Assembly (NCBI GenBank): GCA_024614665.1 | Contig: GCA_024614665.1_4861.1 | From: a phage | Length of the DNA: 64,000 bases | Reading direction: 5' to 3' (one strand) | Shown here: positions 1-64,000 of the stretch, in pieces | How positions within the stretch are numbered: the stretch's first letter is position 1 | Layout of the letters: the number at the start of each line of letters is the position of its first letter | The notes under the pieces: generated by a model | What the model was told of the DNA's origin: nothing | Seen by the model: only the letters and a program-made list of their open reading frames with translations | Database searches by the model: none | Made by a program: the position numbers and the translations under genes

Positions 1-55
1 TTTCGACGTTAACTTCCGCGATAATAATCTTTTCAGCTGTGGCTAAAAGTGGCAT
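1..55 (-). CDS. hypothetical protein, 5' fragment (gene continues beyond window start)
   Basis: ATG at 53-55 (minus) preceded by AAGGA that overlaps the stop of the upstream gene; open frame runs to window edge (MPLLATAEKIIIAEVNVE...). Confidence 0.4.
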   Translation of the reverse strand, partial: MPLLATAEKIIIAEVNVE

Positions 56-65
56 GTCAAAATCC

Positions 66-908
66 TTATATCGGGAGATAATGAAGGATGAGATTACCGG
101 CGTAGTTGCTGTCCGCAGCTAGCTTGATAATCGCCACACGCTGATAATCGGGGTTGTAACTATCGTTCGGTGTGACTGAAGTTATCCCCATAAATCGTGC
201 ACCTTGGAGTGCAATTTGTTCAGGTTGCGCATTCGCCCCCGTCACATATGCAAACTTTAATGGCACCACTTCATTCAACAACTCAACATCCGCTGCAGTG
301 ATTGCACGGTTGTAAACCCAATCGGTAGTGAACTGTTTTTGCAGTTCAGTCCAATCGTAACCATACGCCACATACTCGGCCTGTGGTTTACTAGCAACCA
401 CGAACGGTGCGATTATTGCGCTGAGGTCAACATCCGCCACCACATCCGCCAAGTTCGGGAAGAACTTCGCAAAGCGTAAACGGAAACCACCTTGCCAGGC
501 CAAGCAACCGGGCTTAATAGTCACATCGATTAACCAGCTTTCTCCCAAATCTTTTACTGACTGGTCAACGATATCATCGGCAACTAAAGACAAGCCGTAT
601 TTCGCATTCAGAAACGGCAACAACTCAGAGAGTTTATTTACCGGGTCGGCAACGACTACCGGTATTACGTTCCTGAACAGAATTTCCATTTCGATACGGT
701 CGTATTCGAGCGTAACGTTGCCTTTGTAGCCCTTGCCGTTCAACCCGTATAAGAGCACACGTGTATTCCGGTCAGCGCCAGGCGTTTGGACAGACTCAGG
801 GAAGCCAGTTGCAACCTGCTCCCATGTGAGTGGATTGGCCGTTAATCCGTTCTGTCGGTTAATAGCATCTAACAACATCTCTTTCGAGGGCTTATCGTAA
901 ATAGACAC
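66..908 (-). CDS. hypothetical protein, 280 aa; paralog of 919..1716 (fiber/structural-like family)
   Basis: ORF track; N-terminal similarity to the neighbouring ORF (K..LL..IN..N...P.T...V..G.PE.V); shared L..L..FN..YGLSL motif. Confidence 0.6.
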   Translation of the reverse strand: MSIYDKPSKEMLLDAINRQNGLTANPLTWEQVATGFPESVQTPGADRNTRVLLYGLNGKGYKGNVTLEYDRIEMEILFRNVIPVVVADPVNKLSELLPFLNAKYGLSLVADDIVDQSVKDLGESWLIDVTIKPGCLAWQGGFRLRFAKFFPNLADVVADVDLSAIIAPFVVASKPQAEYVAYGYDWTELQKQFTTDWVYNRAITAADVELLNEVVPLKFAYVTGANAQPEQIALQGARFMGITSVTPNDSYNPDYQRVAIIKLAADSNYAGNLILHYLPI

Positions 909-918
909 CTATACCCTC

Positions 919-1716
919 CTAGTTGTTAAAGTGTAAGTTGAGGCTACCCTGGAAGTTCGTACATTTATCGGTCAGTTGCACTGACACGACTTTCGCGAAC
1001 GCCGTATTTGCTCCCGGTAAGTCTGCAGGTACGCCGTCGAATACGACAGTGGCACCACGCAAGTTATACGGGGATGGGGTATCTTCAGCCACCCAAATCT
1101 CAGGAACACATTTGTTGAGTTCGATTGCTAACGCCGTGTCATCTACTTCGATACCGACCGCTAAGAGGCTCAGGAAACGAGAGATGTGGCTACAATCGAT
1201 GTCGCGCGAATAGATATACGCCTGACCCAACTGGATGTCCTGGTGATCCGGGTACAGAAGACCGCTCAACTCTGTATTGGTTATTACTTCTGCCAGAGGT
1301 GTAGCAGGTTTCAGCTCGATGACCGCTTGACTTCGCCACTCGTGGGAAGTTTCAACAGCAACGACTGTGTGAGTCTGTCCATCAATGGGGTTATCTTCGA
1401 TATCCTCAGGTAAGATAGACAGATTAAAACGCTCGTTAATCGCCGCTAGTAAGTCGTGCGTGGTATGCACATCTTCATCGCCAAAGGCAACATCGCCTGT
1501 AAGGTAGTCCTCTAATGGACGACGATGATAGTCCACAATCACTTGCGTACCTTCATCACCGCGCATTTTCGAGGTTAGTACCACCTCCGAATCACGACCG
1601 TCTACTGACACAACCTCCGGCAGTCCGATATCAACATCGTCAAAGGTAAGCGGTGGGCTTATCTTATTCTCTTCGTTGATGAGTTTTAGCAGATTCTGTT
1701 TTGAAGTAAAAGACAT
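919..1716 (-). CDS. hypothetical protein, 265 aa; paralog of 66..908
   Basis: ORF track; tandem paralog; palindrome TTAACTCGAGTTAA directly upstream of the ATG. Confidence 0.6.
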   Translation of the reverse strand: MSFTSKQNLLKLINEENKISPPLTFDDVDIGLPEVVSVDGRDSEVVLTSKMRGDEGTQVIVDYHRRPLEDYLTGDVAFGDEDVHTTHDLLAAINERFNLSILPEDIEDNPIDGQTHTVVAVETSHEWRSQAVIELKPATPLAEVITNTELSGLLYPDHQDIQLGQAYIYSRDIDCSHISRFLSLLAVGIEVDDTALAIELNKCVPEIWVAEDTPSPYNLRGATVVFDGVPADLPGANTAFAKVVSVQLTDKCTNFQGSLNLHFNN

Positions 1717-1846
1717 CGCGTTAACTCGAGTTAAGGGATTATTGAGGTCGTAAGATTTTTAGACCTCCTGCCAGCATATTAAAAGCGTAGCGCGTACCAG
1801 AATTTGAACAAGAGCAAACAAAAAAGAAAAGGAAACAAAAAAAGAA

Positions 1847-1872
1847 GGGGAGCCGAAGCTCCCTTTTCTTCA
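1847..1872. terminator. GC hairpin (GGGAGC-CGAA-GCTCCC) with flanking U/A tracts
   Basis: Downstream of gene 1895..2113; T-run on both sides. Confidence 0.5.
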
Positions 1873-1894
1873 CGACTTTATCCTCAATCGCCGA

Positions 1895-2113
1895 TTAACA
1901 GACCCACACAAGGTCGTTATTCTTTGGGCGGTCTTTAACACCGTAGGTTACTTCAACATTATCAATCGTTTTCTCGCCGTCTTTCATTGTCTTCATGAAA
2001 GCTTTGGCTTCTGCTGCAGACATTTTCAGCAGCAGGTCAATCATGTCTGGCTTACGTTTGGCTGCGGTTTCAACAACAGGTTTGATTTCAGATTTGGAGA
2101 ACAGGTTGCGCAT
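1895..2113 (-). CDS. hypothetical small protein, 72 aa
   Basis: ORF with AAGGAAT SD upstream of ATG at 2113; followed by hairpin terminator. Confidence 0.5.
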   Translation of the reverse strand: MRNLFSKSEIKPVVETAAKRKPDMIDLLLKMSAAEAKAFMKTMKDGEKTIDNVEVTYGVKDRPKNNDLVWVC

Positions 2114-2148
2114 GGGATATTCCTTTTTTGTAGATTGTAGGTGAATTG

Positions 2149-2166
2149 GCGGGACTTTGCCCGCCG
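2149..2166. terminator. hairpin GGCGGG-ACTTTG-CCCGCC
   Basis: Between 1895..2113 and 2175..2621; U-tract weak. Confidence 0.3.
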
Positions 2167-2174
2167 GGTTATTA

Positions 2175-2621
2175 TTAGTGTACTTCTTTTTCTAAACGCA
2201 GGCGATGTGTTGCTAAGGCAACCGCACGGTTTTCGAATTCAAGACTGAATGGGCTGATTTGTGCCATGTATTTCTTTACGACATCGTCAGAGACAACTTG
2301 ACGACGATAATCACGAATCATTTCAGCAAAGCTGCTAGTAGGAAGTTCGTCGTATTCGATTTCCATACCACGTTTATTGATGTAGTACGAAGCAATCATG
2401 TCGTTAAACATTACATCGCCGGCTTCACCTAGAGGGAACTCGTCGCGAGTAGGTTCTGTGGTCTGGAACGTGGCTTCTTTGGCGTTGGCGATAATCTCTT
2501 CGAAGTCCTCAGTAGTGAATTCGCTAGGGTCTTGTTTGTTGGCCGCCATCACGATTAGGAAAGAAATCATAATCGGGTTTTTGCTAGCGTACTTAGTAAG
2601 TTCGTTATTCAGAATGTACAT
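2175..2621 (-). CDS. hypothetical acidic protein, 148 aa
   Basis: ORF immediately downstream of class-1 promoter motif and conserved leader with TTAAGGAG SD. Confidence 0.65.
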   Translation of the reverse strand: MYILNNELTKYASKNPIMISFLIVMAANKQDPSEFTTEDFEEIIANAKEATFQTTEPTRDEFPLGEAGDVMFNDMIASYYINKRGMEIEYDELPTSSFAEMIRDYRRQVVSDDVVKKYMAQISPFSLEFENRAVALATHRLRLEKEVH

Positions 2622-2672
2622 GTTAAAACTCCTTAAGATAATGGTCGATTAGATAAGAGTTAATGGTTAACT

Positions 2673-2698
2673 CTCACCTAAGTAATATATATCTGAAA
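2673..2698 (-). promoter_or_regulatory. class-1 promoter-like motif (mRNA sense TTTCAGATATATATTACTTAGGTGAG)
   Basis: One of at least 5 near-identical copies, each about 50-70 nt upstream of a gene start and followed by the conserved leader. Confidence 0.55.
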
Positions 2699-2733
2699 AT
2701 AATTGTAATCGGACTAGACAAAAAAAGAAGAAA

Positions 2734-2757
2734 CCCTACTCCCGAAGGAGTAGGGTG
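2734..2757 (-). terminator. UUCG-loop hairpin terminator
   Basis: CCCTACTCC-CGAA-GGAGTAGGG followed on the minus strand by a U-run; downstream of 2797..3237. Confidence 0.6.
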
Positions 2758-2796
2758 CTGCTTTATTGACCGCTTTTGGGATAAGTGCCTCTCAAG

Positions 2797-3237
2797 TCAA
2801 TCGGCCACGTAATCGCGTAAGAGTTTCCGGGCTGCTACTGTAGCAGAAACTTGCTCTTTATTAGCGTTAATACCGATGCCATTAAAACGTTTTAGTTTGT
2901 CTAAGAAAACGCTAATGTTTTCTTTCGGCATAGGGCGTGGGAACTTACGCAGAAAATAAAGTTGTTCGCGGCCAGGCACCCAACTGAGTACCCAGCACGC
3001 TTTCAGTGTACGGAAGATATCACGGTAGGGTTTCTTCTCTTGAAAGAAGTCCCCTTTTAACTGACAACGGTCTTCAACCATTGCCTGGAGTTGGGTGGCT
3101 ACGTTGGCCATTGCCGACCAGCTGATAAGACGACTACGGTGTTTACCCACGTAGAGACGTCCACCTGTAACACGACGGGACTCCGGATGTACTATTTTGA
3201 CAAACTGTAATCTTTTCTGTTTGCGTGGCTTTAACAT
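2797..3237 (-). CDS. hypothetical basic protein, 146 aa
   Basis: ORF with CTTAAGGAG SD before ATG at 3237; Lys/Arg-rich. Confidence 0.5.
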   Translation of the reverse strand: MLKPRKQKRLQFVKIVHPESRRVTGGRLYVGKHRSRLISWSAMANVATQLQAMVEDRCQLKGDFFQEKKPYRDIFRTLKACWVLSWVPGREQLYFLRKFPRPMPKENISVFLDKLKRFNGIGINANKEQVSATVAARKLLRDYVAD

Positions 3238-3264
3238 TTAAATACTCCTTAAGGGGCTATGACA

Positions 3265-3597
3265 CTACGGCCGTACAGTTAACATTTCTCTCAGATCGGT
3301 CACATCGAGCTTAGCAATCATGGGTGACGTCGTGATGTGTGCGCAACGAGGCTGTACTCGGTACGCCTCAAGTGGAAAAGGTTTGTTAAATGCTTTTATC
3401 TGGTCGCGGCGGAGCTTCTCCATCGCACGTTTGGCTAATGTCCTTTTTAAAGGTGACCACTTCGCTGCTAAACCGAGAATGATAACATCGACGATTAGCT
3501 GGTTCTCTTGATACTCGAATGTACCAATGAGTTTCTTACCTTTATAGAGTCGCGCACGTCCCTGCTGGAACACGACTGACGTTCGTTTCGTTTTCAT
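3265..3597 (-). CDS. hypothetical basic protein, 110 aa
   Basis: ORF track; same strand and spacing as neighbours. Confidence 0.5.
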   Translation of the reverse strand: MKTKRTSVVFQQGRARLYKGKKLIGTFEYQENQLIVDVIILGLAAKWSPLKRTLAKRAMEKLRRDQIKAFNKPFPLEAYRVQPRCAHITTSPMIAKLDVTDLREMLTVRP

Positions 3598-3640
3598 TGC
3601 TTGTGGTTTCCATGGTTAAAGGGAAAACAAACTGTTATTT

Positions 3641-4042
3641 TTACTCATCTTTTACCTCGAAACCGTGACTACGAAAATACTCGATGGCCGCAGAACGTTT
3701 ACCTACGCAGGAGAGTTTTTCATAGAGTAACTCAAGGAGTGTCTTTGGTTCCCAACGCTGCTCTATGAAATAGATTAGGGCACCCAGGTTCCATCCCAAC
3801 ATCTTATCACGCAGATCCGCATCTCGTCGGGCATCTCGTAGCTCGTCTTCGAGTTTCCGGTTCTTAGACTGTTCCTCAGAAAGTAATCGTGTAAGCTTAC
3901 GGCGTTCTTCGAAAGATTCATCGAGATTTCTCTTCCACGCTTCTTTCGAAATTTCCAACTCAGTCTTTGAGAGGCTGAGTTCCAATTCCAGTATTTCTAA
4001 TTGGCGGCGCAACTGTTTTTTCTCCTGAAACAGGCCGAACAT
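3641..4042 (-). CDS. hypothetical coiled-coil protein, about 133 aa
   Basis: ORF; preferred start ATG at 4040-4042 with AAGGAG 6 nt upstream; charged heptad-like sequence. Confidence 0.55.
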   Translation of the reverse strand: MFGLFQEKKQLRRQLEILELELSLSKTELEISKEAWKRNLDESFEERRKLTRLLSEEQSKNRKLEDELRDARRDADLRDKMLGWNLGALIYFIEQRWEPKTLLELLYEKLSCVGKRSAAIEYFRSHGFEVKDE

Positions 4043-4107
4043 GTTTTCTCCTTGCAATAGCTCTATCGATTCTGTTACGAACTTCTGCTAACGATAATGG
4101 TTCCCAC

Positions 4108-4428
4108 TTAAAATCCATTGCGACCTCCCTGTGCGATGTATAACGCACATTTCGCATTGAGTGCTTCGATATTAGCGATAAGTATCATCACCCCGCCGAG
4201 TGTGCGCGGTACGCGAACTGCTTCGTATTCACGCCCTTGCGTCCGGACACAATATTCATCGCCCAGGAACGCGATTTCGTAATACTCAGCACGTAACGGT
4301 ACAAATGACTGTAGCAACATATCTGCGGTTTGATAGTCGTCAGTCAGTTTCCCGCCCTCGAGTAAATATTTCTGAATCTCGTGAATAGTCAGTCCCCGTA
4401 ATGAAATAGACACCGGCTTCTCCTTCAT
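4108..4428 (-). CDS. hypothetical protein, about 100-106 aa
   Basis: ORF; conserved leader element AATCGACCAT and AAGGAG lie at the start region (ATG 4428 or in-frame GTG 4410), inside the 3' end of the upstream gene. Confidence 0.5.
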   Translation of the reverse strand: MKEKPVSISLRGLTIHEIQKYLLEGGKLTDDYQTADMLLQSFVPLRAEYYEIAFLGDEYCVRTQGREYEAVRVPRTLGGVMILIANIEALNAKCALYIAQGGRNGF

Positions 4429-4765
4429 GGTCGATTAATAACAGTTCAGGTGGTACGTCGTAGTCGATGGGTGCGGACTCCTCCATCGCGCCATACAATC
4501 GCTGATAGAACTCTCTGGAAGTTTCCAGGTGCCCTCTTGACACATGTTCGACATGCGGTACATTAGGATGATAAAACTCGCCATAAGTTATCGCTAACTC
4601 AACAAACCATAGACATAGTTCTCTTGGCCCGTATCGGTTATAAAACTTTATCACCCCAACATCAAACATCTTGTTGTAATGCGGTAAATCACGATAACGA
4701 AGTTTTAGTGTACTTACACCGATGCGTTGAAGCTCGATAGAGATAGCTACGTCTATGGTTACCAT
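4340..4765 (-). CDS. hypothetical protein, 141 aa
   Basis: ORF track; 3' end overlaps start of 4108..4428 in another frame. Confidence 0.55.
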   Translation of the reverse strand: MVTIDVAISIELQRIGVSTLKLRYRDLPHYNKMFDVGVIKFYNRYGPRELCLWFVELAITYGEFYHPNVPHVEHVSRGHLETSREFYQRLYGAMEESAPIDYDVPPELLLIDHEGEAGVYFITGTDYSRDSEIFTRGRETD

Positions 4766-4788
4766 TCACAATCACCCTTATCCGCCGA

Positions 4789-5172
4789 TCAGTTAAATCC
4801 GCTGTATTCGTCAATGGTGCCGTCTTTGATGTACACGCCCGGCGTCAGTGCGACTTTACGCGGATCTTTATCAGCACGCTCGCCGTTACACTGGACATTC
4901 CATTCGTTGGTTAAACGTTCCATTTCACGACTTGCATACAGCCGTACATTCGTAACTAACTCGCTGGCTTCGCCCAGGTGCGACGCATGGAGCACGCTGT
5001 TTTCCAGCCCGTAAAGTTTAGCGAGTAGAATCTTGTTAAGTTCTAACGCTGCTTTTGCAACGAGCGCATACCCTTGACGTTGCCCTTCTGTGCTTGCATT
5101 CAGTAACGTCAGCTGATGGTTTTTCATGTGTTCGATTGCCAGTGCTAAGTCGGTGTTCGTTGGCATTTCCAT
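4789..5172 (-). CDS. hypothetical protein, 127 aa
   Basis: ORF track; tightly packed with neighbours. Confidence 0.55.
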   Translation of the reverse strand: MEMPTNTDLALAIEHMKNHQLTLLNASTEGQRQGYALVAKAALELNKILLAKLYGLENSVLHASHLGEASELVTNVRLYASREMERLTNEWNVQCNGERADKDPRKVALTPGVYIKDGTIDEYSGFN

Positions 5173-5492
5173 TAGTATTTATCCTCACGTTTGCTAAACT
5201 CTTCTAACATCTCGTCGTACACATTCCTGGTATCTTTCAATCCCTGGACGGCCGCGTCATAGACGCGACGCGCAGGAGACGTAAGATGGTAGTGTCCAAT
5301 ACGTTCGATGATATCGTGGCACCGGCTAATGTGCGTACAAAGCCTACTCGCGTTAACACCCAGTTTCGCGAGGTCGTGTCTTAACTGCAAGTTATCGGCC
5401 TGTACACGACGGATAGCGGCAGCTAATTCTCGGTTTTCTTCGTACAGTTGTTTTTGTCGCTTGTTAATCAGCGCAAGTAACCAGTTCAACAT
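5172..5492 (-). CDS. hypothetical protein, 106 aa
   Basis: ORF track; start overlaps stop of upstream gene. Confidence 0.55.
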   Translation of the reverse strand: MLNWLLALINKRQKQLYEENRELAAAIRRVQADNLQLRHDLAKLGVNASRLCTHISRCHDIIERIGHYHLTSPARRVYDAAVQGLKDTRNVYDEMLEEFSKREDKY

Positions 5493-5502
5493 CCTGTCCC
5501 CC

Positions 5503-6021
5503 TTAACGCTTCAGATAGATAACGTTATGGTTTTCGTATTTCGCATCTACCCAGGAAAATTCCCAGTAGTGGCGAGGCCGATCAGCAATTTTCATGTCCA
5601 GTTCCAGGATACCATCTAAAGGTACCTGTCTGAGCACTTCTACGATGCTTTGCAGCTCGTTACGAGGACGGTCGTGGATTAACCCCAGATAACGCTCCAA
5701 ACGCTCAGGCGTCGCTACAGTGCGAATATGAGTACGTTTATCGTCATCGTGTAAGTAGAGGAAGTTCGGGGTGCGAGGGACGTACCAGTGCCAGGTACCG
5801 ATGTACGGGCCAGGCTGATAATCAGACAGTTGTTTGATTGCATTCAATACCGACGAACAACGGAAATACCAGATGTCCCATTCATCACGAGGGAACAGTT
5901 CCGCGACTTTCACTTTCAGTGGGTCGATACTAATATCCCCCGCAGCCAATACTTCTGGGGCAACGCCAGATTCTAAAACGTTACGTTCCCGTTTGGTGTA
6001 CAGGTTCATGGTAATATTCAC
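5503..6021 (-). CDS. hypothetical protein, 172 aa
   Basis: ORF; GTG start at 6019-6021 with TAAGGAG 8 nt upstream (alternative ATG at 6009). Confidence 0.55.
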   Translation of the reverse strand: MNITMNLYTKRERNVLESGVAPEVLAAGDISIDPLKVKVAELFPRDEWDIWYFRCSSVLNAIKQLSDYQPGPYIGTWHWYVPRTPNFLYLHDDDKRTHIRTVATPERLERYLGLIHDRPRNELQSIVEVLRQVPLDGILELDMKIADRPRHYWEFSWVDAKYENHNVIYLKR

Positions 6022-6048
6022 TTAATGCTCCTTAGGATTTAAAATAGC

Positions 6049-6333
6049 TTATTGTTTAGCCCAGTATTCGGCCAACGTTTGGTCACCTTTACCGATGCGA
6101 GCGTGAATGCCCATTTTACGCAGGCGGTACAGCTCATGGGACATGGTGTTTAGTTTGATAAGATTTACGTCCGTTGGGCTCTTAAGGCAATCGTCTAATA
6201 CATTAACGAATTTATCCAGCGCCTCTTGCGGAACTTTGCCTTCTGGGTAGTCGTACAGTGTTATCACTTTAAAGGTGTAACCGTCGATATTCGACAACAG
6301 TTTTACAGCTTCACTGATATCGCGATTTATCAT
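6049..6333 (-). CDS. hypothetical protein, about 94-117 aa (start uncertain)
   Basis: ORF track 6049..6402; ATG at 6333 has AGGA upstream and avoids overlap with the upstream gene. Confidence 0.45.
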   Translation of the reverse strand: MINRDISEAVKLLSNIDGYTFKVITLYDYPEGKVPQEALDKFVNVLDDCLKSPTDVNLIKLNTMSHELYRLRKMGIHARIGKGDQTLAEYWAKQ

Positions 6334-6376
6334 CGGCGTCCTATTGAGACGCATTGGTCTGGCAACACGGATTACT

Positions 6377-6709
6377 CTACCCATTAACCACCCCCAAACC
6401 ATTTACAATGGATGTTGCGGGGGCATCCAGGTTATTCATCCATAACGACAGTTTGTTCATCTTCGTCGCGGTTTCAGGACTAGGGTTATTGCGCAAGTCA
6501 CTTAAAGCCATCGCAAACTGGGTTGCCAGGATTTGACTGCCGTAGAAAGCGTTACGGCTTACAGGCAGCGCCTCGAAGCGTGCATCGAAATTGTTTGCTT
6601 GGTTAAGTTCTTTAACGGTGCTCAGAATGGCTTCCTGCATTCGAAGTTCGCCGTCGCCTTCAAGGTCAGTTGCCTGACGCAATACCGCAATGTGATAGAC
6701 TTTGGACAT
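6377..6709 (-). CDS. hypothetical protein, 110 aa
   Basis: ORF downstream of class-2 promoter-like motif; TTAAGGAG SD. Confidence 0.6.
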   Translation of the reverse strand: MSKVYHIAVLRQATDLEGDGELRMQEAILSTVKELNQANNFDARFEALPVSRNAFYGSQILATQFAMALSDLRNNPSPETATKMNKLSLWMNNLDAPATSIVNGLGVVNG

Positions 6710-6782
6710 TTTAATTGCTCCTTAATACATGACATAAGCTCTGATTGAAACGTAAATTTCAGAGGTTCACTGAGATAACATC

Positions 6783-6800
6783 TATCTGAAATAAAATAAA
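6783..6800 (-). promoter_or_regulatory. class-2 promoter-like motif (mRNA sense TTTCAGATAGATGTTATC)
   Basis: Related to class 1 (AGATA.AT.TTA.C) but without the conserved leader; upstream of 6377..6709. Confidence 0.45.
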
Positions 6801-6814
6801 GCGTACCAGCCACC

Positions 6815-6838
6815 CCGAAGGATAGCTGGTATACACTT
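6815..6838 (-). terminator. UUCG-loop hairpin terminator
   Basis: Hairpin after the stop of the 1005-aa gene, followed by U-rich tract and a class-2 promoter. Confidence 0.55.
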
Positions 6839-9800
6839 AATTAGTTTCGAGCGGATCGTCTGGGATAGTAAACGTTATATCGAGTGAAGCTGTCGTGTGG
6901 TCGGGTATTGCCAAGTCACGATAAATATCATGTCCTGGGCCGTGTTCTTTATAGAGGAGATACAACCCGATTGCACGCATCGCTTCTCCAGTATAAAACC
7001 CAAAAGCCTGACCGTTATCCGTAGTAGGGTTTGCCCACGGAGACCAGGCACCGTTAATGGCTTTTCCTGGAATGTCGGTGACGGTGAAGTTGTCACCCAT
7101 CTCCTTCATCCCCATATCCATAATACGGCTCAACCCTTCCACTGTACAGCCAGCCATTGCCGCATAAGCGCTGCCTGCTATCCAGAGCGCACACATATGT
7201 GCTGTGAAATCATTCTCTACCCATACCGGTTTATTTGGTGCCGTAGGGAATTCATTCGGAGTGTGGTTGTCAAAGCGGTCTAAGAACCCTACGAGCCACT
7301 TAGCCCAATTTTCAACGTACTCTACTAGCTCTGGTGGAACCTCTTTACCACGCACAACTAATTCGTACCAACAACGCGCAGCGGCGTTATACGCGCGTGG
7401 CTGATAACCTGCCCACGGATGTCCATCTCCCCAATGGAACGTTGTCCACGTATCTGCCGGTCCGTAAGTGTAGTTATCCCAACGGTTCCAAATATACGCC
7501 GCACAACCTGGACCCAACTCACCTAACTGCGCCTGGTAGTTGGTTTGTGAATCGTGCATAAACCGAATCTGATTTAAGAGCCAGACTTTGTAGCGATCAT
7601 CGGTGTGTATGGTGTACATAAACGGATACTGATAGCCAGGATACGGCATCCCGTGCCATGCACCTAGCTGATACGTTCCTTCCGAATAAATGTTCGAGAA
7701 CGGTATCGTTCCTGGACAATACGCGAGCGAGTCAAGACGGTAATCTTTTATCGTACAATCGCCCACTTTACCCGTAAATGCAGAACCTCCCCGAATTGCG
7801 ATGCGAAACGTTAATGTCCAGCCATCATCTGCATTAAACAGTGGCGGAACATCGTTTACGCAATACCAGCTAAAGTGCGCATTCTCCACAGCCGAATCGG
7901 GCAGTATGGTTACCTGATCGATAGTTGTGTAGTTTGGCGCAGACGGTTTTGTTTCGACATCGGTATCGTGGTCAGGTTGATAGCCCGAGAGTGTTGCGTC
8001 TTCAGGGCGAATAATAACCTGTTTCCATTCCCCGTTAGTCGCGGGCAACATCCACCACCAACGCCACTTGTTGGTATCTTCGAAACGGAAGTTGAAATCG
8101 GCATCAGCACGATAGACAATTGACTGTGGGGGCGCAACTCCAGCATCGGTTAACCAGAAACCGATAATGAAGCCCGCATCGTCGTTCGGGAATAACGCTT
8201 CTACGATTGTGCCTGAACGACCATCGTAGATGTTACTCTCAAACTTCTCCTGCCACGTACACCCACCGTAATCTGAACATGCTCGCGCATCGGCAATGAT
8301 GTAATCTTCACCGTTGACCGGATTAGTCATTCTGGCCAGATGCCCTAAACCGATGTCATGCTGTTCTACCTCCATCGATGTTGATCCCGGAAGCGTACAG
8401 CCGTACCAGTTTACTTCTTCAGTATCCGCTTTAACGGGGTTAATATCCACCATCACTTTACACGCAAGTGCATCACCGTTGTCGCAAACACCGCCATACG
8501 TCACACGTAACTTCGATTGACTGTTTATCCTGAAACGCACGGCTTGCTGTTCCATAAAGTTCTGCACAGCTTTCTCAGAACGGAACACAATATCACCATT
8601 TTCATCACGACTGTAAGCGACCTCAACGGTGCTGGGGTATTTATAGTCGTACGAGATACCATCTGTAAATGGTGTTTCGGCTAACTTAGAGCGACGGAAA
8701 AACTTGTCCTTCGCATCGATATACGTGTATTCGTGCGCTGTATAGAACACCGAGTCTAGTGCGGTTTTATAGCGCGGTTCACCTGTGATACGCCAGAGGA
8801 GATAACAGGCATCAATAAACCACACTTCTGCATCTGCCGCGTTACCCATCTGGTTAACAGACCCTTTTAACGGGGTATGAACCGGACGGTTGTGCCACGG
8901 CTCATTGCGGTCAAACAAATATCCGCCGTGCTCTACAGGTACCTGGGAAGCGTAGTTAATCAAATATACACCGTTAATACTGGTGTCCTTTAATTGTACG
9001 GTTCCTTTCTGGGCATCAGGTAAACCGGATTCGATGACTTCGCCGTCTTGAACCTTCTCACCCGTCCACACAACAAACCAGTCAGGTTCGTACCGCGGAC
9101 CTTTCGAGGTAGAACCACCCCATATTGGGGTATATCCGGTTGGGTCGTTTAACATCCTGTTCCAGTCCACCCACGCTTTTACATCGTAAGGTTTCTCTGG
9201 ATTGGTGATTAAGTAATCAGGGACTTTAGACCAGTCAATTAACCCGTCTTCCGATTCCTTAATTTTCTGTACGTCAGCATTAACCGCGCCCCAGGTAGGA
9301 TGGCCACGATGCGCAGAAAAGAAATTGTTCAGATATTCACCAAAGAACGGTGCGCCTTGGGGTATCTGACAACGCCCGTTCGTAAACGTTACCGGTACAC
9401 ACTTGTAACCACCGTGGGTTGGCTCGGTCGGATGCACCGGATAGTCTGACAGCACCGGTTCTTTACCGTTAACTAGCCAGTTACAAATCCAACGTTGCGG
9501 TGACTCAGGAATGGCCTGACCTGCGTAATAGTAGGTAGCGTACGCTTCCCATGCACGAATCGCCGCATCTAACCACATCTGGTTTTTGGTAGCAATGTAC
9601 ATGTGACAGTAGCCAATAATCAGCAACGATTGGCCTTCTGTGGTGGCGTCACCGTTAGGTTGATACACAGCCATGGAGTCAGCAATGAAATGCCGGTTAT
9701 TAGATAGCACCCCTTCTGGGTTAATCAGATAATGGTCATTGTGGGCGTCGTTTGTGAGACCGGTATTGCGGCGAACAAAGTCCTGATGTCCGTAAGCCAG

Positions 9801-9854
9801 CGACATCGCATAGTTCAACGCATGTCGTTTAGCAGAGATTTTAAATTTGCGCAT
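6837..9854 (-). CDS. large Trp/Tyr/Gly-rich protein, 1005 aa; possibly alpha/alpha-toroid glycoside hydrolase or lyase-like
   Basis: 1005-aa ORF; composition and helix-rich N- and C-terminal segments suggest a carbohydrate-active enzyme; follows small fiber-like paralogs; hairpin terminator downstream. Confidence 0.6.
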   Translation of the reverse strand: MRKFKISAKRHALNYAMSLAYGHQDFVRRNTGLTNDAHNDHYLINPEGVLSNNRHFIADSMAVYQPNGDATTEGQSLLIIGYCHMYIATKNQMWLDAAIRAWEAYATYYYAGQAIPESPQRWICNWLVNGKEPVLSDYPVHPTEPTHGGYKCVPVTFTNGRCQIPQGAPFFGEYLNNFFSAHRGHPTWGAVNADVQKIKESEDGLIDWSKVPDYLITNPEKPYDVKAWVDWNRMLNDPTGYTPIWGGSTSKGPRYEPDWFVVWTGEKVQDGEVIESGLPDAQKGTVQLKDTSINGVYLINYASQVPVEHGGYLFDRNEPWHNRPVHTPLKGSVNQMGNAADAEVWFIDACYLLWRITGEPRYKTALDSVFYTAHEYTYIDAKDKFFRRSKLAETPFTDGISYDYKYPSTVEVAYSRDENGDIVFRSEKAVQNFMEQQAVRFRINSQSKLRVTYGGVCDNGDALACKVMVDINPVKADTEEVNWYGCTLPGSTSMEVEQHDIGLGHLARMTNPVNGEDYIIADARACSDYGGCTWQEKFESNIYDGRSGTIVEALFPNDDAGFIIGFWLTDAGVAPPQSIVYRADADFNFRFEDTNKWRWWWMLPATNGEWKQVIIRPEDATLSGYQPDHDTDVETKPSAPNYTTIDQVTILPDSAVENAHFSWYCVNDVPPLFNADDGWTLTFRIAIRGGSAFTGKVGDCTIKDYRLDSLAYCPGTIPFSNIYSEGTYQLGAWHGMPYPGYQYPFMYTIHTDDRYKVWLLNQIRFMHDSQTNYQAQLGELGPGCAAYIWNRWDNYTYGPADTWTTFHWGDGHPWAGYQPRAYNAAARCWYELVVRGKEVPPELVEYVENWAKWLVGFLDRFDNHTPNEFPTAPNKPVWVENDFTAHMCALWIAGSAYAAMAGCTVEGLSRIMDMGMKEMGDNFTVTDIPGKAINGAWSPWANPTTDNGQAFGFYTGEAMRAIGLYLLYKEHGPGHDIYRDLAIPDHTTASLDITFTIPDDPLETN

Positions 9855-9857
9855 GGC

Positions 9858-10328
9858 TTAGTATCCTGTTCCGCAAATGGCCCCTTTCCAGGTTGTACCG
9901 CCATCCGTAGATGACAAAGACAACACATCCTCGGCGTCTAGCGTGTACGATAACGGAGGTTCTGCACCGTTAGGCCATTTAACCGAAGCCGGCCAGGTGA
10001 TTTTGTTTGCACCGGTACCCTGACGTAGCGTCAGTAATAACTCATATCGCGTACCCGGAACAGGGTCGGTAATAGGTGTGATAGAAAGCGCAGTGGTGGG
10101 GTCACCTAAACGGATAATGAAGTCGTCCGCAATATTGGGATCTATTTCAACGATACCGTCAGCACCGGATAAGTTTTGGATAGGGTTTGCATCTGCCCCG
10201 CCGCCGATTTCACTGAGAGGAAGTTTGTACTCCTTTTCATCAACGCTAATAAGCGCTACTGCGCTCGACTTATCACCGTCGTAAGAATCGAGTTCATGCA
10301 AACGTTTCTTTTTGACTACAGTTGCCAT
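9858..10328 (-). CDS. hypothetical beta-rich structural-like protein, 156 aa
   Basis: ORF track; stop 3 nt before start of the 1005-aa gene. Confidence 0.55.
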   Translation of the reverse strand: MATVVKKKRLHELDSYDGDKSSAVALISVDEKEYKLPLSEIGGGADANPIQNLSGADGIVEIDPNIADDFIIRLGDPTTALSITPITDPVPGTRYELLLTLRQGTGANKITWPASVKWPNGAEPPLSYTLDAEDVLSLSSTDGGTTWKGAICGTGY

Positions 10329-10861
10329 TATGCATCGTCTCCGTAGGTTAACACTGCATCATCACCGATGCATAAAACAGTTTCTTCATCCAGACTTGCC
10401 ACAGCTTCTTTTTCATTAAACGCCGTGAATGTAAAGGTAGCCGTCCAAGCCGGTGAATCGTCACTCATCGGTGCAATCAACGGCTCGTTTGTTGGTGTAA
10501 TAACCCCAGTCGAGATGTCTTCACGTGACAAGTTTAAACCGCACAACTGGTTTACAACCGTCGCTAAATCAGCATAGGTGTCGCCGGGAGCTACAGTAAC
10601 CAGTATCGGTCCTTGCGGGTCGATAATCTTATTAGCGACTAGACGGTCGTAATAGACGGTAACTTTCTTGCCGTTAGGTTTACGTGCTTTCGCAATGTAC
10701 GCTTGCGAGGTACGGGCACTTTCAACACCTAAGTCGATTGGCCCTACTCCGCTTATCACAATCTCGTCAGGCGATAATGACAAGCCGTTATCGTGATTAA
10801 TTAACGCCACGACAAGCGCTTTCGACGAGAGTGTTAGGTCGGGCTGATAGCGGTCTGCCAT
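10328..10861 (-). CDS. hypothetical structural-like protein, about 177 aa; shares ..LAT.VN.L.GLNLS..DI motif with 66..908 and 919..1716
   Basis: ORF; ATG at 10859-10861 with GGAGG 7 nt upstream. Confidence 0.55.
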   Translation of the reverse strand: MADRYQPDLTLSSKALVVALINHDNGLSLSPDEIVISGVGPIDLGVESARTSQAYIAKARKPNGKKVTVYYDRLVANKIIDPQGPILVTVAPGDTYADLATVVNQLCGLNLSREDISTGVITPTNEPLIAPMSDDSPAWTATFTFTAFNEKEAVASLDEETVLCIGDDAVLTYGDDA

Positions 10862-10897
10862 TAACGCCTCCAGAAACAAAAAAATAAGCTACCACAC

Positions 10898-10925
10898 ATA
10901 TGATCGTGTGGTAGCCTACTCGTAC
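10898..10925 (-). terminator. hairpin terminator
   Basis: CTACCACAC-loop-GTGTGGTAG followed by a U7 run on the minus strand. Confidence 0.55.
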
Positions 10926-10929
10926 GCCG

Positions 10930-11325
10930 TTAGTGTAGTGTAGCGCTGTGCACCACAGTTAACCCGCGACGTTTGATCTCATCCGCGATGGATTGCAACA
11001 GCTTATCGTAACCCACCTTTACAAATTCAGGTAAGCCACGGTCAACCATCTCCATCTCGGTGATTTCTTCACGGAAAACTTGACAACAGCCTTCTAAATA
11101 ACGTTTAGCTTCTGTCACGTCATCGACATACCGCGCATAACTCAGGGCGATCGCGTAACCTTCTGCAATAAACGCATACTTCATGAAGACTTCTGGGTCG
11201 AGTTCTTCAACTGCCACGTCTAGACGTGAAGCGGTCTGACGTACAGAGTTACGTAATGATTCAGAAAACAGTGTAGTCGTAACCATATCCTGATTGGGAA
11301 CGGTTTTAGGCATAATCAATTTCAC
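10930..11325 (-). CDS. hypothetical protein, 131 aa
   Basis: ORF track; hairpin terminator at 10898..10925 downstream. Confidence 0.55.
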   Translation of the reverse strand: MKLIMPKTVPNQDMVTTTLFSESLRNSVRQTASRLDVAVEELDPEVFMKYAFIAEGYAIALSYARYVDDVTEAKRYLEGCCQVFREEITEMEMVDRGLPEFVKVGYDKLLQSIADEIKRRGLTVVHSATLH

Positions 11326-11336
11326 GATGACTCTCC

Positions 11337-11720
11337 TTACGATAACTCGCCCATGTAAATTACTTCATAACCGAACCACTCACCGATATCAATAAGGTAA
11401 GAAACTAGCAAGTGGCGATGACAGAATTTCCCCGGTGGGCAATAGCACATTAGTACGACCTCGCCCTGGCGGAGAATCTCTATCAACTTATCAGTGTCTT
11501 CATCAAACAACCGACTAAGTTTCTGCAGGTAGCGTTTGGTATACGCAGCTTCTGCGTCGGGGCCTTTGTCAGACTTCTTGTAGTCCATCAGAAAGTCCCA
11601 GTCAGGTGCCAAATATTTCAGCCCCGACTTAACCGTTATATCCAGCTTTGGCAAATTCCGTTTTTCAGCTATCCGCCACTTCGCCAGTTGGAGCGTCCAC
11701 AGCTTTACATGCTTTGGCAT
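11337..11720 (-). CDS. small protein with C-x-C-x5-C-H-R motif, tentatively DUF488/YeaO-like
   Basis: Pattern K.LAP..(gap)RY..L..(gap)VVLMCYCPPGKFCHRHLL parallels the DUF488 family as I recall it; start ATG at 11720 overlaps the 3' end of the PP-loop gene. Confidence 0.45.
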   Translation of the reverse strand: MPKHVKLWTLQLAKWRIAEKRNLPKLDITVKSGLKYLAPDWDFLMDYKKSDKGPDAEAAYTKRYLQKLSRLFDEDTDKLIEILRQGEVVLMCYCPPGKFCHRHLLVSYLIDIGEWFGYEVIYMGELS

Positions 11721-12672
11721 TATTCGCTCTCTCTTTTTCTTTCTCCTGAAGCGCTTTAAAATGCGGTGCATATTCGCACCACTCTTCTGCTGTAAATGAC
11801 GTGATAAACAGTCTTTCGGTATCTTCGGTTACCGTAAAGGTTGTGTGATTTCTTTTCGGGTCCTTAAAGTTAGCAAAAGTCGGTACGTCCAAACCCATAG
11901 CAGAAATAGCACCACCAAGAGCAGAGCACCATACCCGTCTGTAAGCATCGTTGATTTTAATCTCCCATCCCACAGACGGTGTAATACCAAGACTACGATA
12001 ATTCTGCGACTTTGCCGACGGATGGGCATAAACGATGAGCATGTTATTCTCACGGTCTATCGCGAATTCGTAGTTGTTGTAGTTACTGACCTGCACCAAT
12101 CTACGAATGTCTTCCGGCAACTCCTGCCACATTTCCAGTTTCTCTTTATCCCACGCAGGTGTTAGAAGCGGTGGAACGCGGCCGGCATGATCTTGGAAAT
12201 ACATCAGTTCGCTATAAAGGTTCTTTAAGCGAGCGTACTCGTCTAATGTCCAATCTCCCAGCTCTAGACTATTCTCCAACGCATCTAGCTTATTCCAGCC
12301 AACAACTGCATAGGCGTGGTGCTGTTTGCGTGTAATGTCGCACATCAGTTTAGCGAGGCCGTTAACAACATTGCCTTGCTGAACCAGAGGCGACCAGCCG
12401 TTAGCGTAGCCGGCGCTAACGACAGGCGGAAAGTTCTCTTCCCCGAGCACCGCCCATGTAACACGATCGGTTTGTGCGTGGTATCTGTCCATTAACCGTT
12501 CAACAATGGCCACACTACAAAGAATTTCCATGAAGTTCGCGTTACCTCCATTCCACATGGAGAAATATGCAGGACGGACATGTCGCGCTTCATTGGCCGG
12601 TGCTTTGCACAACAGCTGATACATTATCCAGGTGGAATCCAACCCTGCTGAAAACGAAACAAGCTTTGTCAT
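11665..12672 (-). CDS. PP-loop ATP pyrophosphatase superfamily protein (PAPS reductase / QueC-like), about 335 aa
   Basis: N-terminal SFSAGLDST matches the SGGxDS PP-loop motif; ATG at 12670-12672 overlaps stop of upstream gene (ATGA). Confidence 0.6.
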   Translation of the reverse strand: MTKLVSFSAGLDSTWIMYQLLCKAPANEARHVRPAYFSMWNGGNANFMEILCSVAIVERLMDRYHAQTDRVTWAVLGEENFPPVVSAGYANGWSPLVQQGNVVNGLAKLMCDITRKQHHAYAVVGWNKLDALENSLELGDWTLDEYARLKNLYSELMYFQDHAGRVPPLLTPAWDKEKLEMWQELPEDIRRLVQVSNYNNYEFAIDRENNMLIVYAHPSAKSQNYRSLGITPSVGWEIKINDAYRRVWCSALGGAISAMGLDVPTFANFKDPKRNHTTFTVTEDTERLFITSFTAEEWCEYAPHFKALQEKEKERANNAKACKAVDAPTGEVADS

Positions 12673-13154
12673 TGTTTCACCGTATGTAGAAATTGATAAC
12701 GTGGGGTTTCTTCTGCCACAACATCGAAAGATGGGATGCAAACAATCTTCCCATATCCATCGAGTTCTATACGTGGAGAAATCGTGATGGTGCCTGCACG
12801 CATCACTTCAATCGCTAACGCTTTGAGTGGGCCGTGTGGTGTGAATTCACCGCGGAGTTGAAAGTAACCATCGACAACGCCATAGCAGACGTTCGATACA
12901 TAACCGCAAACGCGTACGAGTTCAATACAACGTATCCGATCAATGGCGGCCTTTACTTCCCCGAACGATTGACACGGTTTAATCACAGGCGCGTCGAATT
13001 CACAGAAAACGTGTCCGCGACGTAATGCTAACGATATCGTTTCGTCGGGACGGGCCGAGTCTTTAAATTCGTCGCACGGTATAGACAGTATCAGTCCACT
13101 CGCGGATGCCACGGTTTGTGCGGGTATTTCCTTAACCTCGGTTTGTAGTTTCAT
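12669..13154 (-). CDS. hypothetical Cys-containing protein, 161 aa
   Basis: ORF track; translationally coupled to the PP-loop gene. Confidence 0.55.
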   Translation of the reverse strand: MKLQTEVKEIPAQTVASASGLILSIPCDEFKDSARPDETISLALRRGHVFCEFDAPVIKPCQSFGEVKAAIDRIRCIELVRVCGYVSNVCYGVVDGYFQLRGEFTPHGPLKALAIEVMRAGTITISPRIELDGYGKIVCIPSFDVVAEETPRYQFLHTVKQ

Positions 13155-13158
13155 TTAT

Positions 13159-13245
13159 TCACTCGATAATTAATGGGGTTAAAATCAAATCCATGTAACC
13201 TAGGGTCAATAGCGCCACTATCTCAATCGGCGTTAAATTCTCCAT
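13159..13245 (-). CDS. possible 28-aa hydrophobic micro-protein (MENLTPIEIVALLTLGYMDLILTPLIIE)
   Basis: ATG overlaps stop of upstream gene (TAATG); AGAGGA SD 6-8 nt upstream; not in ORF track (under 60 aa). Confidence 0.25.
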   Translation of the reverse strand: MENLTPIEIVALLTLGYMDLILTPLIIE

Positions 13246-13454
13246 TAATTTTCCTCTTTGAGTATCATGGCAACCGCTTTACGACACGCATCCACCGCAT
13301 CAGGATAAGTGTCACTGTTCGGGTCTACTCGATCAATGCACATCCTAAACGTGCTGGTTGCGGCCTCTCGACGTTCTGCAGTACGAGTGCTGGTACTGAT
13401 TGCGATATAAATACAAAACAGCACCGCCGCGGCGATAGGCCAACGTAAGTTCAT
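13245..13454 (-). CDS. small membrane protein, 69 aa (one predicted TM helix)
   Basis: ORF track; hydrophobic stretch PIAAAVLFCIYIAI. Confidence 0.45.
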   Translation of the reverse strand: MNLRWPIAAAVLFCIYIAISTSTRTAERREAATSTFRMCIDRVDPNSDTYPDAVDACRKAVAMILKEEN

Positions 13455-14152
13455 CAGTAATCCCCCGTTGCCCCTATCGCAGTCGCTACTTTACTGGCAA
13501 CCTCGTCAACCGGAAGCACCACCTCGTCTTTCTTGCTCACAATCTCTGGTACTTCTTTGACATGTTCAACGGTCACGTCAAACTTCCGAGTATAACCGAC
13601 AAGTAACTTTGCCATATCTGCACGACTAACGAACTGTTGTTCTTCCGACAGATGTAACGACGTATCAAGTAGTCCAGAATGCATGAAGTTTTCAATGAGC
13701 TGGTCTTCTTCCGCTTTGAAGTCGTATCGCTCGTTCGGTGCAGCCACAAATGCATAACCGAAATACTTCCCCTCTTCCTGTTCAGGGCGTAACGATTTAA
13801 CTAACTCCTCAGCGTGTTCGCAGAAGTCCGCCAAAGTATAATCGTCAAGTGTGGCAACTGCGGTTTCTGTTACAATTTCACCGGTGTCGAGTTCAGTGAG
13901 GTGCATCACCCAAAGATGCCATGGTCGCGGTTGGTCGAACAGCCCACCGACTAACATATCTGTGGCGATAGCACGAATACGAGGACTTGCCGTAAAGTGA
14001 AAACCACGGCCCGCGTACGGCCCGAGGCGACGAATCGAACTGCCGATAAACGTGATACGATTCAGAGCGTTTTCAGCGACGGTGTGTGCCGTACGTTCTG
14101 TGGCAACTTTCGGGTTATACTTTTTGTTACGGGGTTTCTTTTGCTTAGCCAT
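13454..14152 (-). CDS. hypothetical protein, 232 aa
   Basis: ORF track; start overlaps upstream stop. Confidence 0.55.
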   Translation of the reverse strand: MAKQKKPRNKKYNPKVATERTAHTVAENALNRITFIGSSIRRLGPYAGRGFHFTASPRIRAIATDMLVGGLFDQPRPWHLWVMHLTELDTGEIVTETAVATLDDYTLADFCEHAEELVKSLRPEQEEGKYFGYAFVAAPNERYDFKAEEDQLIENFMHSGLLDTSLHLSEEQQFVSRADMAKLLVGYTRKFDVTVEHVKEVPEIVSKKDEVVLPVDEVASKVATAIGATGDY

Positions 14153-14622
14153 TAGTTAAAAACCTTTTTGCAAACTGTGTGGAATACTTTACGAATTTCA
14201 CGAAGGGATTGTTCGGTGTGCAGATAACGATACGTTATCTTCCACGCGTTATACGTGTTTTTCAGGGTGATTTCGCTGAGGTCATAAACGAAATCATCAT
14301 CAGGGTACATGAGTCTCGCCATGGATAAATCCCACAATGGTGGAATATCCGCTTTCATTAACTCAGCAACTAGCTCATGCGCTTTGTGCTCAAAGCCAAC
14401 ACCAAGAACAAACACTACATGGAATTCCCCTGGCGAGTTCTTTTTAGAATATGGTCCGTGTCCATGACATGACCACATTGTCGTCGCGCCGGGGTAACGG
14501 CAAATAACTTCACACGCATCCCGTACCCCACGCTCGACCCAACCGTTTACGAGCGCTTCGGATGCCCGTAGTTTAAACCGATCCAAAACTTTCAGATCCA
14601 CGCCACCGTATAAAACTGGCAT
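14152..14622 (-). CDS. hypothetical protein, 156 aa (contains CHGHG)
   Basis: ORF with CTTAAGGAG SD before ATG. Confidence 0.55.
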   Translation of the reverse strand: MPVLYGGVDLKVLDRFKLRASEALVNGWVERGVRDACEVICRYPGATTMWSCHGHGPYSKKNSPGEFHVVFVLGVGFEHKAHELVAELMKADIPPLWDLSMARLMYPDDDFVYDLSEITLKNTYNAWKITYRYLHTEQSLREIRKVFHTVCKKVFN

Positions 14623-14650
14623 CTTTAATTCTCCTTAAGGGTGTCTTCAT

Positions 14651-15103
14651 TTAATGGTTGTGTTCTGTAAAAATTGCGAGTGCGAGCCAGTGCTCCATCA
14701 CGCTTTCCATCACATCTGGGTCAGGCCGATAGTTGAGTCTAAACGTCCAGCTCGGATAACAGAGATTTGCATTGCCTTCGTGACGCAGCCAACTAAAGTT
14801 TAACTGAAAACGTTTCCCGTATTCATGCGGCTGCCATCCTTCTAATAAACGATTAATGTCTTTAAGACCCGCTTCGGTGGCCACAAATGTTAAGCTGTGG
14901 TGTCTACGTGTACGTAGCTTGTCTCCATCTTTGCGAACTTCTCCCGTAAATGCCCAAACAGTTGCGATATTCGGCCATTCGCTAAATGCCCTAATAATTG
15001 CACGCGTTTTAACATCGACTGGTTTTTCAGCATCCAGCGCCCGGATTGTGCGCTGCTTGTACGCGGCCAATTCCGCATCATTGACGACTGAACATTGAAA
15101 CAT
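14651..15103 (-). CDS. hypothetical protein, 150 aa
   Basis: ORF track. Confidence 0.55.
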   Translation of the reverse strand: MFQCSVVNDAELAAYKQRTIRALDAEKPVDVKTRAIIRAFSEWPNIATVWAFTGEVRKDGDKLRTRRHHSLTFVATEAGLKDINRLLEGWQPHEYGKRFQLNFSWLRHEGNANLCYPSWTFRLNYRPDPDVMESVMEHWLALAIFTEHNH

Positions 15104-15136
15104 GGTATACCCCCAAAGGGTTAAAAATAAAAAGAA

Positions 15137-15163
15137 CCCTACCTAACCGAAGTTAGGTAGGGG
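15137..15163 (-). terminator. UUCG-loop hairpin terminator
   Basis: CCCTACCTAAC-CGAA-GTTAGGTAGGG then U-rich tract; downstream of 15169..15474. Confidence 0.65.
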
Positions 15164-15168
15164 ACTAT

Positions 15169-15474
15169 TTAAGCGACAACGCGTTTGCGTTTATCGACGA
15201 CTTTCTTGGTTGCTTTCGCTACCTTCTTAGCGGCAGGGATGGTATCAACCGGGGTGTCGGCTACCAAGGCACGTTCTACGCCGTCTGCGCGTAGAACACG
15301 CAGATTCTTCGCCTGTGGTAAACCTTTGAAAGTGATGGTCAAACCCGCGCGGAGACCTTGATACAGAAACCCTTGCAGGTTCAGTTTCTTGGCGGTTGTG
15401 GTGTCCTCACAACCTTTCTCCACGTACAGCAGAGTTGTACCTGCACGTTTAACAATAGTGTATTGCTTAGCCAT
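15169..15474 (-). CDS. small basic protein, 101 aa, possible nucleic-acid-binding
   Basis: Stand-alone gene between class-2 promoter motif and strong hairpin/U-tract terminator; Lys-rich C-terminus. Confidence 0.6.
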   Translation of the reverse strand: MAKQYTIVKRAGTTLLYVEKGCEDTTTAKKLNLQGFLYQGLRAGLTITFKGLPQAKNLRVLRADGVERALVADTPVDTIPAAKKVAKATKKVVDKRKRVVA

Positions 15475-15509
15475 CTACTTTTTCCTTTCTTTACAGTTAG
15501 GTTCAGTAA

Positions 15510-15528
15510 AATAACATCTATCTGAAAA
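15510..15528 (-). promoter_or_regulatory. class-2 promoter-like motif
   Basis: mRNA sense TTTTCAGATAGATGTTATT; upstream of small basic protein gene. Confidence 0.45.
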
Positions 15529-15566
15529 GTCGTGCGTTAAACCACCAACTCTAAGCGCACATACTA

Positions 15567-15884
15567 TCAGTGGGGTTTAGGCTCGACGTGAAGCTGCCCT
15601 GGGGTATACGCGGTACCTTTTTCATTGGTTGTGTTAGCAACGCACCACATCCACTGTTTAGTTTCTTTGTCTTGCCAAGAAAACAAGATAGAACCCTCGC
15701 GGATTTCAGACGCATCAACTTCGGGATGGAATAACATGAATTCGTTTTCATCGTTGTCCACCACGACATACTGTCCTTCTTCCATACGGTCGAAGTTAGC
15801 GACACCAACGGTAATCGGTTCCGCATCGACAGAAAGAGTCACTTCACGTTTTGGCAGGTCACGATGAATAGCACTTAACCACAT
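15567..15884 (-). CDS. hypothetical acidic protein, 105 aa
   Basis: ORF track. Confidence 0.5.
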   Translation of the reverse strand: MWLSAIHRDLPKREVTLSVDAEPITVGVANFDRMEEGQYVVVDNDENEFMLFHPEVDASEIREGSILFSWQDKETKQWMWCVANTTNEKGTAYTPGQLHVEPKPH

Positions 15885-15954
15885 TCTCTTAATTCCTCAT
15901 TACGTGGGTTGTTTCACATAAGTTAGTGGACTGATGTAAATAAAAAGGGACCCC

Positions 15955-15972
15955 CTTACCCATGGGCAAGGA
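15955..15972 (-). terminator. hairpin terminator
   Basis: Imperfect stem CCTTACCC/GGCAAGG followed by U-rich tract; downstream of 15981..16463. Confidence 0.4.
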
Positions 15973-15980
15973 GGTAGACC

Positions 15981-16463
15981 TTACAGTTGGTTTTCTTCGC
16001 GGTCGTCTGTCAGGACAGCAGCACAGATAAAGCGTGCGAGTTTCAATTTCGCAGCTGCAGTCTCCTCTGCAGATGGATTCGGGTCAACCGGCGCAGCCAA
16101 ATCGACGTCTGCCAGCTCTTCCGCGTATTTCTCAGCAGCTTCATCGAAGCCTGCACGGATACCTGCCAAAAGGTCTTGTACTTCATCGCTTGGCACAGGA
16201 CCATCGATAAGAATCTTCTGAGCGTCAGACGGTTCCACATCAGCAAAGTTCATTTCGTTTAACATGCCAATGCGTTCTGCGTTAGAGGTGATGAGTTGTG
16301 CCAACAGTTTTTCAAAACGGTTGATATGTTCATCGTCCAACGGTTGACCGGTCAGTAGCTCGTAGTAGCGGGCCATAAGTGTGTTCGCGTCGGCCCCTTC
16401 CTCATGACGCACGCCTAAATCAAAATCGTGCTGAGGGAGCTGACCTAATTCGATCATATCCAT
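15981..16463 (-). CDS. strongly acidic protein, about 160 aa
   Basis: ORF; ATG at 16461-16463 with GAGG SD; very high Asp/Glu content. Confidence 0.55.
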   Translation of the reverse strand: MDMIELGQLPQHDFDLGVRHEEGADANTLMARYYELLTGQPLDDEHINRFEKLLAQLITSNAERIGMLNEMNFADVEPSDAQKILIDGPVPSDEVQDLLAGIRAGFDEAAEKYAEELADVDLAAPVDPNPSAEETAAAKLKLARFICAAVLTDDREENQL

Positions 16464-16503
16464 AGTTAACCTCAACGGTGTTTAAGGGTCATACAATGGC
16501 GAA

Positions 16504-16782
16504 TTACGCCGTTACCGGAACAGGGGTGATTAACAGCTCCCCTTCCACCTCACGTAACTGATAACCGTGCATAACGTTGTAGGATTTAATGCCGTCGCGT
16601 TGTTTGGCTTTCGCGACGAGTTTTTCCAACACGCGACTATGTGCACGCGTCATCTCTTCTTTCGAATAAACAACTTGGAGTACGTGCTGTTCGTCAATAA
16701 CGGCACGGAACTGCATTACATCACCGTCTTCAACGTTGTAAACGACTTCTTTAGACTTCGACACTGTACGATTAATTTGCAT
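16504..16782 (-). CDS. hypothetical protein, about 92 aa
   Basis: ORF; ATG at 16780-16782 with GGAG SD. Confidence 0.5.
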   Translation of the reverse strand: MQINRTVSKSKEVVYNVEDGDVMQFRAVIDEQHVLQVVYSKEEMTRAHSRVLEKLVAKAKQRDGIKSYNVMHGYQLREVEGELLITPVPVTA

Positions 16783-17584
16783 TATTTTCTCCATTAGTAG
16801 TTTTCAGGGCACGTCCGTACACATAACTTTCGGGTAGCCAACCGTTTTCTAATAACCACATTGCGGCTGGCCCCCCAGTATATTGGTGGTAAGTGTAAAC
16901 TAATTCATCCCCCACCGGTAATTCAGACTGGATACAGTGCATCAACAGTCCGAACTCCTCTCGAGTTAGAGCAACCACCCCTTCTGCGGTAAACCATCCA
17001 CCAATAACCCATCGATGCCCACGGTGCGAAAGCACTGTCAACTTGTAGCTATCAGCGTTTCGCCACGACATCAGCCTCCCGCCCGTAACGAGCGTTGAGT
17101 AGATAGAGCTTGTACCGTAAAGCATCCTAACCCAATCCAAGAACGCTTTCTTACTATCGAACAACGAACTGACATCCCCACAGAAATCCTCATCGTGGCT
17201 AGGCACCGATGAATTAATTTTGCGATAGTTTACCGTTTCGCAACAAAAGCCCATGCGTCCATATTCGTCCCCCTCCGAACGAGTAAAATGCATCGCGTAG
17301 TTACACCCCGCTGAACGGAGTAAAGCATCCGCAAGCGAGGTTAACTGGGCGTCTAAAGCACGAACCATGTTGATAACTTCTAACATGTATCCGTGGTCCA
17401 GACAGAGCACGATCGCGTCTGGCGCAACTGTGTCCCGACTGAACACTTCAAAGATTCGGTAATAAAGACGACGTTCATCTTGTAACGTGGAAGGATCGAT
17501 ATCATTTAACAACGATAACGCCTTACGGTCTTCCAACCACGTTCGGTCCAGAATCCTCTCCGTGCGTTCGATAACTCTCAGCAT
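16772..17584 (-). CDS. hypothetical protein, 270 aa
   Basis: ORF track. Confidence 0.55.
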   Translation of the reverse strand: MLRVIERTERILDRTWLEDRKALSLLNDIDPSTLQDERRLYYRIFEVFSRDTVAPDAIVLCLDHGYMLEVINMVRALDAQLTSLADALLRSAGCNYAMHFTRSEGDEYGRMGFCCETVNYRKINSSVPSHDEDFCGDVSSLFDSKKAFLDWVRMLYGTSSIYSTLVTGGRLMSWRNADSYKLTVLSHRGHRWVIGGWFTAEGVVALTREEFGLLMHCIQSELPVGDELVYTYHQYTGGPAAMWLLENGWLPESYVYGRALKTTNGENNAN

Positions 17585-17593
17585 ATTCTCTCC

Positions 17594-18397
17594 TTACGCA
17601 AGGGTGTAATGATGCGTGATTACACGATACTCCAACCCTTCGATAGAAGGAAGCTCGTGCTCTATCGCAACACCCATGTTGACCTTTTTACCTTTCTGTC
17701 CCGCCAAATGCAAAATAGCGTGGTAGTGTTTTAGAAACTCTACCGAGTAAGCAACCGGGTCAAAAGTTTGGCAGCAGAATTGCTCAGTAATGATACTCTT
17801 CGGGAATTCCTTATAAAGCATTAATGAGAACGGTTTCTGGCCGTGCAGCCCCACAAACGCAGAGACAAAACCATTTGCTAACTCGCCCAACATCTCTCGC
17901 GTTCCTGCGTCTTTTAGCGTAGGTCGCATCAGATAGCAAATATCTTGGGTTTGTTCTAATGACAATGTCTCCAACGGGACAACTGATGGGTCTGACGTAA
18001 AACCGTATTTCGGACTAACAGTAATCTCCACACGTTTCGTTACAGCTTCGAACCCCAGACGCTGGTATAGTGCTGCGTGTTCGGTGTCGTGCGGGAAACA
18101 GGTAATATCAAGCATCTGCACTTCCAGGAGTCGCGTTAAACGCTTCCACTCGTGGAACAGGGGCTCGGAGAGCACGTGCAGCTCGTAGATGTAGTAAACA
18201 ATACCTGAACGACATCCACGAAAATACATTTGCGCACGACCGCTATTGCTCAACACTAACCAATGATCGTCTTCTTGGTCTGCGACGGGTCGCAAATCTT
18301 GAATCCGTTCGCGGAGTTGCCCCAAGGTGGTCAATCGACCACTAAACTCTACGGTCAGGTCATTTTTGTCCATACCGTATAGATTAAATAGTTGCAT
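17594..18397 (-). CDS. hypothetical protein, 267 aa; weak GNAT-like C-terminal motif
   Basis: ORF track; HAALYQRLGFEAV resembles a GNAT motif but the match is weak. Confidence 0.5.
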   Translation of the reverse strand: MQLFNLYGMDKNDLTVEFSGRLTTLGQLRERIQDLRPVADQEDDHWLVLSNSGRAQMYFRGCRSGIVYYIYELHVLSEPLFHEWKRLTRLLEVQMLDITCFPHDTEHAALYQRLGFEAVTKRVEITVSPKYGFTSDPSVVPLETLSLEQTQDICYLMRPTLKDAGTREMLGELANGFVSAFVGLHGQKPFSLMLYKEFPKSIITEQFCCQTFDPVAYSVEFLKHYHAILHLAGQKGKKVNMGVAIEHELPSIEGLEYRVITHHYTLA

Positions 18398-18406
18398 GTT
18401 GGTACC

Positions 18407-19225
18407 TTATAGGGTGCCGATTAGCTCTGTCACCGCTTTACGCTTATTCGCATCCGCAGACATATATCGACCTACCTGAACTTCGCGCCAAGTAAAGCCG
18501 TAATAAATATCGCGTGTGAGTAACGTATCTGCGTTTGACAGAACGACCTTATTGCCATCGGCAGCTTGTTGTTTTAAAAGTTTCGCTAACTCGCGGTGGT
18601 CAGCTTGTGAAAATTCTTTGCTGTGATACTGCGCGTGTTTAGCCGTATCCGAAAGTGGGATGTAAGGCGGGTCAGCGTATATCACAGCGTTAGATGGGCA
18701 CTTATTTAGGATGTCGCGGAAGTCCGCGCAGAGTAGTTCGACGTTGGTTTCCGAACAACGTTTTGCCCACGCCAGAATTTCCTCTTCAGGGAAATAGACA
18801 CCGTTCGGATGTTGACCATAGGGCACGTTAAACCCACCCGACTGATTGTATCTGCACAAACCATTGTAACCATGACGTGTAAGATACAGGAACATCGCGG
18901 CGCGCTGGAGATTAGGTTTCCCCGTGGTTGCTTCGCTGTTAAATCCCTCGCGTCGTTCCATGTAGAGACCGCGGTCCGTCCCATTTGCAAAGAGCGCCTT
19001 TGCTTCCAGAATCAGCGCTTCCGGACGATCGCGCGCCATGGTCAGTAACTCGATTAAGTCCGGGTTCGTGTCGCCGAGAATATAGTTCGGGTATTTAGTG
19101 TTTAAAAACACTGACCCTGCACCCACAAACGGTTCAACGAAATACTCAGCATCTGGAAGCACCTGTAGCAGCTCGGGAAGTACGCGACTCTTACCACCCA
19201 TCCATTTTAAAATTGGTCTTATCAC
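18407..19225 (-). CDS. dam: DNA N6-adenine methyltransferase, Dam family
   Basis: N-terminal KWMGGKSRVL and FVEPFVGAGSV (SAM-binding) plus DPPY catalytic motif. Confidence 0.85.
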   Translation of the reverse strand: MIRPILKWMGGKSRVLPELLQVLPDAEYFVEPFVGAGSVFLNTKYPNYILGDTNPDLIELLTMARDRPEALILEAKALFANGTDRGLYMERREGFNSEATTGKPNLQRAAMFLYLTRHGYNGLCRYNQSGGFNVPYGQHPNGVYFPEEEILAWAKRCSETNVELLCADFRDILNKCPSNAVIYADPPYIPLSDTAKHAQYHSKEFSQADHRELAKLLKQQAADGNKVVLSNADTLLTRDIYYGFTWREVQVGRYMSADANKRKAVTELIGTL

Positions 19226-19231
19226 CCGTTA

Positions 19232-20230
19232 TCATCCTCTCATGCCAGATTGAAACATATCACTAATAGTCAGCCTGGTTGTAGTCTCCACCGGAATGCT
19301 AGGTTCTTCTTTCAGCACACGATCGGCGCGGTTCCCATTCACCCGTTTCCAGCTAATAAGTTCAGGATCGCGTTTCAGCGTTAGTGTACGTAGTACCTGC
19401 TTGCAACGTAAGATGTTGCCATACAGGTGATTTGCTGGATCATTATCAGCAGCTGTTTCAATATAGACTTGGTCGGAATGACGTTGTGCGAAATCGAACA
19501 GCGCGCCCATTAGCCGGCGGCCAATGCCACGTTTACGGTGCGTGGGTGCAACGGTTAAACCAGAAAGTTCAACGACGCCTGGTGTAACCAAGCGCATCTG
19601 GGCAATACCGACGATATCATGACCGTCTCGCCAAATTGCAGTCTCCACATTAGCGTGCTGAATTCTTGCTATTACTGTTTCTGCTAACGGACCAATGTGT
19701 GTATAGTAGCCACGCATATCGTATTCTAGCTCTTCGCAAATTGCACCGCTAATCAAATTCAGGATAACGTCTTTATCATCCTTGGTAAGTTCTGCGTATG
19801 CATCACCAGAAATAATCTTGATTTCCGGTGCGGTTATTACTTTGTCAAACAGTTTGGAATGACATGCCCAAACGATATCTGAAAGAACAAACCCTTTTTC
19901 GACCAGTTTTTGTTCAACATCGTCAGTAGGTGCTGGACACGACATATATTCGAATCCGGTATGGTCGAGCACAAGGGCCAAACCAACTTTATCGAACGCC
20001 CCAGGTACAAACTCCTCAAAATAGTGACAGGTTAGTGTAGGGTCACCGTGTCGATAGGTGGCCACTAAATAACCCTCCCAGGTTTCTTTATTCTTCACCA
20101 CGTAAACAGAATAAGTCTCGTCCTTTAGAAACTCTTTTAGGCGGCGTGCTCGTACAGTATCGGTACCGACGTTATTTCGGAACTCGGCAGTGCGGATGCT
20201 GGTGCGAAACAATTTAGCCACAGTTTTCAT
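19232..20230 (-). CDS. protein with C-terminal GNAT N-acetyltransferase domain, about 333 aa
   Basis: GNAT motif A in RKRGIGRRLMGALFDFA; ATG at 20228-20230. Confidence 0.65.
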   Translation of the reverse strand: MKTVAKLFRTSIRTAEFRNNVGTDTVRARRLKEFLKDETYSVYVVKNKETWEGYLVATYRHGDPTLTCHYFEEFVPGAFDKVGLALVLDHTGFEYMSCPAPTDDVEQKLVEKGFVLSDIVWACHSKLFDKVITAPEIKIISGDAYAELTKDDKDVILNLISGAICEELEYDMRGYYTHIGPLAETVIARIQHANVETAIWRDGHDIVGIAQMRLVTPGVVELSGLTVAPTHRKRGIGRRLMGALFDFAQRHSDQVYIETAADNDPANHLYGNILRCKQVLRTLTLKRDPELISWKRVNGNRADRVLKEEPSIPVETTTRLTISDMFQSGMRG

Positions 20231-20292
20231 TGTAATGCCCTCAAAAGGTATTGCTGTCACAACATGAGGATAATGCGTAAAAAGACAAAAAA

Positions 20293-20316
20293 TTAAGGGG
20301 TCCGAAGACCCCTTAA
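20293..20316 (-). terminator. UUCG-loop hairpin terminator
   Basis: TTAAGGGGTC-CGAA-GACCCCTTAA immediately after the stop at 20320. Confidence 0.55.
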
Positions 20317-20319
20317 TGA

Positions 20320-20976
20320 TTACAGTTCCGGTTTGGAGGCAAGCGCCGTCCAAGTTTCGGAATGTTTGACACTGACGTGCGCTAAGCGATTCACCATGAA
20401 CGCAAATTTGTCCATATGTTTCTGCACTTCGTTATCAGTCAGATTGCCAGCGATAACTTTACCGTCTTTGGTCAGCACGATATAGCCGTGGTTGTTGTCT
20501 ACCGTAGTGAACGCCACATCAATCGTAACCGGGTACAGTTTCACCAGCGTCGGCAGAATATGACCAACACGATCGGCCATACCCGCAAGCTGGCCACAAA
20601 GGTCGGCTTTATCCTGCATGAACAAACGCAACATCGCTACTGCAAACACCGGATAGATGTTTTCGATTTGCGTGTCGTAACGAGACAGACCGATAACTTC
20701 ATCACCGCGGGTCAGCACCATGTTGTTCAGATGTGCGCCTTTATAGATGGTAAAGCGTACGTCGCTACCAAGGTTAACCGCAACGATTTCCTGACCAAGG
20801 TCAATCGGATATTCGCGCTCGATGTGAATTGTTTTCAGACGTTCACTGATTGGTACAATTACATCCGGCTTCGGAATGCTAGATGTATGCGTGGATTCAG
20901 TGGTACGCGTTTTTGTGGATTTAACCACGCTGCTTGCCGTTGAATCTTTTGCTACAGTTTTAGGGGCCTTCGCCAT
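20320..20976 (-). CDS. hypothetical protein with Ser/Thr-rich disordered N-terminus, about 218 aa
   Basis: ORF; ATG at 20974-20976 with TAAGGAGTAT SD; hairpin terminator at 20293..20316. Confidence 0.55.
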   Translation of the reverse strand: MAKAPKTVAKDSTASSVVKSTKTRTTESTHTSSIPKPDVIVPISERLKTIHIEREYPIDLGQEIVAVNLGSDVRFTIYKGAHLNNMVLTRGDEVIGLSRYDTQIENIYPVFAVAMLRLFMQDKADLCGQLAGMADRVGHILPTLVKLYPVTIDVAFTTVDNNHGYIVLTKDGKVIAGNLTDNEVQKHMDKFAFMVNRLAHVSVKHSETWTALASKPEL

Positions 20977-20998
20977 GATATACTCCTTATGGGTTATA

Positions 20999-21388
20999 TT
21001 AGTTATCCCAGAAAGCTGCTTCTGGAAAGTCGTGTTCAAATGCCCGACGGTCATTCTCTACACGGTTTAAATGTGTCGGTAAAGACACGCAGTTATTACA
21101 GATACAAAGTTCTTTATCTCCCTGACTGGGGTCAAAGTCGTACCATTTCCACTCAACAGTATCCCGTTTCGGGAAGGTACCTTTGCAATCGTCGCAGACC
21201 ACTTCCTCCGCTGCAATTTCAGCCTGCAGTTTTTCCCAGCAGTTCTCGCACATGTAATACGTTTCGCGGCCCCATGGGTCGCACTCTGCCGTATAACGTG
21301 GAGCTATAGAGCCCACTTTAAGATGTTTGCATCGTTCATCCTCTTCCGTCATCACGCGACGGGTGATACCATTTACAAACCAATTCAT
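20999..21388 (-). CDS. Cys-rich zinc-finger protein, 129 aa
   Basis: Multiple CxxC pairs (CENC, CDDC, CICNNC). Confidence 0.55.
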   Translation of the reverse strand: MNWFVNGITRRVMTEEDERCKHLKVGSIAPRYTAECDPWGRETYYMCENCWEKLQAEIAAEEVVCDDCKGTFPKRDTVEWKWYDFDPSQGDKELCICNNCVSLPTHLNRVENDRRAFEHDFPEAAFWDN

Positions 21389-21399
21389 ACGTTTGCTCC

Positions 21400-21765
21400 C
21401 TACATCACTGCAGAAGGTTTACGTGCCATGACTTTAAGTCCCGTATCTCGTACCCGGATAGGACAATTATTCATGTAATCAATGCAGGATTCTATTTTGA
21501 AGCTGTGTCGACATTTACCGTTGATGGAACGGTAAACGATTTCGTAATTCAGGCGCAGTGTGTCGGCAACACGCATCAGAGTTTCGATAGTTACGGCTTT
21601 CTCACGTTCATTTTTAATCGCAGAGATTTGTGACGGTGAGCAGCCTACTAATAACGCGATGTCTTTCTGCGTAACGTCCTTCGCAGTAACACGCGTAATA
21701 ATGTAAGAAAGACGAACCAAAAACGTTTTCTTTGCCAACACAACGGCTTGATGTTTAAAACGCAT
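21400..21765 (-). CDS. helix-turn-helix DNA-binding protein (XRE-like), 121 aa
   Basis: QKDIALLVGCSPSQISAIKN resembles an HTH; first gene after class-1 promoter and conserved leader. Confidence 0.55.
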   Translation of the reverse strand: MRFKHQAVVLAKKTFLVRLSYIITRVTAKDVTQKDIALLVGCSPSQISAIKNEREKAVTIETLMRVADTLRLNYEIVYRSINGKCRHSFKIESCIDYMNNCPIRVRDTGLKVMARKPSAVM

Positions 21766-21814
21766 TAGAATACTCCTTTAGATTAATAGTCGATTAGAGA
21801 GTTTAACGACAACT

Positions 21815-21840
21815 CTCACTAAGGTAATATATATCTGAAA
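21815..21840 (-). promoter_or_regulatory. class-1 promoter-like motif
   Basis: Plus-strand CTCACTAAGGTAATATATATCTGAAA; upstream of HTH gene. Confidence 0.55.
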
Positions 21841-21896
21841 TTTAGTGGACTGGAAGCAAAAAGCATAGGACTGTTCTGATCTGTAAAAAAGACAAT

Positions 21897-21922
21897 ACCC
21901 TCTTACCCGAAGGTAAGAGGGG
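21897..21922 (-). terminator. UUCG-loop hairpin terminator (identical copy at 49098..49123)
   Basis: CCCTCTTACC-CGAA-GGTAAGAGGG downstream of tmk. Confidence 0.6.
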
Positions 21923-21927
21923 TACAA

Positions 21928-22551
21928 CTAACCTGCCAGAATACGTTCAACGATACGCGCGGCTTGTAACGCTATATCGTCGTCAGCCGTAACGCGCATC
22001 AGCGGGAACTTATCGCCGCCATCTGTGGTGATGTGGAAAGCAAAACGGTAGTGGTCGCGTAACGCGTCCCAATCAGTCTGTGAGCGCAGATACTTCGCTG
22101 TCAGTACCTCATCATCCCAGTTCTTGCCCTGGGCTTCTGCGCGCTTCTTAAAGCGTTCTGTGGCGGTTTCGTAGGATACATCGGTTGCCACGTAAAGTTT
22201 CGGTGTGTTAATGTGGTCTAATACCCGTGAACGGAAAACTTCCCCTTTACCATCGACGCCTTGGTAGACAATAGTCGATTGACAAAAACGGTCAAAAATA
22301 ACGACATCGTGCTCTGGCACAACGAAATCCATCGTGTATTGGAAATCCAGACACATCGCTTTAGCAATGCGTTCGTTAGAAGCGTGCTGGATAACCAGAG
22401 AACGTGCACTAATACCGGCTTCAGTGGTATTCGTCGGGTGATTGACGATGATGACATTAACGCCAGCGGAGCGCAACATCGCTTGAATCATTTTCGCGAG
22501 TGTTGATTTGCCAGAAAAGTCCGGACCATCCAGCGCCACTGAGTTTAACAT
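21928..22551 (-). CDS. tmk: thymidylate kinase (dTMP kinase)
   Basis: P-loop LDGPDFSGKST near N-terminus and DRFCQSTIVYQG matching the Tmk DRxxxSTxAYQG motif; ATG at 22549-22551. Confidence 0.75.
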   Translation of the reverse strand: MLNSVALDGPDFSGKSTLAKMIQAMLRSAGVNVIIVNHPTNTTEAGISARSLVIQHASNERIAKAMCLDFQYTMDFVVPEHDVVIFDRFCQSTIVYQGVDGKGEVFRSRVLDHINTPKLYVATDVSYETATERFKKRAEAQGKNWDDEVLTAKYLRSQTDWDALRDHYRFAFHITTDGGDKFPLMRVTADDDIALQAARIVERILAG

Positions 22552-22627
22552 TTTATTCTTCCCCAAAAGTTTAATTAATTGTAGTGGTGTCACAATATAG
22601 CGACCATACGTAAAGAAAAAAATAATG

Positions 22628-22648
22628 GGCACTCCGAAGAGCGCCCAA
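22628..22648 (-). terminator. UUCG-loop hairpin
   Basis: GGGCACTC-CGAA-GAGCGCCC (imperfect stem) downstream of 22654..23268. Confidence 0.4.
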
Positions 22649-22653
22649 TAAAC

Positions 22654-23268
22654 TCACTTCACAAGCAGTATCTGCTTGCCAGCGATCCGTACCTCATCCC
22701 AGTTTAGATGTCTTGCAGCTGCACTAACTAAATCAACGCAGTTTGCCTCAGCAATCCAATCTTGACAAACACTCCGAATGAATTCAGGCTGCAGTAGAGC
22801 CATTGGCGTTGACTCTGAATAATCCTCTGGGGAGGGAATACGTGCAAAGTCCACCATCTGCTCCAGTTTACGAAGTTGTGTATGGAAGCGATAATAAAGA
22901 GTTTCTGTATGGCTTTCGCCGTTCTCTTCAACGAGAGTAATATTGATTGCGATACCAGTACGAGTATAGTCGTTTTTATCAACTTTGTACGTGGATGCGC
23001 TTAAGTTATAACCAAAGAACTTTATACCTACCTCGGCGTCAAACTCATCGTTGAGAATTTCGGTATACATATTGCTCAATTCGTGGGTACACGGACGAAC
23101 GTCGTAATAGTCGTCGCCTTCGAAAGGTGCGTATTGTGTATCTGGTAGAAGATTATTAAAAATCCAGTTTGGTAAACGTTGACGAAACTCTTCAGCAATC
23201 TTACGACGTTCGTCTGAATCGGTAGTGGTTGAGAGTGCAATGGCCGCGTCTACAATATTAGTAATCAT
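22654..23268 (-). CDS. hypothetical protein, 204 aa
   Basis: ORF downstream of class-1 promoter and conserved leader. Confidence 0.6.
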   Translation of the reverse strand: MITNIVDAAIALSTTTDSDERRKIAEEFRQRLPNWIFNNLLPDTQYAPFEGDDYYDVRPCTHELSNMYTEILNDEFDAEVGIKFFGYNLSASTYKVDKNDYTRTGIAINITLVEENGESHTETLYYRFHTQLRKLEQMVDFARIPSPEDYSESTPMALLQPEFIRSVCQDWIAEANCVDLVSAAARHLNWDEVRIAGKQILLVK

Positions 23269-23309
23269 AGTGAGTTCCTTAATGGTCGATTAAAAGAATA
23301 GGTCGTAGT

Positions 23310-23336
23310 CTCACTAAAGTAATATATATCTGAAAA
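23310..23336 (-). promoter_or_regulatory. class-1 promoter-like motif
   Basis: Plus-strand TCTCACTAAAGTAATATATATCTGAAA; directly after a terminator hairpin. Confidence 0.55.
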
Positions 23337-23348
23337 ATAATAGAGTCG

Positions 23349-23370
23349 ACCCACTCCCGAAGGAGTGGGT
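23349..23370 (-). terminator. UUCG-loop hairpin terminator
   Basis: ACCCACTCC-CGAA-GGAGTGGGT followed directly by a class-1 promoter. Confidence 0.6.
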
Positions 23371-23375
23371 ATAAC

Positions 23376-23972
23376 TCACTGATGATCAACTTTCGGTTCA
23401 GACCACTCGGGGACTGGCGGAAGTTTAATATCAGTTGCGTATTCTGAAGGCACTGCGAGTGTGGTAAAGCCACGACATGCTAAATAATGCTGCATTCGTG
23501 CTGCCTGATTCGGTGTATCGGTGATCACCAAATGGGTCTTACGCATAAGTGCGAGTACCGCCTGTCCTTCTTGCGGCGTAGGTGTACGTGGATGCTTACT
23601 GATAATGCTCATTAACCAGTCACGCGCAATACCACCTACATTACAACTGGCCTCACGCAAATCAACCACACCTTCACCTTCACCCACCACCTGTTTGGTG
23701 GAGTTAGGATAAAAGCGATACGGTGCACGACGACGCTTACGACGTACTTCTGAAATAGCACGTCCAAGTATCATCTGTGCGTGTTTAACACTACAACCGT
23801 CCACCGGTCTACGCATGTTCGTTACTAAACAGGCAATTTCTAACACCTTACCGATTTGATAGCGACGCTTAAAGCCATGACGACTTATGTCTACGTATTC
23901 TGGAAGATTGCCGTTTTTATTGATGTTTGCAACCGTAATCAAAAACAGCGAATCGAGAATCATCTCAGACAT
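23376..23972 (-). CDS. hypothetical protein, about 198 aa
   Basis: ORF; hairpin terminator at 23349..23370. Confidence 0.55.
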   Translation of the reverse strand: MSEMILDSLFLITVANINKNGNLPEYVDISRHGFKRRYQIGKVLEIACLVTNMRRPVDGCSVKHAQMILGRAISEVRRKRRRAPYRFYPNSTKQVVGEGEGVVDLREASCNVGGIARDWLMSIISKHPRTPTPQEGQAVLALMRKTHLVITDTPNQAARMQHYLACRGFTTLAVPSEYATDIKLPPVPEWSEPKVDHQ

Positions 23973-23984
23973 CACAGTTTCCCC

Positions 23985-24356
23985 TTAAAACCCCGCAACG
24001 ACTGCAGACATAAAGTCATGAACGACTTTACGTTGTTCTGCAAGCGGGTAGCCAAATTTAGTAATGTCGTGCATCCACCGAACCCGGTGAGTCCGACCAT
24101 CGTGACTGAATGTGGAGCGCAGTACCAGGAAATAATCCGCACTGACTCGAAAATGTAACGAGCAGCTGCCATGTTTGGCTCGCACGGTCAACTGAATACG
24201 CTTTACACCGCCGCCTAAATACTTAGCGTCGATGTCGACCTGGTCAACCTCCGACACAGCCCGTAAGGCTTGCGCGACGTCTTCCAGGTCCCCGTTCTTG
24301 CTCACATTAGCGCCATGGAGCGCTGCGGTACAGAGTTGAAGCTCTCGATAGAACAT
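23985..24356 (-). CDS. hypothetical protein, 123 aa
   Basis: ORF track; 5' region overlaps the upstream ORF. Confidence 0.45.
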   Translation of the reverse strand: MFYRELQLCTAALHGANVSKNGDLEDVAQALRAVSEVDQVDIDAKYLGGGVKRIQLTVRAKHGSCSLHFRVSADYFLVLRSTFSHDGRTHRVRWMHDITKFGYPLAEQRKVVHDFMSAVVAGF

Positions 24357-24910
24357 CCTTCTAGTCTCCTGTCCCTCCCATAGTTCAAGGGATTTTTATA
24401 ATACCAATCTTCATGCACAGGAGTCACGCGGATATACCGGCTGTAAAACAACAAGTATTTGTAAAAGGTATCAATACTGACGTCTTTGTCCACTGATAAG
24501 AGGTAGTTTAAAGACGGGTCGTCTGGGAACGACACAAAGATACCGGTGAAGTGCGCATCGGCGTAGGGACCATTAAACGGTGTCACTTCACACTTCAGGC
24601 AAGGTAAGCCAACCTGAAACGCGTTCTGTCCTGTCCAGTAGATTCCACGAGTGGTTGCATCGCGTGTTTTCCCATCGGGACGACAAACAATCCCTGCCAT
24701 AAAACTGGAGCGTTGACTTGGGTCAGCCGCGTTTAAGAACCGGATTATTCTGTCTACTGAAAAATATTTTAACGTGCCGGGTGGTATTTGCCAGAACTGT
24801 CCCATCGCACGTACCACCTTCCAACCAGGGCGATTTCTTGCCCCAAAACGCTTTACACAAAAAGTATATCGCGAGCCAGTCTGATGCGGCACGCTGCGGA
24901 CAGCTACCAT
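24302..24910 (-). CDS. hypothetical protein, 202 aa
   Basis: ORF track; abuts stop of the GNAT gene. Confidence 0.5.
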   Translation of the reverse strand: MVAVRSVPHQTGSRYTFCVKRFGARNRPGWKVVRAMGQFWQIPPGTLKYFSVDRIIRFLNAADPSQRSSFMAGIVCRPDGKTRDATTRGIYWTGQNAFQVGLPCLKCEVTPFNGPYADAHFTGIFVSFPDDPSLNYLLSVDKDVSIDTFYKYLLFYSRYIRVTPVHEDWYYKNPLNYGRDRRLEGCSIESFNSVPQRSMALM

Positions 24911-24911
24911 G

Positions 24912-25379
24912 TTAAAGCTCCTTTACCATATCCTGGTATTCAGTTCGAAAACCGAAACGTTCATAAAACGCAATAGCACGGTCGTTATTACCGAGCACGT
25001 TAAGCTGCATCCATGCGCAGCCTTTTGATTTGCCGTAATTTTCTACGGCTTCAATTAACTCATGACCGACGCCTTGAGAGCGAACTGATTCATCTACAAA
25101 GAAGTTATATACCCAGAGGAAACGTTGTCCCTTTTTGGTGTAGCCAAAGGTGATGAAACCAACAGCCACACCACGGTCATCAACGGCGCAAGCGCACAGC
25201 GTACCTTCACCCCAAACCTCCTCCAGTTTTGAGATTTGATTAAACCCTTCACGACCGTTTAAGTCGGCAAGTTTTATTTTCTGATCGTCGTATAACTTGT
25301 TGTGTAGTCCTAACAAGTCCGCGTAGTATTTCTTTCCATACGGAGAGTTGGGCTTGGTGACAAAAACAATTTTCATCAT
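24912..25379 (-). CDS. GNAT family N-acetyltransferase, 155 aa
   Basis: VDESVRSQGVGHELIEAV (motif A) and AIAFYERFGF (motif B). Confidence 0.75.
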   Translation of the reverse strand: MMKIVFVTKPNSPYGKKYYADLLGLHNKLYDDQKIKLADLNGREGFNQISKLEEVWGEGTLCACAVDDRGVAVGFITFGYTKKGQRFLWVYNFFVDESVRSQGVGHELIEAVENYGKSKGCAWMQLNVLGNNDRAIAFYERFGFRTEYQDMVKEL

Positions 25380-26509
25380 TTCACCTCAGCCAACGACTGT
25401 TTTGTCCATTCCATTAGACCCTCCGCCACACGTACCAATGCTGTGGTAAATGCGTCTTCCATCGCCATTGCATTGCGGTAGCGCAAAGTGGCTTCTTTCA
25501 GCTCATCCCCTTCCAGGTTCTTAAGCTCGGACTTCATCGCTTCCACTTCTTCGTAGATACCAGTGTAGCCTACAACACGGTTCTTTGTTCCGCGCGCAGC
25601 AATAGATTTGATAAGTGCTTCCACAGCCTCTATTGCTTTCCCACACTGATGCATATCCAGCGATTTAATGGTTTCACCATAATCGCCATCACGCGCAATT
25701 GCCCAACTGATCTTACCATTATGGTGCTCAACCACAACGATATTTCCAGGAACAGGAAAAGCTTCCACCTTTTTAAAGGGATCGATGATGCCAAGCAGTC
25801 CAGCGGCACGCTTAACTGCCCAGTTTGTGGACTTGCTGATTTGTTTTAAGCCCGGCCCTTCGAATGCTTTGCTTTTCTTCAGAGCAGTGCGTGTGTAAAC
25901 CGTGTACTTTTGCACGACGCCTTCGTACGCATTTGTTTGTTTAGAGAACTGAACACACGCTTCAAAATCGGGTCTATCTTCAAAACAAATTTTAGACGTC
26001 CAGCTGCTCGTGTGAACGTCAACTGCAGCGAGTGTTTTGTGGTCATCTAGCAGCGACATTCGCGTTTTAAGCTTATTGAGCTTACGTTCCATGAAAGCAG
26101 CTTTCGAAGTTATTTCTTTCAAATGGTCGGCTTGTTCTTTCGCTAGCGCTTCCGCGAAATCGTAAAAGCGTAATGCGAGCTTTTTCGAAAGTTTACCCGC
26201 GCCCTTTGCGGTTGCACCTAGTCCAGCACCCACTAGCTTTCCAGCGCCTTTAACAGCTTTCGCAGTAATGCGCCCTGCTGCGCGATGGATGCCAGCCCGC
26301 GGGTCGGTATCAGTCATAAACTGAGCACGCTCCATCGCTTCACGCGATTCACGAGCAACCAACATATCTTCACCGTCGTCGGTTAAGCACCAACGCTGAC
26401 GAATCGCGCAAACCGCAGGGAAGTCGGGCTTAACTCCCAGACCTTCGAGTGCGACCAGGCGATCGTAGTCGTCAGTCAGGACTTCTAAATCTAAATCGAG
26501 CGTCGACAT
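25376..26509 (-). CDS. hypothetical protein, 377 aa
   Basis: ORF track; ATGA overlap with the GNAT gene. Confidence 0.55.
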   Translation of the reverse strand: MSTLDLDLEVLTDDYDRLVALEGLGVKPDFPAVCAIRQRWCLTDDGEDMLVARESREAMERAQFMTDTDPRAGIHRAAGRITAKAVKGAGKLVGAGLGATAKGAGKLSKKLALRFYDFAEALAKEQADHLKEITSKAAFMERKLNKLKTRMSLLDDHKTLAAVDVHTSSWTSKICFEDRPDFEACVQFSKQTNAYEGVVQKYTVYTRTALKKSKAFEGPGLKQISKSTNWAVKRAAGLLGIIDPFKKVEAFPVPGNIVVVEHHNGKISWAIARDGDYGETIKSLDMHQCGKAIEAVEALIKSIAARGTKNRVVGYTGIYEEVEAMKSELKNLEGDELKEATLRYRNAMAMEDAFTTALVRVAEGLMEWTKQSLAEVK

Positions 26510-26519
26510 CCCCTGCTCC

Positions 26520-26792
26520 TTATATCTGCGTCAAAGTATAGTAATAGTTGCGATGTGGCCAGCGAACACACAAGGCAAATATCTCTCCCGTATCCGGTGT
26601 GGTGTAGACCGTCTGAATTGGGTCATTTTCTTGTGGCGCGACTTTCGAATCAAAACCGTGACGTTCCAGGTAATCGAAAAACTCATCTTCGGTGCCTGGG
26701 AACAGACGAAGGCTGGTCACCTTCTTAATGGGTTTTGACGGCGTAGGGAAGAGCGCTTCCCACAAACGACGTGCTAAACTGGTAGTTTGCAT
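26520..26792 (-). CDS. hypothetical protein, 90 aa
   Basis: ORF track. Confidence 0.45.
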   Translation of the reverse strand: MQTTSLARRLWEALFPTPSKPIKKVTSLRLFPGTEDEFFDYLERHGFDSKVAPQENDPIQTVYTTPDTGEIFALCVRWPHRNYYYTLTQI

Positions 26793-26822
26793 AATAGCGA
26801 CCTCTGATTAAAGGCAACGTGG

Positions 26823-27422
26823 TCATAATAAGCACAAGCTCTCAAGCCACAGATGTCCTTCAAGCGCATGGTGGTAACAAGGAATACCACACTGCTTAGC
26901 GTATTTCACGCCCATGGCAGTACCGCCGGTCGGATTACCTTGTTTATCTAAAGGCGCAGAGTAATAGACTGCGTCTACAGGCGTTGCTAAATCATCGCCC
27001 ATAATTATATTCAGATTACGCCCGTGAAGCGCCCAGGCGAACTCCTGGAGCTTTTCTGGCGCGGGATGAAGCTTACCCACTATCTCACGATAGCGGTCGT
27101 CCTGAGGGATTACACGGAACTCTACGTTGGGGTTCTGTTTCTTGAGCCAAAGCTTTTTCTCATCGGGTAAATAGCAGATGAACTCGTCATCCCACACCAC
27201 TTTCTTGCCAGTGTTCTGGTCTATTGTATTCGCCCACTGTCGGGCAAATCGGAATTGCAATTGGTCTGGGCCACACCAGCAGCCGCCAGAAGAAAAATGA
27301 ATCGTGTAGCCTTTGGCGTGCAGCGCATTAAACCCACGTAACAATCGCATGTACATTTCAGACATGGTATCTTCATCAGTCTTCCGAGAACCGATTACCG
27401 CAATTTTATAAATCTTTTTCAT
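26823..27422 (-). CDS. DprA/Smf-like (SLOG superfamily) Rossmann-fold protein, 199 aa
   Basis: IAVIGSR ... SSGG ... GPDQ arrangement resembles the DprA/LOG nucleotide-binding core. Confidence 0.45.
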   Translation of the reverse strand: MKKIYKIAVIGSRKTDEDTMSEMYMRLLRGFNALHAKGYTIHFSSGGCWCGPDQLQFRFARQWANTIDQNTGKKVVWDDEFICYLPDEKKLWLKKQNPNVEFRVIPQDDRYREIVGKLHPAPEKLQEFAWALHGRNLNIIMGDDLATPVDAVYYSAPLDKQGNPTGGTAMGVKYAKQCGIPCYHHALEGHLWLESLCLL

Positions 27423-27462
27423 GGACTTACCTCCTATACGGAGTGGACGATTCGTAAGAAAA

Positions 27463-27489
27463 AATAAATACCTACCCTCGCTAAACGGG
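27463..27489 (-). terminator. hairpin terminator
   Basis: CTACCCTCGC-TAAACG-GGCGAGGGTAG then U-run; downstream of 27503..28120. Confidence 0.55.
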
Positions 27490-27502
27490 CGAGGGTAGTG
27501 TC

Positions 27503-28120
27503 TTAAACAAACTCACGATAACGAAAACCGTTAAGCTTCGAGATAGTCACTTCTTCTAACAGCTTACGCCCCCAGAAACCAGCCAGGTCGTATTCCAGAC
27601 CAGGCAGCGTTGTCTTGGTTAAGTCTTGGCCGATATGGTACGGTAGCGTAATGCGTGTGCGTGATTCGTAAACAAATGATTCGCATTCATAGACGAGGAC
27701 GTATCGATCGGTCGGGATGTCATACTCCACGTGGCATTGCGCGGGGTTTTCCCACGCCTTACTTACAACGATGCCGCGTTCTGCACACGCCGATTCAAAA
27801 CTAGCCATTGCAGGTTCAGACCATACGCGCAAATCGGCCGGTTTACCTTTCGACAAATCAAACCATGTGAGATGTTCAGGCTTCAACGTGATGATATCAT
27901 TGAGGCTCAATTTGCGGTAACGCACAACCACATAGTCGTCCGGCTTACTCTTATTAGTCAGCAAAGCACTTACACGACCGTCTGGTTCCGGCGGACCATA
28001 ACTCTCCACACGGATACGTTCTGTGGTCAGGGGCGTATAAACGGTTTCGGCATTAAAAGCATTGACTAAATCGAGCAAGGTTTGACTGTGATGGTGGTTA
28101 AAGTCAATAACAAAAGACAT
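27503..28120 (-). CDS. hypothetical protein, 205 aa
   Basis: ORF track; hairpin terminator downstream. Confidence 0.55.
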   Translation of the reverse strand: MSFVIDFNHHHSQTLLDLVNAFNAETVYTPLTTERIRVESYGPPEPDGRVSALLTNKSKPDDYVVVRYRKLSLNDIITLKPEHLTWFDLSKGKPADLRVWSEPAMASFESACAERGIVVSKAWENPAQCHVEYDIPTDRYVLVYECESFVYESRTRITLPYHIGQDLTKTTLPGLEYDLAGFWGRKLLEEVTISKLNGFRYREFV

Positions 28121-28181
28121 GCCTCGCTCCTGGTATTTGATTAAGGGGGGTCATAATACTTCACAGGAAAATAATAAACAG

Positions 28182-28203
28182 TATAGGGGCCGAAGCCCCT
28201 ATA
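28182..28203 (-). terminator. UUCG-loop hairpin terminator
   Basis: TATAGGGGC-CGAA-GCCCCTATA downstream of the secreted protein gene. Confidence 0.55.
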
Positions 28204-28211
28204 CGCTGTGT

Positions 28212-28601
28212 TTAGTAATCGTACAAAGGATACCGCGCGGAAATTTCTTTACCTACCCAAAAAGTTAACCGTAGGTTATTAACTCTGCAGTGTGTTCGTA
28301 CTGACGGGGCAATTGTCGCTTTAACTTTCGACGAACACGTACCCGCATCTATTGGCTGGTACGTCTTGCGCTTTGTGTTAACGAGATAAAAGCCACCACC
28401 TGGACACAGTTCAGAACGTCCGTAGTTAACCACGGCAAACTCACCATTTTCCACCGTCACGACTGGTTCATCTTTGTCGCTGAATTTCACAGGTGCGTCA
28501 GTTTCCCACATTGGTTTGTATTGCGGGAAGTCCTGAACAGTAAACGCGTATACTGACGTAGTAACGCAAATTATAAACACAGCTAATACAGCACGCATCA
28601 T
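28212..28601 (-). CDS. secreted/periplasmic protein with N-terminal signal peptide, 129 aa
   Basis: MMRAVLAVFIICVTTSVYA hydrophobic leader with A-x-A-like cleavage context; four Cys in the mature part. Confidence 0.55.
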   Translation of the reverse strand: MMRAVLAVFIICVTTSVYAFTVQDFPQYKPMWETDAPVKFSDKDEPVVTVENGEFAVVNYGRSELCPGGGFYLVNTKRKTYQPIDAGTCSSKVKATIAPSVRTHCRVNNLRLTFWVGKEISARYPLYDY

Positions 28602-28603
28602 AT

Positions 28604-29080
28604 CTAGTCCTCTTCCAGATAGGGTAGAAGCCAGTCCATTTTCTCCAAACGGTGAATCATGTTGCGAGTGTTTGGCGATACCTGTAAGGCATCGTGGAAC
28701 TGTTTTTTGAAGTGATGCCAGTGATAAGAGAAAGGTTTAGTTGGATAGCCCGCTTCCTTGAGAACCTCTTCCCATTCCAACTTCTGGATAAGGTGTTCGT
28801 CAACCAAAACCACAACTAAAGCCTTCCAGGCACTCCGACGAAAATGCCGGGACAACCGATGTTTTAAATCGGCATAACTTTTTCTTTTACTGGACCGTAT
28901 TGCTGGTGAAGTCTTACTGTGATGAAAAGAACGTCTCGTAAGATTCAGAATCTTAACAGGAGTACCCCTAAGCGAACTGTCTGCAATATTCAGTTCATGC
29001 TGAGGAACAAGCTCCACACGGCGGATGACGTTTATACGGGTTCCATCCGTATCTCGTGTTTCGTAAGCAACACGTATCAT
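28604..29080 (-). CDS. hypothetical basic protein, 158 aa
   Basis: ORF track. Confidence 0.5.
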   Translation of the reverse strand: MIRVAYETRDTDGTRINVIRRVELVPQHELNIADSSLRGTPVKILNLTRRSFHHSKTSPAIRSSKRKSYADLKHRLSRHFRRSAWKALVVVLVDEHLIQKLEWEEVLKEAGYPTKPFSYHWHHFKKQFHDALQVSPNTRNMIHRLEKMDWLLPYLEED

Positions 29081-29097
29081 TATACACTCTCGCTCGT

Positions 29098-29583
29098 TTA
29101 GACGAATTGACCTTCTGCCATCGAAAGAAAAATGGGAACGCTTTCAGCGTAATGAGTTAAAAGCTTTTCCTCCGGTGGCGTGTGTGACGAAATAACATTG
29201 TAGTTCGTCATACGAAAATACCGTTGGCCGTCAGCAGCAATATACCATCGGTCAATCTGGAAGCCTTGTTGGTGAAAGAATCCCAGCGCAGGAATATTAG
29301 TCGGGTGAACACGACAGCTGATGTGTTTACGATCGGAGTTCTGTTGAAGGTACTTAAGCATAAATCTACCGACGCCGCCGCGTCGCGATTCCTCGGGCAC
29401 AACCATATAGACCAAATGGCCAGGTTCCCATGCCATGATTCCCCGCACGATATCATCCTCAACAAACATCGTGAGTTTAATAGGCTCCTCACGAATACTG
29501 TTTAAGTCGCGTACCCATTCAACCAGTTCAGGATAAACGTTCGCAGGAATCTTATCCTCGACCACATTAATAACAAGCATCAC
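29098..29583 (-). CDS. GNAT family N-acetyltransferase, 161 aa
   Basis: VPEESRRGGVGRFMLKYL (motif A) and ALGFFHQQGF. Confidence 0.7.
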   Translation of the reverse strand: MMLVINVVEDKIPANVYPELVEWVRDLNSIREEPIKLTMFVEDDIVRGIMAWEPGHLVYMVVPEESRRGGVGRFMLKYLQQNSDRKHISCRVHPTNIPALGFFHQQGFQIDRWYIAADGQRYFRMTNYNVISSHTPPEEKLLTHYAESVPIFLSMAEGQFV

Positions 29584-30218
29584 TTCTCTCCACTAAGCAG
29601 GTATCTGGCTTCTGCCAATGATAGGGACGGTTTTAACAGCATGTGCAGCGGCAGGATTGTTGAACGGTGAAACTGTGCCGGTGTTTTTGCCAGGTATTCC
29701 AGATAGCGATTGACCGACATTTCTTGCCAATCGATAGTAGGACGAACCCAACTTATCTGTAACCATTTCCCCAATGAGACGTCACGCTTACCGCGTGGCA
29801 TAATTATACTTAACTTGTACCCGTGGTCAAACTGACGCGGCGGATGACCTGGCTCCCAAGGAACCTCGGGACCTGGCGCATCTGTGAGAAATCCTTCTTT
29901 AATTAACACATTTCTGATGGTAGCGAATATCCGTCCTCGTTGCGCGGTGATCTCTTTGACGTGTGCCATGGCATTTAGTTTACGTTTGGTAATCGCGGTA
30001 GAAAGAGCACTAACAAATTGCCCCTCGACATACGGCGCATTCAAACAGCTACGAAACGGCACGACGTAAAACGCTTCCCACAACACTTCTTCAGCTGCCG
30101 ACAATAACAACGCTTCTTTCTCAGCAGCAGTAAAATCCACAGATAACATTTTAGTAAATGAGCCTAATATAGCGCTAAACGGTAGTAGTACAGACCGTTG
30201 ACGAAACTGTAATTGCAT
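29580..30218 (-). CDS. hypothetical protein, 212 aa
   Basis: ORF track; overlaps the GNAT start by 4 nt. Confidence 0.5.
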   Translation of the reverse strand: MQLQFRQRSVLLPFSAILGSFTKMLSVDFTAAEKEALLLSAAEEVLWEAFYVVPFRSCLNAPYVEGQFVSALSTAITKRKLNAMAHVKEITAQRGRIFATIRNVLIKEGFLTDAPGPEVPWEPGHPPRQFDHGYKLSIIMPRGKRDVSLGKWLQISWVRPTIDWQEMSVNRYLEYLAKTPAQFHRSTILPLHMLLKPSLSLAEARYLLSGEK

Positions 30219-30282
30219 TTTTTATATTCCTTTTGGTCTTGCTTACACAGTAATTTACATAGACGTAATAAAAAAATAAGAA

Positions 30283-30310
30283 GCCTCTTCTCCCAAAGGA
30301 GAAGAGGGCT
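30283..30310 (-). terminator. hairpin terminator
   Basis: GCCTCTTCTCC-CAAA-GGAGAAGAGGGC with U-run; downstream of 30314..30886. Confidence 0.6.
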
Positions 30311-30313
30311 TAA

Positions 30314-30886
30314 TTACACTTTAGATGCGGTAGTCTGTTGCTTCGCGTTGCTCTTGTTCAGCTTATACTCAACGACTTTGGCACCAATGGCCATCGAATT
30401 GTAAGCAAGCGTCTTAATCGGCCATGTGAAGAACACGGCCTGAGCAAACAAAGGTAAGAGCGCCACAATCAACACATCCGTCAATTCTTGCGGATAGTGC
30501 AGGTGTGTATCCCAGGCCATTGCTGCGGAGACCAGTACGGTGGTAAGCACCAGTAAAGCGATAAGGACTTTCTGAGGACCTTTTAAATTCGGCCACAGGG
30601 TCAATAACGTTTCTTTGGCAAGTTTTTCATTCATACTCTCCACAGCTGCTTTCGCCTGTGATTCAAACGTCTTCGCCATATTCCCAACCTGTTCAAGAAT
30701 CAGGGGGCGTAGTGACGTAAGAATCACGTTAGCAGGTTTAGTGACATCAATTACAACATCACTTCCCAAAGCGGTCTGAGCGGCTGTTTTTAGTCGGGCG
30801 CTCTCTTCCAGGCTTAATTTATTGGTGCCCGCCTGGATAAGAACATCCAACACATCCGTCGAAGCTTCTTGCAAAGACTGCGACAT
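30314..30886 (-). CDS. membrane protein with two C-terminal TM helices, 190 aa
   Basis: Hydrophobic segments VLIALLVLTTVLVSAAMAW and VLIVALLPLFAQAVFFTW. Confidence 0.55.
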   Translation of the reverse strand: MSQSLQEASTDVLDVLIQAGTNKLSLEESARLKTAAQTALGSDVVIDVTKPANVILTSLRPLILEQVGNMAKTFESQAKAAVESMNEKLAKETLLTLWPNLKGPQKVLIALLVLTTVLVSAAMAWDTHLHYPQELTDVLIVALLPLFAQAVFFTWPIKTLAYNSMAIGAKVVEYKLNKSNAKQQTTASKV

Positions 30887-30888
30887 CG

Positions 30889-31539
30889 CTATTTCCTCCG
30901 GCGTCTTCCTTTCCGCTTACCGGCCTTAGCTTTAGGAACCTTAACCTTGGGCGGAAGGAGACTATTTAGGTTTAATAAGTTGACCCTGACGAAGATATTA
31001 CCCACCGCCACGGCATCGATACTGTGTTCATCCAATACCGATAAGTCGCACCTGGTATGGTTCGCGTAGAGTTTGGTCACCGCTTGTTGCATATGCGATT
31101 TATCTGTACCCTTTGCTTCCACACCAACGTACGACTTCACAATAATAGGATTAAACCCATGGAGATATTTTTCGGGAAACACGTCCCAAAGCGTTCGCCG
31201 CAACATCAGTTGCAACTCCACCCCAGACTCGTACGCTGAGAGCTTAGCTCTTCGCATGAATGGAGTTTCGGTAGCGACAAAAGTCGGCCTTGCCAGTTTT
31301 AAAAACTCGCGAAAGCGTTCTTCTAATTCCACCAAACGCGCATCACGTTTCCCTACGCACTCGCCAAAGGCGCTATTGTGCGTAGGGTCCGCAACATGAG
31401 CCGTTCCCGCCCAGACAACTTCACCTTGAGGTTGGCCAAATTCCCAGTCGATAACCGCCATCCCAAGATGGGCGGTACCGGGGTCAACAGCCGCAATCCT
31501 CACCATACTGTCGGGTAACCTCGGCTCAGGAATCAGCAT
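30889..31539 (-). CDS. RuvC-like Holliday junction resolvase with polybasic C-terminal tail
   Basis: IAAVDPGT (Asp 1), FVATETPF (Glu) and EHSIDAVAVG (Asp 3/4 region) in RuvC order; tail KAKAGKRKGRRRRK; TGATG coupling to upstream gene. Confidence 0.6.
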   Translation of the reverse strand: MLIPEPRLPDSMVRIAAVDPGTAHLGMAVIDWEFGQPQGEVVWAGTAHVADPTHNSAFGECVGKRDARLVELEERFREFLKLARPTFVATETPFMRRAKLSAYESGVELQLMLRRTLWDVFPEKYLHGFNPIIVKSYVGVEAKGTDKSHMQQAVTKLYANHTRCDLSVLDEHSIDAVAVGNIFVRVNLLNLNSLLPPKVKVPKAKAGKRKGRRRRK

Positions 31540-32426
31540 CAGTTAGCTGTCCCTAAGAACCACGGTGCTGGCTGGCCGATACGGATGGTCAGTGACAGAC
31601 GATCGTTGGTCTGTGCCAGGTTAGTGAACAGTGAGATGTAGTACAACGCTTGCACACCGATAGCTTCGTCGTAGCTGAACTGCGAACCGGTAGCCGACTC
31701 ACCCGTTTCAGGGGTATCAACGCCAGAGCACAGCGCAATTTCAGAGATAATCGAACTACGTGGTGTGCCACGTAGAATCGCCGTCACGTTCATGTATTCC
31801 TGAACATCAAACTCAGTCCATGGAATCACCAGGTCTGCGCCCGATTCAACATAACGACCGTCGGGGATCTCTACAGTGCCGTCATCGTCGTAATCGTAGT
31901 CTGGGAGTTCTTTCGGTACCGGGTTCAGTTCCGCATCGGTATAGACGAAATCTTTGACGGTTTCAACACCGTTTTCGCGAGTGATATCCAGGTCAGTGGT
32001 CTTCACTGCGCGCATATCGATACGTTTCAGATAGTACGCCCAGTAATCCCGCGCGCCGATAGTTTCACGAGTACGGAAAGCGTACTGTTTACGTTGCTCA
32101 TCAGATAAGTCATTATCCAATGTACGCAGTACCAATGGAACGCGCGAGAACATCCCTGACGTAATCGGGGATTTCGCGACAGGAACAACGTCTGCCACAA
32201 CATCAGACTGATCAACAATGTGTCCGCGATTGCCTACGCACATGTATCCTAAATGCGGGCGTGTAGCGCCATCGGGCACTTTCGAGGTCATGAGTTTATA
32301 AAACTCGTTCATCGTGGATTTCTGTGGGTACTGCACGTCAGCGCCTGTCAATAACGCGGTCGTAAGTCGCATCGCGTTAAGAGTCACTGTTGACAGTTTA
32401 CCATCGTAAACTTTGGTGTTAGCCAT
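31539..32426 (-). CDS. hypothetical protein, 295 aa
   Basis: ORF track. Confidence 0.55.
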   Translation of the reverse strand: MANTKVYDGKLSTVTLNAMRLTTALLTGADVQYPQKSTMNEFYKLMTSKVPDGATRPHLGYMCVGNRGHIVDQSDVVADVVPVAKSPITSGMFSRVPLVLRTLDNDLSDEQRKQYAFRTRETIGARDYWAYYLKRIDMRAVKTTDLDITRENGVETVKDFVYTDAELNPVPKELPDYDYDDDGTVEIPDGRYVESGADLVIPWTEFDVQEYMNVTAILRGTPRSSIISEIALCSGVDTPETGESATGSQFSYDEAIGVQALYYISLFTNLAQTNDRLSLTIRIGQPAPWFLGTAN

Positions 32427-32946
32427 TTAAAAATTCTCCTGGGCGAAACCCGTCGAGTGCCCGTTTAGTTACCAGCTGCGCCAGCTTACGGGGAGTTGGG
32501 TCAACAAAAGTAATCGCAATCGTGCCTTTGAAAGATAGATGGTGCGGGATTAAGCGCGCCTCATACGATTCCATTTCTGGGGTAATCGGTTCAACCATGA
32601 TATCGTAGGTGTCGAGCTGGAGACCCAGCTCATCGACAATATACGGAACTAATTCATGGCTCCATTCCACCGCACCTTTCGGGACTTCAACCGTTACGTC
32701 TTTAAGTAACTTGTTTAAGTCCGCACGAGTCAGGTAAAACTCTTGGGTGCCGTGTACTCCATTTACAAAGCGCGCCGCAACTTTAGACTCCACGCCTTTA
32801 GCGCGTCGCTCTGCTTGGGTCAGCGGCCACACCCCACGTGGGTTAAACTCGTAGTTATTTTCACTATACGATAACTTAAAAACGTAATTGATTCTCTCAA
32901 CCAGAATCTGTTTCGGGGTTTTTGATAAATCTATACGGTATCCCAT
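32419..32946 (-). CDS. hypothetical protein, 175 aa
   Basis: ORF track. Confidence 0.55.
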   Translation of the reverse strand: MGYRIDLSKTPKQILVERINYVFKLSYSENNYEFNPRGVWPLTQAERRAKGVESKVAARFVNGVHGTQEFYLTRADLNKLLKDVTVEVPKGAVEWSHELVPYIVDELGLQLDTYDIMVEPITPEMESYEARLIPHHLSFKGTIAITFVDPTPRKLAQLVTKRALDGFRPGEFLNG

Positions 32947-32953
32947 AAGTCAC

Positions 32954-35137
32954 TCACTTTGGTAATTGGTCTAGCCGGAAGCCATCCATGTCACGGTCGG
33001 CCACGCGCTCGGCAAGCGTCCACTCCTCAAATGACGTCCGCACACGGACAACGTCGATAGGCGGCTGTACCATATCGACCACAACATCCTGCTCGACCTT
33101 CACACGGATACCAGGGTAGACATTCATCCGCAACTTAATACGTTGCGGGATTGCCATTTCCTTTATCACGGGAGCGACAGGGATGGGCTTATCCGTCGTC
33201 ATGAATGAACTACGGCTCACACGCTGCACGTCTGTCAGAGGGTAAATGATATTTGTTGTATCGGCAGCCTCTGTGAGAATATCATCCAGAATCGGGATGA
33301 CTGGGTCGGTGACATCGTAGGTGTCAGAACCCATACGTGCGGCAAAATGGACAGTATACGACGAGAGTTTCGTCATTAACCGCACCATCGCGCGTTGTAT
33401 TTCAGCTTGTGAGACAGACGCACGTGTTTCCAGATTAGTGGCCACGTTTAGAGCGTCGGTGGCGATGTCCTGCCAGGTTTCCGCGGAGACTAACTCGTAA
33501 TCAAAACCAAACGTTTTAAAGAACTCGTCGTAATCGCGGTAAGGTAGGTCAAGATCGCACTTATAGTCACGGTAATGGTAGGTAAACAGCATTGTGCCGG
33601 CAGCACGGTCGGCTAGCTTGTGTCGATTATACGAGTAACGGTAACGACGACGCTTCTGCACCATGATTTCGCTAATTTCATCGTACAACTCATCTGCAGA
33701 CATCAAATTACCGATAACTTCATGATGCGTGTCCGTGTAATAGTTAATCAACGCATTAAAACGGCCGGGCCATGAACTTGGCAGATGCTGTTCCATCTCA
33801 TCAAAACCAACCCAGCGTTTGATTAGCACACCAAACACATTCCACACCGGGATTTTATCCAGTGCTACGCCAGAATAACCTTTGAAGCTCGCATACAAGA
33901 ACAGTGCCAGCAGCTCTTTTGAAGTGAGCTTTAGCGTGTCCCCGTTCGTTGGGTTAAGAATTTCGTGGTAAATGTTGTACTGTCCACGTGCCACGATATG
34001 CATCCACTCGTTGAACAAGCCATGCATAAATTCCCAACGTTCGATGGCCTCTGGGTCAATCGCCGTTACCTCAACTAACTTCGTTGGCAGGTTCGGATAC
34101 TGCGTCAAGCTCAAACGCCGATCGAGGTCTTCCTGATAGTCAGGTTCGTGCACTGGGTTATTGTACGCCAGATTGATTTCTTTCTGGATGATGTCAGTTG
34201 TGCTAACAATGTCCAGGTCACGGCCCGAGTCACGTTCAGTATAGTTAAGCGACGACTGGTAGCCGATCGGGAGTGGTGTCAGGTCATCGTCGCTGCCCGT
34301 CGTCGGGTCGTGAATCTGCTGGGCGACCTTATATCCAACAGCAGGCATACCCCAACCTGTCAGCAGGGTGTCAATCATCCAAGTAAAGATTTCTTCCTTA
34401 CCAGAGTTACGTTCCCAGTAACGGATATTGCGATACAGTGTGAATTTCTGCTTGAGGGTCAGGTACGGCATGAACTCGTGCAGTTCTTGGTGCGAAGCCA
34501 AGAACTCGGTCACGTAGTAGGAGTGCGTTTCGGTCGTAAACTGTAATCGTTTGCGGATGTACATGATAAGCCCCGGCCACACCGGGTACTGCTGCATGTA
34601 AAAGGCCAGTACGAAACAGTCGTTGTGAACTTTCCAGCCATCGGCCATGAAACGTACATGTGCCGCACGAATAAAGTTCTCAATATGTGTAATTAACGAC
34701 GTCTCCTGCGGTTCAACTAAAGCAGGATCGTAATACAAAATTGAGCAGTCATCGACACGTATCGCGTATGCAACATCAATCGGATTGAAAGTGCCGCGAA
34801 TGTATACTGCGTAGTCCGGATACTCGGCGATTAAGTCATCGATATACTCCGGGTTAGAACGATATACGTTTGAGGTCTTTTTATGACGGGAGAGGTTCTG
34901 CGTCGTTAACTCTATCTGCTCTTGCGTGTCGAGTGACGTAATGTATATCGGCTTGTCGATTGCATGTCGTTTACCTGCTAAGTGTAGGTAATACCGCCAC
35001 GTCTCACGGTTCTCGGAAACGAAACCGCCGTTTTTGGTTATTGCCAGGTTCATCTGTTGGGCGATGCTCTCTGATTTGACAATCAGGGATTTCGCTAACT
35101 GGATAGCCTGGTCACGAAAAATGTTAAATCTCTGCAT
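32954..35137 (-). CDS. large hypothetical protein, about 727 aa
   Basis: Long ORF; ATG at 35135-35137 (track uses TTG at 35149); diverges head-to-head from the 913-aa plus-strand gene. Confidence 0.6.
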   Translation of the reverse strand: MQRFNIFRDQAIQLAKSLIVKSESIAQQMNLAITKNGGFVSENRETWRYYLHLAGKRHAIDKPIYITSLDTQEQIELTTQNLSRHKKTSNVYRSNPEYIDDLIAEYPDYAVYIRGTFNPIDVAYAIRVDDCSILYYDPALVEPQETSLITHIENFIRAAHVRFMADGWKVHNDCFVLAFYMQQYPVWPGLIMYIRKRLQFTTETHSYYVTEFLASHQELHEFMPYLTLKQKFTLYRNIRYWERNSGKEEIFTWMIDTLLTGWGMPAVGYKVAQQIHDPTTGSDDDLTPLPIGYQSSLNYTERDSGRDLDIVSTTDIIQKEINLAYNNPVHEPDYQEDLDRRLSLTQYPNLPTKLVEVTAIDPEAIERWEFMHGLFNEWMHIVARGQYNIYHEILNPTNGDTLKLTSKELLALFLYASFKGYSGVALDKIPVWNVFGVLIKRWVGFDEMEQHLPSSWPGRFNALINYYTDTHHEVIGNLMSADELYDEISEIMVQKRRRYRYSYNRHKLADRAAGTMLFTYHYRDYKCDLDLPYRDYDEFFKTFGFDYELVSAETWQDIATDALNVATNLETRASVSQAEIQRAMVRLMTKLSSYTVHFAARMGSDTYDVTDPVIPILDDILTEAADTTNIIYPLTDVQRVSRSSFMTTDKPIPVAPVIKEMAIPQRIKLRMNVYPGIRVKVEQDVVVDMVQPPIDVVRVRTSFEEWTLAERVADRDMDGFRLDQLPK

Positions 35138-35148
35138 CGGAGACCCCA

Positions 35149-37890
35149 ATGGAAGATATTAGTAAATTAACGGGCGACCCCGCGGTAGCTGCCATACTGC
35201 GTAAGTCCACGAGCCCGTCGGCTCAGCAGCAACGCGGTAAGCGTGAAGATGGCGGTGTTACACCAACCCGTACAGAACTCACAGGTATCGCGAGTAGCCG
35301 CATTCGCACCGTTAAAAATGCCGAACGTATCTTTGATGCGCTCCCTGAGTTAGAGGTCATTGTTACCATCGCGACCTCCTCGCTCCTGTCCACAAAAGAT
35401 TTGATTAACACCACGCTGATTTACGACAACGTGGCGGATATCCCGATCGACCTGCGTCAACAGTTGTTAGAACCCGTGCGTGATTTCCATGACCACACGC
35501 GCCAGTTGCCCAACAAACTGTATCAGTGGATTTACGATGCACTGAAATCCAAAGGTGCGAGCCCAGTGTTGCTGATTTCAGATACCGGATTCGATGAACT
35601 CTTCGGCTTAAAGCCGTCTGTTGCAACCGAATCACTGCGCCGGAGCCAATCTGACTTCTTTGAACGTCAGTTGGGTATTCTAGGCAAGATTGGCGGTGAG
35701 AACAAACCGAAGGTTGGTGTAGAAAGTATTCTGGGCCGTGCACGTGGCGCTGACAAGCCCACCAAGCCACAAACCATTAAACTTAACTTTGCATCAGCCC
35801 CTAACAGTCCGTTTAAAGCAGACGGTATGTTAGCTTCCCTGGATATCGTTATCACCGACAACCCGCGTATTACCCTGTTACCAGAGGCTTATCGCCGTGT
35901 GGCACAGGAGAATGCTCGTACCGGCCTGTTCGGGCAGTTAGAGCAGTACGCATATGAACAACCTTCTACACCGACAGGTGCGTCAGCGTATAACGCTGAC
36001 CAGTTCACCGACAGCGAACAAGAGAAGGCAAAACTCGGTTTAATCAACATTGGCGACCTCAACGAAGCGTACCAGAAAACGCCTGAGCAAAAGCTTTACG
36101 GCGAAGTACCGAAGATGAGTTTCTCCGATGCTAACAAAATCGAATACACGGAACGATTACTGCCAGCAGAGTCCACACTCCCGCTCGTTATCGGCGACGA
36201 TGTTCGTAACCCCATAGGTTATCTGGCCATCGTTGACGAAATGGGTAACTTCATTAACTCGCGCTCCACACTTTACGGTGATGCGAACTTCATGAACTAC
36301 CTGAACAACGACGGTATGGTGGATTCAACAATCAACCGTGCAAATCTGGGGATGGGCAACACAACCCGAATCACACCAGACATTGCTAACCGCTTAACAG
36401 CGCGTTATGGTGAGATTGCTGAAGATCAGCTGACAAAAGCGTTGGGTGAGGCGTTGGGGGGTGCTGAGATTAGCATGACGGTAACCGAAACGTTCAGCCG
36501 TATCATGTTAGCGCGCCATCTGGCAAAACGTCATACGCAGGTTATTTATATTCCTGCGGAAAACCTTTGCTACTTCGCCACGGACTTTGATGAAGATGGC
36601 ATCGGTGTATCTATTACCGAACGTTCGTTCGTTATCTCTACTGTCCGTATGGCACTGTTGTTCGCTACCATGAACTCTGCGGTGTTAAACTCTGCGCGTC
36701 ACATGCAGTACGACATTGAGTTGGCACCAGATGACATGAACGGTCAGAAAACAATTGACCAGTTGAAAACAGACATCATGAACTCCTATAACCGTCGTCA
36801 ACCGATGTGGGGGGACATGAACGACACCTGGGCAATGACGACAAACGCAGGTATTGCGTTCAACGTTATCGGTAACGACTACTACGGTAGTACCAAAGTG
36901 TCTGTGTCGGATACCACGCCGGATTATAAATATCCGGATAAGGATTTCGACGAAGGTCTGTTACGCCGTACTTGCCATATCGCTGGTGTTGACCCTGACC
37001 TGGTAATGACCCCGGAGAACATCGAATTCGCTTCACAGATTTTCTCTAAATCGTTGCTGGTCACGCAACAAGTTGTTAAGAAGCAAGAGATTCTCTCTAA
37101 GCCACTGACGCGTTATGTAGTCAATGGGATGTTGGCCTCCCCGTCGTTACAATCAGCGATGATTAAAATCATTGCAGAGTATATCAATGCTAACGGCAAT
37201 GGGATGACTACTGACCAGGTTACGAAAAAGGTCTCTGAGTATCTGGCTGCCTTCATCAACGGTATGAAAGTAACCTTACCACCACCAGACACCTCAGCAG
37301 CAGCTTCGCAGATGGAGTTGTTCGATAAACGTACTGAGTTCTTTGAGAAGCTGGCTGATCTGGTTGTAACGGATGACATTGCTGCGCAACTTCAGCAGGA
37401 AGGCATCTCGATGGACCCGAACGATCTGAAGACGATGATCAAATCCTTCTATACGCGCAACTGGCTGCGTAAACAAGGCATTGAAACCGACTTCTTCGAT
37501 CTGGTTTACGACGATAAATCTCGTCAAGACAACATTACCATGATGACTGATGAAGCGATGGCTGCTTCGAAGACGCTGATTCAACTGGCGAAACGCTTTA
37601 CAGGTCGTCTGGAAACGTTGGCGAAAAATGCTGACCTTGACCCTAACGAATCTGCTGGCGGATTCAGTGGTGGTTTTGATGCGGGCGGTGACACCGGTGG
37701 CGGTGAAGGAGATCTCGGTGGTGGGGGTGACGATGATTTAGACCTCGATCTCGATACGGATGACGGAACCGACGGGGATAGTACAGGGGAAACGACTGAG
37801 TCGACCGAAACCACGGATACAACCACCGAGGGAACGGAAGGCACAGAAGACGAAGGGACTACCGACGACAACCCAGACAACGTCCTCTAA
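35149..37890 (+). CDS. large hypothetical protein, 913 aa, with acidic low-complexity C-terminal tail
   Basis: Long plus-strand ORF; GGAG SD 6 nt before ATG; C-terminal Gly/Asp/Thr/Glu-rich tail; UUCG hairpin plus U-tract terminator at 37918..37956. Confidence 0.65.
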   Translation: MEDISKLTGDPAVAAILRKSTSPSAQQQRGKREDGGVTPTRTELTGIASSRIRTVKNAERIFDALPELEVIVTIATSSLLSTKDLINTTLIYDNVADIPIDLRQQLLEPVRDFHDHTRQLPNKLYQWIYDALKSKGASPVLLISDTGFDELFGLKPSVATESLRRSQSDFFERQLGILGKIGGENKPKVGVESILGRARGADKPTKPQTIKLNFASAPNSPFKADGMLASLDIVITDNPRITLLPEAYRRVAQENARTGLFGQLEQYAYEQPSTPTGASAYNADQFTDSEQEKAKLGLINIGDLNEAYQKTPEQKLYGEVPKMSFSDANKIEYTERLLPAESTLPLVIGDDVRNPIGYLAIVDEMGNFINSRSTLYGDANFMNYLNNDGMVDSTINRANLGMGNTTRITPDIANRLTARYGEIAEDQLTKALGEALGGAEISMTVTETFSRIMLARHLAKRHTQVIYIPAENLCYFATDFDEDGIGVSITERSFVISTVRMALLFATMNSAVLNSARHMQYDIELAPDDMNGQKTIDQLKTDIMNSYNRRQPMWGDMNDTWAMTTNAGIAFNVIGNDYYGSTKVSVSDTTPDYKYPDKDFDEGLLRRTCHIAGVDPDLVMTPENIEFASQIFSKSLLVTQQVVKKQEILSKPLTRYVVNGMLASPSLQSAMIKIIAEYINANGNGMTTDQVTKKVSEYLAAFINGMKVTLPPPDTSAAASQMELFDKRTEFFEKLADLVVTDDIAAQLQQEGISMDPNDLKTMIKSFYTRNWLRKQGIETDFFDLVYDDKSRQDNITMMTDEAMAASKTLIQLAKRFTGRLETLAKNADLDPNESAGGFSGGFDAGGDTGGGEGDLGGGGDDDLDLDLDTDDGTDGDSTGETTESTETTDTTTEGTEGTEDEGTTDDNPDNVL

Positions 37891-37917
37891 ACAAAAAAAA
37901 GAAAAAGAAATAAGGTT

Positions 37918-37956
37918 TACCTCTCCCTTCGGGGAGAGGTACCTTTTCTTTTTTTA
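37918..37956. terminator. bidirectional UUCG hairpin terminator with U-tracts on both strands
   Basis: ACCTCTCCC-TTCG-GGGAGAGGT then TTTTCTTTTTTT on plus; A-run before it serves the convergent minus gene. Confidence 0.65.
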
Positions 37957-38256
37957 ATCTTCTGTAGCAGCTTTAGGTTTATTAACCAGTTCGTCGAGCA
38001 TGATACCAATCGCCAGAGGGTCGTTCTGGAAAGGTTCTAGCTTTTCCAATACCTTTGTATCCTTTGCTGCTTTTAACGCCTTCAGGAGGCCTTTACGGGC
38101 GTTATAGAAGATTTGCCAGCGACGCCCATGACTGATCGCGGTTTTGGCTTTGTGGAAGTCGGCTAAGAAAGCTTCAGTCGCTTTGTTTTCAGGTAACTCA
38201 AAGCGAAAACGCACACTACGCTCAAAATCCATGTTGACAACAATGAACTTTACCAT
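37954..38256 (-). CDS. hypothetical protein, 100 aa
   Basis: ORF track. Confidence 0.5.
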   Translation of the reverse strand: MVKFIVVNMDFERSVRFRFELPENKATEAFLADFHKAKTAISHGRRWQIFYNARKGLLKALKAAKDTKVLEKLEPFQNDPLAIGIMLDELVNKPKAATED

Positions 38257-38290
38257 GCTCGAACCTCATTATAGAGCTACTCTATAATAA

Positions 38291-38557
38291 TTACGCCAGT
38301 GTAATGTGGTACTTATCAATGTCAGGGAATCGCTCTTTGATCATCCCGCAGAACATATCTAGCACCGGATCAGTTTTTGCGGCCTTCTCCATCTCAGGAA
38401 AAACGCTACGCAGTGGCACGCCAGGGTTCTGCCCTGCCGTTTTCTTAAGCTCTTCTTTATACTTTGCCAACAGAGATTTAACCCCAGCTGTCTTCGGGAA
38501 GCCACACCCTGCGACCCCATCGTTTTCAAAATAGATTACTGCTTCAACACTAGACAT
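38291..38557 (-). CDS. hypothetical protein, about 88 aa
   Basis: ATG at 38555-38557 with AAGGAG SD. Confidence 0.5.
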   Translation of the reverse strand: MSSVEAVIYFENDGVAGCGFPKTAGVKSLLAKYKEELKKTAGQNPGVPLRSVFPEMEKAAKTDPVLDMFCGMIKERFPDIDKYHITLA

Positions 38558-38596
38558 TTTAATACTCCTTTTCATGATAAAATAAAAAATAATAAT

Positions 38597-38615
38597 AGGA
38601 GACCCGAAGGTCTCC
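38597..38615 (-). terminator. UUCG-loop hairpin terminator
   Basis: GGAGACC-CGAA-GGTCTCC with U-rich tract; downstream of 38623..40299. Confidence 0.55.
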
Positions 38616-38622
38616 GTATTAC

Positions 38623-40299
38623 TTAGTACAACACTGGTGCAGTTTTCTCACCATTGCTCAGAAGCAAGTAAGTGTGCTGCGGCAGCTGCATCAATACAAT
38701 TGCATGTGGCACGTTTTCCTGTACTGCTTCGTAGATAGACACAACCGGGTCTGCGGTATTGCCCAGAGACGCTACCGTAACTACGTCGTGTTTATCAACA
38801 GAATGGTACATGCCTGGAATCACGATGGTGAACTGGCTCTGAATCAGATTAACCACCTTGCCAGAATCGCTCAGCTTGATAGTCAGTTTGCGCAGAGAGT
38901 TTGCTACCATCAGGAACAGGTCACGGAACCAGTCTTCATATTCACTTACGCCGTTGTCGCCAGCGGTTGCTGTGAACAGATCTTTTACGAAGAAATCAAT
39001 ATCGCTGATTTTCCGTTCGAAATCGATAGCTTTGAACTTCGGCACATCTTTACCACGCTTAGTGCCCAGCGACAGCGCGTTGTGTACCAGGAAAGTGATA
39101 TTCGCCAGGTACGCATTAGCAAAGCGAGAAATTTCACTGATAACCACTTCTGCTTCGCTGCTGTTCGCAATCGCATATTCGTGCAGTTCTTTCGTGTTCT
39201 TACGCAGTTCATCGATCGTGCGTTTCACCTTAGCCATGATAGTTTCAACATCTTCTACCAACGCCAAGTTGTCGAGATCGGATTTCAGTGCGTCGTGCTT
39301 AGCAACGAATTGTTTCATGCGTTCGCACATGTCAGTGTTAACACCGACCAGATACGCGCGATAGCTATCCCGTGCACGCACAATCAGGTCAGCCCCGTCG
39401 TAGAAAACAACCTCTTCATTACCGTTAAAGATATCTTGCAACGGTGTAGCCCAATCACGCGTTTCCGCGTAAACAGATTGCTTAATGCGACTGTTAGCTT
39501 CCTTCGCTGGAATCGACATTTTAAGCTCGGGGGTTTTCAGCTCGTGAAGTGCGTAGTCTTCCATCAAATCAATCTCCTGCAGAATGTTGTTAATTGGGCC
39601 ATTGGTAGTGTCCTTCTCGGTTTCTTCTGTTGCGCCGAGTGGGGAAAGCACTGGGTTATTAACTGTAGCGTTAGACACCGGCATTGGTTGTACAGGCACC
39701 TGTGCTGGTTCAGGCTGGGGCTGTTGTGCTGTGGCTGGGACTACTTGCGCCGGTTGTGGGTTCAGGATAGGATCACTAACCAGGTTAAGACCTGCACCGC
39801 CAGCAATCACGGTTAGTGCCGCATCTGTGTTACCAATCTTAACACCGCCGGATGGCGCAGAAGACATGGTCAGGCCATCAGTAACACGGACACCGCCAGA
39901 ACTGTTACCGCCCAGTAACCCGCCTGCGTTGCTACCACCACCTAAACCACCACTGCCACCCAAACCGCCGGACTGCTGAGAACGAATTTCGGCAAGAATC
40001 TTACCGACTTGTTCCCAAGCATTAACCAGTTTGGTGTGACGATCGTCGTTATACGCGTCGCCCGCGTTATGCACCTGCTGATAGGCAGCTGCTTTATACG
40101 CGTCGACCGCATATGCGATAACCTGTGCTTCACTACCCCCTTTGGATGCTGCCCATGCCGCAACATACGTCGCAATCTTTAACGCCTGATCTGGCGGAAT
40201 GCTACGACTACGCATCACGTTATTCAACTGCGACAGTACCGCGTCCTGATCGAGGTGTTTAACGATGACGTTTTTGATTTGTTCAACAGTAATGCTCAT
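38623..40299 (-). CDS. hypothetical protein with internal Gly-rich and Pro/Gln-rich linker, 558 aa
   Basis: Long ORF; CTTAAGGAGTATT SD context; two folded regions joined by low-complexity linker. Confidence 0.6.
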   Translation of the reverse strand: MSITVEQIKNVIVKHLDQDAVLSQLNNVMRSRSIPPDQALKIATYVAAWAASKGGSEAQVIAYAVDAYKAAAYQQVHNAGDAYNDDRHTKLVNAWEQVGKILAEIRSQQSGGLGGSGGLGGGSNAGGLLGGNSSGGVRVTDGLTMSSAPSGGVKIGNTDAALTVIAGGAGLNLVSDPILNPQPAQVVPATAQQPQPEPAQVPVQPMPVSNATVNNPVLSPLGATEETEKDTTNGPINNILQEIDLMEDYALHELKTPELKMSIPAKEANSRIKQSVYAETRDWATPLQDIFNGNEEVVFYDGADLIVRARDSYRAYLVGVNTDMCERMKQFVAKHDALKSDLDNLALVEDVETIMAKVKRTIDELRKNTKELHEYAIANSSEAEVVISEISRFANAYLANITFLVHNALSLGTKRGKDVPKFKAIDFERKISDIDFFVKDLFTATAGDNGVSEYEDWFRDLFLMVANSLRKLTIKLSDSGKVVNLIQSQFTIVIPGMYHSVDKHDVVTVASLGNTADPVVSIYEAVQENVPHAIVLMQLPQHTYLLLSNGEKTAPVLY

Positions 40300-40330
40300 T
40301 GTAAATAATACTCCTTAAGAGATGTAATAA

Positions 40331-42109
40331 TTAGCGGCCGATTTTAGCAATGTCTTCTTCGGTCGGTCTGATGTACGGGTCCAGTTTAGGATTCCGCATC
40401 ATTACCAAACTTGGGTTGGTCTTCATGTACGGGTTGAGGATGTTTGCCTTAAACGGTGCCGACTTAGGAATATAGTAGACGTTACCGCATTCCAGATGCG
40501 ACGCGGATGCGTGCTTAGTACGGTCGTTCAAGTTAACGGTCTTGCCTCCTTTCTTCGAACGCTTAGCATCGGTTTCGGTTTGACCGATGGCGTGCGTAGA
40601 CACTGCCAATACCATTGATTCTGTAGAGGCATTGAAGAAACTGATACCGCCGTTGCTCGTAATGGTGCGCATCACCAGATTGAGCACGATCTGTTTGTTC
40701 AGTGCGTCTCGAATAGACTTCGCCGCTGTCTCTGGAGTCCGATGTTCCAACTGCCCCAGCTTCCAACGTATTTTCGAGATCGTTGTGGTAAAGCCACGTT
40801 GACCCAACAGTAGGTAATCGGTTACCGTGAGACGTTTTCCGTACATAGACGGAATATCATCTTGCTTGGTAAGTCGAGTGCGTACCATCAGCTGCGTGGT
40901 ATACCAGAGGAAATCAAACATATCCAAATCATCAGGGATGGACGGATCGTTTGCCATCAGCTCACCACGGAAGGTGCTGTTGACATAGCGTTCACATTCC
41001 TGGAAGTGGCTGTCCATACTGCGACTCAGTTCGATATCCGAAGGCTTCAGTCCGCGAATACTGCGGCCCAACACTTCACGCCAAGACGCTGCAGAGTTGA
41101 GGTTTGCAATATCTTCGTCCATTGCCATTTCATTAATCTGTGTAAACAGCCCCGGTAGTGTTGGTGCACGACCGTTCTTACTGTTCTGTTTACCTGCGTA
41201 GTAGTGCGCTGCTTTGAAGAACGCAGCAGTCGCTACCAGCAACAGATGTTCGTTTTGATCCCAACGCCCTGCATCGGTGTTAGGCATATCTTCACGTTTA
41301 ACCAACAATACGTACTGGATGGTCTTCGCGAGTTGTGGCTCACCAGATTGAATCACCACATACTTCGTTAAGTCCACATCACGCACTTTAATCGCTGGCC
41401 AAATCGCCACATCAACGCCCGCATAACGCTTCACGGCTTGTTTAAAGCCATAACGCCCAAAGAGCCAATACATCAGTGGCTTCTCATCTGTGTCGTGTCC
41501 AATCTGTCCAGTGGAGACAAACAGATTCGATGTACCCGGCAAGAACAGCTGCTCAGGGCGACCATTCACCAGAATCTTCGTTGGTTTCTTACAGAACTTG
41601 ATAGACACCTTGCGAGTGAAGTCAAAGTTAATAAAGATACCGCCGTGCTCACGACATATACCAGGTTGATGGATTACAGGTGCTACGTGGTACGTTGTAC
41701 CATAGTAGTTCATTAAGCCGCCACGACGAATAAACGGCAGGCTCATTGGTCGTTGCACCGGGCGAGGATCACCTGGAACTCGGAACGAGGCCATTACCAT
41801 ATACGTGTCAGTGGATGAGATGTTAATAATTGACCGGCCACGATTATTTCGTGAATTGTTATCCGACTTCGATAACTTAAAGATAAAAGCTTCAAACGGC
41901 GACATTTGGCGACAACCTAATACCGTTAACCCTTCTGGTAATTTCGGGTTATCGATTTCATCATACGTCAACTCACGACGTAGAATGGTTGCCACACGAT
42001 CATGTATCCCATCTTTAGCTTGTGTGTACCCAACTCCTTCTGCAATTGCACGATTAAAAGGCACTATTTCGCCTGCCTCTTTAATCTTCCTAATCGCATC
42101 TTTAAACAC
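40331..42109 (-). CDS. large hypothetical protein, 592 aa
   Basis: Long ORF track. Confidence 0.6.
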   Translation of the reverse strand: MFKDAIRKIKEAGEIVPFNRAIAEGVGYTQAKDGIHDRVATILRRELTYDEIDNPKLPEGLTVLGCRQMSPFEAFIFKLSKSDNNSRNNRGRSIINISSTDTYMVMASFRVPGDPRPVQRPMSLPFIRRGGLMNYYGTTYHVAPVIHQPGICREHGGIFINFDFTRKVSIKFCKKPTKILVNGRPEQLFLPGTSNLFVSTGQIGHDTDEKPLMYWLFGRYGFKQAVKRYAGVDVAIWPAIKVRDVDLTKYVVIQSGEPQLAKTIQYVLLVKREDMPNTDAGRWDQNEHLLLVATAAFFKAAHYYAGKQNSKNGRAPTLPGLFTQINEMAMDEDIANLNSAASWREVLGRSIRGLKPSDIELSRSMDSHFQECERYVNSTFRGELMANDPSIPDDLDMFDFLWYTTQLMVRTRLTKQDDIPSMYGKRLTVTDYLLLGQRGFTTTISKIRWKLGQLEHRTPETAAKSIRDALNKQIVLNLVMRTITSNGGISFFNASTESMVLAVSTHAIGQTETDAKRSKKGGKTVNLNDRTKHASASHLECGNVYYIPKSAPFKANILNPYMKTNPSLVMMRNPKLDPYIRPTEEDIAKIGR

Positions 42110-42120
42110 ACCGGCCTCCC

Positions 42121-43125
42121 TCAGAGAATCATCCCAACGAGTGCTACCCCTGCAGCCAAATACGCGGGAATGGATTTCAAGAACTCCGAGCTATCTTTTC
42201 GCTGATAAGCTCGGGACTCGTATTGGTCTTTACGAACATCGGAACGCAACTTAAGCTCATTCGTCTGGATTGCGTTAAGGGTGTTAATCCTCTCCTTCTC
42301 CAGCGCCAGATTATTAAGTTGCGTACGATAATCGAGGTCTTGCCGATTCTTTTTCTCATCGAGATCTTGCAACTTGGCCTGATACGTGGCTTCCAGCTTC
42401 GCACGAACATCTCGCAACTCTGGAATGTTATCGAGCCACCGATAACGCCTCGCTTCTTCTTCAGATGCAAACGCCCGGAACGGGGACATCGGGTCATCGA
42501 AAGCGTACATTATCATTTTACCCCCTTCGACACACTCCGCACCACCGATTACCATGTAAATACCCTCGTCGTAATACTTCGATCGAATCGGTTCGACTTC
42601 CAACATCGTTGTATAGAACCTCAGCCACTTTAAAGGTGCTGGGTCTTCGTACTTCTGCACAACTACCACGCCCAAGGCAAATTCTTTACGATCCCCTCCT
42701 GGCTTACCAATAACCTCAGAATCGAGTTTTACTGGTTGAGTAGAGAAAGCCATTCCTAGCTTTTTCAACACCACCAAGTCGCCTCGCATTAACGCACCGA
42801 TATCATCAACTACATACATCAGCGTTGTTTCGCCGTTCGTAGTTAATTCCTTACATATCTGCGCATACTGCTTTGGCGAATGTGCGTCGCGCAAACCAGA
42901 TAGGTTAGCACCGTTCGCAAACACCGTATAGGTCACGTAAATCACAATCCCAAATTCCGCCGCTGTGGTGGACGACGGGGCTAAAACAAAATGCCCGCCA
43001 CTGAGTTCAGTGACGTAAATGGGAAACCCGGTATTATTTTCGTACGTGATAGTCTTCGACACGGCACCACGGTGCATGGGCCGCTGGGTTAGCGTTGGCT
43101 GAACGTCTAAATCATAACGGTTCAT
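42121..43125 (-). CDS. protein with coiled-coil region and C-terminal TM anchor, about 335 aa
   Basis: ATG at 43123-43125; C-terminal IPAYLAAGVALVGMIL; downstream of class-2 promoter motif. Confidence 0.55.
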   Translation of the reverse strand: MNRYDLDVQPTLTQRPMHRGAVSKTITYENNTGFPIYVTELSGGHFVLAPSSTTAAEFGIVIYVTYTVFANGANLSGLRDAHSPKQYAQICKELTTNGETTLMYVVDDIGALMRGDLVVLKKLGMAFSTQPVKLDSEVIGKPGGDRKEFALGVVVVQKYEDPAPLKWLRFYTTMLEVEPIRSKYYDEGIYMVIGGAECVEGGKMIMYAFDDPMSPFRAFASEEEARRYRWLDNIPELRDVRAKLEATYQAKLQDLDEKKNRQDLDYRTQLNNLALEKERINTLNAIQTNELKLRSDVRKDQYESRAYQRKDSSEFLKSIPAYLAAGVALVGMIL

Positions 43126-43166
43126 TGAGCATCCCAGTAATAATACCAAAAGAATTATTCACGTAG

Positions 43167-43183
43167 ATAATATCTATCTCAGA
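43167..43183 (-). promoter_or_regulatory. class-2 promoter-like motif
   Basis: mRNA sense CTGAGATAGATATTATC; upstream of 42121..43125. Confidence 0.4.
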
Positions 43184-43191
43184 TTACTTTG

Positions 43192-43216
43192 GGCACGGGT
43201 TCATACCCAGTGCCCG
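43192..43216 (-). terminator. hairpin (imperfect)
   Basis: GGGCACGGGT...ACCCAGTGCCC downstream of 43231..43929. Confidence 0.35.
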
Positions 43217-43230
43217 TAACGTAAAAAACT

Positions 43231-43929
43231 TTAGGGTATTAGGCGTTGGGCTATTTCGCGGAGTTGGTCGCGGGTTAAATCAGCCAACTTCTGGTCGCCG
43301 AAGCCCAACTTCAGACCCAGCTCGTACCCAGCTTGCGGATACGTGTTCGTGTTTGCTACTGAGAGGAGTGCATCGGCTATCTTTACCATCGTTAACTCGA
43401 GAGACGCATACGGGGCGGGGATCGGCTGATTCACGATTTGGTAATTATAACGCACTGCGGCGTTATCGTAGTCAAACTCCATCCTTCTGCCGAGAACGTT
43501 AAACGACTCCGCAGAATAACTACCAAATGGGTGATTGGCTTTTTCCCACAAATCTTTCCGTTCAGTAAACCCAGTCGCGAAGTTCTGACGTATGGTGTCG
43601 AATATTTGCGTTGCCTGGCTAGGGTGTATATTTTTCAGCTCATTGTAGTCGTAGTCGGCGATGGAATATAGAGTGAACACAACACCGTTTATATTTAACT
43701 GCGGATAATCCATCCGCAGACTGTCATCACCTTGTAAATGAAGTTCCCACATCCTTACCCACTGCAATATCGCGCTTACCGCATCGTGACTGAGATAAAA
43801 ATTAGTAGGTTCTTCAGGATTTTCACGGAAGGGAACAGAGCATTCCGATACAAAAAAGCCGGCTGCCATAAATCCTCTGCCGTCGAACATAGGCGCAACT
43901 AATCTTGATTTTTCTAAATTGATTACCAT
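43231..43929 (-). CDS. hypothetical protein, 232 aa
   Basis: ORF with TTAAGGAG SD; downstream of class-2 promoter motif. Confidence 0.6.
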   Translation of the reverse strand: MVINLEKSRLVAPMFDGRGFMAAGFFVSECSVPFRENPEEPTNFYLSHDAVSAILQWVRMWELHLQGDDSLRMDYPQLNINGVVFTLYSIADYDYNELKNIHPSQATQIFDTIRQNFATGFTERKDLWEKANHPFGSYSAESFNVLGRRMEFDYDNAAVRYNYQIVNQPIPAPYASLELTMVKIADALLSVANTNTYPQAGYELGLKLGFGDQKLADLTRDQLREIAQRLIP

Positions 43930-43970
43930 TACTGTCTCCTTAAGTTAAAACCGAACGACTCTCTCCCTAA

Positions 43971-43989
43971 GATAATATCTATCTATAAA
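43971..43989 (-). promoter_or_regulatory. class-2 promoter-like motif
   Basis: mRNA sense TTTATAGATAGATATTATC; upstream of 43231..43929. Confidence 0.4.
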
Positions 43990-44006
43990 TTTTTAGAAAA
44001 AAAGAA

Positions 44007-44030
44007 AAAGCTTACTCCCCGAAGGGAGTA
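44007..44030 (-). terminator. UUCG-loop hairpin terminator
   Basis: GCTTACTCCC-CGAA-GGGAGTAAGC with U-run; downstream of the 766-aa gene. Confidence 0.65.
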
Positions 44031-44064
44031 AGCTAATCTTAGGCAACGTAATCCTTACGGATTA

Positions 44065-46365
44065 TTAGCCGCCAGCGCCTTCACCGCCAGTACCTGGCTG
44101 GGTAGCACCGCCGCCAACATCACCAGCATTACCACCGTCAGTACCGCCGGTGCCGTTGGAAGTAGTAGTGACGTTGAACGCCAGTTTCTCTTCCACGAAC
44201 TTGGTGATACCTTTAATCCAGATCAGACCAGTGATCGGGCAGTGGCAGATGTGCGCGTTACGAGGCTGTACTGCCAGCTCTTTGCTGGTAGCGCCGTTAC
44301 GCTGGATGTTGATGTTGGTTACCATGATCGGAGACCAGAAGTGGTTACCCCAGTTCAGAACACAGTAAGAACCATCATCAGCGGTTGGAACTTTCAGAAC
44401 CCACTGCAGGCGGCGAGTCCAGCTGCCGTCAGCTTCGTTCTTCACACGCCAGCGGTCATCGTTGGTGGTGATAACTTCGTACTCGTAGCGATCGCCCAGC
44501 AGACGCTGGTCGCCCTGAACCAGCAGCAGCATTGCAGCAGTCGGTTCGTCAGTTGCGATAACAACTTTCGGCAGTGCGTTCGGGTCCGCAGTCAGCAGGC
44601 GCAGAGCCGGCATGAAGCGAGAGTCCTGGATAGCACGAGTTACCTGGTCACCGATACGCTGTACCAGACCCTGACGGGCGTTGATGAGCGCATCTTTGGT
44701 ATCCAGAGACTGGATCACTTTGTCCACTTCGTAGTCGCTTTCGCTGTACCACGGAGCAACCCAGTGACGGCCCAGGCCGCGGATAGCAGGTTTGTCCCAC
44801 GGAGTGATCATGGACGCAGCTGCGTTCTTAACCGCTTCGGTGTAAGACAGAGTCTGAGTGATAGCCAGCATTTCGTTACGGATGTTAACCGCAGAAACGA
44901 GGTCGTCCAGACGTTCGGTGTCGTCGTATTCAACGCCAACCGGAGATTTGGTCATGATCGGAGAACCGTACTGCAGTTTGTAGTTCTCTTGTTCCCAAAT
45001 CGGGTCGAGCAGAAGGCCCTGGGTTCTCCGGTTCTCGTTGGTACGAGTACCGTCGAAGCGCCAGCCCAGCAGCTCCAGTTTCAGGTTGTCGATGATGACT
45101 TTGCCGGTGCCGCTTTCGATATCAACAGCAGTACCAGTTGCATCGTACAGACCTTCGATTTCCAGAGACGGTGCAGTCACGTCAACACGACCAGAGAACT
45201 GACCGTTGGTGAACAGAGACATGCTGATGTTCATGGAATAACGAATGGTGTAATCGTTCTGTGCCAGAGCGGCCAGTGCCGGGATTTCAGCACCTTTCCA
45301 GTCCAGAGACTTGGCGTTCAGGGAGAACACAGTGCGACGGAACTGCAGGACCAGCTCACGACCATCACCTTCAGGAGGACGCTGGAAGGTAGCGAACTGC
45401 ATGTCGCGTACGTTCAGTTTGATCAGCGCACCATCTTTCGCTTCTTCGCTCGGCTTACGCACAGACAGCAGCAGGCTACCCAGCGCTGCACCCGGTGCGA
45501 TTTCGTCGGTTTCATCGTAACCTTCCTGCACGATACCCGGATGGGCAGACAGCTGGAACAGGTTCAGACGACGCTCAGAGAAGCTCAGGTAGTTGGTCGG
45601 ATACGCCGGCACACGACCCAGCTGAACGTTTTCGTTTTCGATGATGTCTTCGGATACGAAGAACTTCGCGTTCTCACCGGTTTCCATCACGTAAGGTACG
45701 ATACGGATAGCATCGTCCTGCAGGACTTTGTGGTTAGACAGCGCGTTATGCAGCGGCTGACGGTTGTCTTCAACCACGTCTTTGGTCAGCAGGGCGTTCA
45801 GGATACCACGAGTTACAGTAGTAACTTTGGTACGAACGGTGATGCCGACGTCGTTGGTGTCCACAGTGATGGTCGGGAACAGGGTTTCTGCAAACTTGGA
45901 TTGAGTTTCCAGAGCACGCACGTTCAGCGTCCAGGTCAGACCCAGGTTTTTGTCCAGGTCTTTGTTGGTGTAGTATTCGGTTGCGACCAGCGGAGTTTTA
46001 CCGTAGTCAGCAGCCAGGGATGCTGCACCAGAAATAGCGATCGGCATATAGCTGGCGTATTCCGGCTTCGCGCTCTCAGCAGCAACACGGGTCATGAAGT
46101 CATCTTCGTGACCGGCAGCAGCCAGAATCATCGCAGAAGCAACCTGAGCAGCGTGGCTCATGGTTTTGCCAGGGTTTACAGCTTCGTAGTGCTGCTGAGC
46201 AGTGTCACGCAGGTTGGTGAAGCCGGCAGCATTTTTACGTACAGATTCGCCAACGGCTACGGTTTGCCATACGTCATTAGCGGAAGAGCCTGCCTTGGCA
46301 GCAGCGACCAGAGCATTGCCCTGCTGAACCAGCTGGTCCAGACTAGCGATACGGGTATCTTTCAT
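44065..46365 (-). CDS. highly expressed large structural-like protein (candidate major capsid or tail sheath), 766 aa, Gly-rich C-terminus
   Basis: Strong codon bias (few stops on the opposite strand, giving a 715-aa shadow ORF); flanked by promoter motif and hairpin terminator. Confidence 0.65.
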   Translation of the reverse strand: MKDTRIASLDQLVQQGNALVAAAKAGSSANDVWQTVAVGESVRKNAAGFTNLRDTAQQHYEAVNPGKTMSHAAQVASAMILAAAGHEDDFMTRVAAESAKPEYASYMPIAISGAASLAADYGKTPLVATEYYTNKDLDKNLGLTWTLNVRALETQSKFAETLFPTITVDTNDVGITVRTKVTTVTRGILNALLTKDVVEDNRQPLHNALSNHKVLQDDAIRIVPYVMETGENAKFFVSEDIIENENVQLGRVPAYPTNYLSFSERRLNLFQLSAHPGIVQEGYDETDEIAPGAALGSLLLSVRKPSEEAKDGALIKLNVRDMQFATFQRPPEGDGRELVLQFRRTVFSLNAKSLDWKGAEIPALAALAQNDYTIRYSMNISMSLFTNGQFSGRVDVTAPSLEIEGLYDATGTAVDIESGTGKVIIDNLKLELLGWRFDGTRTNENRRTQGLLLDPIWEQENYKLQYGSPIMTKSPVGVEYDDTERLDDLVSAVNIRNEMLAITQTLSYTEAVKNAAASMITPWDKPAIRGLGRHWVAPWYSESDYEVDKVIQSLDTKDALINARQGLVQRIGDQVTRAIQDSRFMPALRLLTADPNALPKVVIATDEPTAAMLLLVQGDQRLLGDRYEYEVITTNDDRWRVKNEADGSWTRRLQWVLKVPTADDGSYCVLNWGNHFWSPIMVTNINIQRNGATSKELAVQPRNAHICHCPITGLIWIKGITKFVEEKLAFNVTTTSNGTGGTDGGNAGDVGGGATQPGTGGEGAGG

Positions 46366-46377
46366 TTCAAGTTTACC

Positions 46378-46902
46378 TTATTTAGATAAATGACATGCGT
46401 ACAACTGCGTCAGCACTTCGTGCGCAGCAAACTGCGTCGACGTACTGAACGTATCATCCACGACACGAGTCTTGGGACGCATATATTTAAAAAGTTCTGC
46501 GCAGAACATCTTTTTCGCAGCGTGGTCTTCACTTAAAGAAAAACCCGGTCCGGATTTAGCTTCTGCAAAAGACGCCACAACAACATCGCCACGTTGTGAG
46601 AACACCCAACGTAAACGACCGTCGAATGATTCCCCATATAAATCAGCAAGGGTTTCATTCGTACCTTTCTCAACCAGGTTTAAGACCTGGTCATAATAAA
46701 GAGTCGGAAGTGCAGGTGGTGCCATAATCGATTTATAAATCGAAATAGGGTCACTCACTGGCAGTATGATGGAACTAAAGCCCGACGAGCAGTCATATAA
46801 CCAGTTAAAGAAGCTTGCTTGGAGTTCCTCCAACTTTTTAACGCCAGCCCCTTTATCTATGTTAGATTGAACTTCCCACGGTGGACTAAAACGAATTTGC
46901 AT
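46378..46902 (-). CDS. hypothetical protein, about 174 aa
   Basis: ATG at 46900-46902; start only 14 nt from the ATG of the divergent plus-strand gene. Confidence 0.5.
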   Translation of the reverse strand: MQIRFSPPWEVQSNIDKGAGVKKLEELQASFFNWLYDCSSGFSSIILPVSDPISIYKSIMAPPALPTLYYDQVLNLVEKGTNETLADLYGESFDGRLRWVFSQRGDVVVASFAEAKSGPGFSLSEDHAAKKMFCAELFKYMRPKTRVVDDTFSTSTQFAAHEVLTQLYACHLSK

Positions 46903-46916
46903 TTTAAGGATGCTCC

Positions 46917-48479
46917 ATGAATAGTAAAATGATGTTGATAACCGCCTTAGCCGCACTGTATACAGAATCTATGCTGACGGACCCTAGCAAGGATCATGAT
47001 GTCATAAGAAAAGTTCTGATGCAGATCAAGCTTCCGGAATATGCGGAAGATGGCGAAGAGCGCTTTGCACTCATCGAGATCAAGGACATTATCACATCTA
47101 TCATAGACGGCGGCATGGAATACGACCACGCGAGCGTTATGAAGCGCTTGAAGCTGGCCACCACTCAAGTACGTCCTCTATACGATACGATTACCAAATT
47201 CCTCGAAGACGATTTGCCCGAGGAAGAAGACAAACGTACCGAGCATCTTAATCGACAACTGTCTCAATATTATTTCCAATTACGTCAATGTTTACAGAGC
47301 GTCGAACTCAAAACAAAAATGGGTCGCGCGTTCGGAGCATTGAATGGAACTGAGACACGTGTTGATCTGAACACCGCAGTGCTCGAACTCAAAGAGGCGC
47401 TATCTACGTTCGGTGAACGCTCTCATAATAAGATTCCATCACTGGTCGGTGAGCTGGTTACAGATAATCGGGCTCCGTTTGTTAAAGTGTTCGACTCGAT
47501 TAACAAGAAAGCAGCAGGTAATGGTTTGCAGACGGGCTGGAAAGCCATTAACCAAATGCTCGGTTGTAACAAAGGGATTACCGAAGAACTGTGGCTAATG
47601 CCGGCGTTACCTTTTAACTGTAAGTCTTTGTTCAGTCTCTTGCTGAGCTTATCGATTCCTATCTTCAACACGCCTGAGAAAGTAATGGCGGATGTGAAGG
47701 GCACACTGCAACCAATTATTCTTGACTTGAGTTTAGAAAACGAACTCGACGTTAACTTAGCTTACGGCTATCAAGCTCTGTACGGTCATTTTGAAGGACA
47801 AGTTCCACAGATGACCATTTCACAGGATGCAACCGCTGAAGAGAAGTTAGCACACACAACAGCAATGTCTGATTACCTCTGTGGTAAGATTCGCGCAAAC
47901 GGTTGGGACTACGTTTTCCAAAAGCACACCAACTCCGATTTTAAAGTGCACTACATCAACGACCTTATTCTCGACTTACGTCGTCGCGGTTATCATGTTG
48001 TTGGCATTCGCGCAGACTACTTAGGCACAATCAGCAAAGCAGGACACGGCAACGGTATTGCCGGGAGTGATATCAAAGAAATTTATCGTATTGCTCGTAA
48101 CATTCAAGTGGTGCGCAACCGTGGGTTCTTAATTGCCCCACACCAGATTTCCCCAGAAGGTAAGCGCTTAAAAGCGTTAGACCCGGTAGGTTTCTGTAAG
48201 AACTTACCTGGTCGTGGTCTTTACGATAGTTGTTCGAGCCTTGATAACGAGGCCGATGGTGAAATGTATTTTAACAAGCGTGTGGTCAACGGCCATAGCT
48301 TCTTAGAAGTTCAACGCGGTAAGCACCGCACCATTATCGATACTAAAGAATCTTATCACTACACAGTGATACCTTTCCAGGATGTTGGCATCCTGCCTTG
48401 GGATTGTGATAAAGAAGAAACCGTAACAGCGTCGTCTATCAACTTCTTCACCGGTGGAATGGGTGATGATTTGTTCTAA
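46917..48479 (+). CDS. large hypothetical protein, 520 aa
   Basis: Long plus-strand ORF; AAGGA SD 6 nt before ATG; hairpin 48489..48508 after stop. Confidence 0.6.
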   Translation: MNSKMMLITALAALYTESMLTDPSKDHDVIRKVLMQIKLPEYAEDGEERFALIEIKDIITSIIDGGMEYDHASVMKRLKLATTQVRPLYDTITKFLEDDLPEEEDKRTEHLNRQLSQYYFQLRQCLQSVELKTKMGRAFGALNGTETRVDLNTAVLELKEALSTFGERSHNKIPSLVGELVTDNRAPFVKVFDSINKKAAGNGLQTGWKAINQMLGCNKGITEELWLMPALPFNCKSLFSLLLSLSIPIFNTPEKVMADVKGTLQPIILDLSLENELDVNLAYGYQALYGHFEGQVPQMTISQDATAEEKLAHTTAMSDYLCGKIRANGWDYVFQKHTNSDFKVHYINDLILDLRRRGYHVVGIRADYLGTISKAGHGNGIAGSDIKEIYRIARNIQVVRNRGFLIAPHQISPEGKRLKALDPVGFCKNLPGRGLYDSCSSLDNEADGEMYFNKRVVNGHSFLEVQRGKHRTIIDTKESYHYTVIPFQDVGILPWDCDKEETVTASSINFFTGGMGDDLF

Positions 48480-48488
48480 CGAACACTG

Positions 48489-48508
48489 GGGAGCTTAGGC
48501 TCCCCTAC
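48489..48508 (+). terminator. hairpin after plus-strand gene (weak U-tract)
   Basis: GGGGAGC-TTAG-GCTCCCC 10 nt after stop of 46917..48479; no U-run, so possibly leaky. Confidence 0.35.
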
Positions 48509-48571
48509 GGGCAGTTTATGCGTCCTGCCAAGATCAAAAAAAAAATACGACGAACTATTTATATGCATGGA

Positions 48572-48598
48572 ATTACCCGAGTGTTCCAGCACTCGGGT
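48572..48598. terminator. hairpin ACCCGAGTG-TTCCAG-CACTCGGGT
   Basis: Perfect 9-bp stem between the plus gene end and small ORF B; A10 run at 48538..48547. Confidence 0.4.
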
Positions 48599-48613
48599 AA
48601 GAGTTATTTCATG

Positions 48614-48760
48614 TTAACTTTTGTTTAGTAGTATTTCACCTCCTAAACCCTTGATACGACGAACAGTGTTCTGCTTGGGCGCAGTCAACTGTTGTACACG
48701 TTGGTTGAATTGGGTTTGCTTAACGTAATAGTTAAGTATTTGCGAACGTAGTTGTTCCAT
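48614..48760 (-). CDS. small Gln-rich protein, 48 aa (MEQLRSQILNYYVKQTQFNQRVQQLTAPKQNTVRRIKGLGGEILLNKS); paralog of 48873..49019
   Basis: AAGGAGG SD 7 nt before ATG; conserved C-terminal IKGLGG(D/E)I..NK shared with tandem neighbour; absent from ORF track at full-length start. Confidence 0.5.
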   Translation of the reverse strand: MEQLRSQILNYYVKQTQFNQRVQQLTAPKQNTVRRIKGLGGEILLNKS

Positions 48761-48845
48761 GTAGTGCCTCCTTAGGCAGGTTGTTAATATATCGCTGCGC
48801 TGTGGTGGTACACAATGCACCGATATACTGTCACGGGAGTTAAAA

Positions 48846-48866
48846 GGGGTGCTCGAACACCCCTGG
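48846..48866 (-). terminator. hairpin between the two small paralogous ORFs
   Basis: GGGGTG-CTCGAA-CACCCC directly downstream of small ORF A. Confidence 0.45.
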
Positions 48867-48872
48867 TTAGTG

Positions 48873-49019
48873 TTACTTCTTATTGAAGATGATGTCACCT
48901 CCTAGTCCTTTAATGGTACGGGTGGAAGTCTGCGGTTGGCGGGTAACCTCTTGCAGACGTTGTTGAAAAGCGACATGTTTCAGCTGTTGCTGACGCAGTT
49001 GTTGCATAAAGGTATTCAT
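48873..49019 (-). CDS. small Gln-rich protein, 48 aa (MNTFMQQLRQQQLKHVAFQQRLQEVTRQPQTSTRTIKGLGGDIIFNKK); paralog of 48614..48760
   Basis: GAGG SD before ATG at 49017-49019; tandem paralog; not in ORF track (under 60 aa). Confidence 0.5.
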   Translation of the reverse strand: MNTFMQQLRQQQLKHVAFQQRLQEVTRQPQTSTRTIKGLGGDIIFNKK

Positions 49020-49044
49020 GTTAACCTCTAAGTGGATGTGAATA

Positions 49045-49080
49045 AGCTCTCTCCTTCGGGAGAGAGCGCCTTTTATTTTC
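49045..49080 (+). terminator. plus-oriented UUCG hairpin terminator
   Basis: GCTCTCTCC-TTCG-GGAGAGAGC followed on the plus strand by GCCTTTTATTTTCTTTTCGG; faces the minus terminator at 49098..49123. Confidence 0.5.
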
Positions 49081-49097
49081 TTTTCGGAAAATAAATA

Positions 49098-49123
49098 TAA
49101 AACCCTCTTACCCGAAGGTAAGA
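49098..49123 (-). terminator. UUCG-loop hairpin terminator (identical to 21897..21922)
   Basis: CCCTCTTACC-CGAA-GGTAAGAGGG with U-run on the minus strand; downstream of 49133..49993. Confidence 0.6.
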
Positions 49124-49132
49124 GGGATACTA

Positions 49133-49993
49133 CTACGGTTTATAATCAACTTCGTTGATCTTACCGCAAGCCGGACAAGCAATGTTCATTGTCTGCGAAG
49201 TGTAGCGATGTGTTCTCGGTACCGTTGCGACATGATTGCGGTTACAGCCGGAACACGTCCAACCGACCACTGGTGCCTTCGATTGTTTCGGGGCAGGAGT
49301 GTCTTCTTTTAACAATGCGACTACCGCGTGAAATTTACGAAGTTCTGCGTTAACATGCGCTTCCCAGTCGGCGTCCAAACGCGCCGTGAACCAACGTTGA
49401 ATCTTCTGGCCAAGGCCGTCTTGATTTTCTTCTTCATGGGACATCACAAACTTGAGATTTGCGCGACCCCACTGCACAACGTTCTCTACTTTAATCCCGT
49501 CTACGGTGTCGCTGATTGGCGTATAGTTAAAAGTTGGATAGGTGAGATAACAAGCTTCAGCTGTTGCAAAGACCGTATTGCCTTCAAACAGCGCCATGGC
49601 CTCATCGCCCTTAGCATCCTTCTGTGCGGCTTCCAATCGTGGGCAATGGAAACCTTCAAGTTGCTGGATTTTGGTCGTTAGCGCATTGATACCCTGCAGC
49701 ACAGCGATACGCTTTTTGCTGTCTGTAATGGTTGCCATTACCTTGCACAACGCGCGCGAGATAGCGCTATACATTGACGTTTTGCGGTTTTCATCGAGGA
49801 AACGCTCTTGCTGCTCCAGGTCGTAAGAAGACAGGCCGTAGCTCTGCCCTTCGACCAACACGACGTAAGTACGACGTTTGTCGCGGTCCAGCTGGACAAT
49901 GGCCGCATCGGTTAACGGATCGCTAGCCAATACTTCGTGGTCGGGAGGTAGGGGGAAATCTGAACTTTTGATGAAATCAGTAATGCTGTACAT
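49133..49993 (-). CDS. hypothetical protein with C-terminal zinc ribbon, 286 aa
   Basis: CSGCNRNH ... CPACG near C-terminus; hairpin terminator 49098..49123. Confidence 0.55.
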   Translation of the reverse strand: MYSITDFIKSSDFPLPPDHEVLASDPLTDAAIVQLDRDKRRTYVVLVEGQSYGLSSYDLEQQERFLDENRKTSMYSAISRALCKVMATITDSKKRIAVLQGINALTTKIQQLEGFHCPRLEAAQKDAKGDEAMALFEGNTVFATAEACYLTYPTFNYTPISDTVDGIKVENVVQWGRANLKFVMSHEEENQDGLGQKIQRWFTARLDADWEAHVNAELRKFHAVVALLKEDTPAPKQSKAPVVGWTCSGCNRNHVATVPRTHRYTSQTMNIACPACGKINEVDYKP

Positions 49994-49995
49994 TT

Positions 49996-50418
49996 TTAGT
50001 CCTTAAGAGAGTTAATAAAGTCATCTAAACTAATATCACGGAATGGGAAGTAAACACCTTCAAGCGGAATCGTGTAGTGTTCACTAATGGCACGTTGCCA
50101 ATCCAGAACAGTTGCAGGGTAGTTCACAACCTCAAAGTTAGGATGCGTAATTGGCGGAATTGCGTTGTAAACATAGCCGTTAATATTTTTCGATGGGAAC
50201 GCTGCACGGAACTTCGGCTCCATGTAGAACATTTCCTCTTTTACTTCCTGGCCTTCCCAGAAACGATAACCGCCCTTACCGTCAGGAATATAAATCGCCT
50301 TGTCACGGGGTATAGGGGAATCCTTGGATAGCGGAACAAATCGTCCGTACTGGTCAAGGACCATCCAGTCGGTGTCATTCTTTAAATACTTTTGGAGCTT
50401 CTCATTAATCATTTTCAT
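49996..50418 (-). CDS. hypothetical protein, about 140 aa
   Basis: ATG at 50416-50418 with AAGGAA SD. Confidence 0.5.
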   Translation of the reverse strand: MKMINEKLQKYLKNDTDWMVLDQYGRFVPLSKDSPIPRDKAIYIPDGKGGYRFWEGQEVKEEMFYMEPKFRAAFPSKNINGYVYNAIPPITHPNFEVVNYPATVLDWQRAISEHYTIPLEGVYFPFRDISLDDFINSLKD

Positions 50419-50440
50419 GTTCCTTAGGCAAAAAATAATA

Positions 50441-50459
50441 CCACCCGTAGGTGGTATTA
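50441..50459 (-). terminator. hairpin terminator
   Basis: ATACCACC-CGTAG-GTGGTAT downstream of 50471..50659. Confidence 0.5.
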
Positions 50460-50470
50460 AATTAGCTATA

Positions 50471-50659
50471 CTACTTCTTCCCGAGTTCCCCACGGAACTT
50501 CGCCAGCTCTTCTTTCCAGTCCGGCTTCGGTAGTGCGCTTTTCGGCCCCACGATAAACGTACGTTCTGAGGTTTGCGGATTCACCTCTACCGTTTCGTTA
50601 TCTTCCACTTCGCGAAGCATGATTCCGTTTTTACCATCGTAATTAACTAAAACACCCAT
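50471..50659 (-). CDS. hypothetical small protein, 62 aa
   Basis: TAATG overlap with upstream gene; hairpin terminator downstream. Confidence 0.45.
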   Translation of the reverse strand: MGVLVNYDGKNGIMLREVEDNETVEVNPQTSERTFIVGPKSALPKPDWKEELAKFRGELGKK

Positions 50660-50841
50660 TAGTAAATCTCCTGCTGCATTGGAAATACATTACCTGTCGG
50701 TGAGACAAGTAAAACTTGCGCGGTAACGTGAACGATTTCTTCTTCGTCCTGACGACGAACACTGTTAGTGAGATTATCCCACTCACGTTTAACACGCGGG
50801 TGAGATAAGAACTCGGCAAACTGCGCATCAGAAAAGTCCAT
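50659..50841 (-). CDS. hypothetical small protein, 60 aa
   Basis: ATG overlaps stop of the upstream membrane micro-protein (TAATG). Confidence 0.45.
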   Translation of the reverse strand: MDFSDAQFAEFLSHPRVKREWDNLTNSVRRQDEEEIVHVTAQVLLVSPTGNVFPMQQEIY

Positions 50842-50984
50842 TAGCCGCGACCTGTACACATGGCAACAGAGTTACCGTTATCGATGCACTTATTGTAATC
50901 TTGAGTTACAGTGATAGACAGTACCGCGAAAGCAACAACAGCAACGATGGCAAAGATGGCACGTTTATGGTTACGAGTTAACAT
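50841..50984 (-). CDS. small membrane protein, 47 aa (MLTRNHKRAIFAIVAVVAFAVLSITVTQDYNKCIDNGNSVAMCTGRG)
   Basis: First gene after class-1 promoter and conserved leader (AAAGGAGTATTGCC before ATG); one TM helix; not in ORF track. Confidence 0.5.
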   Translation of the reverse strand: MLTRNHKRAIFAIVAVVAFAVLSITVTQDYNKCIDNGNSVAMCTGRG

Positions 50985-51034
50985 GGCAATACTCCTTTAG
51001 ATTAATAGTCGATTGAGTTGATAGATTGTCTTCT

Positions 51035-51060
51035 ATCACCTAGGTAATATATATCTGAAA
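51035..51060 (-). promoter_or_regulatory. class-1 promoter-like motif
   Basis: Plus-strand ATCACCTAGGTAATATATATCTGAAA; upstream of small membrane gene. Confidence 0.55.
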
Positions 51061-51078
51061 TTATTTTTATTCAGAGTA

Positions 51079-51196
51079 CACCCTCTATAACGCTCTCAAA
51101 CGCGTTTTGAGAGCTTTTATCACTATAGAGGGTCGTTCTACCGTTAGAGTGGCTTTAGAAGGTTGTGAGTGCGTTTAGAGGGCTAAAATAAAGAGA
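51079..51196. promoter_or_regulatory. structured non-coding element: nested 9-bp inverted repeats followed by four TTAGAG(G)G-like direct repeats
   Basis: CCCTCTATA (51082-51090) pairs with TATAGAGGG (51124-51132); inner GCTCTCAAA (51092-51100) pairs with TTTGAGAGC (51106-51114); TAGAG repeats at about 51126, 51145, 51156, 51176. Confidence 0.45.
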
Positions 51197-51222
51197 CCTG
51201 GTCTCACAAGGAGACCAGGCAC
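51197..51222 (-). terminator. hairpin terminator
   Basis: CCTGGTCTC-ACAAG-GAGACCAGG then U-rich tract; downstream of 51227..52024. Confidence 0.55.
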
Positions 51223-51226
51223 ACAT

Positions 51227-52024
51227 TTACATCAAATCCAGGCTCTGTGAGACCGCAACTTCCGGTTCACTGATGCCGCTGGTCACTGACAATGTAAAGC
51301 GACGATCGTTAATCACTTCAACTGCTTCGCTCGCACGCAGTGAATACTTGTCGGCGATTGGCAGTACACTGTTATCGTTCTGCGGCGGCAGAATCTGTGC
51401 CGGGAACGGAATGTACGAGTTGAAAGTGATATACGGACCGACTTGCATCATCGGGAACACTTCGTTCACGTTATTCGACATCCCTTCATCCGAAGAGATA
51501 ACGGAGTGACGCAGACAGGCACGCAGGCCAACGGTGTACTCCGGATCGCGCGATTCGCCGATCAGTGCGAAACGGAACACATTGAAATCGTAGTCGTCTG
51601 CAGCGAAGTGCTCTGGCAGGATACGCTGTACGTATTCAGGGTAAGTGGTCACGTCACCCGGAATAACATTCACGGCGAGTTTCTGTGCCAGGAAATACGC
51701 ATTCGCGAAACCGTACTGACCCGCCAGCGCAGCTGAAATCGGTGCAGTGGTTACGCAGTGCAGGAACAAGTGATAACCCAGCCCGCCTTTATCTTCGATT
51801 GCCAGGTCCTTCTTACTCTGCACACCGTCAGCAGTATAAATAACTGCCACTGTCTTATCCAACGTCGATGCCATGACAAAATCCAACTGCACCTCACCGC
51901 TCTGCGGTAGTACCTTAACCAGGCGATCCCAGAGCTTGGTCGGTTTGGTGAAGTTAGCGGCTTCGTACGCATCAATGTCGAGAACAGTTTGGCCGGTCAT
52001 GCGAAAGGTGTGAATCGCTTTCAT
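51227..52024 (-). CDS. hypothetical protein, 265 aa
   Basis: ORF with CTTAAGGAA SD; hairpin terminator 51197..51222. Confidence 0.55.
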   Translation of the reverse strand: MKAIHTFRMTGQTVLDIDAYEAANFTKPTKLWDRLVKVLPQSGEVQLDFVMASTLDKTVAVIYTADGVQSKKDLAIEDKGGLGYHLFLHCVTTAPISAALAGQYGFANAYFLAQKLAVNVIPGDVTTYPEYVQRILPEHFAADDYDFNVFRFALIGESRDPEYTVGLRACLRHSVISSDEGMSNNVNEVFPMMQVGPYITFNSYIPFPAQILPPQNDNSVLPIADKYSLRASEAVEVINDRRFTLSVTSGISEPEVAVSQSLDLM

Positions 52025-52067
52025 TGCAATATTTTCCTTAAGGTTACTTACGGGTCATACTAGATGA

Positions 52068-53381
52068 CTAAGCTGTAAATTTTTCATCTTTGAGCCAAAG
52101 ACTCAGTTGTGATTGGGTGTTATAGCGTCCTGATGCCATCGTTTGACCGTCGACAGCGGACTGGAACACTTCACCCACCAACGTGCCGTAGCGGGTATAG
52201 ACCCCATACTCGTTGGCAAAAACGTATTTTACTGGCATACCGGGATATAGGATGCCGTGCGTTGAACGGTTCCAGGTTGTTTGCACAATCGTACCCAGAC
52301 CCATCTCCAGTTTAGACCGCTGCGGTTTATCAGTATCACTAAAGTGTTTATCAGGATCGATTGGTGCGTTAACCACGCCGCCTGGATACGCAGCAGGGTC
52401 GGCCTGCGCCACAAACTTATCAGGTGTGGTCATACTGATGTCGCCAGGCGTAAATGAACTACTACGCCCATCCAACACACGTACAGACCCTACCCGGTAA
52501 CCCGTACCGTGGTTAAGCGCGGCCTGGTCACGGTATTCCAAACTACTGGTGTCGCCGCCACAAATCAGATAGATAACATTACCCGCAATATCGGTGGTGC
52601 GGTCAATGTGAGCAGCCTGTTCACGAGGCAGATTATAGATGACCAGTTTAGGCTTCGTTGTGTTATTAAACTTCAACGAGTCCCAAGGTCGATACAGATA
52701 CCATCGTTGTAGGTATTGGAAGACCCCAATACCTTTGCTGTAAACACCGTAATGGTTCTGCAGATAATCAAACACGCTTAAGAAGTCTTCGGAGTCTGGT
52801 ATAACGATGTCCCGATATGCCTGCTGTTCTTCTTCATCGTATTCAATCCCTTTCAACTGCCCCTCTGCAGCCACCCCTTCCGGCAACGTATCCGCCAGTA
52901 TCGAGCGTGCCACTGTTAACCCATCTGTTTCGTGGTAGATGCCGCCCACTTGACGATTACGCAGGAACCACATCGACTCATCCATCAGCTCCAATGTTAC
53001 CAAAGCGATAGATTTCTCATCAGACTGACTCAAGAACATCGTCGGTGTTTCCGCGTTGTGGTCGCGGTTATTTATCACGATGCCGCGGTAGTTAAAGACC
53101 CCCGCGATTTTCTGTCCACGACGCAATAACAGCTTTACCTTCAAATCCCCTTCTGCGGACGACGTGATCATTCGCATGTGGCTGTAGGGTATAGCCAAGG
53201 TGAGATGTGTCAATAAACAGATATCACGCGTAAAGTGACCGGTGTGAATGATAGACAGCATCTTCAACACCGTCACTGGGGCACCGTGTACCGTGAGGAA
53301 TATCCCGTAGTCGATAGCCGGTAACCCCCGAGCATTAGCGATGTGACCGTTCGCCATCTGTTGTAACCGACCAAACGACAT
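52068..53381 (-). CDS. hypothetical protein, 437 aa (possible structural module)
   Basis: ORF track; part of four tightly coupled genes 52068..56755. Confidence 0.55.
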   Translation of the reverse strand: MSFGRLQQMANGHIANARGLPAIDYGIFLTVHGAPVTVLKMLSIIHTGHFTRDICLLTHLTLAIPYSHMRMITSSAEGDLKVKLLLRRGQKIAGVFNYRGIVINNRDHNAETPTMFLSQSDEKSIALVTLELMDESMWFLRNRQVGGIYHETDGLTVARSILADTLPEGVAAEGQLKGIEYDEEEQQAYRDIVIPDSEDFLSVFDYLQNHYGVYSKGIGVFQYLQRWYLYRPWDSLKFNNTTKPKLVIYNLPREQAAHIDRTTDIAGNVIYLICGGDTSSLEYRDQAALNHGTGYRVGSVRVLDGRSSSFTPGDISMTTPDKFVAQADPAAYPGGVVNAPIDPDKHFSDTDKPQRSKLEMGLGTIVQTTWNRSTHGILYPGMPVKYVFANEYGVYTRYGTLVGEVFQSAVDGQTMASGRYNTQSQLSLWLKDEKFTA

Positions 53382-53920
53382 TAGCGACCTCCTCGGGCTC
53401 TATAAGCGTACTCAATACGTTTCATAATCGTATCATTAAAACGGTGGAGTTTAGACTCCAGGCGGACCTGCCCAAATAACGACTGAACACAGTCCGCCAT
53501 CGTTGCCGTGGGTTTCTTGAAATACCCGTAGCGGTTAGCCACAGGAAACAGTTTCGAAGCCAGCACATTGAACTGACGCAACCCTTCGATAGGGACTTCC
53601 CGGTAAATCAGCGTCGGGTTCTCCAGATAGTTCAGCCAGTCCGCAAGGTGTTCCATAATCCACCCGTACACTTTAATCCCGTCATGCGGGTCGTGTACAT
53701 CTAACGCACCACCGGTCGCTAAATACTCAGCAGCTTCTGAGGGGTGCAGATAGATAGGCTTCATGTTCAGTAACAACGCTTGTCGTTTCTTCGGGTCTTC
53801 TGGCAAGAACAATCCGTGTTCCTGACTGGCGTAGGTTGTGATGGTTGCGTATTCCGGTACCCGGAAGAACACCCACGCTTTAAACAGCATAAATGCTGCA
53901 CTGCGCTTCTTCTCCGACAT
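53381..53920 (-). CDS. hypothetical protein, 179 aa
   Basis: ORF track; overlapping start/stop with neighbours. Confidence 0.55.
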   Translation of the reverse strand: MSEKKRSAAFMLFKAWVFFRVPEYATITTYASQEHGLFLPEDPKKRQALLLNMKPIYLHPSEAAEYLATGGALDVHDPHDGIKVYGWIMEHLADWLNYLENPTLIYREVPIEGLRQFNVLASKLFPVANRYGYFKKPTATMADCVQSLFGQVRLESKLHRFNDTIMKRIEYAYRARGGR

Positions 53921-53922
53921 TA

Positions 53923-55278
53923 CTACCTCGCGTATTTCAAAATCACGTAGACCATCGGGACGTAATAGAACTGACTGTCCTTCGGTAAAGCCAGCACCAA
54001 TTCTGCTAAACGCGCAGCCACTTCACTAGGTACCGGTTGTTTGTTCAGATACAGGTACAAACAATGCTCCAGAACCGAGCTGTACGAGCCGCTATAGAAC
54101 GTTTCGCTTAACAGGTAGGGTTTATACGTCAACGGCAGAAAAGCCACCATATCCTCGCCTGCGTTGCCCTGATACTCAGGGAACATAACCGGTTCAAATG
54201 CTTCGAACTCTGGCCATTCCCCATCGTACGTTGCCAACTGACGAATCTGTGATGTAAAGAAGCGCGTTGAACTGAACTGTGACCACGCGATGGTGTTGCG
54301 GGTCTGCATCGTTCTGAAAGTGCGCGGGTTAACTGCGCTGCATTCTTTCTCGACGTACGGTAGTAGTCCTGGCTGTTGATTTAACAACACCGTGAACAGC
54401 GTTTCGATATCTTGCACAGGTTTCGGCGGGTGTGGGTAAATACGGATATCTTTACCAACGGTTCGAAGGCCGATAGCCTTCACAAACATCGCCAAGAAGA
54501 CGTCGTAGTAGCCGCCTGCCTTTAACCCGTCGAGTTTCCAGTCGTGTGGATAAGCAAGAGTTTCTAAACTGGTATCGTAGAAGCGACGGACAAACGTCGT
54601 CTCAATGTCCTTAATGCGGTCTCCCAGCTCCAGGAACGTACGATACTCGTTGGGGGTCAGTAAGGTATCACCACCGGTCCACGCACGCTCACGGACGTAA
54701 TGGAGCGTTCTGACGGTACACAGACGAATCGTCTCTGCAATCTGCGGTGTAATCTCGTACAACATCGTGTAACGTATCTGGTACGTTGCAATTTTGTTGT
54801 TCGACATTCGGGTAACGGCAGTGATGTTAAACAGTCCGTGTCGATGGTCGCCTATCGGCGCAACAAAGAAGTCACCCTCGTTCGGTGTAATCGATGCTAC
54901 CAGGGTCGACGTCCCGGTCAGTTCGAAAGTCTTACGTTGTTCGTCCTGCGTACGGTCGAGCGGTGCGTTAACACGTAATGACAGATTAACAATCTTAAGC
55001 AGCTGTTGCGTAGGGCTGTCATTCTGAGTATCGAACATCGTCTTCGGATCGTTGCGACCCGACAACGCGTGATAAAAATCAACCGGCCATTCAGAACCTT
55101 CGTTGTATTGCAGGAGATACTGTTTCGGAATCCTGTCGAAGTCCGTTACCGTGGTGCGGGTTGGAATCGTTACCAAGTTGCTGGCTTCTTTTACCCCGTC
55201 CTGCGGTTTATTGATAATCGGAATCTCAGGTTCAACAGGAACGAATTTAGTATCACCCCTCTTGTTCGCCTTGAGCAT
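53923..55278 (-). CDS. hypothetical protein, 451 aa
   Basis: ORF track. Confidence 0.55.
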   Translation of the reverse strand: MLKANKRGDTKFVPVEPEIPIINKPQDGVKEASNLVTIPTRTTVTDFDRIPKQYLLQYNEGSEWPVDFYHALSGRNDPKTMFDTQNDSPTQQLLKIVNLSLRVNAPLDRTQDEQRKTFELTGTSTLVASITPNEGDFFVAPIGDHRHGLFNITAVTRMSNNKIATYQIRYTMLYEITPQIAETIRLCTVRTLHYVRERAWTGGDTLLTPNEYRTFLELGDRIKDIETTFVRRFYDTSLETLAYPHDWKLDGLKAGGYYDVFLAMFVKAIGLRTVGKDIRIYPHPPKPVQDIETLFTVLLNQQPGLLPYVEKECSAVNPRTFRTMQTRNTIAWSQFSSTRFFTSQIRQLATYDGEWPEFEAFEPVMFPEYQGNAGEDMVAFLPLTYKPYLLSETFYSGSYSSVLEHCLYLYLNKQPVPSEVAARLAELVLALPKDSQFYYVPMVYVILKYAR

Positions 55279-56755
55279 TATCGGCTCCTCTGATGGCTAT
55301 AATCGTGGTATTAAATTGCGTCAACAGGACACGGCGATAGAACTTCGTGATTTCATCAATCACACTTGGTGGTAACACAGGTTTATCCCACCACCAATCC
55401 GGGCAATCCCAATCTGGGAATAACCACTCAATAAGCACTTTTGCCGCTTTTGGATAAAGATGCAGTGGCCATAAGTCCAGATTACGCCAGTCGTGTATTG
55501 CCGACTCTGTTAAGTAGTACGCTTTCTCGACATGAACTTCACGGTTACGTAGCGAGAAAACACCGTTCTCCCAATGATAGAAACGCGGTTCAATAATTTG
55601 ACCGTTCTCGAACAATTCCATACGGATAATGCCCGTCTGACCTGTCGGGTCTATCGTGCGACAGTGCTCGATATAAGGAACCACGTCGGCATTCCAGACA
55701 TACGGTAAATCATCGATACTACAAACCTCAGGGTCGATCATGTTTTCTTCACCGAAGGCTACATCGGTGCCGAACACATGCAGAAGCTTTGCTTTTAGCG
55801 GCGAGTGTGTACGTTCGAACTGTTCTGTCGGTGACAGCAGATACGGTAGGCGTAAGAACTGGCGAGATTCATTAATCCACCAAGTGCCGTCGAGGTTCTT
55901 TTGCTGTTGGTGACGTTGCACACCCTCTTCATTACTCACAAACGGTGGGTCTATCTCAGGCCACCATTCATCAGGCAACGGTGTTTGGTTGATGATGTAC
56001 GGGTAGGTAATCACCACCTCTTCGGGTCGCTGATACGAGAAGCGTATAACGAAGCTGGTCTCGTAATGGTTTTCGTCGTTATCCCAGGTAGGAGAGATAA
56101 CATCGTAAACCGTCTCGATACGGGTTGGTGCATAACGCACCGCTAAGACATTCTGGCCACCGGCGACATTGCCTGTGGTGAAAACGTCGGGTGTGAAATG
56201 TGCCTTTAGATAGGCTTTAAAGTCATCGTATTTCGGCACACGGGTCCCTGCGGCAATATAGCATTCGTTCAATAGCTTAAGCGCAGGTTTTGGAATCAAG
56301 TAATACGCTTCGGATTCCGTCATGGTCGAATAGCGACCCATGTCGATAAGTGAATCCAGGCGGTTCGCCCAACGTAACAATTCGTCGCGTGATGGGCCGA
56401 CACGCCGGAGCGTGATGGTCACGTTATACATTACGCGGACAGGAGCAGCGCGTACTTGGTCTTCGGGGTTATGGAAGAATGGAATCTCTGCCGCTAACCC
56501 AACTTGACGGTTAATGCGTGCACGTTCATCACGTTCTTCTTCCACTTCGACGTAGACACGGTTCGGTGCTGAATAGTCCACCGGTGTCTCATCGCCGAGC
56601 GTAGAGCCTGGCTGATGGGCGGTGTTGAAGCTATCCGTGAAAACAACACTGGCACGTTCAATACCAGATTCGTTTAGCACACGTTCTACGACGCCGTCGA
56701 CCACAGCTTTGCGCATGGTCTTGTCCAACGATGGAATTTCAAAATACTGTTGCAT
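55253..56755 (-). CDS. hypothetical Trp-rich protein, 500 aa
   Basis: ORF track. Confidence 0.55.
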   Translation of the reverse strand: MQQYFEIPSLDKTMRKAVVDGVVERVLNESGIERASVVFTDSFNTAHQPGSTLGDETPVDYSAPNRVYVEVEEERDERARINRQVGLAAEIPFFHNPEDQVRAAPVRVMYNVTITLRRVGPSRDELLRWANRLDSLIDMGRYSTMTESEAYYLIPKPALKLLNECYIAAGTRVPKYDDFKAYLKAHFTPDVFTTGNVAGGQNVLAVRYAPTRIETVYDVISPTWDNDENHYETSFVIRFSYQRPEEVVITYPYIINQTPLPDEWWPEIDPPFVSNEEGVQRHQQQKNLDGTWWINESRQFLRLPYLLSPTEQFERTHSPLKAKLLHVFGTDVAFGEENMIDPEVCSIDDLPYVWNADVVPYIEHCRTIDPTGQTGIIRMELFENGQIIEPRFYHWENGVFSLRNREVHVEKAYYLTESAIHDWRNLDLWPLHLYPKAAKVLIEWLFPDWDCPDWWWDKPVLPPSVIDEITKFYRRVLLTQFNTTIIAIRGADNAQGEQEG

Positions 56756-56805
56756 TAGCTGTCCCTCGTTGTAGTCATATCACTGGCCTAAAACGCAAAA
56801 AAAAG

Positions 56806-56826
56806 AAAGGGAGCCGAAACTCCCTT
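56806..56826 (-). terminator. hairpin terminator
   Basis: AAGGGAG-CCGAAA-CTCCCTT then U8 on the minus strand; downstream of 56833..57162. Confidence 0.55.
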
Positions 56827-56832
56827 CGTGTT

Positions 56833-57162
56833 TTAGTGGGCCAGCCAAGCCAGCTGCCACTTCTTACATTTTATTCCGCTGTGTCCAACCGGATTGCGGA
56901 TAATGTCCATCGTTTGCCCGACAACGAATTCAATCATCTTGTCTGATAACCTTTTACCCATCGCGATAGAGAGGGCTGTAACTTGATCAGGGTCATCGAT
57001 GTTCGCATAGACCGGCTCATTACTGCCGAAGATAAGATAGAAGGAACCCTCGCACGCCACGATTGAGGTCAGTGGCACGATACACCCGGTATACTCTCTC
57101 GCCAGTTCAGCCGCATTTGGGGTTACTTCCATTACGTAACCTTTAACAGATTTCTTTTCCAC
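56833..57162 (-). CDS. hypothetical protein, 109 aa
   Basis: GTG start with GGAG SD directly after the DHFR stop (TAA-A-GTG); alternative ATG at 57130-57132. Confidence 0.45.
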   Translation of the reverse strand: MEKKSVKGYVMEVTPNAAELAREYTGCIVPLTSIVACEGSFYLIFGSNEPVYANIDDPDQVTALSIAMGKRLSDKMIEFVVGQTMDIIRNPVGHSGIKCKKWQLAWLAH

Positions 57163-57163
57163 T

Positions 57164-57715
57164 TTAAACTCCAGCGATACGATTTAAAATTTGATACGTC
57201 CAACGGTGCGTGTGTTTCTGGCCGTCGGGTAAATGAGTCATGGTGTAGTCGACTTGAAAAACATCTCTGTCGATTTCTGGGAAGAATGCATCTGCACCTT
57301 CAACAGCAATGTCAATACGCGATAGATAAATACGATCCGCACGAGCGAGGGTTTGTTGATAAACTGATGCGCCGCCAATAATCATCACCTCTTGCTCTTT
57401 TCCGGTATCTTTCTCGATACGTTCCAGAGCTTTGATGGCTAAATCAATACTCGTGTGAAACGTCACCAAACGCATGTCGGTGTGTTCTTCCCGGCCATTG
57501 ATGTACCCTTCTGGGTTACGAGTAACAATTAAGTTACCGCGGTTAGGCAAAGGACGACAACCTAACGATTCCCAGGTCTTACTACCCATGATAACGTTCT
57601 TCCCTGTGGTAATTGCCTTAAAGTTAGCCAGGTCGGCAGGCAGACGCCACGGCAGTTCATTGTTTTTACCGATGGCGTTGTTGCGGTCCATCGCGACGAT
57701 AATAGAGAGTTTCAC
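57164..57715 (-). CDS. frd: dihydrofolate reductase
   Basis: MKLSIIVAMDRNNAIGKNNELPWRLPADL and IMGSKTW match the DHFR N-terminal NADPH/folate-binding signature; size 183 aa. Confidence 0.85.
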   Translation of the reverse strand: MKLSIIVAMDRNNAIGKNNELPWRLPADLANFKAITTGKNVIMGSKTWESLGCRPLPNRGNLIVTRNPEGYINGREEHTDMRLVTFHTSIDLAIKALERIEKDTGKEQEVMIIGGASVYQQTLARADRIYLSRIDIAVEGADAFFPEIDRDVFQVDYTMTHLPDGQKHTHRWTYQILNRIAGV

Positions 57716-58086
57716 GGTTTGCTCCTACGGGCTTTAGATAATTCTTTCATTGCGTGGCGTAAATGGCGACTAAATTCAAGACGGCTATACGAGAATGTCA
57801 CCGGATAGTCCAGAATCACCGACAGTGATACCGTTCTGGCATCCACTTCGACCAACAGACTGTTCGTACAGCAACCTGCAAACATCCCACTACCAACCAA
57901 CGGCCTCTTAAGCCTAATAGTTAGCGTACCAAGCCATTCCCTGTCGCCGAGCAGCAACAAGGCCTCTGCCAGGTCTTCTTCAACTACCGCTAGACAGTAT
58001 TCGACATCTCGTACACGGAGGCGAATCTGCGGTTCTACGTTTGCGATTTCTGGCGTCATCTCAAATTTAAATTTATCGGTCATCAA
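57712..58086 (-). CDS. hypothetical protein, 124 aa
   Basis: ORF track; ATGA overlap with DHFR start. Confidence 0.5.
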   Translation of the reverse strand: MMTDKFKFEMTPEIANVEPQIRLRVRDVEYCLAVVEEDLAEALLLLGDREWLGTLTIRLKRPLVGSGMFAGCCTNSLLVEVDARTVSLSVILDYPVTFSYSRLEFSRHLRHAMKELSKARRSKP

Positions 58087-58101
58087 ACAATCCCAAAAAA
58101 G

Positions 58102-58124
58102 AAGGTGGCATGTTAGGCCACCTT
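58102..58124 (-). terminator. hairpin terminator
   Basis: AAGGTGGC-ATGTTAG-GCCACCTT then U-run; downstream of 58131..58676. Confidence 0.55.
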
Positions 58125-58130
58125 ATTAAA

Positions 58131-58676
58131 TCATTGAACCATACGCTGCGCGTCGTAAGACGGTGCGAGGTTCACAACACGACCATGTAGAGTTTGCTCT
58201 GCTTCGTCTAACAGGTCATCGCGTACGAGCGTCTGGCGAATGTAAAGCGTTGCACGTATCCCCTCAGCGCTGTAAGGCGCGGTGACCATTTTGGTCTGGT
58301 AACCATCAATCGTCACCGGAACACGCTCACCGTTACGACGAACAAAATGCTCCAACTTACCGTAATCGTGACTACAGACTTTAGACATGTCGGACAATCC
58401 CGCATCGATTAAGTATTTCCAAAGACCGATGATGCTCTCCGAGCAATGTTTGTTAAGTTCACCTTCGACGACAAACTCGTACCCACCGTACGTTAGAATG
58501 TGCGTGCCTGCTGCACGACGATCACATTCTAAAATGAATACGCCCAGACCAATCATAACTGGACGCGGGATTGTCATGACACTGGTACTAAATTGCAGCG
58601 TAGTAACCTCATCCCAAAGGGGCGATGATTTATCGTTACTTACGCTAATAATATCTTTAAGATTGACACGTTTCAT
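58131..58676 (-). CDS. hypothetical protein, 181 aa
   Basis: Preceded by conserved leader TAATCGACCATTAATCTTAAGGAGTATTTATA and AAATATTAC promoter variant. Confidence 0.6.
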   Translation of the reverse strand: MKRVNLKDIISVSNDKSSPLWDEVTTLQFSTSVMTIPRPVMIGLGVFILECDRRAAGTHILTYGGYEFVVEGELNKHCSESIIGLWKYLIDAGLSDMSKVCSHDYGKLEHFVRRNGERVPVTIDGYQTKMVTAPYSAEGIRATLYIRQTLVRDDLLDEAEQTLHGRVVNLAPSYDAQRMVQ

Positions 58677-58726
58677 TATAAATACTCCTTAAGATTAATG
58701 GTCGATTACATACGGTTTCAGGCTAA

Positions 58727-58739
58727 CGTAATATTTACG
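58727..58739 (-). promoter_or_regulatory. class-1 variant (AAATATTAC) overlapping the stop codon of the upstream gene
   Basis: Followed by the full conserved leader before gene 58131..58676. Confidence 0.35.
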
Positions 58740-59496
58740 CTGCTGGTTCTTCAGCGGTTTTCACTTCAACTGGTTTCATCAGCGAGTTCGCACAGTCGAA
58801 GATAGCATCCAGGAAACCACGGAACGGCTTCATGGCTTCACGCTGGGCGTTCTGACGTTCTTCTTCAATTGCTTCTTCTTGCGCCTGAATTTCTTCAGCA
58901 GTCAGCTCCGGGTGTTCCGTCATGCTTTCTGCCAGGGTCATCACTTTCGGCTGCGCATTCCGAATCGGAATACGGCGGATGACCTTGGTGATATTCCCGA
59001 GCTTCATGCCACCCAGCGCGGTTTCGAACAGCGTACCGAAATCTTGCAGTGGGTCTTCGCTGATTTCCAGTACCGCCGGAGTCGCAACCAGACCAAAGGC
59101 AATGACCAATTCAACAGCAGTGTCAGTGACGTGCACAGCGAACGGGGTGTCTTCCATCTGCAGGTAATTGTTACCATTATAGGTCACCGGAATGAATTTG
59201 ATTTCTTCCCCTTTCTTCAGGCGCAGTGTGTCGACTGCGGCTTTGTACTGAACTTCGTACAGTTCCGGTTTAACACCGTCAACGTTATCCAGTGTAAAGA
59301 GCAGGTCGCCAACCGCCATACGGCGCGGCAGTTTGCGTTTGTTGATTTCGCGCAGCCAGACTTGTAAGCCGGTGAATTGAATTGGGGACAGTATAATTTT
59401 AAAGCCGTTGGTTGCTTGCAGGATAGCACCGTCGTCTTCGCTACGTTCGATAGAGCCATTAGCCAGAGTAAGCAGATTGATAGTTTTCATTTTCAT
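58735..59496 (-). CDS. hypothetical protein, 253 aa
   Basis: Downstream of class-1 promoter motif and leader. Confidence 0.6.
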   Translation of the reverse strand: MKMKTINLLTLANGSIERSEDDGAILQATNGFKIILSPIQFTGLQVWLREINKRKLPRRMAVGDLLFTLDNVDGVKPELYEVQYKAAVDTLRLKKGEEIKFIPVTYNGNNYLQMEDTPFAVHVTDTAVELVIAFGLVATPAVLEISEDPLQDFGTLFETALGGMKLGNITKVIRRIPIRNAQPKVMTLAESMTEHPELTAEEIQAQEEAIEEERQNAQREAMKPFRGFLDAIFDCANSLMKPVEVKTAEEPAA

Positions 59497-59537
59497 ATTC
59501 CTTAAGTGATAGTCGGTTAAAAGATTACCAATGCAAT

Positions 59538-59563
59538 CTCACCTAGGTAATATATATCTGAAA
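59538..59563 (-). promoter_or_regulatory. class-1 promoter-like motif
   Basis: Plus-strand CTCACCTAGGTAATATATATCTGAAA; upstream of 58735..59496. Confidence 0.55.
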
Positions 59564-59598
59564 TCTTTTCTAATCTGAGACAAAAAAAGAAAGGGTAA

Positions 59599-59620
59599 AT
59601 CCCCCACCGAAGTGGGGGAT
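59599..59620 (-). terminator. UUCG-loop hairpin terminator
   Basis: ATCCCCCAC-CGAA-GTGGGGGAT then U-rich tract; downstream of paralog B, followed by class-1 promoter. Confidence 0.6.
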
Positions 59621-59632
59621 TCGCCAGTCTAA

Positions 59633-60892
59633 TTACTTAGACTTTTCGTACGCACCGATACCGGCGCTGATGTAGCCGTTAACGCCGGCGATCAGGTTTT
59701 TCTGGCCAGTTGCAACGCAACGTTCGGTCCAGGAGATGTACTGGTTCGCAACGGTGATTGCACGACGTGCAACACGGACGTTGGAAGTCAGTTCAGCGTT
59801 GTCGTCGATCTTCACGCCGTCGATACGTTTCAGCAGCGCCTCAATAGCCCGCTCGTACGATTCTTGAGCCTGGTTATTTTTGTGGTACGCTTTCACGTTC
59901 TCTTCGACTGCTTTACCCAGCTGGTTGAAGAACGCAACCAGAGAAGACAGCGTCTGAGCAGACGGAGTAGAAACAGATTTTTCTACGCTGCCTTCAGCAT
60001 CGATAACGGTGAAGGAAGCTTCCAGGTCATCCCCGTTCACTTTCACGTCAGCTTTACCGATCTGGTTACCCAGCAGTTGAACTTCGCCCGCTTTGCCTGC
60101 AGTGGCTTTGTTAACCGCTGCTGCGAAGCCGCTGTTCAGTTTCCCGCCTTCAACTGCGCTGACCATGCTGGTTGCAGCTTTGACCACTGCATCCTGCTCG
60201 CCGTAGATGCTGCCGATAGTAGACAGAACACCTTTCAGGACGTTGATGTCGTTACCGACGAACTTACCACCGGTGGTCAGGTTCTTAATGAACCCACCGC
60301 TAACGGTGTCTTTCTTCTGCTTGCCCAGGCCACGCAGAGCCGCGTCATATTTCTTAGCGCGCGCCTGAATGGATTTACCCTGGTTGCTGAACTTGAGCCA
60401 GCGATCTTTGATTTTACGGCCTTGTTCTTTCAGCCAGTCGAAGATACGCTGCAGGAACGCTTTGATGTCGTCCCACAGTGATTCACGAGCAACCTGACGG
60501 CGTTTACGTGCGCCGTAAGATTCCTGCGCAACGCTTACGCGGTGATCGAATGCCCAACGTTTACGGATAGATTCCTGCGCAACGTCCAGCTGCTCAGCAG
60601 CTTCGTCAGGCATATCTTCTTCCACTTCCATTGGCTCTTCGCCATCTTCGCCTTCGCCGTCAGCAGCGGCTTCAGCAGCATCAACTGCATCCAGCTGTGC
60701 ATCAGTTTCGTCACCGTCTTCTGCCAGCACGTCTGCTTCTGCGTCCAGCTGGTCGATCGGTTTGGTGTCATGCTCGATGTCGGCCAGGGTACCTTCCACG
60801 GACTCAGCCGGCAGCTCGATGCCATCTGGAACGACAGTGCCTGCGCCTTCGACAGATTCACGAGCGAGTTTACTTTTTACAAAGTTAGCCAT
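59633..60892 (-). CDS. paralog B of tandem pair, 419 aa; acidic N-terminal third, Lys-rich middle; putative abundant virion or scaffold-like protein
   Basis: First 15 residues (MANFVKSKLARESVE) and C-terminal GIGAYEKSK identical to 60970..62247; strong codon bias. Confidence 0.6.
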   Translation of the reverse strand: MANFVKSKLARESVEGAGTVVPDGIELPAESVEGTLADIEHDTKPIDQLDAEADVLAEDGDETDAQLDAVDAAEAAADGEGEDGEEPMEVEEDMPDEAAEQLDVAQESIRKRWAFDHRVSVAQESYGARKRRQVARESLWDDIKAFLQRIFDWLKEQGRKIKDRWLKFSNQGKSIQARAKKYDAALRGLGKQKKDTVSGGFIKNLTTGGKFVGNDINVLKGVLSTIGSIYGEQDAVVKAATSMVSAVEGGKLNSGFAAAVNKATAGKAGEVQLLGNQIGKADVKVNGDDLEASFTVIDAEGSVEKSVSTPSAQTLSSLVAFFNQLGKAVEENVKAYHKNNQAQESYERAIEALLKRIDGVKIDDNAELTSNVRVARRAITVANQYISWTERCVATGQKNLIAGVNGYISAGIGAYEKSK

Positions 60893-60908
60893 CTTTTTCT
60901 ATCCTCTA

Positions 60909-60929
60909 GGCGGTACGCCGTGTACCGCC
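60909..60929 (-). terminator. hairpin between the tandem paralogs
   Basis: GGCGGTAC-GCCGT-GTACCGCC immediately upstream of the SD of 59633..60892; may attenuate or structure the inter-paralog region. Confidence 0.4.
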
Positions 60930-60969
60930 ATTAATGATTTGTCAACTGACGTTCAGTACGTAAAGCGGA

Positions 60970-62247
60970 TTAAGCTTTAGACTTTTCGTACGCGCCAATA
61001 CCAGCGCCGATGTAGCCGTTCAGGCCGCTGATAACAGTGTTACCAACGTGAGCCACAGCACGGTTCAGAGTCTGGTAGTTACGCACAGCCTGGTCAGCTG
61101 CAGTGCGTGCATTACGCAGCGCTTCCCACTCGCCTTCGTCGTTGGATTTTTTCAGAGCGGCAGCAGCTTTGGCAGCAGCCTCTTCCAGTTTCTCAACGTC
61201 AGCATCGTAGCTGCGGAAGTCTTGCAGGACTTTCTCGAAGCCTTTACCGATAACGTCCAGGGCAGACGCAGCAGATGCCAGTGCAGAAATAGCCGGAGTA
61301 GCGATTTCTTTCGTTTCAGAAACGTCACCCGTCGACAGGAAGGCCACTGCGGTGAATTCCTGACCGCCTGCCAGAGTTTTGGTGCCGGTCTGTACATAGG
61401 CGTTGCCTGGCAGTGCCAGAACTTTCTGACCGCCTTCGCCGTCTTCGAATTGCGGCAGTGCGCGCAGTTTCTTCGCAGCGGTACCAAACAGGGCAACGTC
61501 AACAGCGCCTTTAGCAGCGGTTGCGGTACCGTCTGAAGTTTTGGTGATCGCTACAGCAGAGTCAGCCGCCTGAGAGGACAGCTTGTTGATAGCATCTTTC
61601 GCTTTACCGCCGGTCAGCTCTTTCGCGATAGCGATAGAGTTGGCCACATCGAATTCACCTTCGATAGACAGTTTGCTAATAAAGCCACCAGAAATGTTTT
61701 CTTTCTTCTGTTTGCCGAGCTTACGCAGCATCTCCTGGTAAGCTTTCGCACGTTTCTGCGCGGACTTACCAACGTTGATGTACTTCAGTTTCAGCTCTTT
61801 CGCTTTCGCGATAACTGCTTTACACAGTTCAACGAAGCGTTCGAACAGATCTTTCAGGGTTTCTTTCCAGCCTTCCTGAGCTGCTTTGGTCATGCCACGG
61901 CCACGGCGATAAGATTCGCGTGCCAGTTTGGTACGATCGATAGCCCAACGTTTACGGATAGATTCCTGCGCCACTTCGGTGTGAGCGATGGCTTCTTCAG
62001 GCATCTCTTCACCGTTTTCGATTTTTTCGTCAGCAGCGTCGATAGCAGCTTCGGTACGCTCGGTATCAGCAGCCAGAGTTTCCTGGTCACCATCGAGCTG
62101 TTCCAGCTGACCGTCGATAGACGCAACTTCTGCCAGCTGAACGTCGATGTTCTCTTCTGCCGGTTCAACGTTGCTCAGACCGTCGATTACGTCGCCGGTA
62201 GCTTCAACGGACTCGCGGGCGAGTTTACTTTTTACAAAGTTTGCCAT
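60970..62247 (-). CDS. paralog A of tandem pair, 425 aa
   Basis: Tandem duplicate of 59633..60892 with conserved termini and diverged middle. Confidence 0.6.
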   Translation of the reverse strand: MANFVKSKLARESVEATGDVIDGLSNVEPAEENIDVQLAEVASIDGQLEQLDGDQETLAADTERTEAAIDAADEKIENGEEMPEEAIAHTEVAQESIRKRWAIDRTKLARESYRRGRGMTKAAQEGWKETLKDLFERFVELCKAVIAKAKELKLKYINVGKSAQKRAKAYQEMLRKLGKQKKENISGGFISKLSIEGEFDVANSIAIAKELTGGKAKDAINKLSSQAADSAVAITKTSDGTATAAKGAVDVALFGTAAKKLRALPQFEDGEGGQKVLALPGNAYVQTGTKTLAGGQEFTAVAFLSTGDVSETKEIATPAISALASAASALDVIGKGFEKVLQDFRSYDADVEKLEEAAAKAAAALKKSNDEGEWEALRNARTAADQAVRNYQTLNRAVAHVGNTVISGLNGYIGAGIGAYEKSKA

Positions 62248-62303
62248 TTGTTTCGGTTCCTTTGGTTATAACCCAATTACACGCCCCTAGATAAGGGGCC
62301 CCC

Positions 62304-62861
62304 TTAGGGACGTGCGATTTTTAAAAACACTGCTAACGACGAGATCATATCGGATAACCCGTTCGGACGTGTCAACCAACGTGCCAGCAGTTCGTGGTCT
62401 GCATAAGATAATAGACGCCGGTCAGGCGTGTACGTCTGATGCGCAGTTCCCATTTGGCGAACTTGCCCACTACGGCCGTAAGCCGCAGCAAGAAGTCGTG
62501 AGCCCAGGGAACCGGTTCGCTCTACTTGCTTGGTAGAGTGGATATCGTTCATGTACGATACCAGAAGAACGGACCACTGTCCTGTTGACACTGTACGGCG
62601 TTTACCGTCAAGTATGAACGATGCAGTTTCGTTATAGAACGTATTAAACGTAAAACCGACCTGCGGATATTCGTCATATAATACTTGTTGGACAGAGTCA
62701 GCGCCCATCATGCGGAAATACGGCAGCACGACGGCTGCAGCTTCCAGGGTTTCATGTATCAGTTCGTCGTCATGAACCAGCACGGGGTTTTGGGTCAGTT
62801 TCGCCATGTAGTTTTTAATCAACTTCTCGGCGAGGTTAAAATTCTGGTCATTGTCAAACAT
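62304..62861 (-). CDS. hypothetical protein, 185 aa
   Basis: ORF track. Confidence 0.55.
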   Translation of the reverse strand: MFDNDQNFNLAEKLIKNYMAKLTQNPVLVHDDELIHETLEAAAVVLPYFRMMGADSVQQVLYDEYPQVGFTFNTFYNETASFILDGKRRTVSTGQWSVLLVSYMNDIHSTKQVERTGSLGSRLLAAAYGRSGQVRQMGTAHQTYTPDRRLLSYADHELLARWLTRPNGLSDMISSLAVFLKIARP

Positions 62862-62884
62862 GAGACTCTCCTGATAATACGGCC

Positions 62885-63817
62885 TTAAACCAGACCGTAT
62901 TTTTTCTCCAGACGTTCACGTTTGTACTTGAGTTCCATCAAGCGCTTTTCGTGCGCTTCGATGAGTTTCTCAATGTGCACGTCCCCTTCACCGGCAGCCA
63001 GTTGTTTCTTGTACAACAGAATACGCAGTTCAGTCGCTTTCGCGGCTTCCACGCACTCGTCATAACGATCCATTTGCCATTCTGCAATATTCAGACGCAC
63101 GCGGTAGACGATCGACAGCGGGAACGGGACGGAGGACATGCCCAGCGGGTCAGTGGTGTTCGAACCGAACTGCTGAACCAATTGGCTATATGTCTCTTCG
63201 TCAAACACCGCTTCGGGTATCTCAGCGTAGTCTGCTTTCAGTTTGGTAATGGGGGTTGCCAGGACGCGCACCGCAATACAGAAAGACGTCTTACGAGTTT
63301 GCAGATACTGAAGGTCTTTCGGACCGATTCCCTTCACTGCAATGTTCGAGTCTTGTACAGCGGCAATCTCTTCGGCCGTGATGTAGTTAATCAGGGTGCT
63401 AGCGTAACCGACGAAGAATTCGATCATATCCAGCAACTGCAACACGGTTTGTTTGTTGAACGTTAGAGATGATGTCACCAACGTCTTCCCGATGTCACGG
63501 TCGATACACTGCTCCAGGAAAGGTCGCAGCGCCTGTACGTTCTGCATAGACGCGATGACGTACTCCAGCATACTTGCGTTACGTAACCCTTTAACTTCCA
63601 AACCGGAGCTATGCAGGTACTTAACGATTTCAGTAGAAAGGTCTGCAACAGGCTTCGCTTTAAATGGCTTACCCTGGATACTTCCTACCAGTTCCTGGAG
63701 GTTCTGGAACTGTGGCTCTAACGCAGCAATCGAGTCGCAGTTAGATGACAGTTGATTTTTTAAGTTGGTGGCTTCGAAGCTCGGCAGCAACATCGCCAAC
63801 ATATTCGGAATCGGCAT
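62885..63817 (-). CDS. hypothetical protein, about 310 aa
   Basis: ATG at 63815-63817 with AAGGGGA SD (track start is further upstream). Confidence 0.55.
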   Translation of the reverse strand: MPIPNMLAMLLPSFEATNLKNQLSSNCDSIAALEPQFQNLQELVGSIQGKPFKAKPVADLSTEIVKYLHSSGLEVKGLRNASMLEYVIASMQNVQALRPFLEQCIDRDIGKTLVTSSLTFNKQTVLQLLDMIEFFVGYASTLINYITAEEIAAVQDSNIAVKGIGPKDLQYLQTRKTSFCIAVRVLATPITKLKADYAEIPEAVFDEETYSQLVQQFGSNTTDPLGMSSVPFPLSIVYRVRLNIAEWQMDRYDECVEAAKATELRILLYKKQLAAGEGDVHIEKLIEAHEKRLMELKYKRERLEKKYGLV

Positions 63818-63827
63818 TCTTTTCCCC

Positions 63828-64000
63828 TTACAGTACCGGATTCGCGCCAGCGCGATAGGCATCGATGATTTTGTTTACATCGCCGCTACCGGACTTCGCC
63901 TTGCTAAAGTCTGATTTGTCGAGTTCCTGAGACCCGGTCTGACCACGCGTATAAATGGTTACACGGTTCCAGGTCTGGTCGACAACCACGTAGTAAACAG
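63828..64000 (-). CDS. hypothetical protein, 3' fragment (gene starts beyond window end)
   Basis: Open minus-strand frame from window edge to TAA at 63828-63830 (...DVNKIIDAYRAGANPVL*). Confidence 0.4.
   Translation of the reverse strand, partial: VYYVVVDQTWNRVTIYTRGQTGSQELDKSDFSKAKSGSGDVNKIIDAYRAGANPVL

Follow-up and report, generated by a model that had tools for sequence, protein, structure and literature searches.

Two adjacent genes in a 64,000 nt stretch of phage DNA (the window) encode proteins that have diverged through their middle parts and still carry the same ends, and the question raised by this locus is what keeps those ends alike. An ORF search recovered both genes on the minus strand, at 60970..62247 (425 aa) and 59633..60892 (419 aa), and BLASTP aligned their products at 34% identity (152/443, E 2e-54), upholding the coordinates, lengths and paralogy proposed in an earlier sequence-only reading. 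Over 2.8 kb the locus shares 99.5% nucleotide identity with SPN3US, the two proteins are 99.8–100% identical in amino acids to those of SPN3US and SEGD1, and the gp54 counterpart in NC_027402 is annotated as an internal head protein. The source of the window is evidently an SPN3US-type (Seoulvirus) jumbo phage.

60970..62247, minus strand: gp53 gene, 425 aa precursor, 'paralog A' (ORF, PF12699, PHROG 2497)
59633..60892, minus strand: gp54 gene, 419 aa precursor, 'paralog B' (ORF, PF12699, PHROG 2497)

Locus identity and precursor architecture

Both products match Pfam PF12699, the phiKZ-type internal head proteins, over profile positions 2–387 of 387 (gp53 E 4.5e-75, 253.7 bits; gp54 E 1.1e-56, 193.2 bits; gathering cut-off 27 bits), and PHROG 2497 'internal head protein' (E 5.9e-150 and 4.8e-140), which bears out the suggestion that they are capsid-internal. 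The upstream neighbour of gp53, an ORF at 62304..62861, is a PF25618 PhiKZ_gp91 vertex-binding homolog; the gene order beside this gp91-type gene is kept in 13 related phages and eight metagenomic contigs, and the synteny of phiKZ gp91–gp95 is that of the window locus. We are highly confident that the window genes are SPN3US-type gp53 and gp54, processed tandem paralogs of the PF12699 family, with the readings of tips and hairpin given below included, and that the duplication behind them is ancient. The genes, their shared N-terminus, the protease site and the targeting idea were already published for SPN3US between 2017 and 2023; the 15-residue identity, the 34% overall identity, the AXE-12 motif and the analogy with the T4 capsid-targeting sequence (CTS) were described together (PMC5694885).

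Each precursor consists of three parts: a 12-residue N-peptide of the form x-N-F, five variable and mostly basic or polar residues, and A-R-E, the end of which is a prohead-protease site; an acidic propeptide of ~110–125 residues with further A-x-E sites; and a basic, mostly helical domain of ~30 kDa.

62212..62247, minus strand: gp53 codons 1–12, dodecapeptide MANFVKSKLARE, ending at ARE-12 (sequence; mass spectrometry in SPN3US, PMC10052503)
60857..60892, minus strand: gp54 codons 1–12, same dodecapeptide MANFVKSKLARE (sequence)
61873..62211, minus strand: gp53 acidic propeptide, residues 13–125 (composition and motif scan)
60482..60856, minus strand: gp54 acidic propeptide, residues 13–137 (composition and motif scan)
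60973..61872, minus strand: gp53 mature basic domain, residues 126–425 (sequence and AlphaFold2)
59636..60481, minus strand: gp54 mature basic domain, residues 138–419 (sequence; published maturation site)

The proposed contrast between an acidic N-terminal part and a basic, Lys-rich remainder was confirmed. The propeptides have pI 4.4 (gp53, residues 1–125) and 4.1 (gp54, residues 1–137), and the mature parts pI 9.2 (gp53, 31.5 kDa, 34 Lys) and 9.5 (gp54, 30.3 kDa, 29 Lys). A scan for AXE-type motifs placed sites at residues 12, 95, 111 and 125 of gp53 and 12, 107, 124 and 137 of gp54, in line with the (S/A/G)-x-E form of propeptide cleavage sites in PF12699 proteins. The strong codon bias noticed earlier was likewise recovered, with Nc values of 34.4 (gp53) and 36.9 (gp54) ranking second and fourth among the 57 window ORFs of at least 150 aa; the stronger bias than that of gp53 occurs only in a 766-aa ORF, the putative major capsid gene. 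The AlphaFold2 model of gp53 (pLDDT 82.7, pTM 0.80) is built of six long helices plus a small beta region, an elongated, helix-rich fold such as characterizes PF12699, and residues 4–14 are predicted to be helical. A PDB sequence search returned no solved homolog, Foldseek returned nothing below E 0.1, and weak ClyA-type toxin look-alikes (TM <0.25) were not taken as evidence.

Published work on the near-identical SPN3US proteins shows the loading, cleavage and ejection steps experimentally (PMC5694885, PMC10052503, PMC7552025). By mass spectrometry, the prohead protease gp245 cuts after AXE motifs, with sites at ARE-12, AQE-95 and AQE-125 in gp53 and at AQE-124 and ARE-137 in gp54, and the gp54 maturation site (E)SLWDDIK is published (PMC10052503). 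The N-terminal processing site postulated from the sequence is therefore an established gp245 site in SPN3US gp53; cleavage of gp54 after residue 12, detected by mass spectrometry for gp53 alone (PMC10052503), would follow by identity with gp53. Each SPN3US head contains >600 copies of gp53 and >600 of gp54, in about equimolar amounts (virion SC/M, the spectral count per unit mass, 21.0 for gp53 and 20.2 for gp54), particles of a gp243 amber mutant lack both (PMC5694885), and in protease-deficient, mottled capsids the two proteins are the main constituents of an inner T=1 shell (PMC7552025). In SPN3US, hundreds of copies of both proteins thus enter the prohead and make up most of the inner shell, after which gp245 cleaves behind A-x-E and the basic domains remain with the DNA and are ejected into the host.

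Concerted termini and their possible causes

The two window proteins begin with the same 15 residues, MANFVKSKLARESVE. At the other end, the identical block reported as the last nine residues is in fact ten residues long and is followed in gp53 by an extra Ala.

60976..61005, minus strand: gp53 C-terminal AGIGAYEKSK, residues 415–424, then one extra Ala (sequence)
59636..59665, minus strand: gp54 C-terminal AGIGAYEKSK, residues 410–419, the protein end (sequence)

As had been observed, the 5' DNA is nearly identical as well (39/45 nt), and the differences are unevenly placed: codons 1–9 agree at 26 of 27 nt, one base differing, and codons 10–14 each show a synonymous difference. The suggestion of a C-terminal processing signal did not hold, since relatives have AYA, AYG, AYK or AHS where the shared block has AYE, and no C-terminal cleavage of gp53 or gp54 is listed in the SPN3US mass spectrometry (PMC10052503). 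Family-wide, the C-terminus follows G-Y-I-x-A-G-I-x-A-[YH], and the last two to five residues differ by lineage.

Comparison among relatives revealed that the tips of both copies change together from phage to phage, which appears to be a new detail. Across 18 lineages, identity over the variable N-tip averaged 0.75 within a genome vs 0.40 between genomes (permutation p ~5e-6), and in 14 of these lineages the best match to the N-tip of the A copy was the genome's own B copy. Among 11 cultured-phage genomes, identity within a genome vs across genomes was 0.85 vs 0.58 for the N-tip and 0.66 vs 0.35 for the C-tail; for the core it was 0.25 in both comparisons. Trees agree with these values, in that the core resolves into clean, separate A and B clades of mirrored topology, which appear ancient, whereas the tips group by genome. 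The tips are thus more alike within a genome and the rest of the gene follows orthology, the pattern expected of concerted evolution. For the C-tail, the 11 cultured-phage genomes show this concertedness clearly, and in six metagenomic lineages it is, by eye, weak. Additional paralogs in two metagenomic phages carry the same lineage-specific tip, and in Erskinevirus the tips of the two paralogs have drifted apart (3–5 of nine positions matching). Throughout 41 family members, N3, F4, A10, E12 and S13 are invariant. The identity of residues 10–15 may be ascribed to plain purifying selection on the protease site, and that of residues 2–9 and of the last C-terminal residues would represent concerted evolution of the paralogs.

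A further interpretation, with close to an even chance of being right, is that the cleaved dodecapeptide, and less so the last C-terminal residues, act as a lineage-specific address tag that all paralogs of one phage must share, that changes between lineages about as fast as the core, and is kept matched by selection together with micro conversion over tracts of at most ~25 nt. The most likely reason for the match would be that a common prohead partner needs the same N-terminal 'address' on both paralogs, new variants probably spreading from copy to copy by occasional very-short-tract gene conversion. Because synonymous sites are saturated at 34% amino acid identity, the contributions of selection and conversion were weighed by same-codon fractions and by ortholog and paralog comparisons rather than by dN/dS.

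Ongoing gene conversion, as the sequence-only reading had it, survives in part: the tips do evolve in concert, and a codon 12 split across genera and the diverged codons of L026 speak against conversion throughout. Recurrent short-tract conversion could be the main source of tip identity, with peptide sameness not itself required, a view that we consider quite possible, if rather doubtful. It draws on SPN3US and the lineages L025 and L028, in which the paralogs agree over the first 22–27 nt and synonymous differences set in directly afterwards; on the SPN3US clade, in which both copies went from AQRKI to VKSKL and gp53 also acquired a synonymous AAT to AAC change; and on codon 2, the presence or absence of which is always common to the paralogs of one genome. 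Residues that are identical also share their codon moderately more often in the N-tip than in the rest of the genes (0.73 vs 0.58, p 0.012, the lineages being non-independent). Each of the four amino acid changes in the SPN3US clade, however, has only one possible single-base route, so that identical DNA follows automatically from identical amino acid changes. The 5' UTRs and 3' flanks of gp53 and gp54 are unrelated, and a conversion tract, already limited to ~25 nt or less, would therefore be flanked by homologous sequence on just one side, its upstream side being the non-homologous 5' UTRs. At codon 12, nearly every gp53 ortholog uses GAG and nearly every gp54 ortholog GAA, and because this split persists across genera, conversion has not crossed the ARESVE site. 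On this evidence the ARES(V/I)E site appears to be kept by selection with paralog-specific codons, and any gene conversion appears limited to about codons 1–9. Finally, the 12-mer of L026 is identical in both paralogs although six of its first nine codons differ, which indicates selection on the peptide.

That same lineage lends weight to parallel selection, in which both copies would fit one evolving partner through a free N-terminal x-N-F and fix their changes independently, the candidate partners being a prohead core or scaffold protein, gp243 or the protease. Its peptides are identical from diverged codons; the five family-wide invariant positions fit such a contact; removal of Met, by the known specificity of MetAP, would leave one residue followed by N-F in all cases (ANF, SNF, PNF, GNF, MNF); and it is both proteins, not one, that are missing from the gp243 amber particles (PMC5694885). 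Against this, four identical replacements would be needed in both copies within the short divergence of SPN3US and STsAS, and Erskinevirus tolerates clearly unlike tips in its paralogs. We consider parallel selection a tenable explanation that falls somewhat short of probable.

It is very improbable that the shared 5' sequence reflects an mRNA constraint on translation initiation in two very highly expressed genes rather than the peptide: the 5' codons are A/T-rich, with TTT, GCA, CAA and AAA near-universal, and the codon bias of both genes ranks with the strongest in the window, but amino acids are conserved where codons differ (codons 10–14 of the window and L026, which largely refutes the idea), the invariant N-F and A-R/Q-E-S are protein-level motifs with ARE-12 a proven cleavage site (PMC10052503), and the two 5' UTRs are unrelated.

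The intercistronic hairpin and expression signals

The hairpin reported between them lies exactly at 60909..60929 and reads, on the mRNA strand (60929..60909), GGCGGUAC-ACGGC-GUACCGCC.

60909..60929, minus strand: intercistronic stem-loop, 8 bp stem, 5 nt loop, dG -13.9 kcal/mol (folding and alignment)
60902..60907, minus strand: gp54 Shine-Dalgarno AGAGGA, 9 nt before the ATG (read from sequence)
62257..62262, minus strand: gp53 Shine-Dalgarno-like AAGGAA, 9 nt before the ATG (read from sequence)
59597..59622, minus strand: intrinsic terminator after gp54, 11 bp stem, UUCG loop, T-rich tail (terminator scan)

Because the stem ends 1 nt upstream of the gp54 Shine-Dalgarno, which is invariant in a 13-sequence alignment, the hairpin adjoins the ribosome-binding site rather than sitting on top of it, as had been thought. 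Its structure is kept in 12 of 13 related phages with different stem sequences (the exception, Lh1B, is a low-quality sequence), its position is the same across relatives with at least seven different stem sequences, and alifold detected compensatory changes at four of the eight pairs. An Rfam search of 59400–62500 gave no match at E up to 1. The hairpin appears to be a conserved RNA element that most likely influences how the bicistronic late mRNA is processed, how stable it is or whether it is partially terminated, a function suggested by its position and conservation; it does not occlude the ribosome-binding site.

It is unlikely that the element determines the ratio of gp53 to gp54 as an intrinsic terminator or attenuator. 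It is an intergenic, GC-rich stem-loop, many other hairpins of the window are terminators, and a run of 4–6 T follows the equivalent hairpin in L027 and L029; against this, no T-run follows the stem in the window and the 12 hairpin-bearing relatives (13 examined), where the stem runs into (U)AGAGGA. A rho-independent terminator has a GC-rich stem and then a U-tract, and here UAGAGGAUAG comes after the stem. The hairpin was also not called by the terminator scan, its loop is not the UUCG tetraloop usual in the terminators of this phage, and the two proteins have near-equal SC/M values in virions (PMC5694885). The window hairpin is not a classical terminator. The structure after gp54, in contrast, was the top terminator-like match (fold z-score -4.4), is conserved in relatives, and is the end of the gp53–gp54 transcription unit. 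A sigma-70 promoter between the genes was rejected, promoter-like matches showing no enrichment (13 vs 14.5 expected) and the TTGACA of the spacer lacking a -10 partner; a conserved element upstream of gp53 does not repeat elsewhere in the genome.

Comparison with known systems and significance

The closest counterparts are SPN3US gp53 and gp54 ('paralog family A', high-abundance ejection proteins), which are essentially the same genes in the same order with the same flanks. The inner-body proteins gp93, gp94, gp95, gp162 and gp163 of phiKZ also belong to PF12699 and lie beside the gp91 vertex-binding gene. They likewise have a short N-peptide with an (S/A)xE site at 11–13, an acidic N-region and a helix-rich domain, and gp93 was modelled on the inner capsid surface from Ser14, just past its SLE-13 site (PMC11297242). 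Their N-termini (MSLLKMLDKLSLE, MNLNKLLDSLE and MTFKLNEYLDSLE) are, however, only loosely similar and not identical, and phiKZ has five to eight paralogs at ~100–200 copies each, whereas the SPN3US-type locus has two at >600 copies each; no phiKZ match was obtained by tblastn with gp53 at E 1e-5. In the E. coli chimallivirus Goslar, gp53–gp58 are tandem PF12699 proteins that number in the hundreds to thousands per virion and are injected into the host; there are six paralogs with gp58 dominant (~2150 copies), in contrast to the two roughly equimolar ones here (bioRxiv 10.64898/2026.04.21.720040).

A functional parallel lacking sequence homology is offered by the CTS of T4 IPI, IPII, IPIII and Alt. 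In both systems an N-terminal peptide of ~10–12 residues ends in a hydrophobic-A-x-E protease site, and in the T4-like course the prohead protease removes the peptide while the basic cargo stays with the DNA and is ejected (PMC7411985). A short cleaved N-peptide of this kind is found here, with the cut between MANFVKSKLARE and S, cleavage at ARE-12 having been seen by mass spectrometry for gp53 but not for gp54 (PMC10052503). Unlike the T4 CTS proteins, gp53 and gp54 carry a long acidic propeptide with several more cleavage sites after the peptide. In a scan of the whole SPN3US genome that covered the start of every ORF of 80 aa or longer, the peptide occurs in gp53 and gp54 only (next BLOSUM score 32 vs 70), and since no other ORF carries it, the 12-mer is not a general T4-like capsid-targeting tag for head proteins.

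In the SPN3US, phiKZ and Goslar literature examined, C-terminal identity, tip co-variation and the intercistronic hairpin are not discussed, and no SPN3US paper on gene conversion, concerted evolution or paralogs was among the matches listed by a full-text search. The additions to the published picture are the concerted tips, the limited conversion and the conserved hairpin.

Most of the cargo in jumbo-phage capsids consists of PF12699 proteins, the role of which has been called an unsolved mystery (bioRxiv 10.64898/2026.04.21.720040). The matching of N-tips within each genome suggests that the removed 12-mer has a real recognition function. If the address-tag interpretation is true, the peptide would be a true capsid-targeting signal, serving the cargo that chimallivirus-like jumbo phages package in the largest amounts, and would provide a handle to load foreign proteins into these capsids. 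Separately, the structurally conserved hairpin may be a point at which two of the three most abundant head proteins are controlled at the RNA level.

Identity of the locus and agreement with published work

Over 2.8 kb the region shares 99.5% identity with Salmonella phage SPN3US and ~99% with other Seoulvirus genomes, and its two open reading frames correspond to SPN3US 53606-54883 and 54961-56220, annotated as 'internal head proteins'. Each aligns over the full length of Pfam PF12699 (phiKZ_IP; E 4.5e-75 and 1.1e-56) and also hits PHROG 2497, and the published maturation peptides (E)GWKETLKDLFER and (E)SLWDDIK map to the 425-aa and 419-aa proteins, respectively (PMC10052503). The two ORFs are gp53 and gp54 of the SPN3US type, internal head proteins, and together with the neighbouring gp91 homolog they reproduce the gp91-gp95 arrangement of phiKZ.

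62304..62861: homolog of the vertex-binding PhiKZ_gp91, upstream neighbour of gp53
62247..60970, minus strand: gp53 ORF, 425 aa, adjacent to gp54
60892..59633, minus strand: gp54 ORF, 419 aa

ORF scanning and alignment agree with the sequence-only reading, which described paralogs of 419 and 425 aa sharing their first 15 residues (MANFVKSKLARESVE); over the full length identity is 34% (BLASTP, E 2e-54). The nine identical C-terminal residues it reported are a ten-residue block, AGIGAYEKSK, which ends gp54 but has one more Ala after it in gp53, so that the match holds only with a one-residue shift. The near-identity of the 5' DNA was confirmed (39 of the first 45 nt), with a single base difference in codons 1-9 and synonymous differences in all of codons 10-14. 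The described acidic N-terminal third and Lys-rich remainder were likewise recovered, with pI 4.4 for the first 125 residues of gp53 and 4.1 for the first 137 of gp54 vs 9.2 (34 Lys) and 9.5 (29 Lys) for the remainders, as was strong codon bias: Nc values of 34.4 (gp53) and 36.9 (gp54) rank 2 and 4 among the 57 ORFs that reach 150 aa, and the only ORF reported as more biased than this pair is a 766-aa one, the putative major capsid gene.

Much of this is established for SPN3US. Ali et al. 2017 reported the identical N-terminal 15 residues despite only 34% overall identity, located the protease motifs AXE-12 and SXE-15 within them, found the peptide reminiscent of T4 capsid-targeting sequences, estimated that each protein is present >600 times in a head, and found both proteins missing in a gp243 mutant (PMC5694885). 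Mass spectrometry in 2023 placed cleavages by the prohead protease gp245 at ARE-12, AQE-95 and AQE-125 in gp53 and at AQE-124 and ARE-137 in gp54 (PMC10052503), and protease-deficient capsids contain a T=1 inner shell of mostly uncleaved gp53 and gp54 (Heymann et al. 2020, PMC7552025). In the phiKZ capsid structure, the homolog gp93 begins at Ser14, directly after the SLE-13 site, and over residues 14-84 it is bound to the capsid's inner face (PMC11297242). A 2026 Goslar preprint speaks of an 'unsolved mystery' as to what PF12699 proteins do (bioRxiv 10.64898/2026.04.21.720040). The interpretation of the shared termini as a targeting or processing signal of capsid proteins was largely right and is already published for SPN3US, and the proposed virion mass spectrometry with N-terminal mapping and copy-number comparison in relatives have in essence already been carried out by others. 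What is new is modest: the concerted tips (the extreme terminal residues), the resulting limits on gene conversion, and a conserved intercistronic hairpin.

Both paralogs were compared across 13 related cultured phages (Seoulvirus, Erskinevirus, Machinavirus, Wellingtonvirus and Derbicusvirus) and eight metagenomic contigs; a Vibrio phage locus that has one family member only was retrieved as well.

The probable gp53-gp54 transcription unit

60929..60909, mRNA strand: intercistronic hairpin, 8-bp stem, 5-nt loop, dG -13.9 kcal/mol
60907..60902, minus strand: gp54 Shine-Dalgarno sequence, AGAGGA
59622..59597, minus strand: strong canonical terminator after gp54

The hairpin lies exactly where it had been placed, but because it ends 1 nt upstream of AGAGGA it abuts the ribosome-binding site rather than covering it. 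A GC-rich stem-loop of 7-10 bp (dG -12.6 to -18.7 kcal/mol) is present in 12 of the 13 cultured relatives, the exception, Lh1B, being a low-quality sequence, and its 3' end falls 12-16 nt before the gp54-type ATG, directly against (U)AGAGGA. Among the related phages the stem has no fewer than seven different sequences, and RNAalifold, even with an alignment made without regard to structure, finds compensatory changes in four of eight pairs. All eight metagenomic lineages carry the hairpin, two with an added T-run and two with a spacing of about 30-50 nt to the start codon; it has no match in Rfam. In the window the hairpin has neither a U-tract nor the UUCG loop typical of this phage's terminators. 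Given this and the terminator behind gp54, the two genes look, from their sequence, as if transcribed late as one unit that contains a conserved RNA structure between the cistrons, for which processing or stability, partial termination and holding the Shine-Dalgarno sequence accessible are possible roles.

The intergenic terminators of the window are strikingly uniform, with 9-11 bp stems, a UUCG tetraloop (CGAA on the other strand) and a T-rich tail.

59622..59597, 49126..49103, 44034..44009, 37941..37918, 30307..30284, 28204..28181, minus strand: UUCG terminators, examples
23370..23349, 21921..21898, 20317..20292, 15162..15137, 2756..2733, minus strand: further examples
59547..59560, 51044..51057, 23319..23332, 21824..21837, 2682..2695, minus strand: copies of CAGATATATATTAC
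62280..62314, minus strand, extending to about 62265: CACGTCCCTAAGGGGGCCCCTTATCTAGGGGCGTG(TAATTGGGTTATAACC) element, ~35-45 nt

The five exact copies of CAGATATATATTAC compare with 0.35 expected, and three of them (59547, 23319 and 2682) have a UUCG-loop terminator no more than about 40 nt upstream. The repeat contains TATATTAC, a phiKZ early-promoter-like sequence, and it probably marks virion RNA polymerase promoters, one directly past the gp54 terminator. Upstream of gp53, the CACGTCCCTAAGGGGGCCCCTTATCTAGGGGCGTG(TAATTGGGTTATAACC) element overlaps the gp52 stop codon, folds as a hairpin and occurs once in the SPN3US genome; it is almost invariant in 13/13 related phages of five genera and far more conserved than the coding DNA flanking it. 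Its stems are invariant and show no covariation, which points to a site bound by a protein or polymerase, perhaps the gp53-gp54 unit's late promoter or regulator.

Lineage-specific tips on diverged cores

In a tree of the cores (the proteins without their tips), all gp53-type (A) sequences separate from all gp54-type (B) sequences with mirrored species topologies, indicating that the duplication predates these genera. Core A:B identity is 0.25 both within and across genomes, and core ortholog identity is 0.62 and 0.53. For residues 1-10, in contrast, A:B identity is 0.85 within genomes vs 0.58 across genomes and 0.58 between orthologs, and for the last five alignment columns 0.66 within vs 0.35 across (permutation p < 5e-5 for each). 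The tree of tips groups by genome. Examples of a tip carried by both copies are MANFVKSKL (SPN3US clade), MANFAQRKI (sister Seoulvirus clade), MNFIQ (Wellingtonvirus), MNFMQ (Derbicusvirus), and MNFAQRNL and MSNFWKQKV in the metagenomic lineages L025 and L028, respectively. Across 18 lineages, identity at nine variable N-tip positions is 0.75 within genomes vs 0.40 between (p about 5e-6), and the best match to the A copy is its own genome's B copy in 14. Third paralogs in L016, L017 and L028 also bear the local tip. Terminal identity thus persists in related genomes in lineage-specific form, which on this sequence evidence amounts to concerted evolution.

Copy number differs among lineages, as L017 (a Shewanella-associated 222-kb contig, 1471-5704) and L028 (2201-5663) have three tandem PF12699 paralogs, not two. 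In L016 (ENA contig k141_45740) a highly diverged third paralog (5581-6807; PF12699 E 3.5e-10) follows two others; its deposited call begins 111 nt too early, overlapping the upstream gene, and the true start is probably the ATG at 5692, giving MSNFWKLGIARESV, a lineage-specific tip that its neighbour has too. The deposited 'gp53' of Salmonella phages SPFM5/6/8/9/10/12/14/15/20 (P0052-P0058) is block-wise scrambled, C-terminal segments first and the N-terminal KSKLARESVEATGDV segment last, which confines its tblastn match to residues 121-176; an artefact of the assembly or of the record seems to be the explanation, not biology.

At the C-terminus, G-Y-I-x-A-G-I-x-A-[YH] is a family-wide motif, present even in the Vibrio phage homolog, at the end of the last predicted helix (residues 371-418). 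Lineage co-variation is limited to the last 2-5 residues (KSK(A), KG, KK, KA), and in the six added metagenomic lineages inspection by eye shows a weak match between the tails. A shared C-terminal processing signal, as had been proposed, is unlikely, since the AYE motif is not conserved in relatives.

Selection or conversion at the N-terminal tip

Ongoing gene conversion had been proposed for the termini, and the evidence divides along the peptide. The ARES(V/I)E segment has about 0.88 identity in every comparison, yet its same-codon fraction is only 0.38, and across genera nearly every A gene has GAG as codon 12 where nearly every B gene has GAA; with such paralog-specific codons, the segment is held by purifying selection for the protease site and not by conversion. 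For residues 1-10, homogenisation by very short-tract conversion would fit a same-codon fraction of 0.73, compared with 0.58 for the remainder of the two genes (p 0.012), and the 22-27 identical nt in SPN3US, L025 and L028 that give way at once to synonymous differences. However, the UTRs flanking the two genes are unrelated, only one single-base change leads to each of the four replacements in the SPN3US clade, the metagenomic lineage L026 has an identical 12-mer with six of its first nine codons different, and the tips of the two Erskinevirus paralogs have drifted apart.

Past the 15-mer, a paralog-specific segment is near-invariant among orthologs across genera: residues 16-37 in gp54-type proteins (G-T-G-T-V-V-P-D-G-L-E-L-P-A-E-S-V-E-G-I-L, window about 60782..60847) and 18-38 in gp53-type proteins (D-V-I-D-G-L-S-N-V-E-P-A-E-E-N-L-D-V-Q-L). 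Taken in isolation, it is disordered in the AlphaFold prediction (pLDDT <50); on the model of residues 14-84 of phiKZ gp93, it may be an arm binding the inner capsid surface.

From the tip comparisons we conclude that the tips appear to be kept matched by selection, with very short-tract conversion a likely but unproven vehicle. N3, F4, A10, E12 and S13 are invariant among 41 family members, and under the established specificity of MetAP every N-tip variant reduces to one residue plus N-F at the free N-terminus. The paralogs of phiKZ differ in having only a loose L-x-SLE pattern in common. The peptide is absent from every other SPN3US ORF, so the tag is family-specific rather than general, and the one residue plus N-F common to all variants suggests that the very N-terminus is recognised.
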